A DNA stretch of 45,764 bases from a virus. The first letter of the stretch is position 1, and each line of letters begins with the position of its first letter. Both the position numbers and the translations under genes were made by a program. Location of the stretch: the IMG/VR virus record IMGVR_UViG_3300006052_000013. One strand, written 5' to 3'. The notes under the pieces are model-generated. The model saw only the letters and a program-made list of their open reading frames with translations. It was not told the origin of the DNA and searched no databases. This document shows positions 1 to 45,764 of the stretch, one piece after another.

Positions 1-336
1 AAGTGTGACGGCTCACGTTGCCGACGTTGAGGCGAAACGTGAACTCATCCACATAGCGATGCAGATGCTTCTTGGAAACTTGATGGTAAACGCCATAGAC
101 TCCACGCTTGAGCACAGCCCAGACGGATTCGATACTGTTCGTGCTGACTCCGTTCTCGGAGTAGATGCCAGCCGTGTGATTGATGGCTTCGTGGCGAAAG
201 AACAGACCGTCAAGACCGACATATCAGGACAGAATGCGCCGTCAGGCCAGAGCCGCGATTCCAGATAAATCCGTGCCGACTCAGGTGTCGGGAACATCTC
301 GAAGAGTTGGAAGGTACTGATTGTGCTTTTGCTCAT
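1..336 (-). pseudogene. IS1595-family transposase remnant. N-terminal Zn-ribbon lies in one frame (336..~190); C-terminal TNSIESVWAVLKRGVYGVYHQVSKKHLHRYVDEFTFRLN lies in another frame (~190..1). The central DDE region is missing.
   Basis: FQLFEMFPTPESARIYLESRLWPDGAFCP matches the IS1595 Zn_Tnp N-terminus. The shifted-frame translation gives the typical IS1595 C-terminal TNxIEgxW...YxDEFxFRxN motif. Confidence 0.5.
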
Positions 337-548
337 CGCAATATACTCCCTTGTAACTGTTTACGCTTGAGCCAATCCAGCGTCTTTAGCCCTAGATCGG
401 TGGCAGGATGCTTGTGAACCCAACGCTTGAGCAGTTGAACCGCGTCCAACAAGTCGGCGTGGTCGCTTATGGGATCACTAAAGCGTTCCGGCTTTTCCTC
501 GTTCCGAAATGGGTAATCAGGGCCGAATCCTGCATTCCGTGGGGTCAT
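333..548 (-). CDS. hypothetical protein (71 aa)
   Basis: ORF in the track; codirectional and tightly packed with its neighbours. Confidence 0.35.
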   Translation of the reverse strand: MTPRNAGFGPDYPFRNEEKPERFSDPISDHADLLDAVQLLKRWVHKHPATDLGLKTLDWLKRKQLQGSILR

Positions 549-551
549 GGG

Positions 552-848
552 CTAGGCTCTCCTCGTAAGTTTGCCGAGTACGCGCTGTGCAGCAACTTGT
601 CGCCGTGGATCGCCTTCCCACCCATTCAAAGCAGTTTCAAGAACACTTTCAACCACGTCTGTCTCAAGCTCCGTGAAGACAAACTGATAACCCTTACGGT
701 AAGTGGGTGTGATTTCTTCGCGGCAGCGACCACATACGGTTATCTCTCGGCCTCCGATATATTCCTTTTTCCGCCCCCATTTAAGCTCATCATGGGTGCA
801 GGGCCTGAGCGGAGGGAAGTCATTAGCTTCGACGAACGTCATGCCCAC
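552..848 (-). CDS. hypothetical Cys-containing protein (98 aa; CTHD..CGRC)
   Basis: ORF; possible Zn-binding Cys pairs. Confidence 0.4.
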   Translation of the reverse strand: MGMTFVEANDFPPLRPCTHDELKWGRKKEYIGGREITVCGRCREEITPTYRKGYQFVFTELETDVVESVLETALNGWEGDPRRQVAAQRVLGKLTRRA

Positions 849-1063
849 TCCTGCCAGTTCACGTTGTCACTAGCGTCGAAGGACTCTGGGAGTCCAATAG
901 CGTCAAGGAGCTTCGTATCGTGAACCAAAGACGGATAGCCCATCCGCTCCAAACCATCAGCGGATTCCTTCGCGGAGGCGCGATTAGGATACCGCTCGCC
1001 TACGCGATTCCACTTGAAGTTTTCCGTTCCGCCTGTGCGATAGATGACTGTGAAGGTTTGCAT
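839..1063 (-). CDS. hypothetical protein (74 aa)
   Basis: ORF lying downstream of a sigma70-like promoter. Confidence 0.4.
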   Translation of the reverse strand: MQTFTVIYRTGGTENFKWNRVGERYPNRASAKESADGLERMGYPSLVHDTKLLDAIGLPESFDASDNVNWQEWA

Positions 1064-1089
1064 TTTGTGTTCTCCTTAACTCCATCTAT

Positions 1090-1117
1090 AGTAGATAACT
1101 CGCTGCATTTTGTCAAG
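1090..1117 (-). promoter_or_regulatory. sigma70-like promoter (minus strand): TTGACA - 17 bp - TACTAT
   Basis: The reverse complement of 1090-1117 reads TTGACAaaatgcagcgagttatcTACTAT. Confidence 0.45.
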
Positions 1118-1152
1118 AACTTTAGTCGCTTTGTTCTGAAAGGGTTAGCGAC

Positions 1153-1263
1153 TCATGTATATAATTCCCCTAAAAAGGTAGCATCAAAGTCTTCCATTTT
1201 GTGCATGATGTCCATTAGTTGTTTGCTGTAATGGTCATCGTACAAACGCTGCATATCGTCCAT
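1153..1263 (-). CDS. small ORF (36 aa, MDDMQRLYDDHYSKQLMDIMHKMEDFDATFLGELYT)
   Basis: ATG preceded by AAGGAGAATAAGCAA; not in the ORF track because it is under 60 aa. Confidence 0.25.
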   Translation of the reverse strand: MDDMQRLYDDHYSKQLMDIMHKMEDFDATFLGELYT

Positions 1264-1283
1264 TTGCTTATTCTCCTTTTCTT

Positions 1284-1922
1284 TTAAAGTGACTCCCCCA
1301 AGATTTCCGCCAACCGCGGCGGTTGGTAATTAGGACCCTTGCCGCCGACTCCCACCTTCTGGCCATACTTCATTCCCGGAACATTCGATATGGTAGGAAC
1401 GGCCTTGGTCATGTTCGAGCGATGAATCTCGCGGAACACCGCGTCGAATGGGATCGACCAGGCGATCGCCCCGGTTACCAGGGCATTAAACATCGTTCGA
1501 AGACAGATTTCTACTCGATCCAAAGATTCTGGGTCCTCCGGATTGGTACTCATGATCGCCTCATGCACGACACATGAAAGAGTCCCGAGTTGTGCAGACA
1601 AAATATGTATGAGATGGCCCGCGGGAAACATCTCAAAAACATTTGCCGTTCCCCGGTTCATTCCGTAGGCGATCAGCGTTCCCATGATAACATACCCCAG
1701 GTCCCCCATCGCATCCGCGATTTCAAGGCGGTCATCGGCGAGGGTCGCCGCGGCCAACTCTCCCAATTCTTCGGTAATCAACCGAAGACGTAACAGTACC
1801 ACCGTGATGGGAATCGGCCCGCGGTCAGATCGCCGAAATTGATTGTACTTATCCTGAAATTCTTTCAAAAGGTCTTCATAGGATTGATGCATGTCTTTCT
1901 CCTTTTTTGGATTTCCTCCCAC
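1284..1922 (-). CDS. MazG-like nucleoside triphosphate pyrophosphohydrolase
   Basis: ITEELGELAAA and LEIADAMGDLGYVI are MazG-type helices. Confidence 0.55.
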   Translation of the reverse strand: MGGNPKKEKDMHQSYEDLLKEFQDKYNQFRRSDRGPIPITVVLLRLRLITEELGELAAATLADDRLEIADAMGDLGYVIMGTLIAYGMNRGTANVFEMFPAGHLIHILSAQLGTLSCVVHEAIMSTNPEDPESLDRVEICLRTMFNALVTGAIAWSIPFDAVFREIHRSNMTKAVPTISNVPGMKYGQKVGVGGKGPNYQPPRLAEILGESL

Positions 1923-2338
1923 AAAATATGAAAGGCCTTGCCCTCGTAGATGGGAAAAGAACTGGTACGGTCGAGATAAATGTTCTCGTCGGCATTACAC
2001 CAGTTCGCCGCCTGAACCCCGGTAAAGATCATCGTGTTCCATCGCCTTAACCGAGTCTGGTGGAAAAAGATGATGTAGAATGACCCCGAACCATGGTAGT
2101 CGGACTTTGCCACAAAACGGAATTGCGGCCCCGGCCAACCCAAGAGTTTTCGCAAGTTAAAGGGATGTGGTTTGAGGTACTTCTCATACTTAACCTCCAC
2201 CCACATGGTAGTATGGCCTCCGACGACTGCCATATCTGGTATGCCGATGGTTGACTGGTCCGATAACTTGGTAATCTCACCCCGGTTTAACGGGGTAAGA
2301 TATGTTACCAAGTCGGCCGTGATCTTGGCCTCATTCAT
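1865..2338 (-). CDS. VRR-NUC domain nuclease
   Basis: GIPDMAVVGGHTTMWVEVKYEK is a PD-(D/E)xK / VRR-NUC signature. Confidence 0.5.
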   Translation of the reverse strand: MNEAKITADLVTYLTPLNRGEITKLSDQSTIGIPDMAVVGGHTTMWVEVKYEKYLKPHPFNLRKLLGWPGPQFRFVAKSDYHGSGSFYIIFFHQTRLRRWNTMIFTGVQAANWCNADENIYLDRTSSFPIYEGKAFHILWEEIQKRRKTCINPMKTF

Positions 2339-2619
2339 TTTCCCTCTGCGTAGAAACGGTGCTTTACCGTGGGGTCTTGAAGTTCAAAGTAATCCACGTA
2401 AACCCAGTCGGGGCGGCCGGGTACCGGCCGCGAGTTTTGATAGAGACTTCGTGCGCAATCCGGATGCAACCAGGCATTTTTACCGTTAAATCCCGGACCC
2501 ACGTACTCCATCTTCTTCAAAATAATGCCGAGACAGACGGGGCAAAAAGATGCTCGTTCTGCACGACCTTGTGATGGATTAGCCAACAGCATGCGCCGTG
2601 GCTTTTCTTTGTCGCTCAT
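2335..2619 (-). CDS. small Zn-finger protein (94 aa)
   Basis: CPVCLG...HPDC. Confidence 0.45.
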   Translation of the reverse strand: MSDKEKPRRMLLANPSQGRAERASFCPVCLGIILKKMEYVGPGFNGKNAWLHPDCARSLYQNSRPVPGRPDWVYVDYFELQDPTVKHRFYAEGK

Positions 2620-2870
2620 TTATTCTCCTTCCTAAGATATTTTTGAATACATTTTTTGAACCTGTTGACGGCAAGGCCAAACTTGTAATTCAGCCGATCC
2701 AACTGCGCCTTATTCATGGTCTTCGCGCGGTTGTTGAGAATCTCCATCGCCTCGCACATCTTTTCGAGGTCAATGTCGTCCTTGTCGACGGCCTTGGCCA
2801 ACTCGCCACCAGTAAAAATTTTGTCATTTGATCCAAATGCACCAGGAAATGCACCCCATTGCTTATTCAT
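2616..2870 (-). CDS. hypothetical protein (84 aa)
   Basis: ORF; stop/start overlaps its neighbour. Confidence 0.45.
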   Translation of the reverse strand: MNKQWGAFPGAFGSNDKIFTGGELAKAVDKDDIDLEKMCEAMEILNNRAKTMNKAQLDRLNYKFGLAVNRFKKCIQKYLRKENK

Positions 2871-2882
2871 ATTTAACCTCTT

Positions 2883-3272
2883 TTATAAGGCAGCCGCCGC
2901 CGGTCGCCTTATTGGTATTGGTACGTTTCTTTTCCTTCCTCTTGTAGAGGTGCCATAATGAGGCGTTGTTTCGCCCAACTCTTTGAGAGATGCAGATGTT
3001 TTTAATTTGATACGATCGTCGTCATGGGTCCATCCAGTAAATCTGGAAAGCATCGTTCTAACGTCGTTCATACACACAGCATTCATGTTGCCCCAAAGAA
3101 TTCGAAAGCGAAGTTGACCATCTACAATCGTTTTATCAAAAATTTGACGATTATCCCGTTGCAATTCTTCAATTTCATCCCACCATTTCATCGCCAGTTC
3201 TTCATTGACATCTAATTCGCAATGTACAACAATCGCTAGTTTATCTTTTCCTCTCACTTTGCCTCCTTCCAA
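2883..3272 (-). CDS. hypothetical protein (129 aa)
   Basis: ORF. Confidence 0.45.
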   Translation of the reverse strand: MEGGKVRGKDKLAIVVHCELDVNEELAMKWWDEIEELQRDNRQIFDKTIVDGQLRFRILWGNMNAVCMNDVRTMLSRFTGWTHDDDRIKLKTSASLKELGETTPHYGTSTRGRKRNVPIPIRRPAAAAL

Positions 3273-5146
3273 TTCGCCCCGGTCTTTGCTTCCCAGAGAA
3301 TTGGAATTCTGAAATTGAAGTCCTGGGTGTTCAGCAACTCGTCCATATTTTTCAGATTCACTGGATCAGGGTCCTGATCACCATCAAACTCATCGTGAAC
3401 TACGAAACGCTCCGTATAATTTAACACCTTTCGCTCGCGGTGAACGATAAAAATTTTCTTTTTCATTACGTCGGCCGCGGTACCCTGGAGGATACGGTTG
3501 AGTGCCGAGTGCGGCTTATAGGCAATCTCCTCCATCAATCTGATCTTGGGGTCCTGACTGGATGGCTTCGTGAATTTCGCCCGCCGTCCCATAAAGGTCT
3601 TTACCCATCCTCGGTTCTCCGCCAGTTTTGTGGCCTGCCGAAGTAGCCTTCCCGCCTCGGGAAACTCGCTTTCGTAAGCATCGACGAACTTATCCGAGAT
3701 GCTTTGCAAAATGCCCAGTTGCAGGGCGATCTTCACCCGTCCGGCCCCGTACACCTTGGAAAAATTGATGGTCTTGGCCGGTTGCCGGTCGAAGTCCGGA
3801 ATCACGAGACGAATCAGGTCCCGAACCATATCATGAAAATCGACCCGCGGATTATCCCCGTATGCCTTATTTAGCTTTGGGGAATTGGCGTAGTGGGCAA
3901 ATAAGCGAAATTCAATCTGTGCCGCGTCGGCGCAGAGCCAAACTTTTCCGGGGGAGGGAATAAATAGTTCCCGGATTAACCAGTCGGGTCCCACGTCTCG
4001 AATCTGATCCTTAGTCCGCATGATCTGTTGGATATTGGCGCCGGGGATACCCTCGCCCGGACTGGCGGAAGAAAAGCGGCCACTGACCGTGCCCTTGTCA
4101 TCATTATTCGCCCGGAGTTGGTGCAGACTATACCGAAGAATATTTTTGTCATCCAGGGCCTTGAGATACTTCTTCAAATACTTAGACAATAATGAGGCGA
4201 TACGACGTGCCTTGACCGCAATTTGAATCTCGGGATTCGGAAGTTTGGCCAGATAGTCTCCCTCAAAACTATCCTGGCCCTTGTCGGTCCGGGGCGGGTC
4301 TATTCCCAAATAACGAAACATTCTTGACATGTCGGTGGAAGCATCGGGATTGACCCGGAATCCGACCCGTCGGTACAGTTCCATAATCAATTTATGGTAG
4401 GCGGCCTCGGCCTCCCGGACCCAACGCTCCAACTTAGGCCGGTCGATGAGCGCGCCGTTCCGTTCCATTGTGACCACGGCAAAAATGATGGAATCTTCCA
4501 AGTCAAGTACTTTATCCAGGTCATCTGACTTGATTGAATTTTTCAGTTTGCTTTCGATTCCATACCGCATTGCCATATCGAGTTGATAGACCCGTTGGGC
4601 ATCTATCTCGGCGTATGGCCCGACCATCGCGGCCGGCATATCGGCAATTTGGGACTTGTCATTTTTCCCGAGTTCCTGATCCTTTCCCACGATGCCCAGG
4701 ACGTCATTACACAAAATCTCTAAATTGAACTTGCGCCGGTATTCATCCAATAATGCCGCCTGGTAAGATACGTCATGGCACCGGTTACCGAGGGCCTCCA
4801 GATCAATACCCCAGTTATGAGTGACGTGGGTATCATACTTGGCATTTAACCAGGATATATCCTTGTCTCGGATTTCGCGTTCAAACCAGCGTTTTACCAG
4901 GCGTTCATCGAGGTTCCCTCCCCCGGCGTGACCAAAGGGAAGATACCATTTGTTTCCATCCTCCGTGTAAAAACTGTAACCCACGGGGCGGGCCGTGAAG
5001 GGATTCTTACTGGTGGCCTCGGAATCGGCCCACAACCACTTATACTTGCTCAGGTCGGGGAGAGACGGGGCGGTCCATTTCACGCCGTCCGATCTTTCCG
5101 CAAACCGAGCAAACATGTTTCCCGGCCTTACCGTGGGTAACTTCAT
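3254..5146 (-). CDS. DNA polymerase, family A (Pol I-like)
   Basis: Motif B RQPAKTINFSKVYGAG and motif C VHDEFDGD. The start was chosen at the ATGA overlap with the deaminase stop. Confidence 0.85.
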   Translation of the reverse strand: MKLPTVRPGNMFARFAERSDGVKWTAPSLPDLSKYKWLWADSEATSKNPFTARPVGYSFYTEDGNKWYLPFGHAGGGNLDERLVKRWFEREIRDKDISWLNAKYDTHVTHNWGIDLEALGNRCHDVSYQAALLDEYRRKFNLEILCNDVLGIVGKDQELGKNDKSQIADMPAAMVGPYAEIDAQRVYQLDMAMRYGIESKLKNSIKSDDLDKVLDLEDSIIFAVVTMERNGALIDRPKLERWVREAEAAYHKLIMELYRRVGFRVNPDASTDMSRMFRYLGIDPPRTDKGQDSFEGDYLAKLPNPEIQIAVKARRIASLLSKYLKKYLKALDDKNILRYSLHQLRANNDDKGTVSGRFSSASPGEGIPGANIQQIMRTKDQIRDVGPDWLIRELFIPSPGKVWLCADAAQIEFRLFAHYANSPKLNKAYGDNPRVDFHDMVRDLIRLVIPDFDRQPAKTINFSKVYGAGRVKIALQLGILQSISDKFVDAYESEFPEAGRLLRQATKLAENRGWVKTFMGRRAKFTKPSSQDPKIRLMEEIAYKPHSALNRILQGTAADVMKKKIFIVHRERKVLNYTERFVVHDEFDGDQDPDPVNLKNMDELLNTQDFNFRIPILWEAKTGANWKEAK

Positions 5147-5727
5147 AGAATCGAGTCTTTGCAAGGATACAAATAAAAACAAGCACTATCAATTACTTCC
5201 GTGGCATCTTTTAATGGATCGTGAAAAGCATTGGTAAGAATTCCACCGTTCTCTCTAACCCACAGGGTGTTTCCAATTCTCAATTGCCGGACGTTGTCCG
5301 GAGTCATTGAATGCTTTGGAAAAGATAAAAGAACCAAACCCCGGCGATCTCCGGGGTAATCTTCCAAAGCCACGATTCTTTTAATCGGCGTGTTGACTAT
5401 AGACTTTGCACAATTGAAACATGGAAAATTTGTGCAGTACATCGTCCAGGCTAAGTCTAGGCGATGACACGTAAGAATCGCATTTTGTTCTGCGTGCGTT
5501 GCCCAACAGGCCGTGTTTTCATTGCCAGAATCTCCGGGGGTTCGTTCCCCGGTGCAGGGGCTTCCTTCTGTTCCACAATGCGGTACACCCGAGCCAATTC
5601 CATTATATCCAGAAGATAGGATGGCCCCTCGAAGATCGGTGATAATGGCCCCGGTCTTTCGCCGGACACACGTGGCCCGTTCGGCCACCAATCGAAGGTG
5701 CCGAGTCCAGTATTGATCTATGTTCAT
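5143..5727 (-). CDS. dCMP (deoxycytidylate) deaminase
   Basis: HAEQNAI...CTNFPCFNCAK zinc-binding deaminase motif; ATGA overlap with the upstream gene. Confidence 0.8.
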   Translation of the reverse strand: MNIDQYWTRHLRLVAERATCVRRKTGAIITDLRGAILSSGYNGIGSGVPHCGTEGSPCTGERTPGDSGNENTACWATHAEQNAILTCHRLDLAWTMYCTNFPCFNCAKSIVNTPIKRIVALEDYPGDRRGLVLLSFPKHSMTPDNVRQLRIGNTLWVRENGGILTNAFHDPLKDATEVIDSACFYLYPCKDSIL

Positions 5728-6557
5728 TTTCTCTCCTTCAAGATTGCAAGACACTTGTCGCTGCTTCCGGAGTGCAAGGCATCGGCGTATGCTTGCCAGG
5801 ATTTTGGCAAATTGGCAATATTGTGTAAAGTAAATTGGGCGTAGTCACGATATCCCAGATCGGGTAACCGCGGACTAATGACCATTTCCCCGGCCGGCGC
5901 CAACGCACAAGCGGCCGCCTCTTCCCAGTTATTTTGGTACAGGTGGGAAGAACCGAGATTCAAAACCAGGCTTCCGGGTTCTATTTTTAACTGCCCCGCC
6001 AGGCCATTAATAATCTGGCAAAAATTGAACACGTCGTGGGGAATTCCCAACCAGGCGTCGCTGGAACGCATATTAAAAATTCCATGTAGGTATTTGTCCC
6101 GAATCAAAAACTGACATGAAATTGTGCATGGAATATCTTTGGATCGACTTGGCATCGGGGTCCATATCGTTGCCACGGCCTGACGTGAGGATTCGTCGTG
6201 TTCTAATTGATGCAGAACGTAGTCCCATTGTTTGTGCAAGCGTGGCCCGTAGGCCCCGGCGAACACCCGGCCGTCATCCGAGTACTTGCAAATTTGCGAA
6301 TTGTACAGGGCCACGGTACCCACGTCTTCCCGGCCCGCGACGATCCATAGCCATTCTGCCAACATAAAGCGGTAGTTCAATTTTCTCATTGGAATATTCA
6401 TCACATTCCGGCGCACGTCGGAGATACCCAGACGAACTCCGATGAGTTCCTTGGTCATCATTTTGACTCGGCCAATCTCTACCATTTTGCCGCGGGTCAA
6501 AATCTCGTGTAACAGTAGGGGGTACAATTGATCGATGCTCGGCGCATTTATTTCCAT
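5724..6557 (-). CDS. ThyA-family pyrimidine hydroxymethylase or thymidylate synthase-like enzyme (possibly a dCMP hydroxymethylase)
   Basis: IPCTISCQF...MRSSDAWLGIPHDVFNF...SSHLY aligns to the ThyA core (PCH, RSxD, LGLPFN). Asp replaces the substrate-specifying Asn. Confidence 0.7.
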   Translation of the reverse strand: MEINAPSIDQLYPLLLHEILTRGKMVEIGRVKMMTKELIGVRLGISDVRRNVMNIPMRKLNYRFMLAEWLWIVAGREDVGTVALYNSQICKYSDDGRVFAGAYGPRLHKQWDYVLHQLEHDESSRQAVATIWTPMPSRSKDIPCTISCQFLIRDKYLHGIFNMRSSDAWLGIPHDVFNFCQIINGLAGQLKIEPGSLVLNLGSSHLYQNNWEEAAACALAPAGEMVISPRLPDLGYRDYAQFTLHNIANLPKSWQAYADALHSGSSDKCLAILKERK

Positions 6558-7462
6558 TTGAATTCCCTCACCTCTCTAAGTTTGTTGACAAATTCTGACC
6601 GGCGCTTTTGATGAAACCGGAAGAAACAGGCCGGGCGCATCAAGGATACAAAAGGTATGTCGGCCTTCCGGCAGGCCTCCTGGGCACTTTCTCCGAAGGC
6701 CAGGGCCACGGTCACTCCTCTCAGACGATCTGAGACCTGCCGAATATCCCGCGCATTTCCCTTGCGCGAAAATGTGTTGGTAAACATCAACTCATCTTCG
6801 TGATAGCCCGCCTCCCACAGGGCCTCGTTCAAGAATCGCGACGAATTTTTGGAATTGAAGAAAGGAAAATCTGTCTCGGTCCCATTGGTTCGTTCACCAA
6901 TTATCAGAAATCGGGCCGAGGGACATCCGATGGCCCAGGCCGGAAACGTTTCTTTGTTCATATCTCCCGACTTGAAATAATTCAGATACCAATTTTCAAT
7001 AGATATCTGAGTGTAGTCGAAGGTATGGTGGTAGGCCGATAGTCCCATAAACCGATGGTAACAATCTTTGAACTTACTCGCACTGCGCAGATAATCGTCC
7101 CCGGCCTCAAATTTCTTTTTCCAGTTCTGATAACATATCTCCCACGGCGGAGCGGCGATCACACACCTCACCGCCTGCGACCGGAATACCCGCCGGAACA
7201 TACGCATGCCGTAATAACCAACCCGATCATTATTCCGGGCGATGGGACCATAGATCATTTCCCCCAGATGAAACCGGTCAAAGACCACCGGCGATCGGCT
7301 ATGCATGGCCTTCCATAACTTTGCGGCGTAGTACTCGATCATGTCACCCTCGGCCGGCGGTGGTCCCTCATGAAAATATCTGAATCCCTTTTTAACAAGA
7401 TAGTTACACAAAGTCGTTTTTCCGGCGCCGTCCGGACCCTCAATAATCAATACTGGTGGCAT
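6548..7462 (-). CDS. P-loop deoxynucleotide kinase with a C-terminal UDG-like (family 4-like) domain
   Basis: Walker A EGPDGAGKTT; C-terminal IIGERTNGTETDFPF...FLNEAL resembles the GExPGxxE..PF..G..L motif. Confidence 0.5.
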   Translation of the reverse strand: MPPVLIIEGPDGAGKTTLCNYLVKKGFRYFHEGPPPAEGDMIEYYAAKLWKAMHSRSPVVFDRFHLGEMIYGPIARNNDRVGYYGMRMFRRVFRSQAVRCVIAAPPWEICYQNWKKKFEAGDDYLRSASKFKDCYHRFMGLSAYHHTFDYTQISIENWYLNYFKSGDMNKETFPAWAIGCPSARFLIIGERTNGTETDFPFFNSKNSSRFLNEALWEAGYHEDELMFTNTFSRKGNARDIRQVSDRLRGVTVALAFGESAQEACRKADIPFVSLMRPACFFRFHQKRRSEFVNKLREVREFKWK

Positions 7463-7711
7463 TTACTTATCCTCCTGTGTATGACATATACAAGGACAGT
7501 CTAATTTTGTACACATTTTATGTATGTGCGGGGGATTTTCTTTTTTACAACGAAAACTAAGTTTACCTTGGTAACCACCTTTTCCGCGTGGATTCGCAAC
7601 GCTGGGCAGTTTTGGACCCTGCTCACCCGGGGCATTCCCCTGGTACTTACCCCTTTTCGATGATCGCATATGCGCCAACATAGCAAAGTCTGTTTTAATT
7701 TCTTTGGTCAT
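7463..7711 (-). CDS. small Cys-rich protein (82 aa)
   Basis: CTKLDCPCICH; ATGA coupling with the helicase. Confidence 0.4.
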   Translation of the reverse strand: MTKEIKTDFAMLAHMRSSKRGKYQGNAPGEQGPKLPSVANPRGKGGYQGKLSFRCKKENPPHIHKMCTKLDCPCICHTQEDK

Positions 7712-9216
7712 AGTTCGTATACCAATTGATCATTTGGCATCAAAGTCAATAATTCTTCTTTGGCCCGCGTTATACCCACGTACCAAACACGATGCTCGGA
7801 ATCCTCGTCTCGTACCAAGGATTCAAAACTTTTCCGTAACATGCAAACATCCAGAATAACCCGGTCTGCCTGACCTCCCTTTGACTGATGTATTGACATA
7901 AGCCGGGTGCGGGGATGTAAGAGGGCATCCCAACCATGCGCCGCCACGATTCCCAGGGTATAGTTAATCCCATCGGCCTTCAATACTTTTGCCAATAACC
8001 GGGGCCATTCTTTTCCCTCGGGCATCTTCTGTAATACGGCATCCGGCCGGATCAATTTTTCTTTCAAATTTTTTGCCTCGGGTTTCAGGTTATCTACTCC
8101 GACCAGGGCCGATACGGCGCGGGCCTCGGCCGGAGACCACAAGGCATTCGTAGTTGTTTTATGCCATGCCGTCAATACATTACGCACCTCCGGGCGCGCC
8201 AAGATAGAATGAGGCCCATCAAAAGGTATACCGGCGGCTTCCATTTCCTGGGCTAACAACATGCCGCGATAATGATTGCGAAAGAGCACAAAAGTGGAAG
8301 TGTCAATAAATTCCTTTTTCTCAATCGTATCTATGGCGTGAATTTCTCTTACCTGGCCTTCTTCGTCACGGGGCCGTAACGGCTTTTTGACCCGTGCCCG
8401 TACTTTCTGGATCACCTGTTGCGCCTGGGTAAAAACGCGGCGTGGCAGACGATAAGTAATGTCTAAAAATTGTTGTTCATCATATCTCTCTTTGATGAAT
8501 CTTTCGGGCGAGGCGCCGGCCCACTGAAAGATGGCCTGGTCATCGTCCCCGGCGAGGTACCATCGGGCGGCCTCGGAACCAAGTCGGTGAATCACATCCC
8601 ACTGCAATACTGATAAATCCTGGGCCTCGTCGACGAACATCACGTCGATGGGCAGGGGTTTTCCCACGGCCAGAAAGGTGGTGAGAATATCGGTATAGTC
8701 ATACATGGCCTCGGAATCTTTCCACCTTCGGTAAGAATCGGTAAACCACTTGGCAAAGTAGTGGTCGATATTGATATTGACATCTTGCAGAGATTCTTTT
8801 AGGCCGATACGGCGGTGCCGGCCCCGATGGTTCAACTGCAATAACATGTCGGCCTGGGTTGCCATCGGTTGGTACTCGGGTATCTCCCATTCTTCCGCGG
8901 CCCAGGGGTCGATAGGTAAATGATTGATCTTGATACCGATGGATCGGCCAAATTCTTTTACATCACGGGTCTGGACCATTTGCCCCTGGGCAAAACTCAT
9001 TTGTCGGTAACAAATGGAATGGATAGTTCGCAGGTATGGCAACTCTTCCTGGATCTTACCGCTCCGGCCGAGGGCCTCAAATTTTGCCGACCGAGTGAAG
9101 GTCAAAAAGGCGATCCGGTCCGCGGGAGTATGAACTAACTCCTTTTCAAATAATTCCAACAGAGTACGTGTTTTACCCGTGCCGGGGGGACCGTAAAGTT
9201 TAAGTACCTGAGACAT
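7708..9216 (-). CDS. SF1 DNA helicase (UvrD/PcrA-like)
   Basis: YGPPGTGKT, VDEAQDLS and SIHQSKGGQADRV motifs. Confidence 0.75.
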   Translation of the reverse strand: MSQVLKLYGPPGTGKTRTLLELFEKELVHTPADRIAFLTFTRSAKFEALGRSGKIQEELPYLRTIHSICYRQMSFAQGQMVQTRDVKEFGRSIGIKINHLPIDPWAAEEWEIPEYQPMATQADMLLQLNHRGRHRRIGLKESLQDVNINIDHYFAKWFTDSYRRWKDSEAMYDYTDILTTFLAVGKPLPIDVMFVDEAQDLSVLQWDVIHRLGSEAARWYLAGDDDQAIFQWAGASPERFIKERYDEQQFLDITYRLPRRVFTQAQQVIQKVRARVKKPLRPRDEEGQVREIHAIDTIEKKEFIDTSTFVLFRNHYRGMLLAQEMEAAGIPFDGPHSILARPEVRNVLTAWHKTTTNALWSPAEARAVSALVGVDNLKPEAKNLKEKLIRPDAVLQKMPEGKEWPRLLAKVLKADGINYTLGIVAAHGWDALLHPRTRLMSIHQSKGGQADRVILDVCMLRKSFESLVRDEDSEHRVWYVGITRAKEELLTLMPNDQLVYEL

Positions 9217-9382
9217 CGTCGATTCCCTTGGCCTTTGCCTGGATGTTTCCTTGAATTTTGGTAAGGCATATTTGGCATATACAAAAAACGTGTTCCCAGC
9301 CCTTTAACTTGAACTCACCCACCAGGCCGGGATTCCCGCATTGTCCACAATATCCGAGAAATGTCCGCATGTGTTCAAGCAT
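9200..9382 (-). CDS. small Zn-binding protein (60 aa)
   Basis: CGQCGN...CICQIC; RBS AAGGAGG. Confidence 0.4.
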   Translation of the reverse strand: MLEHMRTFLGYCGQCGNPGLVGEFKLKGWEHVFCICQICLTKIQGNIQAKAKGIDDVSGT

Positions 9383-9948
9383 CAGAATCCTCCTTCGGTT
9401 CTCACCGGCCGATCTTTCATATACATCTCGATCATTTCAATTGGCCGAGGTTTATACGTTTTGGGGAAAGACCCGATCACGGCGTCCATCCCGACGTCAC
9501 AAGTCCGTTGGCTCATGGGATAGATCAATTTTGATCCGTGGCAGTGACCATGCAAAAGCCACGATCCCCGGCGATCTCCGTCCCATGAAATATGCGGATA
9601 ATGAGAAAGGCAGATTTTGTGATGGTTCCATTTCAATTCGTGGTAATCTTTTACCCACTCAAAAGGAAGGTCTTTGATTCGTTCGGAATGATCGTGGTTT
9701 CCCCGGACTAAATGAACGCGGCCATTCAAAAGGCTCATCACATCACGACGTGTCTCGGGAGTTGAATCAAAAAACATGTCTCCTAGGACATAAACGTCAT
9801 CTATGGGCCGGACGGTTTCGTTCCACAAAGTAACAAGGCCTGAGTTCATTTCTTCGGCCGTCTTCCAAGGTCGATTGCAAAACCCGATGATCTTCTCGTG
9901 GAAGAAATGCGGGTCGCTGTAAAAGAAAATCGACATGTTTACCCCCAA
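9382..9948 (-). CDS. metallophosphoesterase (calcineurin-like)
   Basis: VYVLGDMFFD...VRGNHDH. Confidence 0.7.
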   Translation of the reverse strand: MGVNMSIFFYSDPHFFHEKIIGFCNRPWKTAEEMNSGLVTLWNETVRPIDDVYVLGDMFFDSTPETRRDVMSLLNGRVHLVRGNHDHSERIKDLPFEWVKDYHELKWNHHKICLSHYPHISWDGDRRGSWLLHGHCHGSKLIYPMSQRTCDVGMDAVIGSFPKTYKPRPIEMIEMYMKDRPVRTEGGF

Positions 9949-10054
9949 AAGTTAGAGTTTGGATTCTTTAAAATAAAAACCAATAGTGCAAGCGCCACGG
10001 CCAACAACACCGCCGACAAAGTGAACGTCAAAACATCATCATAAAATTGTCCCA
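9939..10054 (-). CDS. small membrane peptide (38 aa)
   Basis: MGQFYDDVLTFTLSAVLLAVALALLVFILKNPNSNFWG; no clear RBS. Confidence 0.2.
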
Positions 10055-10108
10055 TGACGTAACAAGCAGTCAGTGAGCACATAAATAATTCTTTTTTAGT
10101 CAGAGGTT

Positions 10109-11638
10109 TCACATTTCCTCGCGTATGGCGTTGAACTCGGGGGCGGTATAATCTTCTGTTTGGATATCCAATTTGTCAATGGGATACATCCATACTTTTA
10201 CCGTCCGACCTTTGATCTTCGTTTCTTTGAACTGGGCACCTTGCTTGTAAAGCATGGTATAAAGCACGTTACTATCAATAAACTGTCGACGATGATGTTT
10301 AAGAAAGTTTTGCAGGTCCACGGCCTTAAAGCAAATATACTTCTCCAGCTCTACCGGCGTGCCCATGAGTATGGCCTCCTCACCACGTTGAGAATTCTTG
10401 AACCGAGTCAAGAAATCCATAACACTGTTCATGATGGAACCCTCTTCACTGGCGTCATCCGGGGCCGCGATCACCTCTTGTTTAAGATGCAACTCATGCC
10501 GCATGGCCCGCCAACGATCAGATTTCATGGGTGGAATACAGATATTCATGATGTCTTCGACGCGTTGCATAAGACGGTCGAAATTGTAAAATTCCTCATT
10601 AGTCAGGGTCATCTCCCCGCCGTTAATCTCCACCATAAATTGGGGAGGATCGGTATCAATTTTTCTGAGGTGAGATATCAAGAAATCTCCCAGACTTCCA
10701 CTTTCTTTCCATGGCATGTGGGTATAACCGAATGGCAACGTATGACAAACCGGACGGTCACAATGTGATAAGATCGGTTCTTGTTCACAACGATATTGGT
10801 ACTTGGTGCCTCCGACGGACTTCAATAACCGGACCATTTCTTCTCGCGGGAGGGGCGGTTGACAAAACTTTTCATTGAATTCTAAAAACTTCTCTTCCCA
10901 AACTTTGGGGTGGGCCTTGCGCAAGAAAACTCCAAAATTGAACATACCATCGTTGCGCTTTCCCTCGGGCAACCCATGTTCCGCAAGATACTGAAGACAT
11001 GGCGGCATCACCGGACCCGAGGCCGGCGTGATCTTCGGGGCCTGTCCAATGATTACCAGTTCTTGTTCAGAAACTACCTGGTCATTTCCGTCCCAGTACA
11101 CCACCGAGTTCAAAAACTCTTCCAGTGTCATGGCCCCCTCGGGACCAATGGCATACCGATTGGTGTTGTCTCCATTAAAGTACGGTAAATTGATCCAGTT
11201 GCCCTGCCCGCTCTTATTAACCTGAATCTGTTTGGGAAAAACCTCCGACTTGGGATAACCCAGGATACCGGCCCAACGTTTTAATACGGGGATAATTTTA
11301 GATGGCTTGAAACCTTGCTCAGAAAAAAGATATAGATGTGCCCCGCCGGACTTCGACCGGCAAACCGTCAACGGCATCTTATGTTGAATAACTTTGGTTA
11401 AGAGTTGTCCGTGGTTTATCGTATCCACGTCTATATCAATGGCCGCGAATCGACAGGTACCATCTTTCAAAATCGGTACCAATCCTAAACCTCGCACCCC
11501 GGCGAGGTGTGCCCGGTAATCCTCCGGGGTGGCGGGACCGTCGGCCGTGTGATGATCGACGTTCCCGCCTTCCCGAATGGTTTGGACCCCGTGGGAGTAT
11601 TCGCTGCCCGCAAATAATTCTGCAAACAGTTTTGCCAC
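10109..11638 (-). CDS. bifunctional primase-polymerase (PrimPol)
   Basis: AAIDIDVD (DxD) and SGGAHLYLF (sGxGxHxyF); C-terminal Cys/His cluster; GTG start with GAGAGG RBS. Confidence 0.7.
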   Translation of the reverse strand: MAKLFAELFAGSEYSHGVQTIREGGNVDHHTADGPATPEDYRAHLAGVRGLGLVPILKDGTCRFAAIDIDVDTINHGQLLTKVIQHKMPLTVCRSKSGGAHLYLFSEQGFKPSKIIPVLKRWAGILGYPKSEVFPKQIQVNKSGQGNWINLPYFNGDNTNRYAIGPEGAMTLEEFLNSVVYWDGNDQVVSEQELVIIGQAPKITPASGPVMPPCLQYLAEHGLPEGKRNDGMFNFGVFLRKAHPKVWEEKFLEFNEKFCQPPLPREEMVRLLKSVGGTKYQYRCEQEPILSHCDRPVCHTLPFGYTHMPWKESGSLGDFLISHLRKIDTDPPQFMVEINGGEMTLTNEEFYNFDRLMQRVEDIMNICIPPMKSDRWRAMRHELHLKQEVIAAPDDASEEGSIMNSVMDFLTRFKNSQRGEEAILMGTPVELEKYICFKAVDLQNFLKHHRRQFIDSNVLYTMLYKQGAQFKETKIKGRTVKVWMYPIDKLDIQTEDYTAPEFNAIREEM

Positions 11639-11650
11639 GCGATCCTCTCG

Positions 11651-12472
11651 TTAGAAGCCGGCACCCGTCTCATCCGGTGCCTCTTCGGTTTCCATACCGG
11701 TCATATCGGCCGTGATGTTGACATCCTTTAGTGAGTCGTAGGCCGTCTTCAGTTGCCGGAAAAGATCGGGCGGCACAAATCCCCGCGGCTTGATCGTCGG
11801 TGCGAACCAGCTCTGTTGTCCCTTGGTAACCTCGGTGGAAATCAATTCATAAACCCGGGCAAACATGGGGGTATTCGGGTTTAACTTTACCAGGGAATTC
11901 CATTGTTTCGACACTTTCAGACCGGTAGATTTGAGCGAGATGATGATCGGAATATCGGCCACCTCGCAAAAGAAGATACCCCCGGAGGCCGGACGGTCAA
12001 TTGGTTTTACGATCGCCGCGGGCCGATTGTGCAATTTGTCACAGGTGGGCCGGTGGTTATCCGAGAATTTGGCATGTTCACAGACCGTCGTTCCGTCCAA
12101 CTCTTCGCATTTGGGAGAAAGGAACCCCCCATCTTTTCCATTGAATGATTGGCACTCGATCCCACCCCCCTCGCTCATGGGATGAAACTTGATGCGCTGC
12201 TTGGAAAAAAGAATAGGAACCACCAAGACAGACTCTCCGTAGATTTCTCCGGTGATCGTGTTAAAGAACTGCCCATCGGTGAGGTTGGGGATGTGGTTGG
12301 CATCCGATTTCTTCTTTTGTGGGGTAAGAGACTGGCACAAACCAAGCCGCGGATAGGTAACATCCTGGCGCTCAATTTGCTCGGTCCCCTCACGACCCGT
12401 GATGTAATCTGGAACGGCCAATTTTCCGGTTACCTGTTCCAGGGCCTTATCTTCTTGTGTTGCTTTCGCCAT
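11651..12472 (-). CDS. putative ssDNA-binding protein (gp2.5-like?)
   Basis: Acidic C-terminal tail ending in Phe (EEAPDETGAGF), as in T7 gp2.5. The fold is not recognisable by eye. Confidence 0.3.
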   Translation of the reverse strand: MAKATQEDKALEQVTGKLAVPDYITGREGTEQIERQDVTYPRLGLCQSLTPQKKKSDANHIPNLTDGQFFNTITGEIYGESVLVVPILFSKQRIKFHPMSEGGGIECQSFNGKDGGFLSPKCEELDGTTVCEHAKFSDNHRPTCDKLHNRPAAIVKPIDRPASGGIFFCEVADIPIIISLKSTGLKVSKQWNSLVKLNPNTPMFARVYELISTEVTKGQQSWFAPTIKPRGFVPPDLFRQLKTAYDSLKDVNITADMTGMETEEAPDETGAGF

Positions 12473-12475
12473 TGT

Positions 12476-12979
12476 TTACTCTCCTTGACTCTCTTTTGCT
12501 TTTCTGCGCTTCAACTTTGTTTTCAGGAAGGCCGCGGCGCCCGGCGGAACTTCCTGACCGGTTTCGAGTCGTTCTTTAACGATCGAGGCCGCGGTCTGGT
12601 AATTTACGGTAAAAACGTCGTTAAGTCCATTTGTTTTCAGCCAGTTATAGAAACTTTCTCGGTCTTGTACCGATACATATACGGCCTGTTCCTGGTAAAA
12701 GGTCCGGCCGTCCGGCAGGGTAAACTTAGTGATACCCTCATCATCGAGAATGTCCACTACCATCTGGGTAATGGCCTCTTGCATAACCGCATTTACCGCC
12801 AGATCATCGTTGAGTTTATCCTCCTCTTTTCTGAGTTCGTCAAAGCGCAGGGCCAACTTTACCTTGTCGGCCAGGCCCTCGTCCCGCAGGTCTGATTTCG
12901 CCCGATCTACCTTTTCCTGATAGGTAGGTTCGTTGCTGTACCGTACCATGTTTTTCTTGTCTATTTTTGATTTTGCCAC
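12476..12979 (-). CDS. hypothetical acidic protein (167 aa)
   Basis: ORF; GTG start. Confidence 0.45.
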   Translation of the reverse strand: MAKSKIDKKNMVRYSNEPTYQEKVDRAKSDLRDEGLADKVKLALRFDELRKEEDKLNDDLAVNAVMQEAITQMVVDILDDEGITKFTLPDGRTFYQEQAVYVSVQDRESFYNWLKTNGLNDVFTVNYQTAASIVKERLETGQEVPPGAAAFLKTKLKRRKAKESQGE

Positions 12980-13212
12980 GGTGCCACCCTTTCATTTGGG
13001 GATGTAATAATCTCTACCGACAATAATGGACAAGTACGGGCGGCCGGTTTTGCGTCCTTCTTTTCATTTGGCTTATAAAACAAATGTGAATTTTCTTGGA
13101 AACAGTCGAGGGCCTGATCGACATCATCTGCCAAGCATTGAAAATTAACGTGAAAAATATAGGTACGAAGATCGCCCGATCCTTTCGTGGCGTTTCTGGC
13201 AATTATCACTGG

Positions 13213-13920
13213 TCACCTCCCCAACTTCAAATTGTCGATCTGCCGGGACTCGGGTACGATATCGTCATACAAGAGTGGAATCCTTTGTTGAAATTCTTTC
13301 AATAACGGAATCGTGATCTGCCGCATTTGCGGATGGGCCTCTTTGGAAGTACGCATCAAAAAGAAATGCCGCCAACTGCGCAAATTTGCCGTGGTCACGA
13401 TACGCGAGGCCAGGGCATTGGGAAACACGCTCCGGGCCTCCTGCGGACGCCAACCTTTTTTGAGTAACGCGCAATACATATTTTCACAGTTTTGAATTAT
13501 CCATAACCAGTCCCGATTGTATTGACAGAGAGGAAAACCCGGACGATGGTGTATTCCGGATACGGTGGGTTCATCTCCCGTCCGGCAATATTCGCAATCA
13601 ACTCCCGGTATGGGGTAGATAAAGGCCGGCGGCATCTTCTTCTCATAATTGACAAACCTGGTACTCTCCTGGGTATAGGAGGCGAGTCGATGCCGTACCC
13701 ATTCGTGGGTTATACCCCGGTCCATCACGGCATCCACCGAGGCGGTGACGTGTTCTACCACTGACCAATCGCCATGGTCCATGACCACCGTTTTAATAAA
13801 CCGTTCGGTGTTAGGCGAAGCATCCTCCGATCGATGACTGATCCGGGCACACCACTCGATGTGCCGGAGTGGCTCCGGGGTCAGTACCATGATTTTAGCG
13901 TAGGGTTGAATTATTTTCAT
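13213..13920 (-). CDS. thyX: flavin-dependent thymidylate synthase ThyX
   Basis: ThyX signature RHRLASYTQESTRF (RHRxxSxxxxSxRF). Confidence 0.8.
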   Translation of the reverse strand: MKIIQPYAKIMVLTPEPLRHIEWCARISHRSEDASPNTERFIKTVVMDHGDWSVVEHVTASVDAVMDRGITHEWVRHRLASYTQESTRFVNYEKKMPPAFIYPIPGVDCEYCRTGDEPTVSGIHHRPGFPLCQYNRDWLWIIQNCENMYCALLKKGWRPQEARSVFPNALASRIVTTANLRSWRHFFLMRTSKEAHPQMRQITIPLLKEFQQRIPLLYDDIVPESRQIDNLKLGR

Positions 13921-14157
13921 TCCTCTCCTTTTCTGCCTCTTTTGCTTCTAGTTCGCCAAGGATCGGGTCCAGGGCCTCACAAGCCGACAGGGCCGCATGA
14001 ACAAAGGCATCGGCCGGTTCGTCCTGCATGTCTTCTACCACTTGTCGTACGGCCGTCCGCGCCCGTCTCACTTTTTCAAGATCACTCAGTTTTCGATCGC
14101 GCCAGGCGAACCACACGTCCCGCATTTTGTCGGTCAGTATTTCCCAATCGAACATGT
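13895..14157 (-). CDS. small hypothetical protein (start uncertain)
   Basis: The 144-aa track ORF overlaps the DUF3310 gene in a different frame, so an internal start is the likely true start. Confidence 0.3.
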
Positions 14158-14366
14158 CGTTCCTCCTTCTCGATTTCATGACCAAGATACCAGGCGGCCT
14201 TTTTAAGGTCTTCCAACCTACTTCCTTTTTTGCCGGCCCGGGCAATATACTTAACGGTGTTACCCAGGCAAAATCCCAAGTCCCAGGCATCAAGTACTTT
14301 GATGACTTCGTAGGTGGTATCTCCACCATAATGGGCCGGATGATTTACCGCCTCTTTTTGTTTCAT
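14082..14366 (-). CDS. DUF3310 family phage protein
   Basis: HPAHYGG...EVIKVL...LGNTVKYIARAGKK. Confidence 0.6.
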   Translation of the reverse strand: MKQKEAVNHPAHYGGDTTYEVIKVLDAWDLGFCLGNTVKYIARAGKKGSRLEDLKKAAWYLGHEIEKEERHVRLGNTDRQNAGRVVRLARSKTE

Positions 14367-14563
14367 GACATCACCCGGTCACTAAGAATTTGTATTGATC
14401 CCGTTCCAATTTTCCACTTTTGGTCCAATCCCCACTCTTGAAGTATAGTTTTGGCCAAGGTTTCATTTTCTGCCATGATGTGGGCGCGAACGGCGAACTT
14501 GAAATTGATCTTAGGATCAATGAACTCGTTCGTCACTATGAACACTTTTTTCTCTGATTGCAT
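14363..14563 (-). CDS. hypothetical protein (66 aa)
   Basis: Internal ATG with a GGAGGA RBS. Confidence 0.4.
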   Translation of the reverse strand: MQSEKKVFIVTNEFIDPKINFKFAVRAHIMAENETLAKTILQEWGLDQKWKIGTGSIQILSDRVMS

Positions 14564-15218
14564 TGCTTTCCTCCATGGATTTTGCTGCAAAATTTACGGC
14601 CGCCTCGGCCGGGGAACGACCACAACGGGAACAGGTACAACCTTCGGTGTGATTTCCCTCGGTTTGGGTCCAGGTATCCGGCCGGCCGTCTTTGTGTTCC
14701 CGGACCCAGGCCTCAAGATAAATACAAACATTGTGATGCCATTCTTTAACGTCGTCACTGTAACAGTTCAGTTCAAATGAGGCCCTGGCCAATTTCATAT
14801 ATTCGTGTATCTCGCCGGTCAAGTTTACCAGAAAAAGATAAAGCCAACGAGGCGTGATACAAAACGAATATTTGTCGGCGACACAGAGTGTCGAGGTATT
14901 TTGTAAATGTTGTTTGGCCAGGAATCGAGAGTGATAGAGACAGAAATTATACCATGGTTTATAGTGCGGGGGTTTTTCCGGGTCCCACCCATCGAATAAC
15001 GCGCTCACGATCTGGGCACCGAGGTAGGGGTGTTGCTCGCCCTCCGGCCCGTCCATATTAGGTTTTCCAATGTAACCAAGATCATGAAAAAAGAAACAGG
15101 CCCATAACCGTGGGTCCCACGGAAACCCATAGAGTTTATACCAGGCCCGGGCCACAAACCAGGGGTGAATGAAAAAACAGTGGGCACCATAGAGAATGCT
15201 TTTGGTTCCAATTTTCAT
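14517..15218 (-). CDS. HD-domain phosphohydrolase
   Basis: FFHDLGYIGK; TAATG coupling. Confidence 0.55.
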   Translation of the reverse strand: MKIGTKSILYGAHCFFIHPWFVARAWYKLYGFPWDPRLWACFFFHDLGYIGKPNMDGPEGEQHPYLGAQIVSALFDGWDPEKPPHYKPWYNFCLYHSRFLAKQHLQNTSTLCVADKYSFCITPRWLYLFLVNLTGEIHEYMKLARASFELNCYSDDVKEWHHNVCIYLEAWVREHKDGRPDTWTQTEGNHTEGCTCSRCGRSPAEAAVNFAAKSMEESNAIREKSVHSDERVH

Positions 15219-16741
15219 TATTCCTCCAATAGGGCCGACCGCCAACGATCCGTGGTCCAGTCGGCAAGATTTTCTTTGTTGCGAAGGGCCTTAATCACGG
15301 CGTGGTCGATGGTCTTCTGTCCATCTGGCCCGGTGGCAATTACGTCAGTGTACCCAACATTTTGAGTTTGTCCCGGACGATGGACGCGATCTTCGGACTG
15401 GAGGCGAGCGAGGAGTGAATAGTCACTCGAAATATACATGACATTTGGAAGGGTGGTGAGATTGAGTCCCAGACCACCCGCGTGTGGCTGTCCGAGAATA
15501 ATCGCGGGTCCAGTTCCTGCCATACCCTCGCGAACTGCGTCAGTTCTTTCTCTCTTTGATTGTTGTCCTCGGATGCTGTGAAGGTGTACACCAGTTCGCA
15601 TGATATTTTTGCACCCGCGTATTTCGTCATATATTCGATCAAGTTCCGGTCTAAATCGGCACCAGATAATTGTGCGGAAAGCACCGTTTTCGTCGAATCG
15701 TCTTTCGAGCCAATCCATAGTTCCATCCAACTTTTCACGTCCGATTTCCTCCGTTCTGGTTTCGCCCGTCTCTTGCATGATGGGGTCGCCGTCCATAATG
15801 CCATAGAGTGCCCATTCCTCCTGCGACATTTCGGTGATGCCTCCGAGGAACCCGGAGGTAATCTGCCCAAGGCGTAGGGCCTTCACCGGGGCGTGCCGGA
15901 CCATACACGCATCCGACCCGAGCCACACCACCATGTCATCCCGCATGGATTTGTACTTTTTCCAGTTCTCCGGCGTCAGGGCAACGGTCATGTGGGAATA
16001 AGTCTTGGGCGGAAGGTCCAAACAGTCTTCTTTAAGCCGCCGTAGAACATAGGGCGCCGTGAGCCGATTGACCTCCTCCGCGTTTTTGAATCCCACGATC
16101 TGCTTGTTCTTGAACCCTCCCATGATGGCATATCGTGCCCGAAAATGAAAGTAGGACTTACATTGCAGAATCTCGGGACTCAACATCTTAAACTGGCAGT
16201 ACAAATCGAGAAGGTTATTTCCGATGGGGGTGCCATTCAAAAGATAACGCCGCTTGCAATGAAGAGACAATTCATATGTTTGTTTAGTCTGACTGGCCTT
16301 GGGACTCTTCAAAAAAATAGATTCGTCCATGACCAACATCGTTTCCCGTCCACGCAATAATTTGACAAGTATGTTCAGGGGCGGGTCCTGTCGAATCAAT
16401 TCGTAAGAGACCACAATCCAAATGAGTCCCCGGCCGAATCTCAGGTCCCGAGTCTTTCCGTGAAAGTGATGAACAACCGACTCTACCCAGGCATGTTTCT
16501 GGATTTCTCCCAGATCGGGATCAAGCCACACGGTTTTCACCTGGGCAGGACAGGCGATGACCACGGTGTCAATCTCAGAGTTATCAAAAAGTACGCAGGC
16601 GGCGTCGATGGTCTGTTTCGTTTTACCAACGCCCATCTCGTCGAATAAGGCAAAATAGGGGTGTCGCACCAGGGCCGAGGTTCCAACCAACTGGTGCTTA
16701 AACGGTTTCAAGTTAAAACGAGATGGGTCAATTGTGATCAT
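15218..16741 (-). CDS. SNF2-family DNA-dependent ATPase/helicase
   Basis: DEMGVGKT, VMDESIFLKS and GGLGLNLT; helicase C domain. Confidence 0.8.
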   Translation of the reverse strand: MITIDPSRFNLKPFKHQLVGTSALVRHPYFALFDEMGVGKTKQTIDAACVLFDNSEIDTVVIACPAQVKTVWLDPDLGEIQKHAWVESVVHHFHGKTRDLRFGRGLIWIVVSYELIRQDPPLNILVKLLRGRETMLVMDESIFLKSPKASQTKQTYELSLHCKRRYLLNGTPIGNNLLDLYCQFKMLSPEILQCKSYFHFRARYAIMGGFKNKQIVGFKNAEEVNRLTAPYVLRRLKEDCLDLPPKTYSHMTVALTPENWKKYKSMRDDMVVWLGSDACMVRHAPVKALRLGQITSGFLGGITEMSQEEWALYGIMDGDPIMQETGETRTEEIGREKLDGTMDWLERRFDENGAFRTIIWCRFRPELDRIYDEIRGCKNIMRTGVHLHSIRGQQSKRERTDAVREGMAGTGPAIILGQPHAGGLGLNLTTLPNVMYISSDYSLLARLQSEDRVHRPGQTQNVGYTDVIATGPDGQKTIDHAVIKALRNKENLADWTTDRWRSALLEE

Positions 16742-16744
16742 TAT

Positions 16745-16939
16745 TTAATGCAACCCCCGGCAAACAAGGCGTGAGTCTTCCGGATTCATCCGAGTATAGA
16801 TACCACTTTGATGCCGGTCGGCGCAAAAACAACATACCTCGGGTTCGGCATTTGTCAGAACCGGAACTTTACCGGGGTACAAATCAAAATAACATTTCCG
16901 ACAAATCGAGTGAGTCCAGACTATTTTTTTAGTTTCCAT
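16745..16939 (-). CDS. Zn-ribbon protein (64 aa)
   Basis: CRKC...CCFC. Confidence 0.5.
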   Translation of the reverse strand: METKKIVWTHSICRKCYFDLYPGKVPVLTNAEPEVCCFCADRHQSGIYTRMNPEDSRLVCRGLH

Positions 16940-17187
16940 ATTTCCTTAATATCCTTACCCAACAACTCGGCCAGTTTCATTGCATTTTCCAGGGAGATGG
17001 TACAACCTTTTAGAATCTTTCGCATCGTGACCGGAGTCACGTCAAGGTAGTGCGATATATTGTTGACGGAATAATCGACGCCGAGTTTCTTACGCAACAT
17101 CGCCTCGACCTTTGTTTCAAAAAGACGCGGAGGCCACTCGGCCCCGCGGGTTTCTTTAATACGCTTCATTGCCAGAGCTTGACTCAA
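16921..17187 (-). CDS. HTH (XRE-like) transcriptional regulator
   Basis: NISHYLDVTPVTMRKILKG resembles a helix-turn-helix. Confidence 0.5.
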   Translation of the reverse strand: MSQALAMKRIKETRGAEWPPRLFETKVEAMLRKKLGVDYSVNNISHYLDVTPVTMRKILKGCTISLENAMKLAELLGKDIKEIWKLKK

Positions 17188-17204
17188 TGTTGTTTCTCCT
17201 TGAT

Positions 17205-17240
17205 TTAATATTGATTTTTATTTGGCCCTAAAATAGCCCG
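17205..17240 (-). terminator. intrinsic terminator (minus strand)
   Basis: The reverse complement reads GCCCCGGCGGAGCAATCCGCCGGGC followed by TATTTTAG. Confidence 0.45.
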
Positions 17241-17265
17241 GCGGATTGCTCCGCCGGGGCCTTTG

Positions 17266-17835
17266 TTAGTTTAATCTGGTGTGGTTGGCCAGTTGATTAA
17301 AGGCCGCCTCGTCGGTATGAAGCGCCAGAAACTGGGCAAGGACATTGTCGGCATCGGGAAGAGACGGCACGGGATGGGCGCAAAGTTTGTCTACCTCTTT
17401 GCCGTTCTCGATCTTCCGTACGTTACCGGCCCGACCCTTGTACAGACGGTATTGTTTATCGTTCACCTCCGTGTCAAAGTAACCCTTTTCTTTGTACATC
17501 TTCTGTTGTTCCGGGGTCAGGAACAAAAACAAAAGTTCTTCCGCTCGGGCCTGGGCCTTCTTGTCATGTTCCGCGGCCTCGGCCAGTCGAACTCGTTCGG
17601 CCTCTCGTTCTGCCGTAATTCGCGCCCGTTGTTGTTTGGTTGTTTCTTGGTAGGCGTTATTCCATACTTGCCACTGATAAATAACGTTCCCGGTTGCGCC
17701 GGTTGCGACCGTACTTGCTCCGGAATAAAAATAATTCCAGGCATCCCAAGTTACCGAGTTTCCAGTGGCACCGGTTGCATAGTTGCACTGTACCCAAAAT
17801 GGGTCCGGATAACAAACCGCATAGGTCATCGCCAT
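17266..17835 (-). CDS. hypothetical protein with an internal ATGATGN(S/V) repeat (190 aa from the internal start)
   Basis: Start at MAMTYAV with a GGGAGG RBS. The first 84 codons of the track ORF look non-coding. Confidence 0.45.
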   Translation of the reverse strand: MAMTYAVCYPDPFWVQCNYATGATGNSVTWDAWNYFYSGASTVATGATGNVIYQWQVWNNAYQETTKQQRARITAEREAERVRLAEAAEHDKKAQARAEELLFLFLTPEQQKMYKEKGYFDTEVNDKQYRLYKGRAGNVRKIENGKEVDKLCAHPVPSLPDADNVLAQFLALHTDEAAFNQLANHTRLN

Positions 17836-17836
17836 G

Positions 17837-18094
17837 CTAACCTCCCACCTGGGGTGGCACCATGATAATGCGTTCGGCCTCGGGATCAAATTTCTGCAAT
17901 ACTTCTCCCTTGCGGCCGTCTTTTCCCTCGGCCTTATAACCAATGTACCGTTTTCCCTTGAGGTCTTCAAACATCCTCCGGGCCGCGGCCGTTTCATCTG
18001 CACTTCCAGAGTCCCATATCGACCGGGTATCTCCGGTATTATCCAAAGTATGGATAATATGTTTTCCCGCCGGTACTTCCATGACATCTTGCAT
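17837..18094 (-). CDS. hypothetical protein (85 aa)
   Basis: ORF. Confidence 0.45.
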   Translation of the reverse strand: MQDVMEVPAGKHIIHTLDNTGDTRSIWDSGSADETAAARRMFEDLKGKRYIGYKAEGKDGRKGEVLQKFDPEAERIIMVPPQVGG

Positions 18095-18148
18095 GTGTCT
18101 CTCCTTGAATTAAGATGGGGACCGGATTTCTCCGGTCCCTTGTTTGGG

Positions 18149-27129: not shown

Positions 27130-27636
27130 TTCTCCGGTTTGTTCAAAGTGCCGGATACGTTCTTTGGTAATATTGACATACTCGGTAGTCCCCGGGGTGG
27201 CATCCCGAAGTCTTCTTTCAAAAGTTTCTGGCCAGTGACCTCGGCCGTAGTTGCGATAACCCCTTAAAAGAAACAAGCGTGCCGCGGCACTCTTATCTAT
27301 GCCAAGCCATTCCGCGGCGCGGTCGGGGGTATCCGTGTGAAAGATAAAATAAGATACGTCTGTTTCTTCATCTTTAATCGGTTTAACCTGTCCCGTCATT
27401 ACCAGAATATTTCCCGCCAGGCATCCCACCGTATTACAGGGGGGAACATCATCGGCCGTCGGCGAAAATTCTGATAATATTTGAGACACTCTTTTTTTCA
27501 AAACATCGCCTTCTTTGGCCGTTACTCCCCACAAACCCATGTTGAACCGAAGTGGTTCTTTCTCGATGTACTCAATTAACTGCTCGAGTTTCGCCACGGT
27601 TTCCGGGGATGGCTTTTCGTATTGTTGGTTTTCCAA
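27127..27636 (-). CDS. hypothetical protein (169 aa)
   Basis: TTG start with an AAGGAGAGG RBS. Confidence 0.45.
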   Translation of the reverse strand: MENQQYEKPSPETVAKLEQLIEYIEKEPLRFNMGLWGVTAKEGDVLKKRVSQILSEFSPTADDVPPCNTVGCLAGNILVMTGQVKPIKDEETDVSYFIFHTDTPDRAAEWLGIDKSAAARLFLLRGYRNYGRGHWPETFERRLRDATPGTTEYVNITKERIRHFEQTGE

Positions 27637-27651
27637 ATTCCTCTCCTTGAT

Positions 27652-27695
27652 AACGGAAGATATCCGTTACACCGGGTTTCCCCGGTGCCCTCTGG
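27652..27695 (-). repeat. short cassette, double-hairpin variant
   Basis: AACGGAagatatCCGTT + CACCGGGtttCCCCGGTGccctctgg. Confidence 0.5.
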
Positions 27696-27696
27696 T

Positions 27697-28209
27697 TTAT
27701 GCCGCCTTCTTTTTGTTGGCATTCCGGACTTTGACGCGACGTTGCATCTCGGCCGAACGTTCTTCCGGAGACATTTTGTCCCAGTAACTTTTCGCCCCGA
27801 TGGCAACTTTTGATTTTCTTTTGGTTTTCGCCCATCGCAATCGCTGGGCCTGGGCAATCCGGTTCCGTGCCGACTTGGACAGACGACGTTTCAATGGTTT
27901 GTCATCATGTGAACGAACATGAATCGTCGTCGTGCCAGGGGCGATTTCATTCCCTTGGTCGGTTGCTCCCCGCATCTGGGGCAAATGTTGGGTACCGTCC
28001 AATAACTCCCCGCGCGTCTCGGCGAGAAGAAGCGTTCCCACCCAATGGGCAGCGTCGGGCGGAGTGATCGCTCCGCCTGTCTCTGCTCCGAGGGCGTTAA
28101 GCTGCGCTTTGATATCCCGGTAAAGGTAACCGAGCCGGAATGCCGCAGTTTGGAAAATGGAATGACTTTCCTTAGTGCTCCCATACTGTTTTCCTCTCCT
28201 TGGTTTCAT
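27697..28209 (-). CDS. hypothetical basic protein (170 aa)
   Basis: ATG with a GAGGA RBS; K/R-rich C-terminus. Confidence 0.5.
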   Translation of the reverse strand: MKPRRGKQYGSTKESHSIFQTAAFRLGYLYRDIKAQLNALGAETGGAITPPDAAHWVGTLLLAETRGELLDGTQHLPQMRGATDQGNEIAPGTTTIHVRSHDDKPLKRRLSKSARNRIAQAQRLRWAKTKRKSKVAIGAKSYWDKMSPEERSAEMQRRVKVRNANKKKAA

Positions 28210-28223
28210 GTTTTTATCCTCAT

Positions 28224-28271
28224 AACGGACAGTAGTCCGTTACCGTGGGTTTACCCCACGGCCCTCTGTTA
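28224..28271 (-). repeat. short cassette, double-hairpin
   Basis: AACGGACagtaGTCCGTT + accGTGGGtttaCCCCACggccctctgtta. Confidence 0.6.
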
Positions 28272-28676
28272 CGCGAGTTCATTCATTGCACTAGCTTGTT
28301 CAAAATCCGACAACGTTCCCTCGAATGTTGCTCCGCAACTGCACGAAACTTTGTAGTCTAGAGAAAAACCATAGAACATTTTCGTTCCTCTTCCCTTGCC
28401 CTCGCTTTTTGTGGCCGGTTCTAAATCTGAACCATTACCATTGACGGAGAGGTCGTGTTCATCGCCCTCGTGGTCTTCGGGTACATACCCAGGAATATCC
28501 TGAGTTGCGCTGATATTTGCATCTTTCAATTCTTCGCCGCATTCGCCGCATTTCAATATTACTCGAACATCGGCCCGGACCTCGGCCGCGATGAGGTCCA
28601 CTTCCAAATCACCTTCTAACTCAACTTCATGGGGGTCTTCATAGGGAACAAACTTATTGCAACTTGGACAACGCAT
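28269..28676 (-). CDS. acidic Zn-ribbon protein (135 aa)
   Basis: CPSC...CGEC; starts at the M that follows the long leader. Confidence 0.5.
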   Translation of the reverse strand: MRCPSCNKFVPYEDPHEVELEGDLEVDLIAAEVRADVRVILKCGECGEELKDANISATQDIPGYVPEDHEGDEHDLSVNGNGSDLEPATKSEGKGRGTKMFYGFSLDYKVSCSCGATFEGTLSDFEQASAMNELA

Positions 28677-28682
28677 TTTCCT

Positions 28683-28772
28683 CTCCTGATATGGCAACAA
28701 ATAAGCCGTTGGCTTATTTGTTGAGGTTTCCCCTCATTGCCATTACCGGCCCGTGGGCCGGCCCTCTGTTAC
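28683..28772 (-). repeat. long three-helix leader cassette (copy 1)
   Basis: ctcctgatatggcaa-[acaaataagccgttggcttatttgt]-tgaggtttcccctcattgccattacc-[ggcccgtgggccgg]-ccctctg. Confidence 0.65.
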
Positions 28773-28987
28773 TGAATACCCCGCGCCGGTGGTACGTGGT
28801 GTGCGTCCGGACGCAATACCCCCGGCGGAACTTCCATATCGGGCGGCGGCGCACATCGGTTCTGAGATAGAAGCGCCTGTTGCATAATCTCCCAGGCCTT
28901 TTCCTGTCGCCGGGCCAAAGAGAATACATACCATAGGTACAATACTCCCAGTAAAATTAACGCCAAACTTGCCAAACCTTCATTCAT
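28769..28987 (-). CDS. small membrane protein (72 aa)
   Basis: LASLALILLGVLYLWYVF transmembrane segment; internal ATG with a GGAGGGAACAACA RBS. Confidence 0.45.
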   Translation of the reverse strand: MNEGLASLALILLGVLYLWYVFSLARRQEKAWEIMQQALLSQNRCAPPPDMEVPPGVLRPDAHHVPPARGIQ

Positions 28988-28998
28988 TGTTGTTCCCT

Positions 28999-29031
28999 CC
29001 TTACCACGGGTATTACCCCGCGGCCCTCGGT
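28999..29031 (-). repeat. short cassette (inside the C-terminus of the sigma-like gene)
   Basis: cttaccacgggtattaccccgcggccctcgg. Confidence 0.5.
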
Positions 29032-30362
29032 TGTTCTTCGGTGACCGGCGCCATCCAGTGCAGTTTTCCATCCGATTCCAGGATTAATTCTTTATCTTGG
29101 CATCGACGGATGATCGAATAGGCCTGACCATTTGTGGTACCCGCGGTCATCATCTTCTGAACTAATTCGTTCTTAGGAAGAGGCCCATCGGCGAGTATCT
29201 GTTTTAAGACCGGTTCCCAATATCCTCGTGGTGAACGAGTCTGCGGGGCATTTCCATTGACCTCATCATGGGCCGTCGCATTAATCGACTTCTTTCCCGT
29301 GATAATATCGTGGGCACTTGTCAGTTGTTCAATCACCGCGGTCCACTTACGGGCCTCGGCCTCGGATTCCGCGGCCTGCCGGGTATAAAACTGTACCTTG
29401 CGATGGGCATCAGATATCAAAGACTCGATGGTCGGTGGTGATCCACTTGGTATTTGTTCCATTGTTTTCTCTCCTTGTTGTTTTAGTTGAAAGAGATAGT
29501 TTTGATGAACAATCTCTTCCTGGGTATACTGCCGAACCGGCCCCGGTGCTGTGACCGTCCGGGGGGGACGGAGATTCACGGGGGTTTTTGCCAGAAGTCC
29601 GTGCGACGTAAATATTTGATTCGGGGCACGAGGGTCGCGTCCGCTCAGATGGTAATAACTACCCAGTTCCGTTTCATTGAATCTGGACGCCCCCGCATTC
29701 CGTGAACTTCGTATTTGCGTCGGTGGTGGACTCCCGATGTGTTCCCGGGCGGCCGCGGCGACCAGTTTTTCGCGCCGCAACCTTCGTTTTTTCTTGCTCA
29801 TTGATTTGCTCATTGATTTGCTCTCCCACAACACTCGAAGATCACTCAAACCGTGTGATTGATAGGCCTTTACGGCCCCGACGGACAAATTTAAAATTCC
29901 GGCGGTTTCTTCCAAAGTTTTTTCTTCCAGAAATCTAAGAAACAACACGCGGCGCCGGCTCCTATTCAAATACGGTAACAAGCGCAAAAAATGCTCACGT
30001 GTGATCCAGGAATCTATGGTTTTATCCGGAGTATCCGGCAAATCCAGGGTGTTTCCATCTTCATTGATGGGATTATCCAAGGATACTTCTGAAAGATTGT
30101 TCTTTCTTCGTAGGTACATCAAAAATTCCCGGTGCGCAATTTGATGCAACCAGGAACTTAATTTGGCCTCACCTCGAAAATCGCCGATGGCCAGAAAGGC
30201 CTTCGTAAAGGTCACCTGGGCCAGTTCTTCCACGGCGTCTTCATTCAGTTGCCAATATTTGCGCAAAGTTTTTTTTACCCGCGATAACTGGTCACGATAT
30301 ATTTGGGAGAACGCGTCTTGATCGCCGGATTTTGCACGATCTAATAATTCTTTTTCTTCCAC
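29013..30362 (-). CDS. ECF-type sigma-70 family factor-like protein with a roughly 270-aa C-terminal extension
   Basis: Region 2: DAFSQIYRDQ...FLAIGDFRGEAKLSSWLHQIAHREFLMYLRR. Region 4: LRFLEEKTLEETAGILNLSVGAVKAYQSHGLSDLR. GTG start with an AAGGAGAA RBS. Confidence 0.6.
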   Translation of the reverse strand: MEEKELLDRAKSGDQDAFSQIYRDQLSRVKKTLRKYWQLNEDAVEELAQVTFTKAFLAIGDFRGEAKLSSWLHQIAHREFLMYLRRKNNLSEVSLDNPINEDGNTLDLPDTPDKTIDSWITREHFLRLLPYLNRSRRRVLFLRFLEEKTLEETAGILNLSVGAVKAYQSHGLSDLRVLWESKSMSKSMSKKKRRLRREKLVAAAAREHIGSPPPTQIRSSRNAGASRFNETELGSYYHLSGRDPRAPNQIFTSHGLLAKTPVNLRPPRTVTAPGPVRQYTQEEIVHQNYLFQLKQQGEKTMEQIPSGSPPTIESLISDAHRKVQFYTRQAAESEAEARKWTAVIEQLTSAHDIITGKKSINATAHDEVNGNAPQTRSPRGYWEPVLKQILADGPLPKNELVQKMMTAGTTNGQAYSIIRRCQDKELILESDGKLHWMAPVTEEQPRAAG

Positions 30363-30384
30363 TTACGTTCTCCTTTGATATTTA

Positions 30385-30417
30385 CTTACCGGGGAAATAT
30401 ATCCCCCGGCCCTCGTT
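30385..30417 (-). repeat. short cassette
   Basis: cttaccGGGGgaaatatatCCCCCggccctcgtt. Confidence 0.6.
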
Positions 30418-30430
30418 TTTACCACTACTT

Positions 30431-30601
30431 TTACACTTTCAAAACGGGATTTTCGTCCATCACCGCACGCTCGGCCAGAAACCCCGCCGCGGTGGCGGTG
30501 ATTTCTATCTCGCGGTGCCGATCCCGCACGGTGATTGTGCGGCCATTTAATAATTCTCGCAATTCTTTTTCTCCGAGTTCTACTTTAATTGGCTCTTTCA
30601 T
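30431..30601 (-). CDS. hypothetical protein (56 aa)
   Basis: Starts at the M after the long leader (...QERNM). Confidence 0.45.
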   Translation of the reverse strand: MKEPIKVELGEKELRELLNGRTITVRDRHREIEITATAAGFLAERAVMDENPVLKV

Positions 30602-30607
30602 GTTCCT

Positions 30608-30697
30608 CTCCTGGTATGGCAAACATTGCGGCGAAGCCGCATGTTTGAGGTTTCCCCTCATTGCCATTACCGTGGATTTACCCACGGCCCTCTGAGT
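30608..30697 (-). repeat. long three-helix leader cassette (copy 2)
   Basis: ctcctggtatggcaa-[acattgcggcgaagccgcatgttt]-gaggtttcccctcattgccattacc-[gtggatttacccac]-ggccctctg. Confidence 0.65.
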
Positions 30698-30714
30698 TAC
30701 TAGGAATGGGCTTA

Positions 30715-30906
30715 TTAGGCAAACTGATAATCACTTTTTTTTGCTCGAAAGCCCTTTTTCTTGAGAAGACTGGCATCCCACCCCGTGATATCCTTCACGT
30801 CCTTTACGGCATACTCCCAGGCCTCGCTGGCAGATGTTCCGGGGCGATGATACAAAACTACCCCTTCTCGATCTACCAACATCCAAACCCGATCTAATTC
30901 TGGCAT
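30715..30906 (-). CDS. hypothetical protein (63 aa)
   Basis: Internal ATG with an AGGAGGG RBS. Confidence 0.45.
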   Translation of the reverse strand: MPELDRVWMLVDREGVVLYHRPGTSASEAWEYAVKDVKDITGWDASLLKKKGFRAKKSDYQFA

Positions 30907-30921
30907 GCTTTCCCTCCTGTT

Positions 30922-30956
30922 CATTAACGCGGCAGGTTCGCCGCGTCCCTCTGTTA
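30922..30956 (-). repeat. short cassette variant (no CTTACC)
   Basis: taaCGCGGCaggttcGCCGCGtccctctgtta. Confidence 0.45.
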
Positions 30957-32057
30957 TTGTTTGACCAAATAACTTGTATCAACATCTACGTCTTCCCCGT
31001 TTCTCGACAACCGAGTTTGGTGCGAAATCAAGGAAAGATTTTCTTGAAAACTTGCAAGTTTGGGAACCGCCGTCCGTCCGATCATTGCAATGTAACCCCG
31101 ACCCCGCCAGGGTGGCATGTGATTTCTGGACAAACGTTCGACGATGGTTCGATAGTACAACATGCGATTGGTAAAGGACTCCGGGGCACCGGGTACGGGC
31201 GGCGTAAAGCTGATCTGAATATAATCAGTCCAACTTTTATCTGCGCCCGAGGCCCGCAGTTTGTACCGGGCCAGGGCGCCCGCGAAGTACCGCGCCAACT
31301 TGACATTGGCCGCGAACTCCGTAATGCCCGGTTCCCAGGCCCGATACCGTCGACGGTAATACTCCCGTTGCTCCGTGGGAATTTCCCCAGACCAACCCAA
31401 GTCCTGCAATTTTGCCCAAGACTTGGATTTATTCCGGTCATAACCCGGTTGGTCACTATCCACCAGATACTCGTACATGGCATCTTGTATCTGGTCGGCC
31501 AGGGCAAAGTAGGCCTCATAGGTAGTCAGATGTTTTTCCCGGACCGGATTCACAAAATGAAGATTTAGAATCCGAACCAAGGCCGACAAACCCTGTGAGT
31601 ACTCTTCCACCATTTCTGCTCCGACTGGGCCATCTTCTTGGTAGAGATACTCCGCGTTGATATCTTCAACACGAAGATTAAACTGGATAGATGGTGTGAA
31701 GACTTCCCGAACCTGCCGGTAAAGGCAGGCGAGTTGTTTCAGTGCCATGACCTCGGCCACATCCAGAATGGCCCCCGTCTTGGCCTTTCGGCCGCCCCAG
31801 GGAACCAGCACCGGAATTGCCTTACCCAGTTCGAGACTCTGCCGGATGACCGCCCGAATTGTCACCAGTGCCTCGGGTTTCGGGATCGGACCATAACGAT
31901 TCTGGTTCGTTCCCAAGAGAATACCGGTGATAATCTCGAGCAATGATTGTTTTGGAGGAGCCGCGGCGACGGGAAACTCCCGCCACAGAAACTCATCAAT
32001 CAAAGACGAGTAGGGATCGTCCACGGGTGATGTAACTTGGTACGTTGCTGTACTCAT
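30954..32057 (-). CDS. hypothetical protein (367 aa)
   Basis: Starts at the M after the long leader. Confidence 0.5.
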   Translation of the reverse strand: MSTATYQVTSPVDDPYSSLIDEFLWREFPVAAAPPKQSLLEIITGILLGTNQNRYGPIPKPEALVTIRAVIRQSLELGKAIPVLVPWGGRKAKTGAILDVAEVMALKQLACLYRQVREVFTPSIQFNLRVEDINAEYLYQEDGPVGAEMVEEYSQGLSALVRILNLHFVNPVREKHLTTYEAYFALADQIQDAMYEYLVDSDQPGYDRNKSKSWAKLQDLGWSGEIPTEQREYYRRRYRAWEPGITEFAANVKLARYFAGALARYKLRASGADKSWTDYIQISFTPPVPGAPESFTNRMLYYRTIVERLSRNHMPPWRGRGYIAMIGRTAVPKLASFQENLSLISHQTRLSRNGEDVDVDTSYLVKQ

Positions 32058-32062
32058 GTTCC

Positions 32063-32157
32063 TCTCCTGGTATGGCAAACCAAGAGACGAAGTCTCTTGG
32101 TTCTGAGGTTTCCCCTCATTAACCATACTTACCGTGGTTTCCCACGGCCCTCGTCAT
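32063..32157 (-). repeat. long three-helix leader cassette (copy 3)
   Basis: ctcctggtatggcaa-[accaagagacgaagtctcttggtt]-ctgaggtttcccctcattaaccatacttacc-[gtggtttcccac]-ggccctcg. Confidence 0.65.
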
Positions 32158-32215
32158 ATCTCTAAATCTTGGAATGGCATTACATGAATATCTCTAAATC
32201 TTGGAATGGCATTAC
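32146..32215. repeat. tandem duplication (34 bp x2)
   Basis: tctctaaatcttggaatggcattacatgaata appears twice. Confidence 0.6.
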
Positions 32216-32419
32216 ATGAATACCTCCCTGGAAGTGACCCATGAACACGATGGAATGATGAAACGGGTACTTAACCTTTAACAAATTTCTGTACCGTTCA
32301 ATTTTTGTTCCGATGGTCATTCCACTTTCAGAGGCGTCGTCCGGTCCTACTTCGACGATTGCCAGATTGTTCATGTAATCTTCATTGGAATGGTGGTTGA
32401 TAACGTAGATTAGTTTCAT
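32180..32419 (-). CDS. hypothetical protein (79 aa)
   Basis: Starts at the M after the long leader. Confidence 0.45.
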   Translation of the reverse strand: MKLIYVINHHSNEDYMNNLAIVEVGPDDASESGMTIGTKIERYRNLLKVKYPFHHSIVFMGHFQGGIHVMPFQDLEIFM

Positions 32420-32424
32420 GTTCC

Positions 32425-32536
32425 TCTCCTGGTACAGCAACAAGAGACGGTTTAAGTTTCTTGTTTGGGATTTTTTCCCGGCTGTACTTACCGCGGGTTT
32501 CCCCGCGGCCCTCGTATCACTGCGAGAATCGCAGAG
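32425..32536 (-). repeat. long leader cassette (copy 4, variant) plus a trailing hairpin
   Basis: ctcctggtacagcaa-[caagagacggtttaagtttcttg]-...cttaccGCGGGtttcCCCGCggccctcgtatcaCTGCGAgaaTCGCAGag. Confidence 0.6.
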
Positions 32537-32550
32537 ATATGTTTTTATTT

Positions 32551-32709
32551 TTACTGCGCCGCCACGGCGCTCGCCGCACTTGAAAAAACGTTATTGGAAT
32601 TGCTTCCAATCAGGCGAACCGTACCGACGACGATTACCAGAATTACCGCCAGCATCACGGCGTATTCTGCGATATCTTGCCCTTCTTCGGACTTCCACAG
32701 TGTTTTCAT
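32551..32709 (-). CDS. Flp/Fap-type pilin-like peptide (52 aa)
   Basis: MKTLWKSEEGQDIAEYAVMLAVILVIVVG resembles the Flp pilin motif G-x-x-A-I-E-Y-(A/G)-L-I; RBS AAGGAG. Confidence 0.5.
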   Translation of the reverse strand: MKTLWKSEEGQDIAEYAVMLAVILVIVVGTVRLIGSNSNNVFSSAASAVAAQ

Positions 32710-32720
32710 TGTTTTCTCCT

Positions 32721-32828
32721 TTAGTGAACTTGCCGATACAACAACCACAACAAAAAAAACCACGCGGTTGCGGAGATATCAAACCAGGTAAACCCCATGA
32801 AGACGGGGTGCAAGTTAAATGGCCACAT
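32721..32828 (-). CDS. small hydrophobic peptide (35 aa, MWPFNLHPVFMGFTWFDISATAWFFLLWLLYRQVH)
   Basis: ATG with a GGAGGA RBS just after a cassette element. Confidence 0.3.
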   Translation of the reverse strand: MWPFNLHPVFMGFTWFDISATAWFFLLWLLYRQVH

Positions 32829-32848
32829 ATCGCGCGTCCTCCTTTCAA

Positions 32849-32894
32849 GTCAATGGGGAGATTGACTTACCGTGGTTTCCCACGGCCCTCGTTA
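32849..32894 (-). repeat. short cassette, double-hairpin
   Basis: GTCAATggggagATTGAC + ttaccGTGGtttcCCACggccctcgtta. Confidence 0.6.
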
Positions 32895-33014
32895 ACGAAC
32901 CACGCTATAAACCAGATTAACATTGTCGCCGATTAGGTGGCGACTGCCGATGATAATGATTACGACGACCGCCAGTACTACTACGTACTCTCCGAGTTGT
33001 TTAAGTTTGTTCAT
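32892..33014 (-). CDS. Flp-pilin-like peptide (40 aa, MNKLKQLGEYVVVLAVVVIIIIG...)
   Basis: GEYVVVLAVVVIII follows the Flp-like pattern; RBS GGAGGAAACA. Confidence 0.4.
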   Translation of the reverse strand: MNKLKQLGEYVVVLAVVVIIIIGSRHLIGDNVNLVYSVVR

Positions 33015-33028
33015 TGTTTCCTCCGGTA

Positions 33029-33059
33029 CTTACCGGCCCAGATGGGCCGGCCCTCGTCA
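33029..33059 (-). repeat. short cassette
   Basis: cttaccGGCCCAgatgGGGCCggccctcgtca. Confidence 0.6.
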
Positions 33060-33272
33060 CGCAGTAATAGGTTCCAGGGTAACCTTGAAACCCTTGAGGT
33101 CCCCGAGTTCAGAGATACCCAGTTCTTTCATCGCCTCCAGACGGTTGACGTAGATGTTGGTGAGTACGCCGGACTGATCCTTGGGAAGGCTGTATTTGAC
33201 TGCTCCCTTCTTGGGATCAACCACGCGCAGCTCTACGGTTACCGTCTTGGCCTTTGGTTTTTCGGGTGCCAT
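33057..33272 (-). CDS. hypothetical protein (71 aa)
   Basis: Internal ATG with a GGAGAGGAAAAAT RBS. Confidence 0.45.
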   Translation of the reverse strand: MAPEKPKAKTVTVELRVVDPKKGAVKYSLPKDQSGVLTNIYVNRLEAMKELGISELGDLKGFKVTLEPITA

Positions 33273-33301
33273 ATTTTTCCTCTCCACTTTTAAGGTCACC
33301 G

Positions 33302-33376
33302 CCGGATTCGTGCCCCCGGCTTGTGCCTTACCGTGGGTTTCCCCACGGCCCTCGTATCACTGCGATAATCGCAGAG
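33302..33376 (-). repeat. short cassette with flanking hairpins
   Basis: CCGGattcgtgccCCCGG ... cttaccGTGGGtttccCCACggccctcgtatcaCTGCGAtaaTCGCAGag (the tail duplicates 32507-32536). Confidence 0.6.
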
Positions 33377-33391
33377 ATATGTTTTGAGTTT

Positions 33392-33604
33392 CTATTCACC
33401 ACCGTTGAAAGCACCGTCGGCGAGTAAATCGCAGGCGATGTCCATCGACTTGACGACGACCGCGGTCAGTGTTAATGCCTCGTGTCGCAAAAGAAAAGCG
33501 GCCACGATCAAAATCACTAACACGATCAGTTTAAACCACATACTGTGGTAAACCCGCCAAAATCTATTCTTGGCCCGGAGACGGCTTTGTCGTCTTCGGT
33601 TCAT
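33392..33604 (-). CDS. small membrane protein (70 aa)
   Basis: KLIVLVILIVAAFLL transmembrane segment. Confidence 0.4.
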   Translation of the reverse strand: MNRRRQSRLRAKNRFWRVYHSMWFKLIVLVILIVAAFLLRHEALTLTAVVVKSMDIACDLLADGAFNGGE

Positions 33605-33606
33605 TG

Positions 33607-33747
33607 ATTTATACTCGTGCGCCGCCGGCGATGGCAACTGATGCCACCCCACCCAGAAACGCAAGTTCAATCAGCAACCGATACACGTCATGAGAAACAT
33701 ACCACATGATCGCGTCTTGCAGACGTTTGACCACTTTGTCTCGGGAC
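33607..33747 (-). CDS. small membrane protein (46 aa, MSRDKVVKRLQDAIMWYVSHDVYRLLIELAFLGGVASVAIAGGARV)
   Basis: ATG with a GGAGAGGAACAAT RBS. Confidence 0.35.
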
Positions 33748-33775
33748 ATATTGTTCCTCTCCTAATAAGGCTCAC

Positions 33776-33838
33776 TCCGGTTTTCGTGCCCCCGGATGGT
33801 GGCCTTACGGGTCACCGGAGTGACCCGCCTTCGGGGAA
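33776..33838 (-). repeat. cassette variant
   Basis: CCGGttttcgtgcccCCGG...ccttacGGGTCACcggaGTGACCCgccttcgggg. Confidence 0.45.
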
Positions 33839-33843
33839 ACAAC

Positions 33844-34059
33844 TTAGGCGGCCTGGTTCAAATCGTACCGGGCCAAATCATGCTGGTTTGCATGGTGAAC
33901 CTTTTCGGCCCACTTTACGGCGACGGCCGAGGTTAGATAGTTGGTTTCTTCGACCGATCCGTCTGAGTGTTCCAGAATAATACGATCGGCGGCCTCGATG
34001 GCCTTGTTGATTGCTTCTTGACGACGCATATCGCGATTGTTGATACTATCCGTGATCAT
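33844..34059 (-). CDS. hypothetical protein (71 aa)
   Basis: RBS AAGGAGAGGAAA. Confidence 0.45.
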   Translation of the reverse strand: MITDSINNRDMRRQEAINKAIEAADRIILEHSDGSVEETNYLTSAVAVKWAEKVHHANQHDLARYDLNQAA

Positions 34060-34063
34060 TTTC

Positions 34064-34115
34064 CTCTCCTTACAAGGCTCACTCTATTGTGGCCTTACCG
34101 TGGGTTTTCCCCACG
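34064..34115 (-). repeat. short cassette
   Basis: aaggctcactctattgtggccttaccGTGGGttttccCCACggccctcgtta. Confidence 0.6.
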
Positions 34116-34122
34116 GCCCTCG

Positions 34123-34380
34123 TTATATTTGTAGTGGTTTATTTTCGTTGAGACTGCGAGTAACCGCCGCCCAGGAAAATTCCAGACGCATTTCCCGTAC
34201 CTGGGGCACGTCCAGATTCATATGGGAGTAAACGGAAACTACGCAATAATCTAACATTCGACCAGAAGTAACGGCAGTAAGAATGACCCGTGGGCCAACC
34301 TGGAGTTTGACCATGGGTAATTCTTTTTTGACCTTTTCCTCGGTCCATTCCGGATTGGGTGTCGATTTTGCTTTTTTCAT
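34123..34380 (-). CDS. hypothetical protein (85 aa)
   Basis: Internal ATG with a GGGGAGGAATGG RBS. Confidence 0.45.
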   Translation of the reverse strand: MKKAKSTPNPEWTEEKVKKELPMVKLQVGPRVILTAVTSGRMLDYCVVSVYSHMNLDVPQVREMRLEFSWAAVTRSLNENKPLQI

Positions 34381-34601
34381 ACCTTTACCATTCCTCCCCA
34401 AGACCGTTGATAAAATACCCGGAACCCGGCGGTTTGAACATCGATCACCGCGCGACGCCTCGCGGTCTCACCCGGAAAGATGAGGTACTTAAACGGCCCC
34501 GCCTCGGTGGTACCGTACGTAATCGTCGGATGAATCACCCGTCGTATTTCGTCGAATTCGCTCTTTTTGACGGCGAACTCAGGCTGATTTGGTCTTGGCA
34601 T
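34377..34601 (-). CDS. hypothetical protein (74 aa)
   Basis: Internal ATG with an AGGAGG RBS. Confidence 0.45.
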   Translation of the reverse strand: MPRPNQPEFAVKKSEFDEIRRVIHPTITYGTTEAGPFKYLIFPGETARRRAVIDVQTAGFRVFYQRSWGGMVKV

Positions 34602-34797
34602 ACCGGGCCTCCTGAATGGTCCCATTTTCGATGACCTTTTTGATCAGACTAGTTTCAAATCCACTTAACTGGAAGCCAAATGGATTGGGCGCCGAACCCT
34701 TTTGTCCGGTCAGTAACCATGTACGATATGCCCTCGCATACCGCCGTTGATTACAAGGTAATCGATGAATGTAATCATCAATAATTTTGTTTTGCAT
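34579..34797 (-). CDS. hypothetical protein (72 aa)
   Basis: Starts at the M after the long leader. Confidence 0.45.
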   Translation of the reverse strand: MQNKIIDDYIHRLPCNQRRYARAYRTWLLTGQKGSAPNPFGFQLSGFETSLIKKVIENGTIQEARYAKTKSA

Positions 34798-34803
34798 ATT
34801 CCT

Positions 34804-34897
34804 CTCCTGGTATGGCAGTGTCGACGGCGGAGGCCGTCGCACTCTGAGGTTTCCCTCTGCCACACTTACCGTGGAAGTTATCCCACGGCCCTCGTTC
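34804..34897 (-). repeat. long three-helix leader cassette (copy 5)
   Basis: ctcctggtatggca-[gtgtcgacggcggaggccgtcgcac]-tctgaggtttccctctgccacacttacc-[gtggaagttatcccac]-ggccctcg. Confidence 0.65.
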
Positions 34898-35123
34898 AAA
34901 TACGTTCTACCAGAAAAGGTTCGCCCAAAAACTGGCCATCCTCGAAGGGCGCCACGTTAAATTCAGAACCACACTTAGAACATTTTATGTTTTGACTTAA
35001 CCCACCCCGTCGTCCTTGAAAAAATGTGTCGTTATTACAGTCTGGACAAACGTGACGGTTGGCAATGGCATCAAAAACTGGATCAACAACGGGTGCTTTT
35101 TTCTTACGAAATGGGTTCCACAT
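34896..35123 (-). CDS. Zn-ribbon protein (75 aa)
   Basis: CPDC...CSKC. Confidence 0.5.
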   Translation of the reverse strand: MWNPFRKKKAPVVDPVFDAIANRHVCPDCNNDTFFQGRRGGLSQNIKCSKCGSEFNVAPFEDGQFLGEPFLVERI

Positions 35124-35143
35124 CTTTGTCGTTCTCCTTTGTA

Positions 35144-35175
35144 CTTACCACGGGTTACCCCCGTGGCCCTCGTTA
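35144..35175 (-). repeat. short cassette
   Basis: cttaccACGGGttacccCCGTggccctcgtta. Confidence 0.6.
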
Positions 35176-35296
35176 GTGACGCGTTATAAACCATTGAACC
35201 ATCAAGATGACCCCGGTAATCGAAAACCCAACGATTACCGCCCCAATCATCGTGGCGATCCAACCATGTTGAGGCTCCTCTTCGTCATTGTTTTTC
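35173..35296 (-). CDS. small membrane peptide (41 aa)
   Basis: MKNNDEEEPQHGWIATMIGAVIVGFSITGVILMVQWFITRH. Confidence 0.3.
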
Positions 35297-35467
35297 ATCT
35301 CTGGTCGCCTTATGATAGGCGCGAACCCGAACAGAATGAACAAAATTTGACATCGGTTCTTTTTTAGAATCTGTTTGGCGAAAGCAAAATTCATTAGACC
35401 CGGCCCGGCAACGAGGGCAGGGGATTAAAATAATGCGATCCCGACTGGCGGGTTTTACTCTTGGCAT
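35285..35467 (-). CDS. small Zn-finger protein (60 aa)
   Basis: CPRC...C; RBS AAGGAGAAAACA. Confidence 0.4.
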   Translation of the reverse strand: MPRVKPASRDRIILIPCPRCRAGSNEFCFRQTDSKKEPMSNFVHSVRVRAYHKATRDEKQ

Positions 35468-35483
35468 TGTTTTCTCCTTTGTA

Positions 35484-35517
35484 CTTACCGGCCCATGACT
35501 GGGCCGGCCCTCGTTTA
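35484..35517 (-). repeat. short cassette
   Basis: cttaccGGCCCAtgacTGGGCCggccctcgttta. Confidence 0.6.
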
Positions 35518-35533
35518 CCACATTATGAATTAT

Positions 35534-35824
35534 TCATGCCGCCCGCTTTGGCATGACTTTTAAGACTCCCCGCCGTTTGGCAAGATCGAACAGTTGGTAG
35601 TGAATTGCCTGTTCGACGGGCATCGTCGTCGCCAATTTACCCTGGCGTTTAACCTCGGCGATGACCTCGCCACTCGTGGCCTTTTTGAGTTTCTTAATGG
35701 CCAATACGGTGGCGCCGGCGTGGGTATGGGGTTTTAATTTGGTGATATCCACCTTCGGTTTTGCAACCAGCGCGTAAAACTGTCGTCCCGTTGCAGACTG
35801 CACGGGCTTCTTTTGACTTTTCAT
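35534..35824 (-). CDS. lysine-rich histone-like DNA-binding protein (paralog of the gene at 25754-26164)
   Basis: GRQFYALVAKPKV...HAGATVLAIKKL...VIAEVKRQGKL aligns with GRKLYSLVAGVKL...HPGAVVHALRKL...VIVEVEKQGKI. Confidence 0.55.
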   Translation of the reverse strand: MKSQKKPVQSATGRQFYALVAKPKVDITKLKPHTHAGATVLAIKKLKKATSGEVIAEVKRQGKLATTMPVEQAIHYQLFDLAKRRGVLKVMPKRAA

Positions 35825-35859
35825 TTGAATCTCTCCTATCACGAACAAATTTGCTTCCA

Positions 35860-35913
35860 ACGCACGGCCTGGAGGGACGAGTGCGTTACCACGGTTTCCC
35901 GTGGCCCTCTGTT
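35860..35913 (-). repeat. short cassette, double-hairpin
   Basis: CGCACggcctggagggacgaGTGCG + ttaccACGGtttcCCGTggccctctgtta. Confidence 0.55.
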
Positions 35914-36178
35914 ATTGAACAGTAATCGGAATAAACCCCGCCGATCGTAGGCAGGACGCACAACTGACCGAGAAGTGATATATTTGTCTTTTTGGGTCGG
36001 TTTCTTCAGGACAACTCTTGCAACTGATTACGCCCATGGAAGTTTCGGTGGCCGGCTCAAAAAACTCCACGTCGCCGGGGTTACCGACATGTTCACATAC
36101 CAAATAACCTGCTTCCCGAACCTCCGGATATTTTTCACATCCGACGATCGGGTATACATCAATATTATCTACTGTCAT
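35912..36178 (-). CDS. Cys-rich hypothetical protein (88 aa)
   Basis: ORF with an RBS. Confidence 0.5.
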   Translation of the reverse strand: MTVDNIDVYPIVGCEKYPEVREAGYLVCEHVGNPGDVEFFEPATETSMGVISCKSCPEETDPKRQIYHFSVSCASCLRSAGFIPITVQ

Positions 36179-36195
36179 TGTTTCTCCTTTATTTG

Positions 36196-36230
36196 GTCGT
36201 AACGCCGGGGATCACCCGGCGCCCTCTGAA
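36196..36230 (-). repeat. short cassette variant
   Basis: taaCGCCGGGgatcaCCCGGCGccctctgaa. Confidence 0.45.
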
Positions 36231-36384
36231 TATTCTTCCTCTGTCATCTCTTCATCAAGATCAATAAACTCGACGGTGTATTTCATCCCTTTAGAATATT
36301 TCTCTGGAATTAAAGACTCCGCCAAAAGAACCGCCTGGGTGCGGTTTTCTGCCTCCAGTACAGTTTCGTACTTGACCCGCCATC

Positions 36385-36627
36385 TCATGCCACCCTCCGG
36401 CCGTTTTCCACCAATTCATACTTGTAACGATATCGAACGAACTGGTAGAAAAAACGACCCTTGGAATGTGCCCGTTGAAAGCGGCCGAAGGTCAGGGGAC
36501 CTACGCCAAAGTAACGATACATGCGGCCGGTCAGGAATCTTACGTACAGAATCCGCCGCAGCACGTCATATCCGATACTTTGGATATTGGTCGAATCTAC
36601 CTCGATCATTCCCACTTGTGTTGTCAT
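36385..36627 (-). CDS. KTSC-domain protein
   Basis: SIGYDVLRRILYVRFLTGRMYRYFGVGPLTFGRFQRAHSKGRFFYQFVRYRY. Confidence 0.55.
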   Translation of the reverse strand: MTTQVGMIEVDSTNIQSIGYDVLRRILYVRFLTGRMYRYFGVGPLTFGRFQRAHSKGRFFYQFVRYRYKYELVENGRRVA

Positions 36628-36636
36628 ATTTCCCTC

Positions 36637-36667
36637 CTTAAACCCCCTCAGAGGGGGTTCCCTCGCC
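36637..36667 (-). repeat. cassette variant
   Basis: cttaaaCCCCCTCagaGGGGGttccctcgcc. Confidence 0.4.
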
Positions 36668-36884
36668 TTTCCATCTTGATCATTCCGTACATAATCATCG
36701 CCAGTCCCATGGCCACGACTTCCTCCGGCCGGGGGTAACTTTCAACATGTTTCACCATGGCCGTGGTGAGCGGTATATTCGGCGACACACCCTTTTTAGC
36801 CAGGCGTGTGCGCAGTTCATTTAGGGAGATGACTCCTAGTTCTTCCAATCTTTTCTTGGTTTTTTCTACATTTTGTCGGTTCAT
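36648..36884 (-). CDS. hypothetical protein (78 aa)
   Basis: Internal ATG with an AAGGAGAGAAT RBS. Confidence 0.45.
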   Translation of the reverse strand: MNRQNVEKTKKRLEELGVISLNELRTRLAKKGVSPNIPLTTAMVKHVESYPRPEEVVAMGLAMIMYGMIKMERRGNPL

Positions 36885-36903
36885 TTGAAATTCTCTCCTT
36901 GTA

Positions 36904-36934
36904 CTTACCACGGATTTCTCCGTGGCCCTCGTTA
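36904..36934 (-). repeat. short cassette
   Basis: cttaccACGGAtttctCCGTggccctcgtta. Confidence 0.6.
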
Positions 36935-36953
36935 TCAGGGACACTACATCTTG

Positions 36954-37364
36954 TTAAATGGGTTCGATTTTATTGACCTCATCCCATTTCAGGCCCAAAA
37001 CGTGAAAGGCCATCCGGGCGTGATAACCAAAATGGTTATCCCCCGTGGTGACTATCCGTTTGCGGAGTTCCAGCTTATCTGCCGTATCGGAGGTACTAGA
37101 TAAACAACTGGCCTGATTACCGTTCTCCCATAGGCCAAGACGGCCTCGGATTACCTCGGTCGTCGCCCATTTGGCATCATGGTCGCTGATGCCATTTTGC
37201 GAGTTCTGTTCATCCGGACCGCGCAACGCCGAAAGAACCCACCATAGGGCCTTCCCCTGTGATATTTTGTAGAGATTGTCGCCACCCCGGTCTAGTACAT
37301 CCGTCGGTGACGAATTTTTGTTGATTTCTTTGGCAATCTCCCGCAGCAATTCAATCCATTTCAT
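36954..37364 (-). CDS. hypothetical protein (136 aa)
   Basis: RBS AGGAGAGGAATTAAC. Confidence 0.5.
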   Translation of the reverse strand: MKWIELLREIAKEINKNSSPTDVLDRGGDNLYKISQGKALWWVLSALRGPDEQNSQNGISDHDAKWATTEVIRGRLGLWENGNQASCLSSTSDTADKLELRKRIVTTGDNHFGYHARMAFHVLGLKWDEVNKIEPI

Positions 37365-37398
37365 GTTAATTCCTCTCCTATTTAAAGATTTGATTGGT

Positions 37399-37431
37399 CT
37401 TACGGGTCACCGAAGTGACCCACCCTCGTTA
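37399..37431 (-). repeat. short cassette (GGTCACCgaaGTGACC subtype)
   Basis: cttacGGGTCACcgaaGTGACCCaccctcgtta. Confidence 0.6.
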
Positions 37432-38991
37432 GTCGTTCTGTTTTTCTTTGTACTCCATAGACCGCACGATGACCCCGAACAACAGGTCGCCCAGGCGGTG
37501 CAACATACCCGGAATCACGATCGCGTTGGGGTTGTGGGAGGTTCCCAGAAGGGCGCCAAACCCAAAGTAACCTTTGTGCAACCGGAGTTCCGGGTCGGCC
37601 AGTCCGGGAGACTTTTGAATTTCTCCGTCGTAGTCGTATTGCATTTCATTGTGCCGGAAACTGCAACCGAAGTTCACCAGATCGTCGGGGCGATTCTCAT
37701 AACCGGTCAGGTTATAAAACTCATCCACTTTGGTTTCGGTCTGGGAACGACCCCGCCGGATCACAAAGTCTTTTATGATCCGGTCCCACCCGGTGACATC
37801 TGACACGATGCGCCCCGTCCGCAGTGCCCGGTAGTAATCGGCCCGGTTCTGGGGAAGATCGCCCTCGTAATCTACCAGGTTCGAGGCAGAAAGATCACGA
37901 AATACCCGGTACTTCGTGTTTTTTTGGATGATGTAATCATCCGGATTAAATACGGAGTCCTTGGGATAGTGGGTCAATACCGAATAATCGGTATCAATTC
38001 CTCGATCCTGGGCATCGTGAAGTTGCCGGAGCATCTCGGCGGTAGAGTTTCCCAGGCCAATAAAGAGAAATTTCTTTCCCTTAATTTGCGGGTAAGTGAG
38101 GCGCTTTTGCCAACGGTTACCGGCGTGGGTGACCTCCGCAGATGTCACCATACGGTGGCGATCCGAGAGGTTTTTCGGTTTTCCCAGTCCCAGGCAGTTG
38201 ATGACGATGGGGTACTCCTTAAAACTTTGACCACGGTCATAAACCCCGTGGGCAAGATTGTTCGGAGTAACCGTGGTGACGTCGTTGGTGATAACGTTTA
38301 ATGAATTGGCGTTCTGGATATTTTGCAGAAAATCCCGTACCTCCGATCCTTCGCCGGGCGCCGGTTCCAGGGCATACTCGCCCAGGACCAATCTACGAGG
38401 ATTGTTTCGACTCCCGCCTTTGATATCTTCCCGTGACCAGATTCCAAATGGTTTGCCCTTTTCATAAAGAGTTACATTTTTAAATCCGGTGCGACTCAGG
38501 CCATATCGTACAATTTGGCCCGCCGCCCCACCACCGATGATGGCAATGGGTGTGTTCCCAATGTCCAAATTGATCACGTTATAAAACGTGGACAAACGTC
38601 CGGCGATACCACTCCCAAAAAAATTATTGGAAGTATTTACCGGAGAGACGGCCAAGGCGCGATCAATTACTTGATTTTGCTCGGGCGTTCCCCGGTAAGT
38701 AACACAGTCGGCGGGTTTCGAGAACAACGAAACTTCACCCAAATAATCCAACACCGGAAATTTTTGGTATATTTCATCTCCGGAAACATTACGCAAGACG
38801 TAACTTCCCAGAAACTTTCCCAGCATTTTCCGACGGCCCATTTCAACAATGGCCTGGTTACTCCAACCTTTATCGCGCGTCATACGTTTTAACACGGATA
38901 TCGGATTGGATAACATTATTGGACTAACGACGTTGTACGACTTCATCGCTTCAACTGCCAAGAACGACTTCAACATTTCTTGGTGATTCAT
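37429..38991 (-). CDS. FAD/NAD(P)-binding oxidoreductase (flavin monooxygenase-like, 520 aa)
   Basis: Two Rossmann motifs: IAIIGGGAAGQIV and FLFIGLGNSTAEM. The chosen start has an AGGAGAAGAACAA RBS. Confidence 0.55.
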   Translation of the reverse strand: MNHQEMLKSFLAVEAMKSYNVVSPIMLSNPISVLKRMTRDKGWSNQAIVEMGRRKMLGKFLGSYVLRNVSGDEIYQKFPVLDYLGEVSLFSKPADCVTYRGTPEQNQVIDRALAVSPVNTSNNFFGSGIAGRLSTFYNVINLDIGNTPIAIIGGGAAGQIVRYGLSRTGFKNVTLYEKGKPFGIWSREDIKGGSRNNPRRLVLGEYALEPAPGEGSEVRDFLQNIQNANSLNVITNDVTTVTPNNLAHGVYDRGQSFKEYPIVINCLGLGKPKNLSDRHRMVTSAEVTHAGNRWQKRLTYPQIKGKKFLFIGLGNSTAEMLRQLHDAQDRGIDTDYSVLTHYPKDSVFNPDDYIIQKNTKYRVFRDLSASNLVDYEGDLPQNRADYYRALRTGRIVSDVTGWDRIIKDFVIRRGRSQTETKVDEFYNLTGYENRPDDLVNFGCSFRHNEMQYDYDGEIQKSPGLADPELRLHKGYFGFGALLGTSHNPNAIVIPGMLHRLGDLLFGVIVRSMEYKEKQND

Positions 38992-39025
38992 TTGTTCTTC
39001 TCCTGTATAAGCCCGATTCATCGGA

Positions 39026-39060
39026 CTTACACCCCCGTTTCCGGGGATGCCCTCGTATCA
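39026..39060 (-). repeat. short cassette
   Basis: cttacaCCCCCGgtttCCGGGGatgccctcgtatca. Confidence 0.55.
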
Positions 39061-39303
39061 CTAAGGAACAAACTGGTACCAAAGAAGTGTCCCCGGTGGA
39101 TAGGGAACCTCCTCGTGTTTTTGTTTCGTGAACCAGATGGCAACCCGTTCCAGATCGGCGTCTGATGCGAGTGCCTCGGTATACTTGGTCTCACCGTCCG
39201 ATTGCAGATTTTCCTTTACAAAGTTATACTGCCGGATATCTGCGAGGGAGGCCTCGACCAGGGCGGTTTCTTTGTCGCCTTTGATAATCAATCGTATTGA
39301 CAT
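39061..39303 (-). CDS. hypothetical protein (80 aa)
   Basis: ORF with an RBS. Confidence 0.5.
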   Translation of the reverse strand: MSIRLIIKGDKETALVEASLADIRQYNFVKENLQSDGETKYTEALASDADLERVAIWFTKQKHEEVPYPPGTLLWYQFVP

Positions 39304-39304
39304 G

Positions 39305-39499
39305 TTATCCTCTCGTTTTTACCGGTTTGTGCGGGAAGTGAGAGTGACCGTGAGTACTTTTTGGCCAACTTGCCACCGCCGAACGGTGATGTCCCCTGCT
39401 ACCGCGGGAGGACGCCTCGGCGGGACGCGCAAGCCACGAAAAAAGTAGCAACAGTAACAGCAGCGGCCAAAGTGGCGCCAAATTCCTTACGATGTTCAT
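39305..39499 (-). CDS. small secreted or membrane protein (64 aa)
   Basis: LAPLWPLLLLLLLFSWLARPAEA looks like a signal peptide; starts after the long leader. Confidence 0.45.
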   Translation of the reverse strand: MNIVRNLAPLWPLLLLLLLFSWLARPAEASSRGSRGHHRSAVASWPKSTHGHSHFPHKPVKTRG

Positions 39500-39507
39500 A
39501 TGTTCCT

Positions 39508-39595
39508 CTCCTGGTATGGCAAACTGAACGGGTACCGTTCAGTTCTGAGGTTTTCCCTCATTGCCATTACCGGACTTATCGTCCGACCCTCTGTG
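39508..39595 (-). repeat. long three-helix leader cassette (copy 6)
   Basis: ctcctggtatggcaa-[actgaacgggtaccgttcagtt]-ctgaggttttccctcattgccattacc-[ggacttatcgtcc]-gaccctctg. Confidence 0.65.
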
Positions 39596-39928
39596 CTACC
39601 GTGTTAAACCCACGGAAGAGTTTTTATTTAGGTGAAAAGCCCGAAGGCAATCTTCCAAGGTTTGTCTCAAACCATCATAGGCGGCCTTTTTGAGCGTCTC
39701 ATCATACGTCTTGATAAAATCCCGGTACTCATCCTCGGTCCACCCAGTCCAGTTGTCGACCGCCTCGTCAAGAACCCCTTCCATATCTTCCTGGTTGTAG
39801 TTCATACGGTGTGACCAAACGAGAGTTTCAGACATGGCCTGCGTTGCCGAGATGGCCCCGATGAAGGCCTCATCCCGGTCAGTTAATTGATCCAAAATGT
39901 TTACTGTCTCGTCAGTCAATACCGACAT
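39596..39928 (-). CDS. hypothetical acidic protein (110 aa)
   Basis: ORF with an RBS. Confidence 0.5.
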   Translation of the reverse strand: MSVLTDETVNILDQLTDRDEAFIGAISATQAMSETLVWSHRMNYNQEDMEGVLDEAVDNWTGWTEDEYRDFIKTYDETLKKAAYDGLRQTLEDCLRAFHLNKNSSVGLTR

Positions 39929-39942
39929 ATTGTTCTCCTTTT

Positions 39943-39986
39943 AGTCCATATTTGGACTTACCGCCCAAGGTGGGCGGCCCTCATTG
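39943..39986 (-). repeat. short cassette, double-hairpin
   Basis: AGTCCAtatttGGACT + taccGCCCAaggtgGGCGgccctcattg. Confidence 0.55.
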
Positions 39987-39987
39987 C

Positions 39988-40113
39988 TTACTGCCCCGGC
40001 CCCGACGGAATCGTCAACGCGGCCTCCAGGATGATGAATACACCGGCCATTGCCGCGATAAACAACGCCGTCCAGATATGTTTACGGAACGTCCGCCAAA
40101 TTTGTTTACGCAT
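39988..40113 (-). CDS. small membrane peptide (41 aa, MRKQIWRTFRKHIWTALFIAAMAGVFIILEAALTIPSGPGQ)
   Basis: ATG with a GTGGAGA RBS. Confidence 0.3.
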   Translation of the reverse strand: MRKQIWRTFRKHIWTALFIAAMAGVFIILEAALTIPSGPGQ

Positions 40114-40315
40114 GGGCATTCTCCACTTGTTCGGCGGTTAGATCGAGAAGAAGATCAATTTCTGTGGTGGAAAGAGAAGTGTCATTAATTTCAAGAAAAC
40201 TCTTGAGACCTTCTCGGCCACCCCGGCGATATTCTTCCAGGTCAATTTTCTCGAGATTTTCTGCGACTTCGGGGGTGTACATCTTTGCCAATGCTTCTCG
40301 AAGTGAAAGTTTCAT
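40106..40315 (-). CDS. hypothetical protein (69 aa)
   Basis: ORF with an RBS. Confidence 0.5.
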   Translation of the reverse strand: MKLSLREALAKMYTPEVAENLEKIDLEEYRRGGREGLKSFLEINDTSLSTTEIDLLLDLTAEQVENAHA

Positions 40316-40325
40316 TGGTTCTCCT

Positions 40326-40370
40326 TAGTCCATATTTGGACTTACCACTCCTCACGGAATGGCCCTCGTA
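40326..40370 (-). repeat. short cassette, double-hairpin (5' hairpin identical to the copy at 39943)
   Basis: AGTCCAtatttGGACT + taccactcctcacggaatggccctcgta. Confidence 0.55.
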
Positions 40371-40633
40371 AAAAATCCATTTGTTTTAAGTTTGACCAAC
40401 ATATCGGCCAGAATTGAGTATGACCCGATCCAAATATGTCGACCTGCCCTTTTACCGTTGTCGATGTAACGAATTCCGGCGGTGCCCTCGTCCTGGGAAT
40501 ACCATATAATCATCGCGGTGCGGTCACTTGCCTCGCCACGAAAATATCTGGTATCACCCTCGGATTTTCTGGGATATGTTTGTACAAACCCCAATTCTTT
40601 TAAGATATCGTCGGGGTGATCTTTTTCAGTCAT
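40352..40633 (-). CDS. hypothetical protein (93 aa)
   Basis: Internal ATG with an AAGGAGATAACG RBS. The last residues (TRAIP) are encoded inside the cassette element. Confidence 0.45.
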   Translation of the reverse strand: MTEKDHPDDILKELGFVQTYPRKSEGDTRYFRGEASDRTAMIIWYSQDEGTAGIRYIDNGKRAGRHIWIGSYSILADMLVKLKTNGFFTRAIP

Positions 40634-40648
40634 CGTTATCTCCTTTGC

Positions 40649-40678
40649 ACTTACGGCCACCGAAGTGACCGCCCTCGT
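40649..40678 (-). repeat. short cassette (GGTCAC subtype)
   Basis: cttacGGCCACcgaaGTGACCgccctcgta. Confidence 0.6.
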
Positions 40679-40679
40679 A

Positions 40680-40916
40680 CTACTGTTTAAAGTGTTGCCC
40701 CGCGGGGAAGGTGATACCCTTCCCAAACTTCCATTCCATGTTTGTCATATCGCCGCCGTCGGTGATAATGACCCGCACGGTGGTGCCCAGGCGGGCGCCC
40801 ACCGAATGGGTATAGTGTTGGAACGCCTTCACCGCCTCTTCCGGCCCCACAAATCGTCTCACATATTCATAGGCGCCATCCGGAAAAAATTGGCAAACAG
40901 AAAATTCATTTTCCAT
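40680..40916 (-). CDS. hypothetical protein (78 aa)
   Basis: ORF with an RBS. Confidence 0.5.
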   Translation of the reverse strand: MENEFSVCQFFPDGAYEYVRRFVGPEEAVKAFQHYTHSVGARLGTTVRVIITDGGDMTNMEWKFGKGITFPAGQHFKQ

Positions 40917-40929
40917 GTTTTTCTCCTGT

Positions 40930-40960
40930 ACTTACCGGGTTTTCAACCCGGCCCTCGTTT
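40930..40960 (-). repeat. short cassette
   Basis: cttaccGGGTTttcAACCCggccctcgttta. Confidence 0.6.
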
Positions 40961-41234
40961 ATTTTTCAACTCCCATTCTTCCAAGCAACTGCATGACCGA
41001 CTTTGTCCGAAACGGAGACAACTGCCGGGGTATGGTGTGCATCAGATGCACACCGACCCCGACTTCCAGTAAGGCCGAGTCGATATGATTTAACACCGCC
41101 GATTCTGACTTTGCCTCCCCGGCTCTTTGCAGGGCCGCGATCGCCAATTCCAAAGCATCTCGATAATTGACCCCGGTGGCCCGTTTTGCGGCCTCTTGTT
41201 CTTTGTGAAAGTCGTCGACATTTGTTTCAAACAT
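40959..41234 (-). CDS. hypothetical protein (91 aa)
   Basis: Internal ATG with an AAGGAGAACAAA RBS. Confidence 0.45.
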   Translation of the reverse strand: MFETNVDDFHKEQEAAKRATGVNYRDALELAIAALQRAGEAKSESAVLNHIDSALLEVGVGVHLMHTIPRQLSPFRTKSVMQLLGRMGVEK

Positions 41235-41249
41235 TTTGTTCTCCTTTGT

Positions 41250-41281
41250 ACTTACGGTCACCGGGGTGACCGCCCTCGTTC
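41250..41281 (-). repeat. short cassette (GGTCAC subtype)
   Basis: cttacGGTCACCggGGTGACCgccctcgttca. Confidence 0.6.
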
Positions 41282-41522
41282 AATCTTGATGATAACCACC
41301 GTCCGGATTGGGCGGCAGTAACTCATCATAGGGATTACCGTCGAACAACTTTGCCAACGGAATAATCTCAATTTCTTTCCCGACTATGTTCAACGCCGCC
41401 ACGACGGCCACCGACTTTCCGGTGGACTTATCCTGGCAGTCGATTAAACAAAGTCGGTCGTTGTGATTGGCGTTCGACAATGTTCGGAAGTTGGCGATCT
41501 GACCCTTCGAAAGTTTTGGCAT
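41280..41522 (-). CDS. hypothetical protein (80 aa)
   Basis: RBS AAGGAGCG. Confidence 0.5.
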   Translation of the reverse strand: MPKLSKGQIANFRTLSNANHNDRLCLIDCQDKSTGKSVAVVAALNIVGKEIEIIPLAKLFDGNPYDELLPPNPDGGYHQD

Positions 41523-41537
41523 ATTACGCTCCTTGTA

Positions 41538-41593
41538 CTTACCGACTCATTTTTGAGTCGGCCCTCGTTTTGGCCATCAGGCGGCCCTCGTTG
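41538..41593 (-). repeat. short cassette with a duplicated 3' box
   Basis: cttaccGACTCAtttttGAGTCggccctcgttttggccatcaggcggccctcgttg. Confidence 0.55.
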
Positions 41594-41888
41594 CTTTTTT
41601 GAGCTTGGCCCGGATTGCCCCGGTATCCACCCCATCCAACAGTTCCTCGACGGCCTGCGCCCATTCCAAAACATCCTCGGCCAGGTTATAAGCCCGTTTG
41701 TTTTTCGGGGACAGTGCCTCGGGATCATTGTCCAGGGCCGTGGTCTGGTCCTCGGCAATGATACTGAGACTCATCGCCTCACCATGGGCGACTTCGACCG
41801 CATTGATAACCTTTGCCAATTGCGCCTCGATCTTTTGACGAAAGAGACGTTCCGGAAGTACAATCAACTTTTTTCTTTTGTAAGTCAT
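41577..41888 (-). CDS. hypothetical protein (103 aa)
   Basis: Internal ATG with an AGGAGAGGAACAAA RBS. Confidence 0.45.
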   Translation of the reverse strand: MTYKRKKLIVLPERLFRQKIEAQLAKVINAVEVAHGEAMSLSIIAEDQTTALDNDPEALSPKNKRAYNLAEDVLEWAQAVEELLDGVDTGAIRAKLKKATRAA

Positions 41889-42009
41889 TTTGTTCCTCTC
41901 CTTGGTAAGTGACGGATCGACGTCATCCTTGCAACTGGCCGTTCGAAGGGGACTCAACAAACACACACCCTTACTAGGCGCGGGCGAGTGGAATCGAACC
42001 GACCCGTCA

Positions 42010-42038
42010 CTTACCGCCCGACCGGGCGGCCCTCGTTA
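42010..42038 (-). repeat. short cassette
   Basis: cttaccGCCCGaccgGGCGGccctcgtta. Confidence 0.6.
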
Positions 42039-42239
42039 GTGTTCCAACTCCACCAAACCAACCTCATCATCAACGCAGGTTTCATGACCCTGTTTCCACA
42101 GTTCCTCGGCCAACAATAGAACCTCTCCCCGATTTTGGAAGTTCTTTTTGGTATATTTCACGATCTGCGGAGACAGGCAATCAACATCCGTTGTGAATTT
42201 AATTCGCCCACCTTTTTCCTGTCCTATGTGATATATCAT
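42036..42239 (-). CDS. hypothetical protein (67 aa)
   Basis: Internal ATG with a GAGAGG RBS. Confidence 0.45.
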   Translation of the reverse strand: MIYHIGQEKGGRIKFTTDVDCLSPQIVKYTKKNFQNRGEVLLLAEELWKQGHETCVDDEVGLVELEH

Positions 42240-42334
42240 TGTTCCTCTCTTTTTGAAGTACCGGGCCGCACGCGCTCGGAGTCTCGTCATGGACTACTCA
42301 ACCATGATCTTGTCGTCTTGGGTGAGACCCGGTA

Positions 42335-42363
42335 CTTACCGCCTTCTCAGGCGGCCCTCGTAA
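42335..42363 (-). repeat. short cassette
   Basis: cttaccGCCttctcaGGCGgccctcgtaa. Confidence 0.6.
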
Positions 42364-42637
42364 GGTTCTGGTAAAGTGATTTCAGGTCTTTGCCCCCACC
42401 CAAATCGCGGTAGGGCACGGTATAGTCACCAAACGGTTCACGGGTGAACCGCTTCCGTTCCCACACCTGAAAGTCTTCGGCGACGAACAGGAATTCCAAC
42501 GGATCAGACCGCCGCCGGAGTATCCAGGTATCATCGACGATTCGCAAAATCGGTCTCATATAAATAGACCAACCCTGTTCTTTCAGATCGAGCAACAACT
42601 TGGTGAATTCTTTGCTTTGTTCGTGGTTCTTTTTCAT
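42347..42637 (-). CDS. hypothetical protein (96 aa)
   Basis: Internal ATG with a GGAGAGAAAACA RBS. Confidence 0.45.
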   Translation of the reverse strand: MKKNHEQSKEFTKLLLDLKEQGWSIYMRPILRIVDDTWILRRRSDPLEFLFVAEDFQVWERKRFTREPFGDYTVPYRDLGGGKDLKSLYQNLTRAA

Positions 42638-42653
42638 TGTTTTCTCTCCATAC

Positions 42654-42682
42654 TTACCACCCCGTGGGGTGGCCCTCGTCAA
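42654..42682 (-). repeat. short cassette
   Basis: cttaccACCCCgtgGGGTGgccctcgtca. Confidence 0.6.
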
Positions 42683-42942
42683 CCAATATCGTTATTGAAC
42701 CAGTTAGTAGTGTCCTGGTCTTTTTGGTGAAGTTCAGGAAATGCGTCGACCAGTTTGTCGGCGATGTTTTCGGCGACGTGATGACTCTCACTGGCCACGG
42801 CCGTGTATTCCCGTTCATAATCGGTACTGCCCGGCCCGACGTACTCCCAGGTTCCTTTGTTGGTCTTTTCGAACGTCTGGGCCTCTACTCGTACGGTCGT
42901 GACATAGACGGTGCGTTGTTCTTTTTGCAAAGTTCTTGCCAT
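42679..42942 (-). CDS. hypothetical protein (87 aa)
   Basis: Starts at the M after the long leader. Confidence 0.45.
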   Translation of the reverse strand: MARTLQKEQRTVYVTTVRVEAQTFEKTNKGTWEYVGPGSTDYEREYTAVASESHHVAENIADKLVDAFPELHQKDQDTTNWFNNDIG

Positions 42943-42947
42943 ATTCC

Positions 42948-45764: not shown

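Follow-up and report, generated by a model that had tools for sequence, protein, structure and literature searches.

A minus-strand nucleotide-metabolism cassette in an uncultured phage

We examined 45.8 kb (hereafter, the window) of a 99.6-kb contig from an uncultured tailed phage. The window carries the early/replication module and covers only part of the contig, so more modification genes may sit outside it. The features considered here, all on the minus strand, are as follows.

1284..1922, minus strand: PRA-PH/MazG-type NTP pyrophosphohydrolase (PF01503, E = 2.9e-10)
3254..5182, minus strand: family A DNA polymerase (PolA) with 3'-5' exonuclease (PF00476, E = 1.1e-46; PF01612, E = 4.1e-7)
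5143..5727, minus strand: dCMP deaminase, 194 aa, with a ~60-aa C-terminal extension (PF00383, E = 7.5e-15; phrog_174, E = 1.1e-34)
5724..6557, minus strand: ThyA-family enzyme, 277 aa, predicted dCMP 5-hydroxymethylase (PF00303, E = 3.3e-21)
6548..7462, minus strand: P-loop fusion protein, 304 aa, nucleotide kinase plus UDG-like domain
6959..7462, minus strand: its kinase domain, residues 1 to ~168 (EGPDGAGKT P-loop, HEGPPP, DRFHLGE, Tyr71, Arg76, Arg91)
6563..6955, minus strand: its UDG-superfamily domain, residues ~170–300 (motifs IIGERTN, DFPFF, FTNT, MRPACFFRFH)
13213..13920, minus strand: ThyX, flavin-dependent thymidylate synthase, a separate dTMP source (PF02511, E = 1.4e-39)

The first-pass annotation had placed three translationally coupled genes at 5143–7462, and both their positions and the coupling proved right. 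It had left the strand unsaid; read on the minus strand, the order is kinase (7462..6548), ThyA homologue (6557..5724), and dCMP deaminase (5727..5143), with each gene overlapping its neighbour. The kinase stop codon (TAA) falls 10 nt within the ThyA-like ORF, the ATG of which is preceded by GAGGTGAGGG, and the ThyA-like stop and deaminase start share an ATGA overlap. Its family assignments also held: the ThyA homologue matched PF00303, the deaminase matched PF00383 and contains HAEQNAI and PCFNCAK, and ThyX matched PF02511 and contains the motif RHRLASYTQESTRF, beginning at residue 76. The gene caller starts the PRA-PH gene at 1892 (202 aa) and PolA at 5116 (620 aa).

Related cassettes in cultured and metagenomic phages

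The window's cassette recurs, in a shared order (NTP pyrophosphatase, kinase-UDG, Asp177 ThyA homologue, and dCMP deaminase), in the Stenotrophomonas phage AXL3 (gp27–gp30) and the Pseudoxanthomonas phage PW916, with proteins 29–39% identical to those of the window. ThyX and PolA of AXL3 are located away from its cassette. A class I SAM methyltransferase adjoins the cassette in both cultured phages, whereas the window is without one. The PW916 kinase-UDG gene carries no annotation. Only 2 of 37 restriction enzymes cut AXL3 DNA, both at A/T-only sites (AATT and TTAA), whereas every enzyme tested that has G/C in its recognition sequence failed to cut (PMC7504290); AXL3 might also modify guanine or carry some further derivative.

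Clustered at 50% identity, the kinase family falls into at least 1054 groups, and its fusion with a UDG-like domain is widespread and apparently undescribed. Among 80 viral contigs (IMG/VR loci), the kinase gene lies directly upstream of a ThyA homologue in 76, and Asp177 is present in all 75 of these adjoining homologues that could be scored. The homologues span several ThyA clades, one of which bears a dCMP-methylase signature; at locus L042, a protein with a methylase-like signature (Leu143, His147, and Asp177) occupies the same gene context. In nine loci, the kinase found at this position lacks the UDG domain, which marks the kinase as the core partner. In most related loci, PolA is encoded downstream of the cassette.

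The ThyA homologue carries the residue signature of dCMP hydroxymethylases

In E. coli numbering, the ThyA homologue has Glu58, Tyr94, Arg126, Asp143, Cys146, Thr147, Met165, Arg166, Ser167, Asp169, Asp177, His207, and Tyr209. The proteins aligned with it were E. coli ThyA, T4 gp42, and the dUMP hydroxymethylases M6 gp58, SP10 gp188, and CP-51 gp100. The first-pass annotation had read the Asp of LGIPHD as the counterpart of ThyA Asn177 and the protein as a dCMP hydroxymethylase. The motif is present, and the placement was borne out: two MAFFT alignments put its Asp on E. coli ThyA Asn177 and T4 gp42 Asp179, and HMMER aligned it to the Asn of LGVPFN in a thymidylate synthase of solved structure (7xyj) and also to the Asp of MilA, a CMP 5-hydroxymethylase. 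The alignments likewise support the predicted function, as the protein equals T4 gp42 at every diagnostic position, including Asp143, Thr147, Met165, and Asp177, a pattern unlike that of E. coli ThyA and of the three dUMP hydroxymethylases. Cys146 and Asp169 are likewise shared with gp42, Ser167 and Arg126 are kept, and the PF00303 match ends at profile position 219 of 266, the same point as in gp42. Thr147, Met165, Asp169, and Asp177 recur in all 119 of 119 metagenomic homologues.

In published work, N177D makes dCMP the substrate, L143D/E yields a hydroxymethyl product, and D169N leads to 5-hydroxy-dCMP (PMC13326640), with Ser167 and Arg126 selecting deoxyribose (PMC5175136). Asp177 thus predicts cytosine rather than uracil as the substrate base, Asp143 predicts hydroxymethylation rather than methylation, and Asp169 argues against a 5-hydroxy-dCMP synthase. 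Similarity to gp42 is low overall (28% identity over 113 residues; 50.8 bits), so the signature residues carry the argument. Higher scores were obtained with MilA (91.7 bits, phmmer) and M6 gp58 (65.5 bits, BLASTP), and the best solved relative is MilA (3.5e-25; thymidylate synthases, ~1e-13). Against the NCBIfam thymidylate synthase equivalogs, the protein reaches 64 bits, with a cut-off of 327.

A different C5 product, either 5-methyl-dCMP (XP12-type) or flavin-dependent 5-hydroxy-dCMP (RB69/DLP3-type), is unlikely. Asp177 sets the cytosine substrate only, N177D mutants of true ThyA yield 5-methyl-dCMP (cited in PMC8670742), and the 5-hydroxy-dCMP synthases likewise have N177D together with L143E. 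However, Asp143 marks the hydroxymethyl class, residue 147 is Thr and not His as in the methylase-like protein of L042, and Asp169 is kept, whereas all tested 5-hydroxy-dCMP synthases carry D169N.

The first-pass annotation had also allowed for a 5-hmdU pathway, with the deaminase supplying dUMP to a dUMP hydroxymethylase. The DNA would then contain 5-hmU, like that of SPO1 or M6; in a variant of this scheme, the deaminase would convert 5-hm-dCMP to 5-hm-dUMP. The coupling of the deaminase gene to the ThyA homologue, the slightly higher BLAST score of M6 gp58 than of gp42, and the name 'deoxyuridylate hydroxymethyltransferase' borne by related GenBank entries (PW916 and Agathobaculum phages) fit such a pathway. 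Residues 147, 165, and 177 nevertheless disfavour it, being gp42-like here and Asn at all three positions in the M6, SP10, and CP-51 enzymes. Moreover, ThyX leaves the deaminase an ordinary role, Pfam scans of the window ORFs found no 5-HMUDK or aGPT-Pplase homologues, and the cleavage of AXL3 DNA at AATT and TTAA but never at sites with G/C points away from thymine replacement. We therefore give a 5-hmU pathway little credence. Every available sequence-level test supports a dCMP hydroxymethylase over a ThyA, dUMP hydroxymethylase, dCMP methylase, or 5-hydroxy-dCMP synthase.

The partner kinase carries a fused UDG-like domain

The 304-aa protein had been described in the first-pass annotation as a P-loop dNMP kinase with a gp1-like role. 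It is a P-loop kinase, but its N-terminal domain is thymidylate-kinase/YorR-like, with thymidylate kinases as fold neighbours, rather than gp1-like, and the fused UDG-like domain had been missed. It shares no homology with T4 gp1 (Pfam DNMK, the only family proven to phosphorylate hm-dCMP) or with the 5-hmdU DNA kinases. Across its own family, the P-loop, Asp62-Arg63 (within DRFHLGE), Tyr71, and Arg76 are invariant or almost so, and 178 of 185 members retain Arg91.

The C-terminal domain resembles family-4 uracil-DNA glycosylase, and 175–184 of 185 family members keep its pocket residues (Gly-Glu/Asp, Phe201, Asn229, and His276-Pro277). In this phage, the motif-B His is Arg276, so UDG activity may be altered. 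Family-4 UDGs carry an Fe-S cluster; no Cys is conserved across the kinase-UDG family, which makes such a cluster unlikely in it. In pyrimidine-modifying phages, active UDG domains are fused to or work with phage PolA (bioRxiv 10.1101/2025.03.26.645540); this family A polymerase arrangement is seen in SPO1, SP-10, the SP15-like YerA41, and phiLo, whereas here the domain is fused to a kinase. We predict that the 304-aa protein works as a 5-hydroxymethyl-dCMP (dNMP) kinase to which a DNA glycosylase module of the uracil type is joined. A glycosylase acting on U, possibly 5-hmU, is the most likely role of the UDG-like domain and the least certain part of our reading.

Alternatively, the fusion might act on DNA, with the UDG fold flipping 5-hmC or 5-hmU and the kinase phosphorylating the hydroxymethyl group to start hypermodification, making it a cytosine counterpart of the 5-hmdU DNA kinases. 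The latter (HMUDK_HMUD1; M6 gp54, ViI gp67, and others) are likewise P-loop kinases beside a phage pyrimidine hydroxymethylase; such kinases are known to use 5-hmU within DNA as substrate and to occur fused to other modification enzymes (PMC8989533). Fusion to a base-flipping fold with conserved pocket residues, a confident and rigid two-domain structure model (pTM 0.91), and the class I SAM methyltransferase by the AXL3 and PW916 cassettes would also suit this scenario. Yet the likeness is confined to the P-loop, the only part that hhalign aligned to M6 gp54; the kinase had no match to Pfam HMUDK_HMUD1, and the scans recovered no aGPT-Pplase partner. Conservation extends to the TMPK-type motifs of the mononucleotide site (Asp62-Arg63, Tyr71, Arg76, and Arg91), nine loci have a kinase-only version at this position, no transferase that would use a phosphorylated base turned up in the window, and the pathway would otherwise be left without a 5-hm-dCMP kinase. 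The chance of a DNA-directed role is slim.

An ordinary dTMP-supply operon (deaminase, thymidylate synthase, and thymidylate kinase) with canonical virion DNA, as implied by the names 'thymidylate synthase' and 'thymidylate kinase' in GenBank, JGI, PHROG, and the published AXL3 annotation, is highly improbable given the Asp177, Asp143, and Thr147 signature, the score far below the ThyA equivalog cut-off, the redundancy of a second thymidylate synthase beside ThyX, and the restriction resistance of AXL3 DNA.

A predicted route to 5-hydroxymethylcytosine DNA

Residue signatures and synteny underlie the enzyme assignments throughout. On this basis, we predict, with a probability of about 0.78, that the phage module builds DNA in which 5-hydroxymethylcytosine takes the place of cytosine, at least to a large extent. 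The PRA-PH/MazG-type pyrophosphatase would convert dCTP to dCMP. Through Cys146, the ThyA homologue would transfer the methylene of CH2-THF onto C5 of dCMP; because position 143 is Asp and not a bulky hydrophobic residue, water could attack the exocyclic methylene to give 5-hm-dCMP. The N-terminal kinase domain would then form the diphosphate, as suggested by its fold, motifs, and strict synteny; T4 and like hmC phages bring their own kinase (gp1) for this step. Host NDP kinase would supply the triphosphate for incorporation by the phage PolA, which must accept the modified dNTP. In a parallel branch, dCMP deaminase would yield dUMP and ThyX dTMP, and beside the polymerase the UDG-like domain may clear pyrimidines that slip into DNA from this dUMP-rich, deaminase-containing pathway.

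ThyX, dCMP deaminase, and the PRA-PH pyrophosphatase support a T4-like scheme by filling it out. We infer that the PRA-PH protein is a candidate dCTP/dUTP pyrophosphatase and functional analogue of T4 gp56, to which it shows negligible similarity (E = 0.044). It is homologous to AXL3 gp30 (1e-6), which itself matches PF01503 (1.5e-14), and PF01503, ThyA, and dCMP deaminase co-occur on cytosine-modified contigs (PMC8670742).

We scanned 46 window ORFs (75–851 aa) against Pfam, adding PHROGs for ten with no or marginal Pfam matches. This recovered no glycosyltransferase, the same outcome as in the first-pass annotation. The window does encode a C5 cytosine DNA-methyltransferase-like protein (PF00145, 7.7e-16), which is hard to reconcile with complete replacement: it would lack a substrate if all cytosine were hmC, suggesting partial replacement or another target.

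Comparison with known systems

MetaGPA (eLife 2021) found that Asp177 with an altered residue 147 marks cytosine-modified contigs, on which ThyA homologues co-occur with PRA-PH and dCMP deaminase domains; the text searched names neither UDG nor kinase partners. It pairs Asp177 homologues with carbamoyltransferases (5-carbamoyloxymethyl-C), whereas none was found here. MilA, from the mildiomycin pathway (PDB 5b6d and 5jnh), shares Asp at 143 and 177 with the ThyA homologue. However, the positions that select the sugar are Ala and Lys in MilA, whose preferred substrate is CMP, whereas in the window protein they are Ser167 and Arg126, as in deoxyribose-specific enzymes; the context of MilA is antibiotic synthesis, and that of the ThyA homologue is viral replication.

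The T4 hydroxymethylcytosine pathway (gp56 dCTPase, gp42, gp1 dNMP kinase, Cd dCMP deaminase, and Td) has the same logic and activities. The earlier description of a T4-like gene set stands for this logic but not for ancestry, given the TMPK/YorR-like kinase-UDG and the higher scores of MilA and M6 gp58 over gp42; the window enzymes are predicted to be mostly unrelated to those of T4. Unlike in T4, no glucosyltransferase was found in the window, the pyrophosphatase is of the PRA-PH rather than the gp56 type, dTMP would come from ThyX rather than Td, and the kinase is a UDG fusion rather than a DNMK/gp1 homologue. The window genes are clustered and translationally coupled, whereas the T4 genes examined (56, 42, and 1) are separated from one another in that genome.

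A predicted dCMP hydroxymethylase in a compact gene cassette

The first-pass annotation of this phage had proposed a T4-like hydroxymethyl-pyrimidine gene set, comprising a dCMP deaminase, a ThyA homologue with Asp at position 177 and a dNMP kinase, alongside a separate ThyX, and had predicted DNA containing hydroxymethylcytosine (hmC). Open reading frames were found on the minus strand at exactly the coordinates proposed for the three overlapping genes, and the ThyX was recovered by both profile and motif.

Cassette genes and their neighbours in the window
13920..13213 (-): ThyX; PF02511, 1.4e-39; RHRLASYTQESTRF at residue 76
9216..7708 (-): UvrD-type helicase; upstream of the cassette
7463-7711 (-): 82-aa ORF between the helicase and kinase genes; 4-nt overlap with the helicase stop
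7462..6548 (-): kinase-UDG protein, 304 aa; first of three in transcription order
6557..5724 (-): ThyA homologue, 277 aa; PF00303 thymidylate synthase, E 3.3e-21; second in transcription order
5727..5143 (-): dCMP deaminase, 194 aa; PF00383, 7.5e-15; third in transcription order
5182/5116..3254 (-): family A DNA polymerase (PolA); PF00476; downstream of the cassette

The TAA stop of the kinase gene lies 10 nt inside the ThyA-homologue ORF, whose ATG is preceded by the Shine-Dalgarno-like string GAGGTGAGGG; at the second junction the two genes overlap as ATGA, just after GAAGGAGAG. Exactly the same proteins were found again on independent assemblies, the longest being a 99,551-bp ENA contig, and the cassette genes are therefore not assembly artefacts. 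Because a blastn search with 5143-7462 yielded no match among 50,697 phage records, the cassette has no close cultured relative at the DNA level.

In ThyA-family enzymes, Asn177 specifies dUMP and Asp177 specifies dCMP as the substrate, while a bulky hydrophobic residue at position 143 leads to a methyl product and Asp or Glu to a hydroxymethyl product; the flavin-dependent 5-hydroxy-dCMP synthases of RB69 and DLP3 are recognised by D169N (PMC13326640; positions follow E. coli ThyA). Deoxyribose is selected by Ser167 and Arg126, and MilA and BcmA, which carry Ala and Lys, prefer CMP (PMC5175136). Positions 177 and 147 were the most discriminating between cytosine-modified and unmodified metagenomic contigs (PMC8670742).

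We aligned the window protein with E. coli ThyA, T4 gp42, the dUMP hydroxymethylases M6 gp58, SP10 gp188 and CP-51 gp100, the homologues from Stenotrophomonas phage AXL3, Pseudoxanthomonas phage PW916 and a Manatee Spring virus, and 119 metagenomic homologues. HMMER and two MAFFT alignments placed the Asp of LGIPHD on Asn177 of ThyA and Asp179 of gp42, as the first-pass annotation had claimed, and the window protein was identical to gp42 at positions 143, 147, 165 and 177.

Residues of ThyA-family enzymes at four positions
Window protein: 143 Asp; 147 Thr; 165 Met; 177 Asp
T4 gp42: 143 Asp; 147 Thr; 165 Met; 177 Asp
dUMP hydroxymethylases (M6, SP10, CP-51): 143 Asp; 147 Asn; 165 Asn; 177 Asn
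E. coli ThyA: 143 Leu; 147 His; 165 Gln; 177 Asn

The acidic residue at 143, associated with water access and a hydroxymethyl product, is an Asp three residues N-terminal of the catalytic Cys (KDIPC, versus SDFMC in gp42). One MAFFT run placed a gap before Pro145 and thereby shifted position 143; we used the ungapped register of the other alignment, which is also the convention of PMC13326640. Along with the ThyA fold, all five residues of the catalytic machinery (Cys146, Glu58, Tyr94, His207 and Tyr209) were present in the window protein, as were Arg126, Arg166, Ser167 and Asp169. Thr147, Met165, Asp169 and Asp177 were found in 119/119 metagenomic homologues. The nearest solved structure was that of MilA, a cytosine-nucleotide hydroxymethylase (3.5e-25), with thymidylate synthases following at ~1e-13.

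These residues also bear on the other members of the family. A dUMP hydroxymethylase of the SPO1/SP10/M6 type, fed by the deaminase, had been raised earlier as the alternative, and such enzymes do have Asp143 in common with the window protein; however, the references carry Asn at 177, 147 and 165, where the window protein has Asp, Thr and Met, and we consider this alternative unlikely. A dCMP methylase would be expected to have a bulky hydrophobic residue in place of Asp143, and the D169N mark of the 5-hydroxy-dCMP synthases (RB69 gp48, DLP3 gp80) is absent, Asp169 being kept. Canonical ThyA (Asn177, Leu143, His147) is ruled out by Asp177, Asp143 and Thr147, and by a score of 64 bits against NCBIfam ThyA equivalogs with cut-offs >300 (327 for NF002497).

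By every testable criterion, the window ThyA homologue is thus a predicted dCMP 5-hydroxymethylase, and the residue signature shared with gp42 and the proximity to MilA support what had been the main reading from the outset. In both gp42 and the window protein, the match to the ThyA profile stops early (at position 219 of 266). The two proteins are 28% identical over 113 residues and are not close orthologues; the hydroxymethylase assignment is therefore functional, not phylogenetic.

The kinase gene encodes a kinase-UDG fusion

The neighbouring gene had been annotated as a dNMP kinase with a gp1-like role. Its identity as a P-loop kinase held; it is not homologous to gp1, and a fused uracil-DNA-glycosylase-like (UDG) domain had been missed. 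Pfam gave a first sign of a UDG-superfamily domain, spanning residues 179-295 of the 304-aa protein, and a search of 5.8 billion proteins yielded 55 full-length homologues that were 283-326 aa long. When 35 of these were aligned (alignment A1 hereafter), two conserved halves emerged. The N-terminal half contains an invariant P-loop EGPDGxGK, HEGPPP, DR(F/L)(H/A)xGE, Tyr71, Arg76 and Arg91, the arrangement seen at the mononucleotide site of thymidylate kinases. The P-loop, the DR(Y/F/H) motif, the NMP-site arginines and the TMPK fold, which together define a TMPK/YorR-like kinase, were all found. The family profile matched SPbeta prophage YorR (2axp, 9.3e-10) and the family-4 UDG of T. thermophilus (2.4e-6).

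Two other kinase families were considered. A 5-hmdU DNA kinase was rejected for lack of a match to HMUDK_HMUD1 (PF18748), which M6 gp54 itself matches at 7.7e-18; hhalign of the kinase with M6 gp54 covered 23 P-loop residues only. Homology to T4 gp1 was likewise rejected, with no match to Pfam DNMK (PF21448; gp1 itself, 3e-107) and an hhalign probability of 2.4% for an alignment that was confined to the P-loop. Despite this non-homology, the kinase may do the same job as gp1.

Searching 1.84 billion representatives exhaustively with the profile showed that the family comprises at least 1054 clusters at 50% identity (E <= 1e-30), and members of the top 150 clusters were all about 280-360 aa long and matched the profile essentially end to end. 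Among 50,697 GenBank phage records, the family occurred only in AXL3, PW916 and one Manatee Spring virus; the gene is present but unannotated in PW916 (L084, about 2346-3083) and in the Manatee Spring virus (ctUtU524, MW202621; L085, about 7073-7966). We found no description of the fusion in the literature searched, and the MetaGPA text mentions neither UDG nor thymidylate kinase. Within the searchable literature, what is new is probably the large kinase-UDG family and the fact that its members almost always pair with a cytosine-directed ThyA homologue; the surprise is limited by the abundance in viromes already established for cassettes with an Asp177 ThyA.

The kinase accompanies predicted dCMP-C5-modifying enzymes

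Scanning IMG/VR with A1 identified 80 loci. In 76 of them, the end of the kinase gene is also where a ThyA-homologue gene begins, usually with an overlap, and Asp177 was present in 75/75 scorable ThyA homologues, the 76th ORF running off its contig. These ThyA homologues belong to several clades. At one locus (L042, 10001-12069), the gene after the kinase-UDG gene encodes a ThyA homologue of 454 aa, a predicted dCMP methylase with 40% identity to E. coli ThyA and with Leu143, His147 and Asp177. At another (L024, 10001-11984), a kinase-only gene lies near an M6-gp58-like ThyA homologue with Asp177, Ala143 and Asn147. Since Asp177 recurs in partners from several clades, the kinase accompanies dCMP-C5-modifying enzymes irrespective of their lineage, which is the behaviour expected of a dedicated 5-substituted-dCMP kinase.

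The fusion is encoded in 71/80 loci and the kinase alone in 9/80. No separate UDG domain was detected within 10 kb of the nine kinase-only genes; the kinase is therefore the core partner, to which the UDG domain is an accessory. A dCMP deaminase gene follows the ThyA homologue in about half of the 80 loci, and PolA, the UvrD-like helicase, an AEP primase and an SNF2 helicase are syntenic in the closer relatives. The 82-aa ORF at 7463-7711, whose end directly abuts the kinase start codon, has no family match and no homologue across the 80 loci; its C-terminus is Cys-rich (CTKLDCPCICH).

Conservation of the UDG domain

Among 185 full-length members, the C-terminal half conserves Gly189 (181 members), Glu/Asp190 (180), Phe201 (175), Asn229 (182), His276 (181), Pro277 (184), Arg282 (181) and Phe283 (180). 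HMMER aligned the conserved residues with motif A, the stacking Phe, the uracil-reading Asn and motif B of the T. thermophilus UDG, which speaks for an active glycosylase reading a uracil-type face (U, perhaps 5-hmU), not cytosine. Typical family-4 UDGs carry an Fe-S cluster. In A1 (35 sequences) no Cys is conserved, so this UDG-like domain probably lacks one.

The UDG fold was recognised for the C-terminal domain of the window protein, which scored 23.9 bits against a cut-off of 24.3 for PF03167. Gly-Glu190, Phe201 and Asn229 are present; the motif-B His is replaced by Arg276 (codon 6635-6637, -), seen only in this protein among the 185 members, while a 78%-identical relative (P0122) has His. 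In this phage, glycosylase activity may accordingly be reduced or altered.

Some pyrimidine-modifying phages have active UDG domains, either joined to a family A polymerase or working with one in trans, which clear dU entering from dUTP pools (bioRxiv 10.1101/2025.03.26.645540). By analogy, the domain would most likely clear dU beside PolA, which is encoded two genes downstream. A bolder proposal is that the fusion constitutes an undescribed bifunctional family tied to cytosine-C5-modifying ThyA homologues, with a UDG fold that is not a housekeeping uracil glycosylase and would either flip 5-hmC out for the kinase to phosphorylate the hydroxymethyl group, or keep hmC-DNA clear of U, 5-hmU or unmodified bases, its excision being coordinated with the supply of nucleotides at the replisome. 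We regard this as improbable. If the 5-hmC-flipping version were true, the fusion would be the cytosine counterpart of the 5-hmdU DNA kinase and an entry to unknown cytosine hypermodifications. Identity of the UDG domain with the aGPT-Pplases was dismissed, as these have a helix-hairpin-helix fold (PMC8989533). The fusion itself would connect the supply of nucleotides to base excision.

Other components of the predicted pathway

Two further genes in the window bear on the predicted pathway.

1922..1284 (-): PRA-PH/MazG-type NTP pyrophosphatase; PF01503, 2.9e-10; homologous to AXL3 gp30
24987..23815 (-): C5 cytosine DNA-methyltransferase-like gene; PF00145, 7.7e-16

On cytosine-modified contigs, PRA-PH domains occur together with those of ThyA and dCMP deaminase (PMC8670742), and the PRA-PH protein would be the natural candidate for the dCTPase step, its substrate being inferred. 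In agreement with the first-pass annotation, no glycosyltransferase was found in the window, nor a carbamoyltransferase or other hmC-decorating gene, by Pfam scans of 46 window ORFs and PHROGs searches of the ten with no or marginal Pfam match; the Pfam scans also revealed no aGPT-Pplase. A stretch of ~4 kb past the left edge held only lysis and opposite-strand genes and no decorating enzyme; the search for such enzymes covered this stretch and the window, which makes up less than half of the 99.6-kb contig.

The C5-methyltransferase-like protein has atypical motifs, HPPCAAFS (vs PCQ) and ESV (vs ENV), and also QWRPR. Fully hmC-substituted DNA would offer it no substrate, and its presence fits poorly with complete replacement of C; its target may be host DNA or only some of the sites, or its activity may be a different one. 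Taken together, the module is a predicted T4-like hmC pathway: the strategy is that of T4, whereas the cassette is compact, translationally coupled and built largely of non-orthologous parts.

Cultured relatives with the same cassette

AXL3 shares the cassette, with gp30 as NTP pyrophosphatase, gp29 as a 327-aa 'thymidylate kinase' homologous to the kinase-UDG fusion, gp28 as a ThyA homologue with Asp177, Thr147 and Met165, and gp27 as dCMP deaminase; ThyX (gp50) and PolA (gp41) are encoded elsewhere in the genome. Of 37 restriction enzymes, TasI (AATT) and Tru1I (TTAA) cut AXL3 DNA, whereas none of the other 35, all with G/C in their site, did so; the authors interpreted the gene set as a route to dTMP and did not assign the modification (PMC7504290). 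Our assignment predicts that AXL3 DNA carries hmC or a derivative.

The cassette is also present in PW916, and in both phages a methyltransferase gene lies directly upstream of the NTP pyrophosphatase, kinase-UDG and hydroxymethylase genes.

AXL3 gp31 (L086, 3614-4438): class I SAM-dependent methyltransferase; Methyltransf_23, 2.2e-13
PW916 (L084, 934-1758): class I SAM-dependent methyltransferase, by annotation only

This enzyme might further modify the base; tblastn detected no homologue of the AXL3 methyltransferase in the window.

Modified cytosines allow escape from restriction and CRISPR and bring exposure to modification-dependent defences, so predicting them from sequence matters for phage therapy, metagenome sequencing artefacts and enzyme discovery. 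Environmental viromes commonly contain this cassette, for which 'thymidylate synthase / thymidylate kinase' is the routine annotation. In genomes, the kinase-UDG fusion provides a simple marker of cytosine-modifying phages, and the kinase is a candidate for feeding 5-substituted dCMPs into the DNA of heterologous hosts.

Additional genes in the window

Several other minus-strand genes drew attention. An 851-aa protein (18149-20704, -) contains a Major Vault Protein shoulder domain (PF11978, 1.5e-26), unusual in a phage replication module, and a weak vault repeat match. A T4 Rnl1-like RNA ligase (PF09511, 3.3e-12) and two calcineurin-like metallophosphoesterases (22670-23818, 20914-21519 and 9382-9948, all -) might form an RNA-repair set. 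At 10109-12979 (-), an AEP-type primase (PF22548, TOTE-system AEP domain) is followed by homologues of Pam3 gp34 and gp33 (PF23977, 1e-36; PF23984, 5e-19). The first 180 residues of a 449-aa protein (29013-30362, -) contain sigma-70 regions 2 and 4, and the long C-terminal remainder is uncharacterised. Finally, a 530-aa protein (37429-39021, -), which sits among otherwise small ORFs, had no PHROG or NCBIfam match; the only signal was a weak one for an FAD/NAD(P)-binding Rossmann domain (PF13450 and PF01266, about 2e-3).

Follow-up and report, generated by a model that had tools for sequence, protein, structure and literature searches.

Among phages that replace cytosine by routes other than that of T4, thymidylate synthase (TS) homologs and deaminases have been characterised, and the T4 gp1 enzyme was borrowed for the kinase step. 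In T4, the dNMP kinase gp1 (PDB 1dek/1del) phosphorylates the 5-hydroxymethyl-dCMP (5hm-dCMP) made by the phage TS homolog, the same pathway position as we predict below for a kinase of a different fold. In viral contigs with modified cytosine, a module of a deaminase, a TS homolog with N177D, a PRA-PH protein and the DNA polymerase PolA is enriched, and the DNA of phage AXL3, which has the same module, withstood each of the 35 tested restriction enzymes whose sites contain G/C (PMC7504290). Besides a gp1-type dNMP kinase, phages RB69 and DLP3 have a second kinase of the YorR/TMPK-like type, which in RB69 adjoins a cytosine-modifying TS homolog (PMC13326640). Because RB69 also has the gp1-type enzyme, such YorR/TMPK-like kinases may serve a role other than dNMP phosphorylation.

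Uracil-DNA glycosylase (UDG) domains are known in phages as fusions to PolA. Active domains of this kind excise dU that stems from residual dUTP; glycosylase activity has been shown for the phiLo and YerA41 proteins (bioRxiv 10.1101/2025.03.26.645540), whereas the kinase-UDG family described here is known from sequence. UDG domains without catalytic residues are carried by N4-like PolA proteins. Finally, SP10 gp186 joins a 5-hmdU DNA kinase to a transferase with a helix-hairpin-helix (HhH) glycosylase fold and, like the protein studied here, unites a P-loop kinase and a DNA-glycosylase-fold domain in a 5-hydroxymethylpyrimidine phage. It differs in its kinase family (PF18748, which has no match in our protein, the P-loop alone aligning), in its glycosylase fold (HhH rather than UDG alpha/beta) and in acting in a uracil instead of a cytosine pathway.

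Architecture and distribution of the kinase-UDG protein

We analyzed a gene in a 45,764-nucleotide stretch of viral DNA (IMG/VR record IMGVR_UViG_3300006052_000013; hereafter the window), of which 7 kb gave no megablast match against 50,697 phage records. A first-pass annotation had reported a P-loop kinase string and a UDG-like motif-A string in this gene, with the strand ungiven. Both strings were confirmed (GPDGAGKTT, residues 9-17; IIGERTNGTETDFPFFNSKNSSRFLNEAL, residues 187-215) in an ORF that starts with ATG and fills its interval exactly on the minus strand, the plus-strand frame there being full of stops (Table 1). Sequence comparisons confirm the predicted product as a thymidylate-kinase-like nucleotide kinase fused to a small UDG-fold domain. 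The AF2 model of the protein has a pLDDT of 95.5 and a pTM of 0.92, and BFVD contains full-length matches at TM 0.75-0.80; in these models, the pTM value and the full-length matches indicate a fixed, rigid arrangement of the two domains.

Table 1. Predicted features of the kinase-UDG gene and of associated genes in the window
Feature	Position	Strand	Residues	Remarks
Whole kinase-UDG-like ORF	6548..7462	minus		304 aa; coordinates include the stop codon; ORF list
N-terminal YorR/thymidylate-kinase-like P-loop kinase domain	6968..7462	minus	1-165	
P-loop EGPDGAGKT	7415..7441	minus	8-16	TMPK-type Asp11
FDRFHLGEMIYGPIAR, DR...Y...R motif	7235..7282	minus	61-76	Putative acceptor-nucleotide site
C-terminal minimal UDG-superfamily domain	6563..6937	minus	176-300	Four-stranded core, without Fe-S ligands
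Motif A region LIIGERTNGTETDFPFF	6857..6907	minus	186-202	G189-E190 and stacking F201; aligns with GEGPG...PF of 1ui0
FTN	6776..6784	minus	227-229	Asn229, predicted uracil-recognising Asn; aligns with ITN of 1ui0
Motif B region MRPACFFRF	6614..6640	minus	275-283	Arg276 for superfamily His
TS homolog, predicted dCMP hydroxymethylase	5724..6557	minus		Directly downstream, overlaps kinase-UDG ORF by 10 nt
dCMP-deaminase-family gene	5143..5754	minus		Same operon; PF00383 E 7.5e-15, PHROG 174 E 1e-34
Family-A DNA polymerase (PolA)	3254..5182	minus		3'-5' exo + pol; PF00476 E 1e-46, PF01612
MazG/PRA-PH-type NTP pyrophosphohydrolase, candidate dCTPase/dUTPase	1284..1922	minus		PF01503 E 2.9e-10, PHROG 671
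ThyX, flavin-dependent thymidylate synthase	13213..13920	minus		PF02511 E 1.4e-39; would supply dTMP from dUMP

About 55 full-length homologs were found, with 29-78% identity. When the C-terminal domain alone was used as the query, 232 cluster representatives were recovered among 1.84 billion proteins, and the best 150 of them are nearly all 285-330 aa long, with the match at approximately residues 170-300. An HMM of this domain matched no separate ORF in 81 loci (+/-8 kb), lineages with a stand-alone kinase included. The fusion is apparently a widespread, undescribed family of more than 200 sequence clusters, almost all of the same architecture. The first-pass annotation knew of no description of the combination, and our literature searches found none (an earlier mention in Iyer/Aravind 2013 is possible). 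Public databases do contain it: Bacillus phage G gp315, AXL3 gp29 and DSL-LC01 WJZ48531 carry the fusion under the label 'thymidylate kinase' only.

Neighbouring genes and the predicted modified base

The TS homolog coupled to the kinase-UDG gene has MilA (5b6d) as its best match (E 3.5e-25, compared with approximately 1e-13 for true TS) and scores far under the NCBIfam TS cut-offs. Published criteria for 5hm-dCMP synthases are N177D, L143D/E and a retained D169 (PMC13326640). The window enzyme shows all three, as PHD (N177D), KDIPC (L143D) and RSSDAW (D169 kept). A 5-hydroxy-dCMP synthase, which would have D169N, and a dCMP methyltransferase, which would have a hydrophobic residue at L143, were both rejected on these residues, the hydroxymethyl-versus-methyl call depending on L143, a correlative residue from one paper (PMC13326640).

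This arrangement recurs across the family. In 69 of the 81 loci, the gene directly upstream of a TS homolog is a kinase or kinase-UDG ORF. These 69 TS homologs all carry Asp at position N177 and are classed as cytosine-specific, and 67 of them also combine L143D with a retained D169; in the control, the dUMP hydroxymethylase M6 gp58, the N177 column holds Asn. Stand-alone kinases of 150-196 aa take the same slot beside hydroxymethyl-type TS homologs. Since the TS homolog translationally coupled to the kinase-UDG gene is of the Asp type and has MilA as its best match, cytosine is the predicted modified base, and the modified pyrimidine of the window phage is predicted to be 5-hydroxymethylcytosine (5hmC) and not a modified uracil or thymine. 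Cultured relatives lend support, through the restriction resistance of AXL3 DNA and through the alpha-glucosyltransferase gene that adjoins gp315 in phage G. The first-pass proposal, a fusion of a nucleotide kinase with a family-4/5-like UDG domain in a modified-pyrimidine genome, is supported by our analysis, with the base now narrowed to cytosine.

The window PolA itself lacks a UDG domain. In a scan of window ORFs (beyond 30 kb, mainly the longer ones), no second kinase, no other UDG, and neither an AP endonuclease nor a DNA ligase that could complete repair was detected. The only ligase-type gene in this set is RNA-ligase-like.

The kinase half

The P-loop residues E8, G9, D11, G12, G14 and K15 are the same in every one of the 56 homologs and of the 80 fetched loci, and D62, R63, Y71 and R76 of the DR...Y...R motif are likewise invariant in the homolog alignment. 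With EGPDGAGKT and FDRF invariant family-wide, the proteins have the P-loop Asp and DR[YHF] of dTMP kinases; we take EG.DG.GK[ST] with its Asp, together with DR[YHF], to be TMPK hallmarks, and FDRFHLGEMIYGPIAR presumably corresponds to the TMPK acceptor-nucleotide site 'DR[YHF]..S..AYQ...RG'. A canonical dTMP kinase was nevertheless rejected, as the scores fall far under curated cut-offs (TIGR00041, 24 bits against 83.25; PF02223, 25.7 bits against 27, with only the P-loop aligned) and every linked TS homolog is of the cytosine-specific Asp type, so that none of the 69 links the gene to the uracil-specific product dTMP. These proteins are probably mislabelled in the databases as 'thymidylate kinase'.

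Full-length similarity in sequence and structure was found to YorR-like kinases (PDB 2axp/3kb2), although SPbeta YorR lacks the C-terminal domain, and no sequence or fold similarity was found to the T4 gp1-type dNMP kinase (1dek). For comparison with PDB sequences the family profile was needed: a single-sequence search returned only P-loop and spurious annexin matches. A tblastn comparison with the 'thymidylate kinase' genes of other T4-like phages gave weak matches (E 0.2-0.9). Compared by description, RB69p045, DLP3_078 and RL38J1_214 likewise place a YorR/TMPK-fold kinase beside a MilA-like cytosine-specific TS homolog, but they are single-domain proteins and their TS neighbours are of the D169N, 5-hydroxy type (PMC13326640).

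We also compared the protein with the 5-hmdU DNA kinases (PF18748, HMUDK_HMUD1). This assignment was rejected, as neither the query nor any of the 56 homologs matched PF18748 at E<=0.01 (the control M6 gp54 matched at E 7.7e-18) and hhalign aligned only 23 P-loop columns of the two families; M6 gp54 has Asn where our family has the P-loop Asp.

Phosphorylation of 5hm-dCMP is the best reading of the kinase half. On sequence and context, the gene probably supplies the kinase so far missing from a non-T4 pathway of cytosine replacement in viral DNA, and for the native 5hm-dCMP kinase of such phages this family is the obvious candidate. Since stand-alone kinases fill the same genomic slot, the kinase half most likely acts on the free nucleotide and independently of the UDG half. 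The same observation leaves without support, as one joint reaction, the earlier suggestion that the fusion couples modified-dNMP phosphorylation with base recognition.

The UDG-fold half and possible roles of the fusion

The four-stranded parallel-sheet alpha/beta fold common to UDG families 1-6 is present in the C-terminal half. Residues 179-295 match Pfam PF03167 with E 4.7e-5 (23.9 bits; cut-off 24.3), and 36 of the 56 full-length homologs also match this profile at E<=0.01 (best E 1.4e-9; phage G gp315 reaches 48.2 bits). The family profile aligns with the Thermus thermophilus family-4 UDG 1ui0 at E 4.7e-6, with all motifs collinear. The first-pass annotation would have been refuted by a lack of UDG-fold similarity in profile searches; these searches did show such similarity, and on these scores the resemblance is not a chance one.

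The motif-A acid at position 190 is Glu in 47 and Asp in 7 of the 56 homologs, and the stacking Phe201 and the family-4-type Asn229 are each kept in 54 of 56. The equivalent Asn recognises uracil in family-4 enzymes (N82 in the S. tokodaii UDG), and Brig1, a glycosylase of cytosine derivatives, has Glu where uracil-type UDGs have Asn (PMC11078745). The motif-A Pro is Thr in the query (GERTNG). In motif B, Pro277 is invariant and the preceding His, present in 53 of the 56 homologs, is replaced by Arg276 (codon CGC, 6635-6637) in the window copy alone within this alignment, which leaves R276-P277 in place of the superfamily His-Pro; in a clade of 25 related loci the position is Pro, and in 2 loci Ser. 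The complete Glu/Asp-Phe-Asn-His set is kept in 53 of 56 sequences (alignment A1) and in 32 fusions linked to hydroxymethyl-type TS homologs. Of the family-4 catalytic residues that the first-pass annotation wished to see checked, Glu190, Phe201 and Asn229 are thus kept in the window copy, but the motif-B His is not.

We compared the domain with T. thermophilus UDGA (1ui0), T. maritima TM0511 (1l9g), M. smegmatis UdgX (6ail) and Tth UDGb (2d3y). Unlike these family-4, UdgX and family-5 enzymes of 190-220 residues, it has approximately 125 residues, a shortened segment between the TN and LG motifs and no Fe-S cluster cysteines, and it occurs almost solely behind a kinase. The alignment with 1ui0 shows that the N-terminal ~30 residues and the Cys-bearing insert of family 4 are absent, and in the homolog alignment no conserved Cys that could serve as a [4Fe-4S] ligand was found anywhere in the domain; strict family-4 (UDGa) or UdgX membership was rejected for this reason. 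Among the proteins compared, this is the smallest Fe-S-free relative of family-4 UDGs, and it is essentially fusion-only. From the PolA-fused phage UDGs (phiLo 9qhs, YerA41, SPO1/SP-10-like; bioRxiv 10.1101/2025.03.26.645540) it differs in having a nucleotide kinase as its partner and in the predicted modification of cytosine rather than thymine.

The UDG half is conserved as well as the kinase half, with 83% against 77% identity to the sequence P0002 and family means of 39.7% against 42.4%; judged by these identities, it is under normal purifying selection in the window copy despite R276. With its stacking Phe, motif-A Glu and uracil-type Asn all retained, the UDG half is predicted to remove uracil-type bases, probably as the PolA-fused phage domains do. 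As the motif-B His is Arg here and Pro in another clade, a non-catalytic DNA-binding role is also possible, and the change to Arg may weaken or alter catalysis in the window copy.

Taking into account both halves and their neighbours, our leading explanation, which we consider about evenly poised between right and wrong, is a two-domain enzyme of a pathway replacing cytosine with 5hmC, in which the kinase is accompanied by a uracil-excising UDG half. From its residues and context, the coupled TS homolog would turn dCMP into 5hm-dCMP. The YorR/TMPK-like half would then phosphorylate free 5hm-dCMP to 5hm-dCDP, matching T4 gp1 in function but not in fold, and the host NDP kinase would make the triphosphate that the phage PolA uses. 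Depletion of dCTP and supply of dTMP via dUMP would fall to the MazG-like pyrophosphatase, dCMP deaminase and ThyX. In the least certain step, the 125-residue UDG half would bind DNA and flip out a uracil-type base using Phe201 and Asn229, and in most family members, which have the motif-A Glu/Asp and motif-B His, the flipped base would be excised. Excision would serve against dU leaking into phage DNA from the large dUMP/dUTP flux of the pathway, the same logic as in the active PolA-fused UDG domains of thymidine-modifying phages. Some points count against this excision step: in a genome with all C as hmC, spontaneous deamination would give hmU and not U; the scanned window ORFs include no AP endonuclease or DNA ligase; and the query lacks the motif-A Pro.

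The motif-B variants with Arg, Pro or Ser are difficult to reconcile with glycosylase activity as the universally selected function of the UDG half. An alternative that we regard as unlikely, though worth keeping in view, retains the kinase function and makes the UDG half a non-catalytic DNA- or replisome-binding module, which could anchor the hm-dCMP kinase at replicating phage DNA or within a complex for dNTP synthesis, or could read a flipped base, in parallel with the inactive UDG domains of N4-like PolA and the processivity role of poxvirus D4. The repeated loss of the motif-B His with the fold kept, the conservation of the domain despite R276 and the modelled fixed packing against the kinase fit such a module. 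However, binding alone does not explain the full catalytic set in most members, and lineages with stand-alone kinases cope without any tether. Loss of the motif-B His is itself no proof of inactivity, given that family-2 UDGs lack it and are still active. The catalytically dead domain considered in the first-pass annotation finds an argument in the same His-to-Arg change, but the domain retains E190, F201 and N229 and is conserved like the kinase.

Somewhat less probable is an active glycosylase with another target, either hmU or T opposite G, the deamination products of hmC and 5mC, or unmodified cytosine, removed for genome quality control or host-DNA destruction. The relevant deamination lesion of an hmC genome would be hmU, the linkage of the fusion to cytosine-modifying TS homologs is strict, and motifs A and B depart from the canonical family-4 form (GERTNG and HPQYWKRF, for example). 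Against cytosine, but not against hmU or T, stands the conserved Asn229, a ligand of the uracil/thymine-type Watson-Crick face; engineered UDG forms directed at cytosine have Asp at this position. The UDG fold can, on the other hand, evolve excision of cytosine derivatives, as in Brig1 (PMC11078745).

It is very improbable that the UDG half flips 5hmC (or 5hmU) from the duplex for the P-loop domain to phosphorylate its hydroxymethyl group as a first, activating step of cytosine hypermodification, a convergent counterpart of the 5-HMUDK/aGPT-PPlase thymidine system: SP10 gp186, the tie to hydroxymethyl-type TS homologs, the rigid packing in the models and the additional YorR/TMPK-like kinases of RB69 and DLP3 would suit it, but the lack of PF18748 similarity, the invariant P-loop Asp and DR..Y..R typical of mononucleotide kinases, the stand-alone kinases without a base-flipping domain and the absence of an aGPT-PPlase/AADT-type downstream transferase among the window ORFs scanned argue against it, and it would deprive the pathway of an hm-dCMP kinase.

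If the UDG half is active, as in our leading explanation, pyrimidine-replacing phages would have repeatedly attached uracil removal to their replication or precursor machinery, with PolA as the partner in thymine modifiers and a kinase in cytosine modifiers, and biotechnology would gain a compact glycosylase scaffold. An inactive domain would be a clean natural case of a glycosylase fold that has become a binding module. In metagenomes, the presence of the kinase-UDG gene could mark hmC-type genomes.

Kinase-UDG fusion and its operon

We found the kinase-UDG gene to be a single ATG-initiated ORF of 304 amino acids, while the plus-strand frame over the same interval is interrupted by stops (ORF listing and translation). 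The gene is part of a tightly packed minus-strand operon, ordered helicase, Cys-rich ORF, kinase-UDG, TS homolog, deaminase and PolA. The Cys-rich ORF, which lies with zero gap between the helicase and kinase-UDG genes, has no match in Pfam or PHROG; its product may be a small protein that binds zinc.

Features of the window discussed in the text
Feature	Position	Strand	Remarks
MazG/PRA-PH pyrophosphatase	1284-1922		further downstream of operon
PolA	3254-5182	minus	
dCMP-deaminase-family gene	5143-5754	minus	203 aa
TS homolog	5724-6557	minus	Asp-type ThyA homolog; 10-nt overlap with kinase-UDG gene
Kinase-UDG gene	6548-7462	minus	
Cys-rich ORF	7463-7711	minus	82 aa; …CKKENPPHIHKMCTKLDCPCICH…
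UvrD-like helicase	7708-9216	minus	
AEP-type primase	10109-11638	minus	
Pam3 gp34 homolog	11651-12472	minus	
Pam3 gp33 homolog	12476-12979	minus	
ThyX	13213-13920	minus	further upstream of operon
Major Vault Protein-domain ORF	18149-20704	minus	851 aa
T4 Rnl1-type RNA ligase domain gene	22670-23818	minus	PF09511
C5 cytosine DNA methyltransferase	23815-24987	minus	
Sigma-70-region protein	29013-30362	minus	449 aa

The first-pass annotation had proposed a nucleotide kinase fused to a UDG-like domain; both strings that it quoted occur in the protein (residues 9-17 and 187-215), and both domains proved to be real. The N-terminal half matches PHROG 761 'thymidylate kinase' (E 7e-13) and, through the family profile, SPbeta YorR (E 6.8e-10). 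The C-terminal half (C-domain) matches Pfam UDG at E 4.7e-5, 0.4 bit below the cut-off; the family profile matches T. thermophilus family-4 UDG over this half (E 4.7e-6), and in the HMM alignment all motifs are collinear (G...A.L.VGE, PF, LN..L..AG, TN, LG..A and HP). With its very high confidence (pLDDT 95.5, pTM 0.92), the AlphaFold model implies that the two domains would be held in a fixed mutual arrangement; full-length matches in BFVD, every one of them without a name, share this arrangement (TM 0.75-0.80). The C-domain is a stripped-down UDG of ~125 residues. The family alignment contains no conserved cysteine in it and therefore no Fe-S cluster, which rules out strict family-4 membership.

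The fusion constitutes a coherent, widespread family: a search of 5.8 billion proteins recovered ~55 full-length fusion homologs and ~17 stand-alone kinases, and the C-domain alone matched 232 cluster representatives of 1.84 billion proteins, the best 150 of which are nearly all 285-330 aa long with the match at residues ~170-300. Across 81 related loci, C-domain HMM matches were confined to kinase ORFs, with no separate gene. Both domains are of known kinds and the architecture is already in public records, named 'thymidylate kinase'; a literature search, whose coverage did not extend to the Aravind 2013 survey, found no published account of the fusion, its hm-dCMP-synthase link or its UDG domain. 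We regard the family as a sound and testable addition to what is known of DNA modification in phages.

Linkage to cytosine-specific TS homologs

A kinase or kinase-UDG gene lies directly upstream of the TS homolog in 69 of the 81 loci, often with the deaminase and PolA next. All 69 linked TS homologs have Asp at the E. coli ThyA N177 position, a cytosine-versus-uracil determinant (PMC8670742, PMC13326640); the control M6 gp58, a known dUMP hydroxymethylase, has Asn in this column, which validates the read-out. According to the criteria of PMC13326640, L143D/E gives a hydroxymethyl product and D169N a 5-hydroxy product, and 67 of the 69, including the window enzyme, have L143D with D169 kept. 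The window enzyme carries the motifs KDIPC, RSSDAW and PHD, scores far under all NCBIfam TS cut-offs and has as its closest solved relative the CMP hydroxymethylase MilA (E 3.5e-25, versus ~1e-13 for true TS). These data show that the fusion is strictly linked to cytosine-specific, hydroxymethyl-type TS homologs.

The module is also present in cultured phages. Stenotrophomonas phage AXL3 encodes an NTP-PPase, the 327-aa 'thymidylate kinase' gp29, an Asp-type TS, a deaminase and ThyX, and none of the 35 restriction enzymes whose sites contain G/C cut its DNA (PMC7504290). Bacillus phage G gp315, which adjoins an alpha-glucosyltransferase, a deaminase and an Asp-type TS, scores above the Pfam thresholds of two families, UDG (48 bits) and Thymidylate_kin (28.9 bits), and Actinomycetia phage DSL-LC01 has an identical gene order. 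It should be noted that the window codes for two 'thymidylate synthases', the Asp-type ThyA homolog and ThyX, a pair that puzzled the authors of AXL3; the proposed split of roles, with the former as dCMP hydroxymethylase, would explain it.

In the MetaGPA work (NEB), a deaminase, TS(N177D), PRA-PH and PolA module was strongly enriched in modified-cytosine viral contigs; the kinase step was supplied by T4 gp1, so the native kinase was left undescribed there. The window deaminase is a long protein (203 aa) that matches PF00383 and, over residues 85-136, MafB19-deam and NCBIfam 'anti-phage dCTP deaminase'. Because related phage deaminases were recently shown to use 5m-dCTP and not dCMP, dCMP is uncertain as its true substrate.

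This genome, in which hmC is predicted to take the place of C, also encodes a C5 cytosine DNA methyltransferase. Homologs lie directly upstream of the kinase-UDG gene in many related loci (at ~6.7-6.9 kb in L003, L005, L006, L009, L011, L016 and L028), which suggests that the methyltransferase is a further component of this modification module. The RNA ligase domain gene is directly downstream of, and overlaps, the methyltransferase gene.

Putative roles of the two halves

We propose that the kinase half phosphorylates free 5hm-dCMP, since the pathway requires such a step, stand-alone versions fill the same genomic slot, the scanned ORFs of the window yielded no second kinase, and this half has the P-loop Asp and DR..Y..R motif that we take to be hallmarks of mononucleotide kinases.

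Over 56 full-length homologs, the C-domain has Glu (47) or Asp (7) at position 190 of motif A, the stacking Phe at 201 (54), the base-recognition Asn at 229 (54), the motif-B His at 276 (53) and Pro at 277 (all 56). The window protein keeps Glu190, Phe201, Asn229 and Pro277, but its motif-B His is replaced by Arg276, found in this protein alone. Codon 276 is CGC, a single transition away from CAC, and P0002, a relative 78% identical to the window protein, carries His. Identity to P0002 is 83% in the UDG half versus 77% in the kinase half (family means 39.7% versus 42.4%), and the UDG half is not decaying despite Arg276. In a separate large clade of ~313-aa fusions (L026, L027, L029, L031, L034, L037, L040-L045, L048-L050, L055, L060, L062, L064-L068 and L071-L076; matching ORFs of about 311-331 aa), Pro replaces the motif-B His (LPPP) and Cys-Asp occupies the motif-A position; the stacking Phe, Asn and LG motif are retained, as is the linkage to hm-type TS homologs.

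The UDG half may bind DNA and recognize a uracil-type base, as its base-recognition position has the Asn that serves as ligand in uracil-specific enzymes and not the Glu of Brig1, which removes a cytosine derivative (PMC11078745). Removal of dU would be its most economical role: a large dUMP pool, running from deaminase to ThyX, would pass a promiscuous-looking kinase, so some dUTP is expected, and phages that modify thymidine counter this danger with active PolA-fused UDG domains. This last step is the weakest of the proposed mechanism, because the motif-B His is lost in the window copy and a whole clade and because the scanned ORFs of the window included neither of the repair partners DNA ligase and AP endonuclease. 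A non-catalytic tether or reader, favoured by the recurrent loss of His while the fold is conserved, we consider possible though unlikely. Somewhat more doubtful is a glycosylase targeting hmU, T or cytosine; the Asn speaks against cytosine, but not against hmU or T. Least probable is a DNA-level hmC kinase whose UDG-fold domain flips the base, a reading made attractive by SP10 gp186, with 5-HMUDK and a glycosylase-fold transferase in one protein, but the family has mononucleotide-kinase motifs and no PF18748 (5-hmdU DNA kinase) profile signal, which rules out membership, the control 5-hmdU DNA kinase M6 gp54 aligns over the P-loop only, and a stand-alone kinase suffices in some lineages.

Other features of the window

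Coding is nearly all on the minus strand up to ~32 kb, and GC and AT skew are steadily negative; past this point, short ORFs occur on both strands, almost none annotated here. The 851-aa ORF, without a match in PHROG, matches the shoulder domain of the eukaryotic Major Vault Protein (PF11978, E 1.5e-26), which is unusual for a phage, and weakly matches a vault repeat (PF17795). Sigma-70 regions 2 and 4 within the first 176 residues of the 449-aa protein identify it as a phage-encoded sigma factor; its long C-terminal part has no assignment. Finally, homologs of Pam3 gp34 and gp33, proteins of a cyanophage, follow an AEP-type primase that matches the AEP domain of the TOTE conflict system; this cluster gives a hint of relatedness to phages of freshwater or of cyanobacteria.

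Follow-up and report, generated by a model that had tools for sequence, protein, structure and literature searches.

In phage SPO1, gp28 takes the host RNA polymerase (RNAP) to phage promoters of a later class. The RNase III sites of T7 and the PeSL cassettes of T4-type phages either punctuate a polycistronic transcript or lie beside small accessory genes. In phage phiEco32, early transcription is driven by sigma-70, after which gp36 takes over the host core RNAP for the middle and late genes (PMC12276001). Extensions of several types (SnoaL-like, TPR, Cys-rich, DUF1835, and transmembrane) are listed for ECF sigma factors in a classification that did not cover phage ECFs (PMC7826278); phage ECF-like sigma factors are already known but were left out of it. 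Finally, the biological role of twister ribozymes in bacteria and phages is still open (PMC6765202). The locus described here lies in a window of 45,764 nucleotides (the whole stretch of viral DNA analyzed) and contains a sigma gene within an array of twister-like boxes (Table 1).

Table 1 Features of the sigma locus (positions are those of the window)
Feature	Position	Strand	Details
ORF, ECF-type sigma factor fused to C-terminal winged-helix module	29013-30362	minus	449 aa
Sigma region 2 (aa 3-88)	30099-30356	minus	PF04542 and AF2 helices 3-87, pLDDT 86-95
Sigma region 4 (aa 122-180)	29823-29999	minus	PF08281, PF04545, and AF2 pLDDT 90-96
12-nt tandem repeat, 2.5 copies, 100% matches	29794-29823		encodes SKSMSKSMSK at region 4/extension junction
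Extension, first part (aa 186-300)	29463-29807	minus	basic helix KKKRRLRREKLVAAAARE, disordered stretch, conserved helix YTQEEIVHQNYLF
Long helix (aa 312-355)	29298-29429	minus	near-invariant A, K, E, W; family alignment, AF2
C-terminal winged helix (aa 382-436)	29055-29219	minus	AF2 pLDDT 90-98
In-frame internal AAGGAGAG, N6, then ATG (Met301)	29460-29476	minus	candidate second start
Array of 35 boxes	27099-43702	minus	one after most genes
Twister-like box upstream of sigma gene	30384-30416	minus	AC-GAGGG-P1-UAA-GU
Twister-like box overlapping sigma ORF 3' end	28999-29030	minus	stop codon in P1 loop
Complete type-P5 twister	44009-44139	minus	P2, GAGGG, P1, UAA, GC, large P3 insert, P4 with loop UCCCAAGC; alignment and fold
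Sigma-70-type promoter	45272-45300	minus	TTTTCA-17-TATAAT; head of 1.4-kb leader
Intrinsic terminator	26986-27009	minus	10-bp stem and T run; ends sigma-containing unit

Judged from its sequence, the ORF is an ECF-type (group 4) phage sigma factor with a long C-terminal extension, as the first-pass annotation had held. It starts with GTG, 6 nt downstream of AGGAGA, and both sigma-70 regions noted earlier in its N-terminal part lie above the Pfam cut-offs: Sigma70_r2 (PF04542) over aa 22–88 with 41.8 bits (cut-off 24), and region 4 both as Sigma70_r4_2 (PF08281) over aa 125–172 with 33.8 bits (cut-off 25.7) and as Sigma70_r4 (PF04545) with 31.3 bits (cut-off 24.1). The sigma70-ECF superfamily model TIGR02937 matches with 76 bits against a cut-off of 42.9, none of the NCBIfam equivalog cut-offs is reached, and PHROG 1740 ('RNA polymerase sigma factor') matches with E = 3.6e-18. 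Among PDB chains searched by phmmer, E. coli sigma-E (1or7; E = 3e-11, aa 3–166) and SigW (5wuq; E = 1e-10) were found, and the sigma part can be aligned with both end to end. Only the r2, r4, and ECF models match in Pfam at E ≤ 1, regions 1.1 and 3 being absent. In the AF2 model, the fold of sigma-2 and sigma-4 is intact (pLDDT 86–96); the linker between them is short, with aa 91–114 disordered, and the final helix of region 4 runs on continuously into a basic helix that reaches aa 209. A word-indexed homologue search with the sigma part gave ordinary ECFs of about 195 aa as the closest cellular relatives (31–33% identity), the same search with the full protein returned the self match only, and an IMG/VR search with the full protein gave no match. 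Three contigs, each from a different sample, encode the identical protein, so that the fusion is not an artifact of a single assembly; since the phage contigs compared are 100% identical to each other, orthologous covariation is unusable.

The C-terminal domain of roughly 270 aa in the earlier description is real as an extension of 264 aa (aa 186–449) that matches nothing in Pfam, NCBIfam, or PHROG, but it is no orphan; by homology it is a member of a phage protein family of about 40, mostly stand-alone. A search of 1.84 billion representatives yielded 42 matches at E ≤ 1e-3, of which 39 were taken into the family alignment and three long repetitive proteins were left out, and a word-indexed search with the family profile added one further member. 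The aligned members are stand-alone proteins of 139–359 aa except for the present protein and one other (P0002, 440 aa), the only other protein with the same sigma fusion, which is 31% identical (E = 2e-54) and colinear across the sigma part, the linker, the long helix, and the winged helix. Pfam searches of the family members gave no match, no PDB sequence matched significantly when searched by profile, and a genome scan with the tail profile found no match and hence no clue to the host. Two alignments of the family proved too diverse to be used for finding loci. The 12-nt unit of the tandem repeat and its product SKSMSKSMSK were correctly recognized before, whereas its extent had been given as two copies at 29790–29825. 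The conserved helix of the first part has the pattern YSxExIxHxNYL. Foldseek matched the C-terminal domain to winged-helix domains only (rmsd of about 2 Å over 55–60 residues, all E ≥ 0.07), and searches of PDB and BFVD likewise gave generic winged-helix matches only (all E ≥ 0.01). In the full-length AF2 model (pTM 0.35, with a paired alignment of two sequences), the tail makes no confident contact with sigma-2 or sigma-4.

The neighborhoods of the stand-alone homologues are mostly contigs of 1–6 kb with hypothetical genes only. One homologue (L012) follows genes for RusA and a methylase and precedes one for a small membrane protein, and the corresponding position in lambdoid phages is occupied by late regulators; the tail family perhaps consists of late-gene regulators. 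No sigma gene lies beside the stand-alone homologues in the four cases whose surroundings were examined, and the functional link between the two halves is therefore drawn from the two fusions. Taken as a Rosetta-stone hint, these fusions suggest that the family (about 40 representatives) acts at RNAP.

The sigma gene lies late in a unit of about 18 kb from promoter to terminator, in which no strong or convincing minus-strand terminator was found between 45272 and 27009; in the array it stands fifth when counted from the 3' end. PHROG matches in the window include DNA polymerase, helicases, primase, thymidylate synthase, and RNA ligase, and beyond the left end of the window lie lysozyme and large convergent genes, all of which point to a phage. 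The phage appears to be of a lytic type, laid out as an early array, terminators, a replication module, and convergent late genes. The genes neighboring the sigma gene encode no recognizable anti-sigma domains. Upstream of the non-array (middle and late) genes, no shared motif other than Shine-Dalgarno (SD) sequences was detected, nor does the non-coding DNA contain a site of the ECF consensus GGAAC-N15-18-CGT/GTC.

The placement of the sigma gene within the phage early-gene array, where it overlaps the next box, was borne out, whereas the description of the array as about 30 identical boxes holds only in that boxes are repeated: there are 35, all on the strand of the sigma gene, and while GAGGG (35 of 35, with one GAAGG) and UAA are invariant, the stem sequences differ. 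Each box consists of GAGGG, a perfectly paired variable hairpin, and UAA. The pattern GAGGG-N14-22-TAAG occurs 27 times, always on the minus strand, against 2.46 expected and 9 in the largest shuffle, and the outer six stem positions are fully paired in all 35 boxes (shuffle mean 5.1). Among 257 stem pairs, 244 are Watson–Crick and 13 are G·U, without a single mismatch, and the loops are often GAAA; this tolerance of G·U on the sense strand, together with the frequent GAAA loops, indicates that the boxes act as RNA. They look like transcribed RNA modules, that is, features of the transcript rather than promoters. The sigma ORF ends in CCG AGG GCC GCG GGG TAA, in which the last five codons (given as seven in the first-pass annotation) are supplied by GAGGG and the 5' hairpin arm of the box, with the stop codon (29013–29015) in the loop; a relative (L003) has the same overlap of sigma stop and box with a different stem. 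Outside the array the motif does not occur, and no boxes lie upstream of the array, which begins only after the leader. Searches for the box elsewhere gave five single-copy chance matches without hairpins in IMG/VR (box pattern), no match in IMG/VR for the class-B leader pattern, and one unrelated contig in a metagenome scan with a 20-nt ncRNA core.

Several known elements were considered and rejected for the boxes. In N4-type hairpin promoters, the G·U pairs of the sense strand would become A·C mismatches on the template strand; attC sites, CRISPR-like repeats, and nut sites require invariant sequence or are single-copy, whereas the boxes conserve structure only; stems of merely 6–9 bp do not suit RNase III sites; and a K-turn would need the 3-nt bulge and the G·A/A·G register that the boxes lack.

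In Rfam, the boxes match twister-P5 (RF02684) over model positions 1–36, comprising P2, GAGGG, P1, and UAA, with 23–29.7 bits, below the gathering score of 37.6; they look like twister-ribozyme RNA hairpins. The first array gene is closely preceded by a complete type-P5 twister, whose score of 30.0, also below 37.6, is probably due, we infer, to long P1 and P3 insertions. A P4 loop UCCCAAGC is absent between box and next start codon for every box, 13 of which have at most 23 nt there; this strand has only two P4-type loops, and these lie in the leader.

From these features we propose, with a confidence somewhat above even, that the gene encodes a functional phage ECF sigma factor with a winged-helix tail, situated late in a sigma-70 operon and redirecting the host RNAP, and that the boxes are RNA processing or stability modules. 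The gene would be transcribed by the host sigma-70 RNAP as a promoter-distal gene of the unit, a position that would let the protein accumulate later than the products of the first early genes. It is predicted that the protein binds the host core RNAP, which it would redirect to phage promoters of a later class (those of replication or late genes). Redirection to another gene class was the second option offered by the first-pass annotation; we infer it here, and the position of the gene fits it. The winged-helix tail may either provide one more contact with nucleic acid or control the activity of the sigma factor, and a second, shorter protein may be made from Met301. The boxes would be sites at which the operon transcript is processed or stabilized, one of them supplying the stop codon and the 3' hairpin of the sigma mRNA.

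That the C-terminal module does not bind nucleic acid but regulates sigma activity in cis, like the extensions of ECF41 and ECF42, would agree with the lack of an anti-sigma domain beside the gene; we regard it as unlikely, though, because the module is independent in about 36 of the 39 aligned members, with no adjoining sigma gene in the four examined, ends in a fold usually employed for DNA or RNA binding, shows no confident packing on sigma-2 or sigma-4 in the AF2 model, and matches none of the known extension types in Pfam. Another reading takes the long ORF as the source of two working proteins, a sigma factor of about 185–300 aa and a product of 149 aa comprising the coiled helix and the winged helix, formed by initiation at Met301 and/or proteolysis, so that the fusion itself would be functionless. 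The context of Met301 resembles that of other gene starts, with which it is grouped in repeat family D12, P0002 keeps GGGAGAG-N9-ATG at the corresponding site, and the family members of 139–144 aa begin at this point. However, the SD-like sequence is also forced by a conserved Gly-Glu-Lys, the halves are joined without an intervening stop codon in two phages whose proteins are only 31% identical, and aa 186–300 are themselves conserved and have homologous counterparts at the N termini of stand-alone members, which places the junction at aa 186, not 301; the reading is thus distinctly unlikely. A sigma factor acting mainly on host genes (e.g., stress or dormancy programs) would accord with the ordinary cellular ECFs found as nearest relatives and with the failure to find a phage promoter motif, but is highly improbable for a phage that seems lytic-type with a temporal layout.

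For the boxes, the first-pass annotation had raised the possibility that they are the cognate promoters of the sigma factor. With GAGGGC as −35 and TAAGTA as −10, the sigma factor would then autoregulate its own gene and drive all array genes. ECF sigma factors are typically autoregulated, and a box indeed lies upstream of the sigma gene; the two conserved blocks have a modal separation of 17 nt and, as noted, the motif is confined to the array. In L003, moreover, TATAAT stands 7 nt before the sigma ATG, where the 3' flank of a box would be, which keeps the idea alive for that one site. AAGTA also loosely resembles the AATGTA element of the phiEco32 gp36 promoters (PMC12276001). We nevertheless give a promoter function very little credence. 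The spacing varies from 15 to 20 nt, too much for an ECF −35/−10 pair, and the supposed spacer is the covarying hairpin. TAAGTA(C) directly adjoins the SD sequence in 13 boxes, so that a start site 7–9 nt downstream would remove the ribosome-binding site. In seven leaders, the 3' flank of the box forms covarying helices, including a G·U pair, with the sequence just before the SD (the class-B leader junction being seen in single-sequence folds, not in RNAalifold on the MAFFT alignment). The flanking 2-bp P2 is formed in 28 of 35 boxes, against a shuffle maximum of 24, and covaries across boxes (AC..GU, CA..UG, CC..GG). Most boxes lie 4–5 nt after the upstream stop codon, the first gene of the array has no preceding box and the last box no following gene, and the twister-P5 match likewise speaks against promoters. 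We also considered a twister that is naturally split, with the boxes as its substrate halves, which would be cut at U|AA with help in trans from a P4-loop module of the leader (UCCCAAGC at 44020 or the orphan UCCCAAGU at 44605) or from a protein. Dicing of the early operon would then leave each gene, the sigma gene included, on an mRNA of its own with a hairpin at the 3' end and a 5'-OH. As a sub-variant, the winged-helix tail may recognize the box RNA and tie sigma activity to operon processing; winged helices of SelB bind SECIS hairpins. However, the two T2 nucleotides are not conserved among the boxes (AC in 11, GC in 4, and CC in 8 of 35), and a trans contact of five base pairs would be weak, so that we hold a split twister to be quite improbable.

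The role proposed for this sigma factor is worth comparing with those of known ones. Over the whole sigma part, the best matches among solved structures and NCBIfam are E. coli sigma-E and B. subtilis SigW and SigY, from which it is set apart by its low identity to cellular ECFs and by a SigY score of 83 bits, far below the equivalog cut-off of 194. phiEco32 gp36 is also a phage sigma factor with sigma-2-like and sigma-4-like domains, but it lacks a long C-terminal module, its partner gp79 is a separate protein, and its promoters are defined, with AATGTA centered at −11.5; the likeness to the present protein is that of the general sigma fold. Like ECF41, ECF42, ECF238, and others, the present protein has no adjacent anti-sigma factor and carries more than 50 aa beyond a core of sigma-2 and sigma-4 (PMC7826278). 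In its extension, however, a helix is followed by a disordered stretch and then by a long helix and a winged helix; this extension has no Pfam match and is homologous to free-standing phage proteins. A sigma factor covalently joined to an otherwise free-standing winged-helix protein is an architecture outside the listed ECF extension types, and the fusion can be studied as a compact sigma-plus-effector unit.

The array, exposed by ruling out the promoter idea, seems to be a more important feature of the locus than the sigma factor: along a phage operon headed by a complete twister, the catalytic-site half of such a ribozyme recurs 35 times as punctuation, providing a concrete, testable case of ribozyme-based processing of a polycistronic transcript or of the reuse of ribozyme fragments. 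The boxes share with type-P5 twisters (RF02684) the P2 stem, the GAGGG/UAA internal loop, the P1 hairpin, and the U-A step at which twisters cleave, but all 35 lack P4 and hence both pseudoknots (T1 and T2) in cis, their P2 has only 2 bp, and all scores are sub-threshold. Like the RNase III sites of the T7 early operon and the PeSL cassettes of T4-type phages, they are repeated hairpin-bearing intercistronic elements of a phage early region. In clear contrast to both, however, the boxes, too short for RNase III substrates and containing no sigma-70 promoter, carry the conserved core of a self-cleaving ribozyme.

Judged from its sequence, the 449-aa ORF is a real phage sigma factor of the ECF type, carrying a new kind of C-terminal module. 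Sigma70_r2 (aa 22–88, 41.8 bits) and both Sigma70_r4_2 and r4 (aa 125–176, 33.8 and 31.3 bits) were recovered by Pfam above their cut-offs, confirming the regions 2 and 4 that the first-pass annotation had recognized; neither region 1.1 nor region 3 was found in the ORF by Pfam. The ORF scores 76 bits against the NCBIfam sigma70-ECF superfamily model TIGR02937 (cut-off 42.9), reaches no NCBIfam equivalog (best, SigY, 83 versus 194), and matches PHROG 1740, 'RNA polymerase sigma factor', at 3.6e-18. Along its whole length, the sigma part can be aligned with E. coli sigma-E (1or7, E = 3e-11) and with SigW, and its closest cellular ECFs are plain proteins of ~195 aa with 31–33% identity. An AlphaFold model, based on an alignment of 58 sequences, predicts sigma-2 (aa 3–87) and sigma-4 (aa 122–180) confidently, with a disordered linker between them. 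The identical protein occurs on three contigs, each from a different sample. The 12-nt tandem repeat noted earlier is real, although it has 2.5 copies rather than two and does not extend over 29790–29825; similarly, the 3′ end of the ORF does lie in the next box of the array, which provides the final five codons (GAGGG and the 5′ arm), not seven, and holds the stop codon in its hairpin loop.

Features of the sigma locus and its surroundings (window coordinates unless a contig is named)
Feature	Position	Strand	Details
449-aa sigma ORF	29013-30362	-	start GTG; AGGAGA 6 nt upstream
12-nt tandem repeat	29794-29823		2.5 copies, 100% matches
Sigma-70-type promoter TTTTCA-17-TATAAT	45300-45272	-	in leader
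Intrinsic terminator	27009-26986	-	10-bp stem; end of array
Complete Twister-P5-like element	44009-44139	-	30 bits, E=0.008 (Rfam)
Degenerate twister copy	44594-44632	-	without P1; loop UCCCAAGU; 580 nt upstream of complete element
Structured non-coding element	26986-27090; L003 1370-1470	-	after last box; fold z-score -7.9
Second intrinsic terminator	~25690-25725	-	in 25639-25725 region
14-nt tandem repeat GCCCCGGCGCGGTT	45719-45764; L013 ~9860		3.3 copies; window edge
86-bp inverted repeat	22650-22735 and L013 5126-5210		95% identity; ~27 kb apart in genome
32-nt tandem repeat	32156-32226		2.2 copies, 97% matches; directly abuts box 32152; at 3' end of small gene
Sigma-70-type promoter TTGACA-17-TACTAT	~1097-1125	-	inside replication module
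Two AAAAATAATTTTAAAT copies	L013 3850-5080		upstream of array; each followed by TTGACT or TTGCCT
T-arm-like GGTTCGATTCC	~41990-42025	-	in 122-nt leader after box 42034; leader folds as closed domain
72-aa protein	28769-28987	-	directly downstream of sigma; N-terminal hydrophobic segment
Acb2/Tad1-hairpin protein	22283-22669	-	anti-CBASS/Thoeris sponge family (Pfam)
T4-type RNA ligase 1	22670-23818	-	Pfam
851-aa protein with MVP-shoulder domain	18149-20704	-	Pfam

The C-terminal extension, previously described as a domain of roughly 270 aa, is indeed present (aa 186–449) but, on sequence similarity, is a member of a phage protein family and not an orphan. Searched exhaustively with phmmer, 1.84 billion representatives yielded 42 matches to this tail, including the query itself, a second sigma fusion (P0002, 440 aa; 31% identity to the sigma ORF, colinear from end to end, E = 2e-54), and 37 free-standing proteins of 139–359 aa; the family alignment leaves out three long repetitive proteins. 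Homology starts directly after sigma-4 with a basic stretch and an LGSPxPT motif, covers a YSxExIxHxNYL helix and then a Gly-Glu-Lys-x-Met motif, and ends with a long helix (near-invariant A, K, E, and W) and a terminal domain, modeled by AlphaFold as helix-helix-helix-strand-strand (pLDDT 90–98). Foldseek matches this domain only to winged helices (those of Z-alpha, BlaI, DtxR, MarR/PadR, and SelB; rmsd about 2 Å over 55–60 residues, every E-value at least 0.07); the predicted winged-helix fold class is clear, the family is not. Pfam, PHROGs, PDB profile search, and BFVD gave no name for the tail. In lambdoid phages, the spot after RusA and a methylase is the seat of late-gene regulators. On the IMG/VR contig L012, a stand-alone tail homologue has RusA and a methylase fragment before it and a small membrane protein after it, a late-regulator-like position by analogy with those phages; the 16.8 kb covered at this locus contain no sigma gene, and the contigs around the other stand-alone homologues are short and uninformative.

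An in-frame AAGGAGAG-N6-ATG at Met301 resembles other start sites of the phage, is kept in P0002, and falls where the shortest family members begin, making a shorter second product from Met301 possible. The winged-helix tail could add a further nucleic-acid contact, regulate the sigma in cis, or be translated separately as a partner; the second of these roles would parallel ECF41/42, whose extension regulates the sigma in cis (PMC7826278). The AlphaFold model (pTM 0.35) shows no confident docking of the tail on the sigma core.

The boxes, repeated GAGGG-hairpin-UAA elements in the early gene array, were earlier taken to be about 30 identical copies and possible cognate promoters of the sigma factor. 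We count 35 (27099–43702), all on the minus strand, each comprising GAGGG (one GAAGG), a 6–9-bp G+C-rich hairpin of variable sequence, and UAA, usually with G and U after it; matches to the pattern number 27, against 2.5 expected, and all lie on the gene strand. The stems total 257 pairs (244 Watson–Crick, 13 G·U, no mismatches), and the outer six positions are fully paired in every box (shuffle mean 5.1, maximum 12); GAAA is the commonest loop. The two-nucleotide flanks pair and covary (AC..GU, CA..UG, CC..GG) in 28 of the 35 (shuffle maximum 24 in 5000 trials). Most upstream ORFs stop 4–5 nt ahead of GAGGG, which accounts for the 'AAC' at that position, and in 13 boxes TAAGTAC directly abuts the Shine–Dalgarno sequence. 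Seven structured 5′ leaders (class B) follow boxes 28766, 30692, 32152, 32513, 34893, 39591, and 43033 (-). In all seven, a helix that starts in the box 3′ flank, at its GUA or AUG, and closes 2 nt before CAGGAGAGGAA encloses two hairpins, one conserved (UGAGG-GGAAA-CCUCA) and one variable (10 bp), in a common three-way junction; z-scores for the fold run from −4 to −6. The closing helix covaries, one G·U pair included.

These properties make it highly improbable that the boxes are promoters of the sigma factor, and the hypothesis is not supported. The conserved halves are separated by a variable distance (15 to 20 nt), the intervening 'spacer' is selected for pairing with G·U tolerated on the sense strand, and the 3′ half belongs to RNA helices; a start site downstream of that half would drop the Shine–Dalgarno sequence. 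Moreover, array gene 1 has no box ahead of it, and downstream of the final box (27124) come a structured non-coding element and a terminator, not a gene. One observation alone favors promoters: a TATAAT lies 7 nt before the sigma ATG in L003, a relative with its own sigma gene, at the box 3′-flank position, with only 13 nt of upstream sequence. In L003, too, a box spans the sigma stop codon in the corresponding position, but its stem is entirely different.

Rather than promoters, the boxes appear, from their sequence, to be twister-derived modules without a pseudoknot partner. Scanned permissively against Rfam, the array gave eight matches, seven to Twister-P5 (RF02684; consensus cGCAGAGgG-ccggggcc-gaaa-ggccccgg-UAAUGCgGCAagacCGGUCcCAAGCCCGg), every score being below the gathering threshold of 37.6. 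The boxes reproduce model positions 1–36, which comprise P2, P1, and the internal loop made up of GAGGG and UAA, and they include the U-A step at which twisters cleave (PMC8495972). Unlike Twister-P5, they have no P4 loop (0 of 35 downstream), and hence no partner. The complete element in the leader consists of P2 (GCA/UGC), GAGGG, an 8-bp P1, UAA, GC, a large P3 insertion closed by GUGG/CCAC, and P4 (CCAG[UCCCAAGC]CUGG), and the first array gene begins 33 nt beyond its end. Twister P4-type loops on this strand number only two, both in the leader, and the rest of the window and the upstream flank gave no further twister matches. The boxes appear more unusual than the sigma factor itself and merit separate attention.

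Several other features were observed (see table). The structured element after the last box has a hairpin loop, CUCUCC, complementary to the phage Shine–Dalgarno sequence GGAGAGG, and a 25-nt core identical in L003, the only relative; followed by the intrinsic terminator, it could represent an anti-SD small RNA. Beyond the second terminator, seven tandem ATCAGT hexamers (as read on the gene strand) and then an A+T-rich stretch lie ahead of the replication module, and 25639–25725 may regulate the next class of genes. One contig departs from the window sequence at the 14-nt repeat, which suggests that its copy number differs between samples. Given the canonical sigma-70-type promoters in the window and in L013, the contig covering the flank upstream of the array, the host probably uses standard −35/−10 promoters. 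ARAGORN found no tRNA in the 122-nt leader, and the 72-aa protein has no Pfam match and is unlike the classical anti-sigma domain.

All genes in the window lie on the minus strand, with the early array at 27–44 kb and replication and nucleotide-metabolism genes at 1–25 kb. Ahead of the array is a non-coding leader of 1.4 kb with a sigma-70-type promoter, with more canonical promoters upstream, and no convincing terminator lies between that promoter and the terminator at the array end. The sigma gene, fifth from the end of this ~18-kb unit, would thus be expressed by the host sigma-70 polymerase with a delay. A search for the sigma's target motif, over sequence that stops short of the start of the late operon, was negative: upstream of the non-array genes, the only shared motifs were Shine–Dalgarno words, and no ECF-consensus site was found in non-coding DNA. 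SPO1 gp28 and T4 gp55 are phage sigmas whose job is to switch the core polymerase, and by analogy the factor described here would likely switch it to a later gene class. A further parallel is phiEco32 gp36, a phage sigma that moves core polymerase to a later class (PMC12276001).

What the first reader, a model, noticed from the sequence alone, without database searches (positions are those of the whole stretch)
32551..33014. Flp/Tad-type pilin-like peptides encoded inside the phage small-gene array
The two peptides:
- 32551-32709 encodes MKTLWKSEEGQDIAEYAVMLAVILVIVVG... This carries the hallmark Flp prepilin motif (G/x-x-x-A-I/V-E-Y-A/G-L-I followed by a hydrophobic helix).
- 32892-33014 encodes a second, shorter relative (LGEYVVVLAVVVIIIIG).
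- A 35-aa hydrophobic peptide lies between them.
- The six-frame track masks the first gene behind an R-rich out-of-frame ORF (32591-32848).

Why it matters: Flp pilins are substrates of the Tad secretion system, so phage-borne copies could interfere with or exploit host Tad pili (receptor masking or superinfection exclusion).
Basis: partly seen in the sequence, partly recalled or inferred. Interest (0 to 1): 0.5.

Follow-up and report, generated by a model that had tools for sequence, protein, structure and literature searches.

The report
Phage-borne Flp pilin and uncleavable mimic
A large uncultured phage of peat-soil Acidobacteria carries, among its early small genes, an intact copy of its host's Tad-pilus building block (Flp pilin) plus a shortened relative that has lost the processing site, most plausibly to tamper with the host's adhesive pili.

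Summary
All three small ORFs are on the minus strand, each with a Shine-Dalgarno site.

- **Peptide 1** (32551-32709, 52 aa) is a genuine Flp prepilin. It is 78-89% identical to thousands of Terriglobia proteins. In 43 of the 80 best genome loci the homologue sits directly upstream of rcpC-secretin-tadZ-tadA-tadB-tadC. The G/QDIAEY cleavage site is intact, and every mature residue lies within host variation. Pfam Flp_Fap scores only 16 bits (cut-off 32.2), but the host pilins tested score similarly weakly.
- **Peptide 2** (32892-33014, 40 aa) is a divergent Flp paralogue (hhalign 96.7%). A six-residue deletion removes the acidic patch and the invariant Gly-1, so it should not be cleavable.
- **Peptide 3** (32721-32828, 35 aa) is an aromatic orphan whose stop codon abuts peptide 1's ribosome-binding site.
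- **The overlapping 85-aa ORF** has no support.

The surrounding element is a tailed phage of at least 99.5 kb with no tad genes in the parts examined. At least two unrelated bona fide phage contigs also carry such pilins. No literature report or cultured-phage homologue was found.

Function is inferred, not shown. I favour early pilin mimicry that disables or re-signals host Tad pili, giving superinfection exclusion (about 0.4).

The parts
32551..32709 (-). flp: a 52-aa Flp (Tad, type IVb/IVc) prepilin. It has a 10-aa leader MKTLWKSEEG, the cleavage motif G/QDIAEY, and a 42-aa mature helix.
   Evidence: ORF and Shine-Dalgarno site. 78-89% identity to Terriglobia Flp pilins. Homologues head tad operons. 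pN 0.025-0.07 against pS 0.69-0.91. The AF2 model is a single helix, residues 7-51, pLDDT 82.
32721..32828 (-). A 35-aa aromatic and hydrophobic orphan peptide (MWPFNLHPVFMGFTWFDISATAWFFLLWLLYRQVH). Its TAA stop is followed at once by the AGGAG of flp, so the two are likely co-transcribed and translationally coupled.
   Evidence: ORF and strong Shine-Dalgarno site. Called as a gene on other contigs. No homologue in 1.84 billion representatives apart from itself and one spurious repeat protein. No Pfam, NCBIfam or PHROG hit.
32892..33014 (-). A 40-aa divergent Flp paralogue (MNKL-KQLGEYVVVLAVVVIIIIGSRHLIGDNVNLVYSVVR). It lacks the WxxEEG segment, including Gly-1, so it is predicted not to be cleaved by a prepilin peptidase.
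   Evidence: hhalign 96.7%, E 3.9e-10 against the Flp alignment. BLASTP 44% identity, E 2e-9 against peptide 1. MAFFT places a 6-residue gap over the cleavage site. tblastn hits host flp genes at 43-49% identity. No other homologue in the word-indexed search of 5.8 billion proteins. AF2 gives a single helix, residues 3-39, pLDDT 93.
33057..33272 (-). A 71-aa gene of unknown function. It is the first gene of the repeat-bounded 840-bp block that also holds the three peptides.
   Evidence: ORF and Shine-Dalgarno site. Called on other contigs. No PHROG or precomputed Pfam hit. No counterpart near host flp genes.
33028..33056 (-). A copy of the recurrent intergenic element CGAGGGC-hairpin-TAAGT. 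It lies 13 nt upstream of the ATG of the 40-aa gene.
32865..32891 (-). A copy of the same intergenic element, with stem CCGTGG/CCACGG and a GAAA loop. It lies upstream of the 35-aa gene. flp has no copy of its own.
32487..32551 (-). The downstream copy of a 65-nt direct repeat. It holds a 23-nt palindrome (32516-32538) and a hairpin element (32486-32514), and it begins at the flp stop codon.
   Evidence: Family D15, 92% identity. The palindrome occurs only at these two sites, with 0 expected by chance.
33327..33391 (-). The upstream copy of the 65-nt direct repeat (palindrome 33356-33378). With its partner it brackets the 840-bp block.

Best explanation
**Identity (shown).** A tailed phage of at least 99.5 kb, most likely infecting Terriglobia (Acidobacteriota), has captured a host major-pilin gene of the Tad (Flp, type IVc) pilus. 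It keeps the gene intact in its one-strand array of small genes upstream of the replication module. Beside it sit a divergent Flp paralogue that has lost the prepilin cleavage site, and a 35-aa aromatic membrane peptide whose stop codon abuts flp's ribosome-binding site.

**Mechanism (inferred).**
1. The peptides are probably made early and insert into the inner membrane in prepilin topology.
2. Peptide 1 is processed by the host TadV/CpaA-type peptidase and joins or floods the host pilin pool.
3. Peptide 2 keeps the E-Y core and the G...LIG.N.N.V.S face of the pilin but cannot be processed. It would act as a dominant-negative pilin mimic on the peptidase, the TadB/C platform or a pilin-sensing partner.
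4. Peptide 3 may assist, in the way PfsE binds PilC.
5. The net effect is loss or retraction of functional Tad pili on the infected cell. This would block adsorption of further Tad-pilus-dependent phages (superinfection exclusion) and stop progeny being wasted on infected cells.
For: **Pilin identity**
- 43 of the 80 best genome loci have the homologue about 100 bp upstream of rcpC-secretin-tadZ-tadA-tadB-tadC.
- Gly-1 is invariant in 117 of 117 homologues, and all 42 mature residues of the phage copy lie within host variation.
- Both proteins give single-helix models.

**Retention under selection**
- The ORF is intact and has a Shine-Dalgarno site.
- Synonymous sites are saturated while pN is 0.07 or less.

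**Peptide 2 as a mimic**
- It is homologous to Flp, but a 6-residue deletion removes exactly the acidic patch and Gly-1. E, Y, G, L-I-G, N, N, V and S are conserved.
- Host tandem flp paralogues all keep the site.

**Genomic setting**
- The peptides lie in the small-gene array, far from the endolysin module.
- No tad machinery genes were found in the window or in the flanks inspected.

**Recurrence**
- Seven IMG/VR contigs that share nothing else with this phage carry such pilins.
- One lies beside a 1943-aa tail protein and one lies 4.5 kb from TerL and portal.

**Precedent**
- The first 17 residues of mature Caulobacter Tad pilin, added as a peptide, cut PhiCbK susceptibility by 77% and attachment by 71% (PMC7196804).
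- In that paper, deleting two acidic leader residues (D11, E12) was used to make PilA cleavage-deficient.
- Phages are known to disable type IV pili for exclusion, for example PfsE binding PilC (PMC8764522) and Aqs1 (PMC13436744).
- Tad pili are phage receptors (PMC11067988).
Against: - No functional data of any kind exist. The host is uncultured and known only by inference.
- It is not known whether this phage, or any phage of these hosts, uses Tad pili.
- A fully wild-type-like, processable pilin (peptide 1) is not what one would design as an inhibitor. It fits supply or replacement of pilin at least as well.
- No TadV/A24 peptidase was seen in the host tad loci inspected, so processing is assumed.
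- Peptides 2 and 3 are orphans with no diverged relatives. Their conservation, and even their translation, cannot be tested by comparison.
- All copies of the phage found are about 100% identical across the locus.
- Early timing is inferred from position only.
Confidence: 0.4

Rival explanations
1. Gain of function, in the manner of a moron or auxiliary gene. The phage supplies a processable major pilin, and perhaps an accessory variant. This would keep up, boost or re-coat host Tad pili during infection. Infected cells would then stay attached or aggregated in the peat matrix so that progency reach neighbours. Alternatively, the outward-facing C-terminus would differ enough to evade competing pilus-binding phages.
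For: Peptide 1 is indistinguishable from an assembly-competent host pilin, with an intact cleavage site and an invariant core. Its differences from the host consensus cluster in the C-terminal tail (V35A, S38A, and the AAQ ending). In solved Tad pili that tail points outward (PMC11067988). Host genomes themselves keep extra orphan and tandem flp copies.
Against: Every C-terminal residue of the phage pilin also occurs in host homologues, so there is no phage-specific surface. A phage with its own replication module, and with no integrase found in the regions examined, gains little from long-term adhesion. This reading does not explain why the second copy lost its cleavage site.
Confidence: 0.22
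2. Signal mimicry without exclusion as the goal. Membrane-resident pilin helices imitate the 'pili retracted / surface contact' signal that the inner-membrane pilin pool provides. This would reprogramme host second-messenger, cell-cycle or replication state to favour phage replication.
For: In Caulobacter, the inner-membrane reservoir of Tad pilin signals through its 17-residue transmembrane segment to PleC-PleD, raises c-di-GMP and starts the cell cycle. Polymerisation is dispensable (PMC7196804). Both phage peptides retain that segment. Host tad loci lie next to sigma-54 activator and FHA/SpoIIE regulators.
Against: No PleC-like pilin sensor is known in Acidobacteria. The precedent comes from one alphaproteobacterium. 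This reading cannot be separated from the best explanation with sequence data alone.
Confidence: 0.12
3. Neutral passenger. A host flp gene and a decaying duplicate were picked up by recombination at the repeated intergenic elements and have no adaptive role.
For: The block is bracketed by 65-nt direct repeats, in an array built like the shuffling-prone PeSL regions of T4-type phages (PMC2839356, PMC4122927). Peptides 2 and 3 are orphans.
Against: The flp ORF is intact and has a Shine-Dalgarno site. GC3 is shifted towards the phage (0.58 against 0.67-0.70 in hosts). Synonymous sites are saturated with very low pN. Peptide 2 keeps the pilin's conserved positions despite 56% divergence. Pilins recur in phage contigs that share nothing else with this phage.
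Confidence: 0.1
4. Generic small membrane peptides, such as holin, antiholin, depolarising or transporter-blocking peptides, whose pilin ancestry is irrelevant.
For: All three are single-helix hydrophobic peptides. Phage early regions are rich in such peptides.
Against: The endolysin module is elsewhere, convergent beyond the left end of the window. Conservation of 80% or more, including the leader's LW..EEG/Q motif, is not needed for a generic membrane peptide.
Confidence: 0.05
5. The real gene is the out-of-frame 85-aa arginine-rich ORF (32591-32848).
For: It is the longest ORF over that stretch apart from plus-strand ORFs.
Against: It has a TTG start inside the Shine-Dalgarno region of the 35-aa gene and no family hit. 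The overlapping frame is under strong purifying selection and matches thousands of proteins. Gene callers did not call it.
Confidence: 0.01

Closest known systems
Flp1/PilA major pilins of Tad (type IVc, 'type IVb Flp family') pili, such as Aggregatibacter Flp1 and Caulobacter crescentus PilA (PDB 8U1K)
   Same: A small prepilin with a short leader, the G/XXXXEY site and a single amphipathic helix. Close homologues (79-85% identity) are the first gene of flp-rcpC-rcpA-tadZ-tadA-tadB-tadC operons. The alignment profile aligns end to end with the solved pilins, though weakly (E 0.03-0.09).
   Different: It is encoded by a phage with no Tad machinery nearby. It scores below the Pfam PF04964 gathering score. 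The second copy lacks the cleavage site altogether.
CIP peptide, the first 17 residues of mature Caulobacter Tad pilin (PMC7196804)
   Same: A pilin transmembrane-helix fragment that is not assembled into pili. It nevertheless impairs pilus function, attachment and pilus-dependent phage infection. Peptide 2 is in effect a natural, genetically encoded pilin helix that cannot enter the normal processing route.
   Different: CIP is a synthetic peptide added from outside and acts through PleC. Here the peptide is phage-encoded, full length, made inside the cell, and has no known target.
Phage-encoded type IV pilus inhibitors used for superinfection exclusion: PfsE (Pf4, binds PilC), Tip (D3112, targets PilB) and Aqs1 (DMS3)
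   Same: Small phage proteins that would switch off a retractile pilus serving as a phage receptor. PfsE is likewise a very small protein acting on the inner-membrane T4P component PilC (PMC8764522), which invites comparison with the 35-aa peptide. That PfsE is itself a hydrophobic inner-membrane peptide is recalled from memory, not taken from the text read.
   Different: Those inhibitors target type IVa pili of Pseudomonas and are not pilin homologues. No PHROG family matched any of the three peptides in a meaningful way. An anti-Tad role here is inference.
PeSL (promoter-early stem-loop) cassettes of T4-type phages (PMC2839356, PMC4122927)
   Same: Many small, fast-evolving early genes are each separated by a repeated regulatory motif containing a stem-loop. 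Repeats bracket insertable gene blocks, as the 65-nt repeats bracket the flp block.
   Different: The motif is different (CGAGGGC-hairpin-TAAGT). No sigma-70-type promoter consensus is detected. The phage is unrelated to T4. Function is unknown.

Membership tests
Flp/Fap prepilin (Tad pilus major pilin; Pfam PF04964, COG3847) | Small prepilin, about 50-80 aa, with a mature part of about 40-50 aa | tested here: met
   Peptide 1 is 52 aa with a 42-aa mature part. Homologues are 50-56 aa.
Flp/Fap prepilin (Tad pilus major pilin; Pfam PF04964, COG3847) | Leader ending in Gly, followed by XXXXEY (the G/XXXXEY prepilin peptidase site) | tested here: met
   Peptide 1 has SEEG/QDIAEY. Gly-1 is invariant in 117 of 117 close homologues. 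Peptide 2 fails this feature: in MNKL-KQLGEY, Leu occupies position -1 and the acidic patch and Gly are deleted.
Flp/Fap prepilin (Tad pilus major pilin; Pfam PF04964, COG3847) | Hydrophobic N-terminal segment and a single alpha-helix fold with no globular domain | tested here: met
   AF2 gives helix 7-51 (pLDDT 82) for peptide 1 and helix 3-39 (pLDDT 93) for peptide 2. This agrees with the solved Tad pilin architecture (PMC11067988). Foldseek returned nothing for so small a helix.
Flp/Fap prepilin (Tad pilus major pilin; Pfam PF04964, COG3847) | Pfam PF04964 match at or above the gathering score | tested here: not met
   16 bits, E 0.01, against a cut-off of 32.2, although the match covers profile positions 2-45 of 46. 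24 of 25 aligned members match only between E 8e-5 and 0.1. This includes pilins that head tad operons, so the model under-covers this subfamily.
Flp/Fap prepilin (Tad pilus major pilin; Pfam PF04964, COG3847) | Close homology to pilin genes that are part of tad/cpa operons | tested here: met
   P0016 (79% identity) and P0112 (82%) are the first genes of flp-RcpC-secretin-TadZ-T2SSE-T2SSF-T2SSF operons. The same holds for 43 of the 80 best GTDB loci, including those at 85% identity.
Flp/Fap prepilin (Tad pilus major pilin; Pfam PF04964, COG3847) | A cognate TadV/CpaA peptidase and Tad machinery available in the same cell | tested here: inconclusive
   None is encoded in the window or in the phage flanks inspected. 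Related host genomes have the machinery, but no A24 peptidase was seen within 8-10 kb. The actual host is unknown.
Flp/Fap prepilin (Tad pilus major pilin; Pfam PF04964, COG3847) | Processed and polymerised into pili | not testable with these tools
   Needs expression, mass spectrometry and pilus labelling.
Phage-encoded pilus inhibitors for superinfection exclusion (PfsE, Tip, Aqs1 type) | Sequence membership in a described phage protein family | tested here: not met
   The PHROG scan at E up to 1 gave no family for peptides 1 and 3. Peptide 2 gave only phrog_32755, of unknown function, at E 0.0097. GenBank phages gave no tblastn or blastn match.
Phage-encoded pilus inhibitors for superinfection exclusion (PfsE, Tip, Aqs1 type) | Binds a pilus machine component, abolishes piliation and protects from pilus-dependent phages | not testable with these tools
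   Needs two-hybrid, piliation and plaque assays.
PeSL-type regulatory cassettes (context of the gene array) | A repeated stem-loop motif between small early genes, bracketing variable gene blocks | tested here: met
   There are 32 copies on the coding strand. 29 have perfect stems of at least 5 bp, with 23 distinct stem sequences. 65-nt repeats flank the flp block.
PeSL-type regulatory cassettes (context of the gene array) | Contains a recognisable host-type early promoter | tested here: not met
   The sigma-70 consensus scan of 32000-33800 found nothing on the minus strand and no excess over shuffles.

The most novel reading that the evidence does not exclude
The trio is the first anti-Tad-pilus system of a phage and works by pilin mimicry. 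An uncleavable pilin look-alike (peptide 2) and a PfsE-like aromatic peptide (peptide 3) would jam the TadV/TadBC machinery or the cell's pilin-pool sensor. The wild-type-like pilin would saturate the pool. Together they would retract or abolish Tad pili, excluding competing phages. If so, captured and decapitated pilins would be a general, recurrent phage strategy, as the other phage contigs carrying Flp genes hint.
Probability: 0.2. Interest if true: 0.75.

Novelty: new variant of a known kind. Interest (0 to 1): 0.5.

Why it matters
Tad pili drive adhesion, surface sensing and biofilm formation in many bacteria, and they serve as phage receptors. All characterised phage-encoded pilus inhibitors target type IVa pili and are unrelated to pilins.

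A phage that carries its host's Tad pilin, together with a copy stripped of its processing site, suggests a different route: molecular mimicry of the filament subunit. If confirmed, it would have three consequences.
- It would give a natural, genetically encoded counterpart of the synthetic CIP peptide and a lead for anti-adhesion peptides.
- It would provide a host-linking marker for uncultured Acidobacteria phages in peat.
- It would show that pilin genes found in viral contigs need not be host contamination.

Tried and rejected
**Family and profile scans**
- Pfam and NCBIfam scans of the peptides gave only a sub-threshold Flp_Fap hit and nothing for peptides 2 and 3.
- PHROGs gave nothing useful.

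**Searches for the same genes in known phages**
- Megablast of 12 kb, tblastn of peptide 1 and blastn of the flp gene against 50,697 GenBank phages all gave no match. The tblastn negative may partly reflect low-complexity masking.

**Searches for diverged relatives of this phage**
- These were wanted for conservation tests on peptides 2 and 3. Scans of IMG/VR with the 367-aa and 520-aa neighbour proteins found none.
- All contigs carrying the exact peptides are 99.5-100% identical and show no variation in the three genes.

**Orphan status of peptides 2 and 3**
- Peptide 2 found only itself in the 5.8-billion-protein word search.
- Peptide 3 found only itself and a spurious repeat protein in the full HMMER search.
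- Neither peptide 3 nor the neighbouring small genes have counterparts near host flp genes.

**RNA and structure**
- Rfam and tRNA scans of the window were empty.
- The RNA fold of the locus is not unusual overall (z -1.25).
- Foldseek of the single-helix model against the PDB returned nothing.
- The PDB sequence profile search gave only weak hits to Tad pilins (E 0.03-0.09), and these ranked below a chance transporter helix.

**Failed look-ups and literature**
- Two look-ups of proteins at the left end of the window found no record.
- Literature searches for phage-encoded Flp pilins found no report.

**Rejected readings**
- The 85-aa out-of-frame ORF as the real gene.
- A holin role, because the lysis module is elsewhere.
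- Host contamination, because the whole region is phage-like and the genes are embedded between phage-specific repeated elements.
Full report
**1. What is in the sequence**

All genes in this part of the window run on the minus strand.

- **Peptide 1.** The ORF at 32551-32709 encodes MKTLWKSEEGQDIAEYAVMLAVILVIVVGTVRLIGSNSNNVFSSAASAVAAQ. Its ATG is preceded by AGGAGAAAACA.
- **Peptide 3.** That ribosome-binding site follows directly on the TAA stop of a 35-aa ORF (32721-32828, MWPFNLHPVFMGFTWFDISATAWFFLLWLLYRQVH). The 35-aa ORF has its own AAAGGAGG site.
- **Peptide 2.** A third ORF (32892-33014) encodes MNKLKQLGEYVVVLAVVVIIIIGSRHLIGDNVNLVYSVVR behind GGAGGAAACA. An in-frame TAA lies 18 nt upstream, so it cannot be longer.
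- **Independent calls.** Gene callers on three metagenome contigs of the same phage called the 40- and 52-aa genes on all three contigs, and the 35-aa gene on two of them, L002 and L003.
- **The 85-aa ORF.** The arginine-rich ORF at 32591-32848 exists. It starts with TTG inside the ribosome-binding site of the 35-aa gene and has no family match. It lies out of frame over a strongly constrained gene (see section 2).

**2. Peptide 1 is a genuine Flp prepilin of Terriglobia type**

Pfam PF04964 gives only E 0.01 and 16 bits against a gathering score of 32.2, although the match spans the whole profile.
- **Direct homology.** The best non-self hits have E about 1e-18 and 78-89% identity. They are 50-56 aa long and are named 'Flp family type IVb pilin' or 'Flp pilus assembly pilin Flp' by their sources. 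They come mostly from Terriglobales and Acidobacteria.
- **Alignment.** From Gly-1 through QDIAEYAVMLAVILVIVVGTVRLIGSN.NNVFSS the family is nearly invariant.
- **Per-position check.** In 117 close homologues Gly-1 is invariant. Every one of the 42 mature residues of the phage protein is also found in host proteins.
- **Weak Pfam coverage.** 24 of 25 aligned members match Flp_Fap only between E 8e-5 and 0.1. The sub-threshold score is a property of the model for this subfamily, not of the phage gene.
- **Genomic context.** P0016 (79% identity) and P0112 (82%) are the first gene of flp-RcpC-secretin-TadZ-T2SSE(TadA/CpaF)-T2SSF-T2SSF operons.
- **Wider context.** Among GTDB species representatives there are at least 588 matches. 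The best 80 are almost all Terriglobia, Acidobacteriaceae or Ca. Sulfotelmatobacter MAGs from peat, bog and soil. In 43 of these 80 the homologue lies about 100 bp upstream of the six tad genes, including loci at 85% identity. The remainder are orphan copies.
- **Selection.** Against host genes, synonymous sites are saturated (pS 0.69-0.91) while pN is 0.025-0.07. GC3 has shifted towards the phage, 0.58 against 0.67-0.70. The Flp frame is the coding frame, and the gene is not a fresh, decaying capture.
- **Structure.** AlphaFold predicts one continuous helix, residues 7-51, pLDDT 82. This is the architecture of solved Tad pilins, whose N-terminus points to the filament core and whose C-terminus points outward (PMC11067988). 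The family profile aligns end to end, though weakly, with Caulobacter PilA 8U1K and an Flp pilin 8U2B.

**3. Peptide 2 is a decapitated Flp paralogue; peptide 3 is an orphan**

*Peptide 2*
- It has no homologue but itself in the word-indexed search.
- It matches the Flp alignment with hhalign probability 96.7%, E 3.9e-10.
- It matches peptide 1 at 44% identity, E 2e-9, and host flp genes at 43-49%.
- MAFFT aligns it as MNKL------KQLGEY. The missing six residues are the W..EEG segment that carries the acidic patch and the cleavage-site glycine. Leu sits where Gly-1 should be.
- The E-Y pair, the mid-helix Gly, L-I-G, both Asn residues, and Val and Ser of the outer half are all retained.
- Host genomes sometimes have tandem flp pairs (6 of 80 loci), but both members keep G/QDxAEY.
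- In Caulobacter, deleting two acidic leader residues (D11, E12) was used to make PilA cleavage-deficient (PMC7196804).
- Peptide 2 should therefore sit in the membrane like a prepilin and stay unprocessed. It is predicted to be a single helix (pLDDT 93).

*Peptide 3*
- It has no detectable relative in 1.84 billion representatives. The only other hit is a spurious repeat protein.
- It has no family match.
- It is aromatic-rich, with one hydrophobic segment, and its stop codon abuts flp's ribosome-binding site.

**4. The carrier is a tailed phage with no tad genes in the regions examined**

*Genes in the window* (Acb2/Tad1 domain)
- Replication: family A DNA polymerase, UvrD-like and SNF2 helicases, and an AEP primase.
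- Nucleotide metabolism: dCMP deaminase, ThyA-like and ThyX enzymes, and a MazG-like protein.
- Other: RNA ligase, C5 methyltransferase, a sigma factor, a Pam3 gp34-like protein, and an Acb2/Tad1-hairpin protein.

*Beyond the window*
- On a 99.5-kb contig of the same phage, the region past the left end of the window holds a convergent module. It contains an endolysin and a tail protein of at least 1190 aa.
- To the right, the small-gene array runs on for about 6 kb to a divergent switch.

*What is absent*
- No Tad machinery or A24 peptidase appears in any of this.
- The polymerase is under 30% identical to that of any GenBank phage.
- Neither GenBank phages nor PHROGs contain a match to the pilin.

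**5. Recurrence in other phages**

- IMG/VR holds seven contigs with this pilin subfamily (62-73% identity). They share nothing else with the window.
- In a 102-kb contig the pilin lies beside a 1943-aa Phage-tail_3 protein. In a 37-kb contig it lies 4.5 kb upstream of TerL and portal and is directly followed by a 49-aa membrane peptide.
- These are most simply read as independent captures. That argues for a selective benefit.

**6. Local architecture**

- The array is punctuated by 32 coding-strand copies of [AC]GAGGGC-hairpin-(G)TAAGT/TAATG/TAACG.
- 29 copies have perfect stems of 5-8 bp, with 23 different stem sequences and often a GAAA loop.
- Peptides 2 and 3 each have a copy just upstream. 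flp has none, so it presumably rides on the transcript of the 35-aa gene.
- The 840-bp block holding a 71-aa gene, peptide 2, peptide 3 and flp is bracketed by 65-nt direct repeats (92% identical). These contain a 23-nt palindrome found nowhere else in the window.
- This resembles the PeSL cassettes that shuffle small early genes in T4-type phages (PMC2839356, PMC4122927). However, the motif differs and no sigma-70 consensus is seen.

**7. How it most likely works**

*Shown*
- The pilin identity, the intact processing site of peptide 1 and the deleted site of peptide 2.
- Purifying selection on flp.
- The phage context and the absence of tad genes from the regions examined.
- Placement away from the lysis module.

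*Inferred*
- The peptides are probably made early and insert into the inner membrane.
- Peptide 1 is matured by the host peptidase and enters or floods the pilin pool.
- Peptide 2, which keeps the pilin's conserved positions but cannot be processed, acts as a dominant-negative mimic on the peptidase, the platform or a pilin sensor.
- Peptide 3 may help, as PfsE does by binding PilC (PMC8764522).
- The predicted outcome is loss or retraction of Tad pili and exclusion of pilus-dependent phages.

*Precedent*
- The 17-residue N-terminal segment of mature Caulobacter Tad pilin, supplied as a peptide, lowers PhiCbK susceptibility by 77% and attachment by 71% (PMC7196804).

I put this mechanism at about 0.4.

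*Rivals*
- **Supply or re-coating of pili to keep infected cells attached (0.22).** This is favoured by the entirely wild-type look of peptide 1. It is weakened by the decapitated paralogue and by the lack of any phage-specific surface residue.
- **Signalling mimicry aimed at host physiology rather than exclusion (0.12).**
- **Neutral passenger (0.10).**
- **Generic membrane peptide (0.05).**
- **The out-of-frame ORF (0.01).**

**8. Comparison with what is known, and novelty**

- As a protein, peptide 1 is a new member of the Flp family. It meets every sequence-level defining feature tested except the Pfam threshold.
- As a phage function, it lies closest to the pilus-disabling exclusion proteins of Pseudomonas phages. 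It is not homologous to them, and it would target a different pilus class by a different principle, namely subunit mimicry.
- Five literature searches found no report of a phage-encoded Flp pilin.
- I therefore class it as a new variant of a known kind, of moderate interest (0.5). The genomic facts are solid and somewhat unexpected. The mechanism is untested, and the host is uncultured.

Noticed in passing
window 27125-43703, minus strand (for example 33028-33056, 32865-32891, 32486-32514): There are 32 copies of an intergenic element, [AC]GAGGGC + hairpin + (G)TAAGT/TAATG/TAACG, placed between a stop codon and the next ribosome-binding site. The same pattern gives 4 hits on the other strand. 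29 copies have perfect stems of 5-8 bp, with 23 different stem sequences, so there are many compensatory changes. 8 copies have a GAAA loop. No Rfam family and no sigma-70 consensus match. It could be a promoter for the phage sigma factor, an RNA processing or stabilising site, or a protein-binding RNA hairpin.
   Followed up: partly
window 32487-32551 and 33327-33391: 65-nt direct repeats (92% identical) bracket an 840-bp four-gene block that contains the pilin genes. Each repeat holds a 23-nt palindrome, ATCACTGCGA-N-AATCGCAGAGAT, which is found only at these two sites. On the plus strand it reads as a hairpin followed by a T-run. It could be an operator, an antisense terminator or a recombination scar.
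   Followed up: partly
window 28674, 30599, 32055, 32417, 39499, 42940 (families D3, D4, D9): A near-identical 5' leader, GTTTGCCATACCAGGAGAGGAACATG on the coding strand, recurs in front of six genes. It is often preceded by a second conserved hairpin (TGAGGGGAAACCTCA), and a 28-nt stretch is 100% identical at 28721 and 30645. These genes belong to the AGAGGGC...TAATG subclass of the element.
   Followed up: no
window 18149-20704, minus strand: An 851-aa protein with a major-vault-protein shoulder domain (PF11978, E 1.5e-26) and a Vault_3 repeat. No PHROG match. This is an unusual thing to find in a phage replication region.
   Followed up: no
window 22283-22669, minus strand: A 128-aa protein with an Acb2/Tad1 hairpin domain (precomputed Pfam PF24729; phrog_2428, E 9e-17). 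It is probably an anti-CBASS/Thoeris nucleotide sponge.
   Followed up: no
window 5143-7462 and 13213-13920, minus strand: dCMP deaminase, a ThyA-like enzyme, a kinase/UDG-like fusion and ThyX occur together, with a MazG-like protein at 1284-1922. This hints at a modified-pyrimidine pathway.
   Followed up: no
window 29013-30362, minus strand: A phage sigma factor of 449 aa. Regions 2 and 4 lie in the first 180 residues, followed by a long uncharacterised C-terminal extension. It is a candidate reader of the repeated intergenic element.
   Followed up: no
L104 12071-20474 (contig ERZ27247953:k141_4512440, beyond the left end of the window): A convergent late module with an endolysin (Phage_lysozyme, phrog_7) and a tail protein of at least 1190 aa (phrog_1101). 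It confirms a tailed phage of at least 99.5 kb whose DNA polymerase is under 30% identical to any GenBank phage.
   Followed up: partly
L012 9998-10156; L013 5269-5574; L014 10001-10144: Other viral contigs carry Flp pilins. L012 has Ala instead of Gly at position -1. In L013 the pilin is immediately followed by a 49-aa membrane peptide. In L014 (a 463-kb contig) the pilin sequence ends a 149-aa ORF.
   Followed up: partly
L024-L103 (host genome loci): Terriglobia genomes carry this pilin in two settings. It heads a tad operon in 43 of 80 loci and stands alone in 37 of 80. 6 of 80 have tandem flp pairs about 500 bp apart. No A24 prepilin peptidase was seen within 8-10 kb in the annotated examples.
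   Followed up: partly
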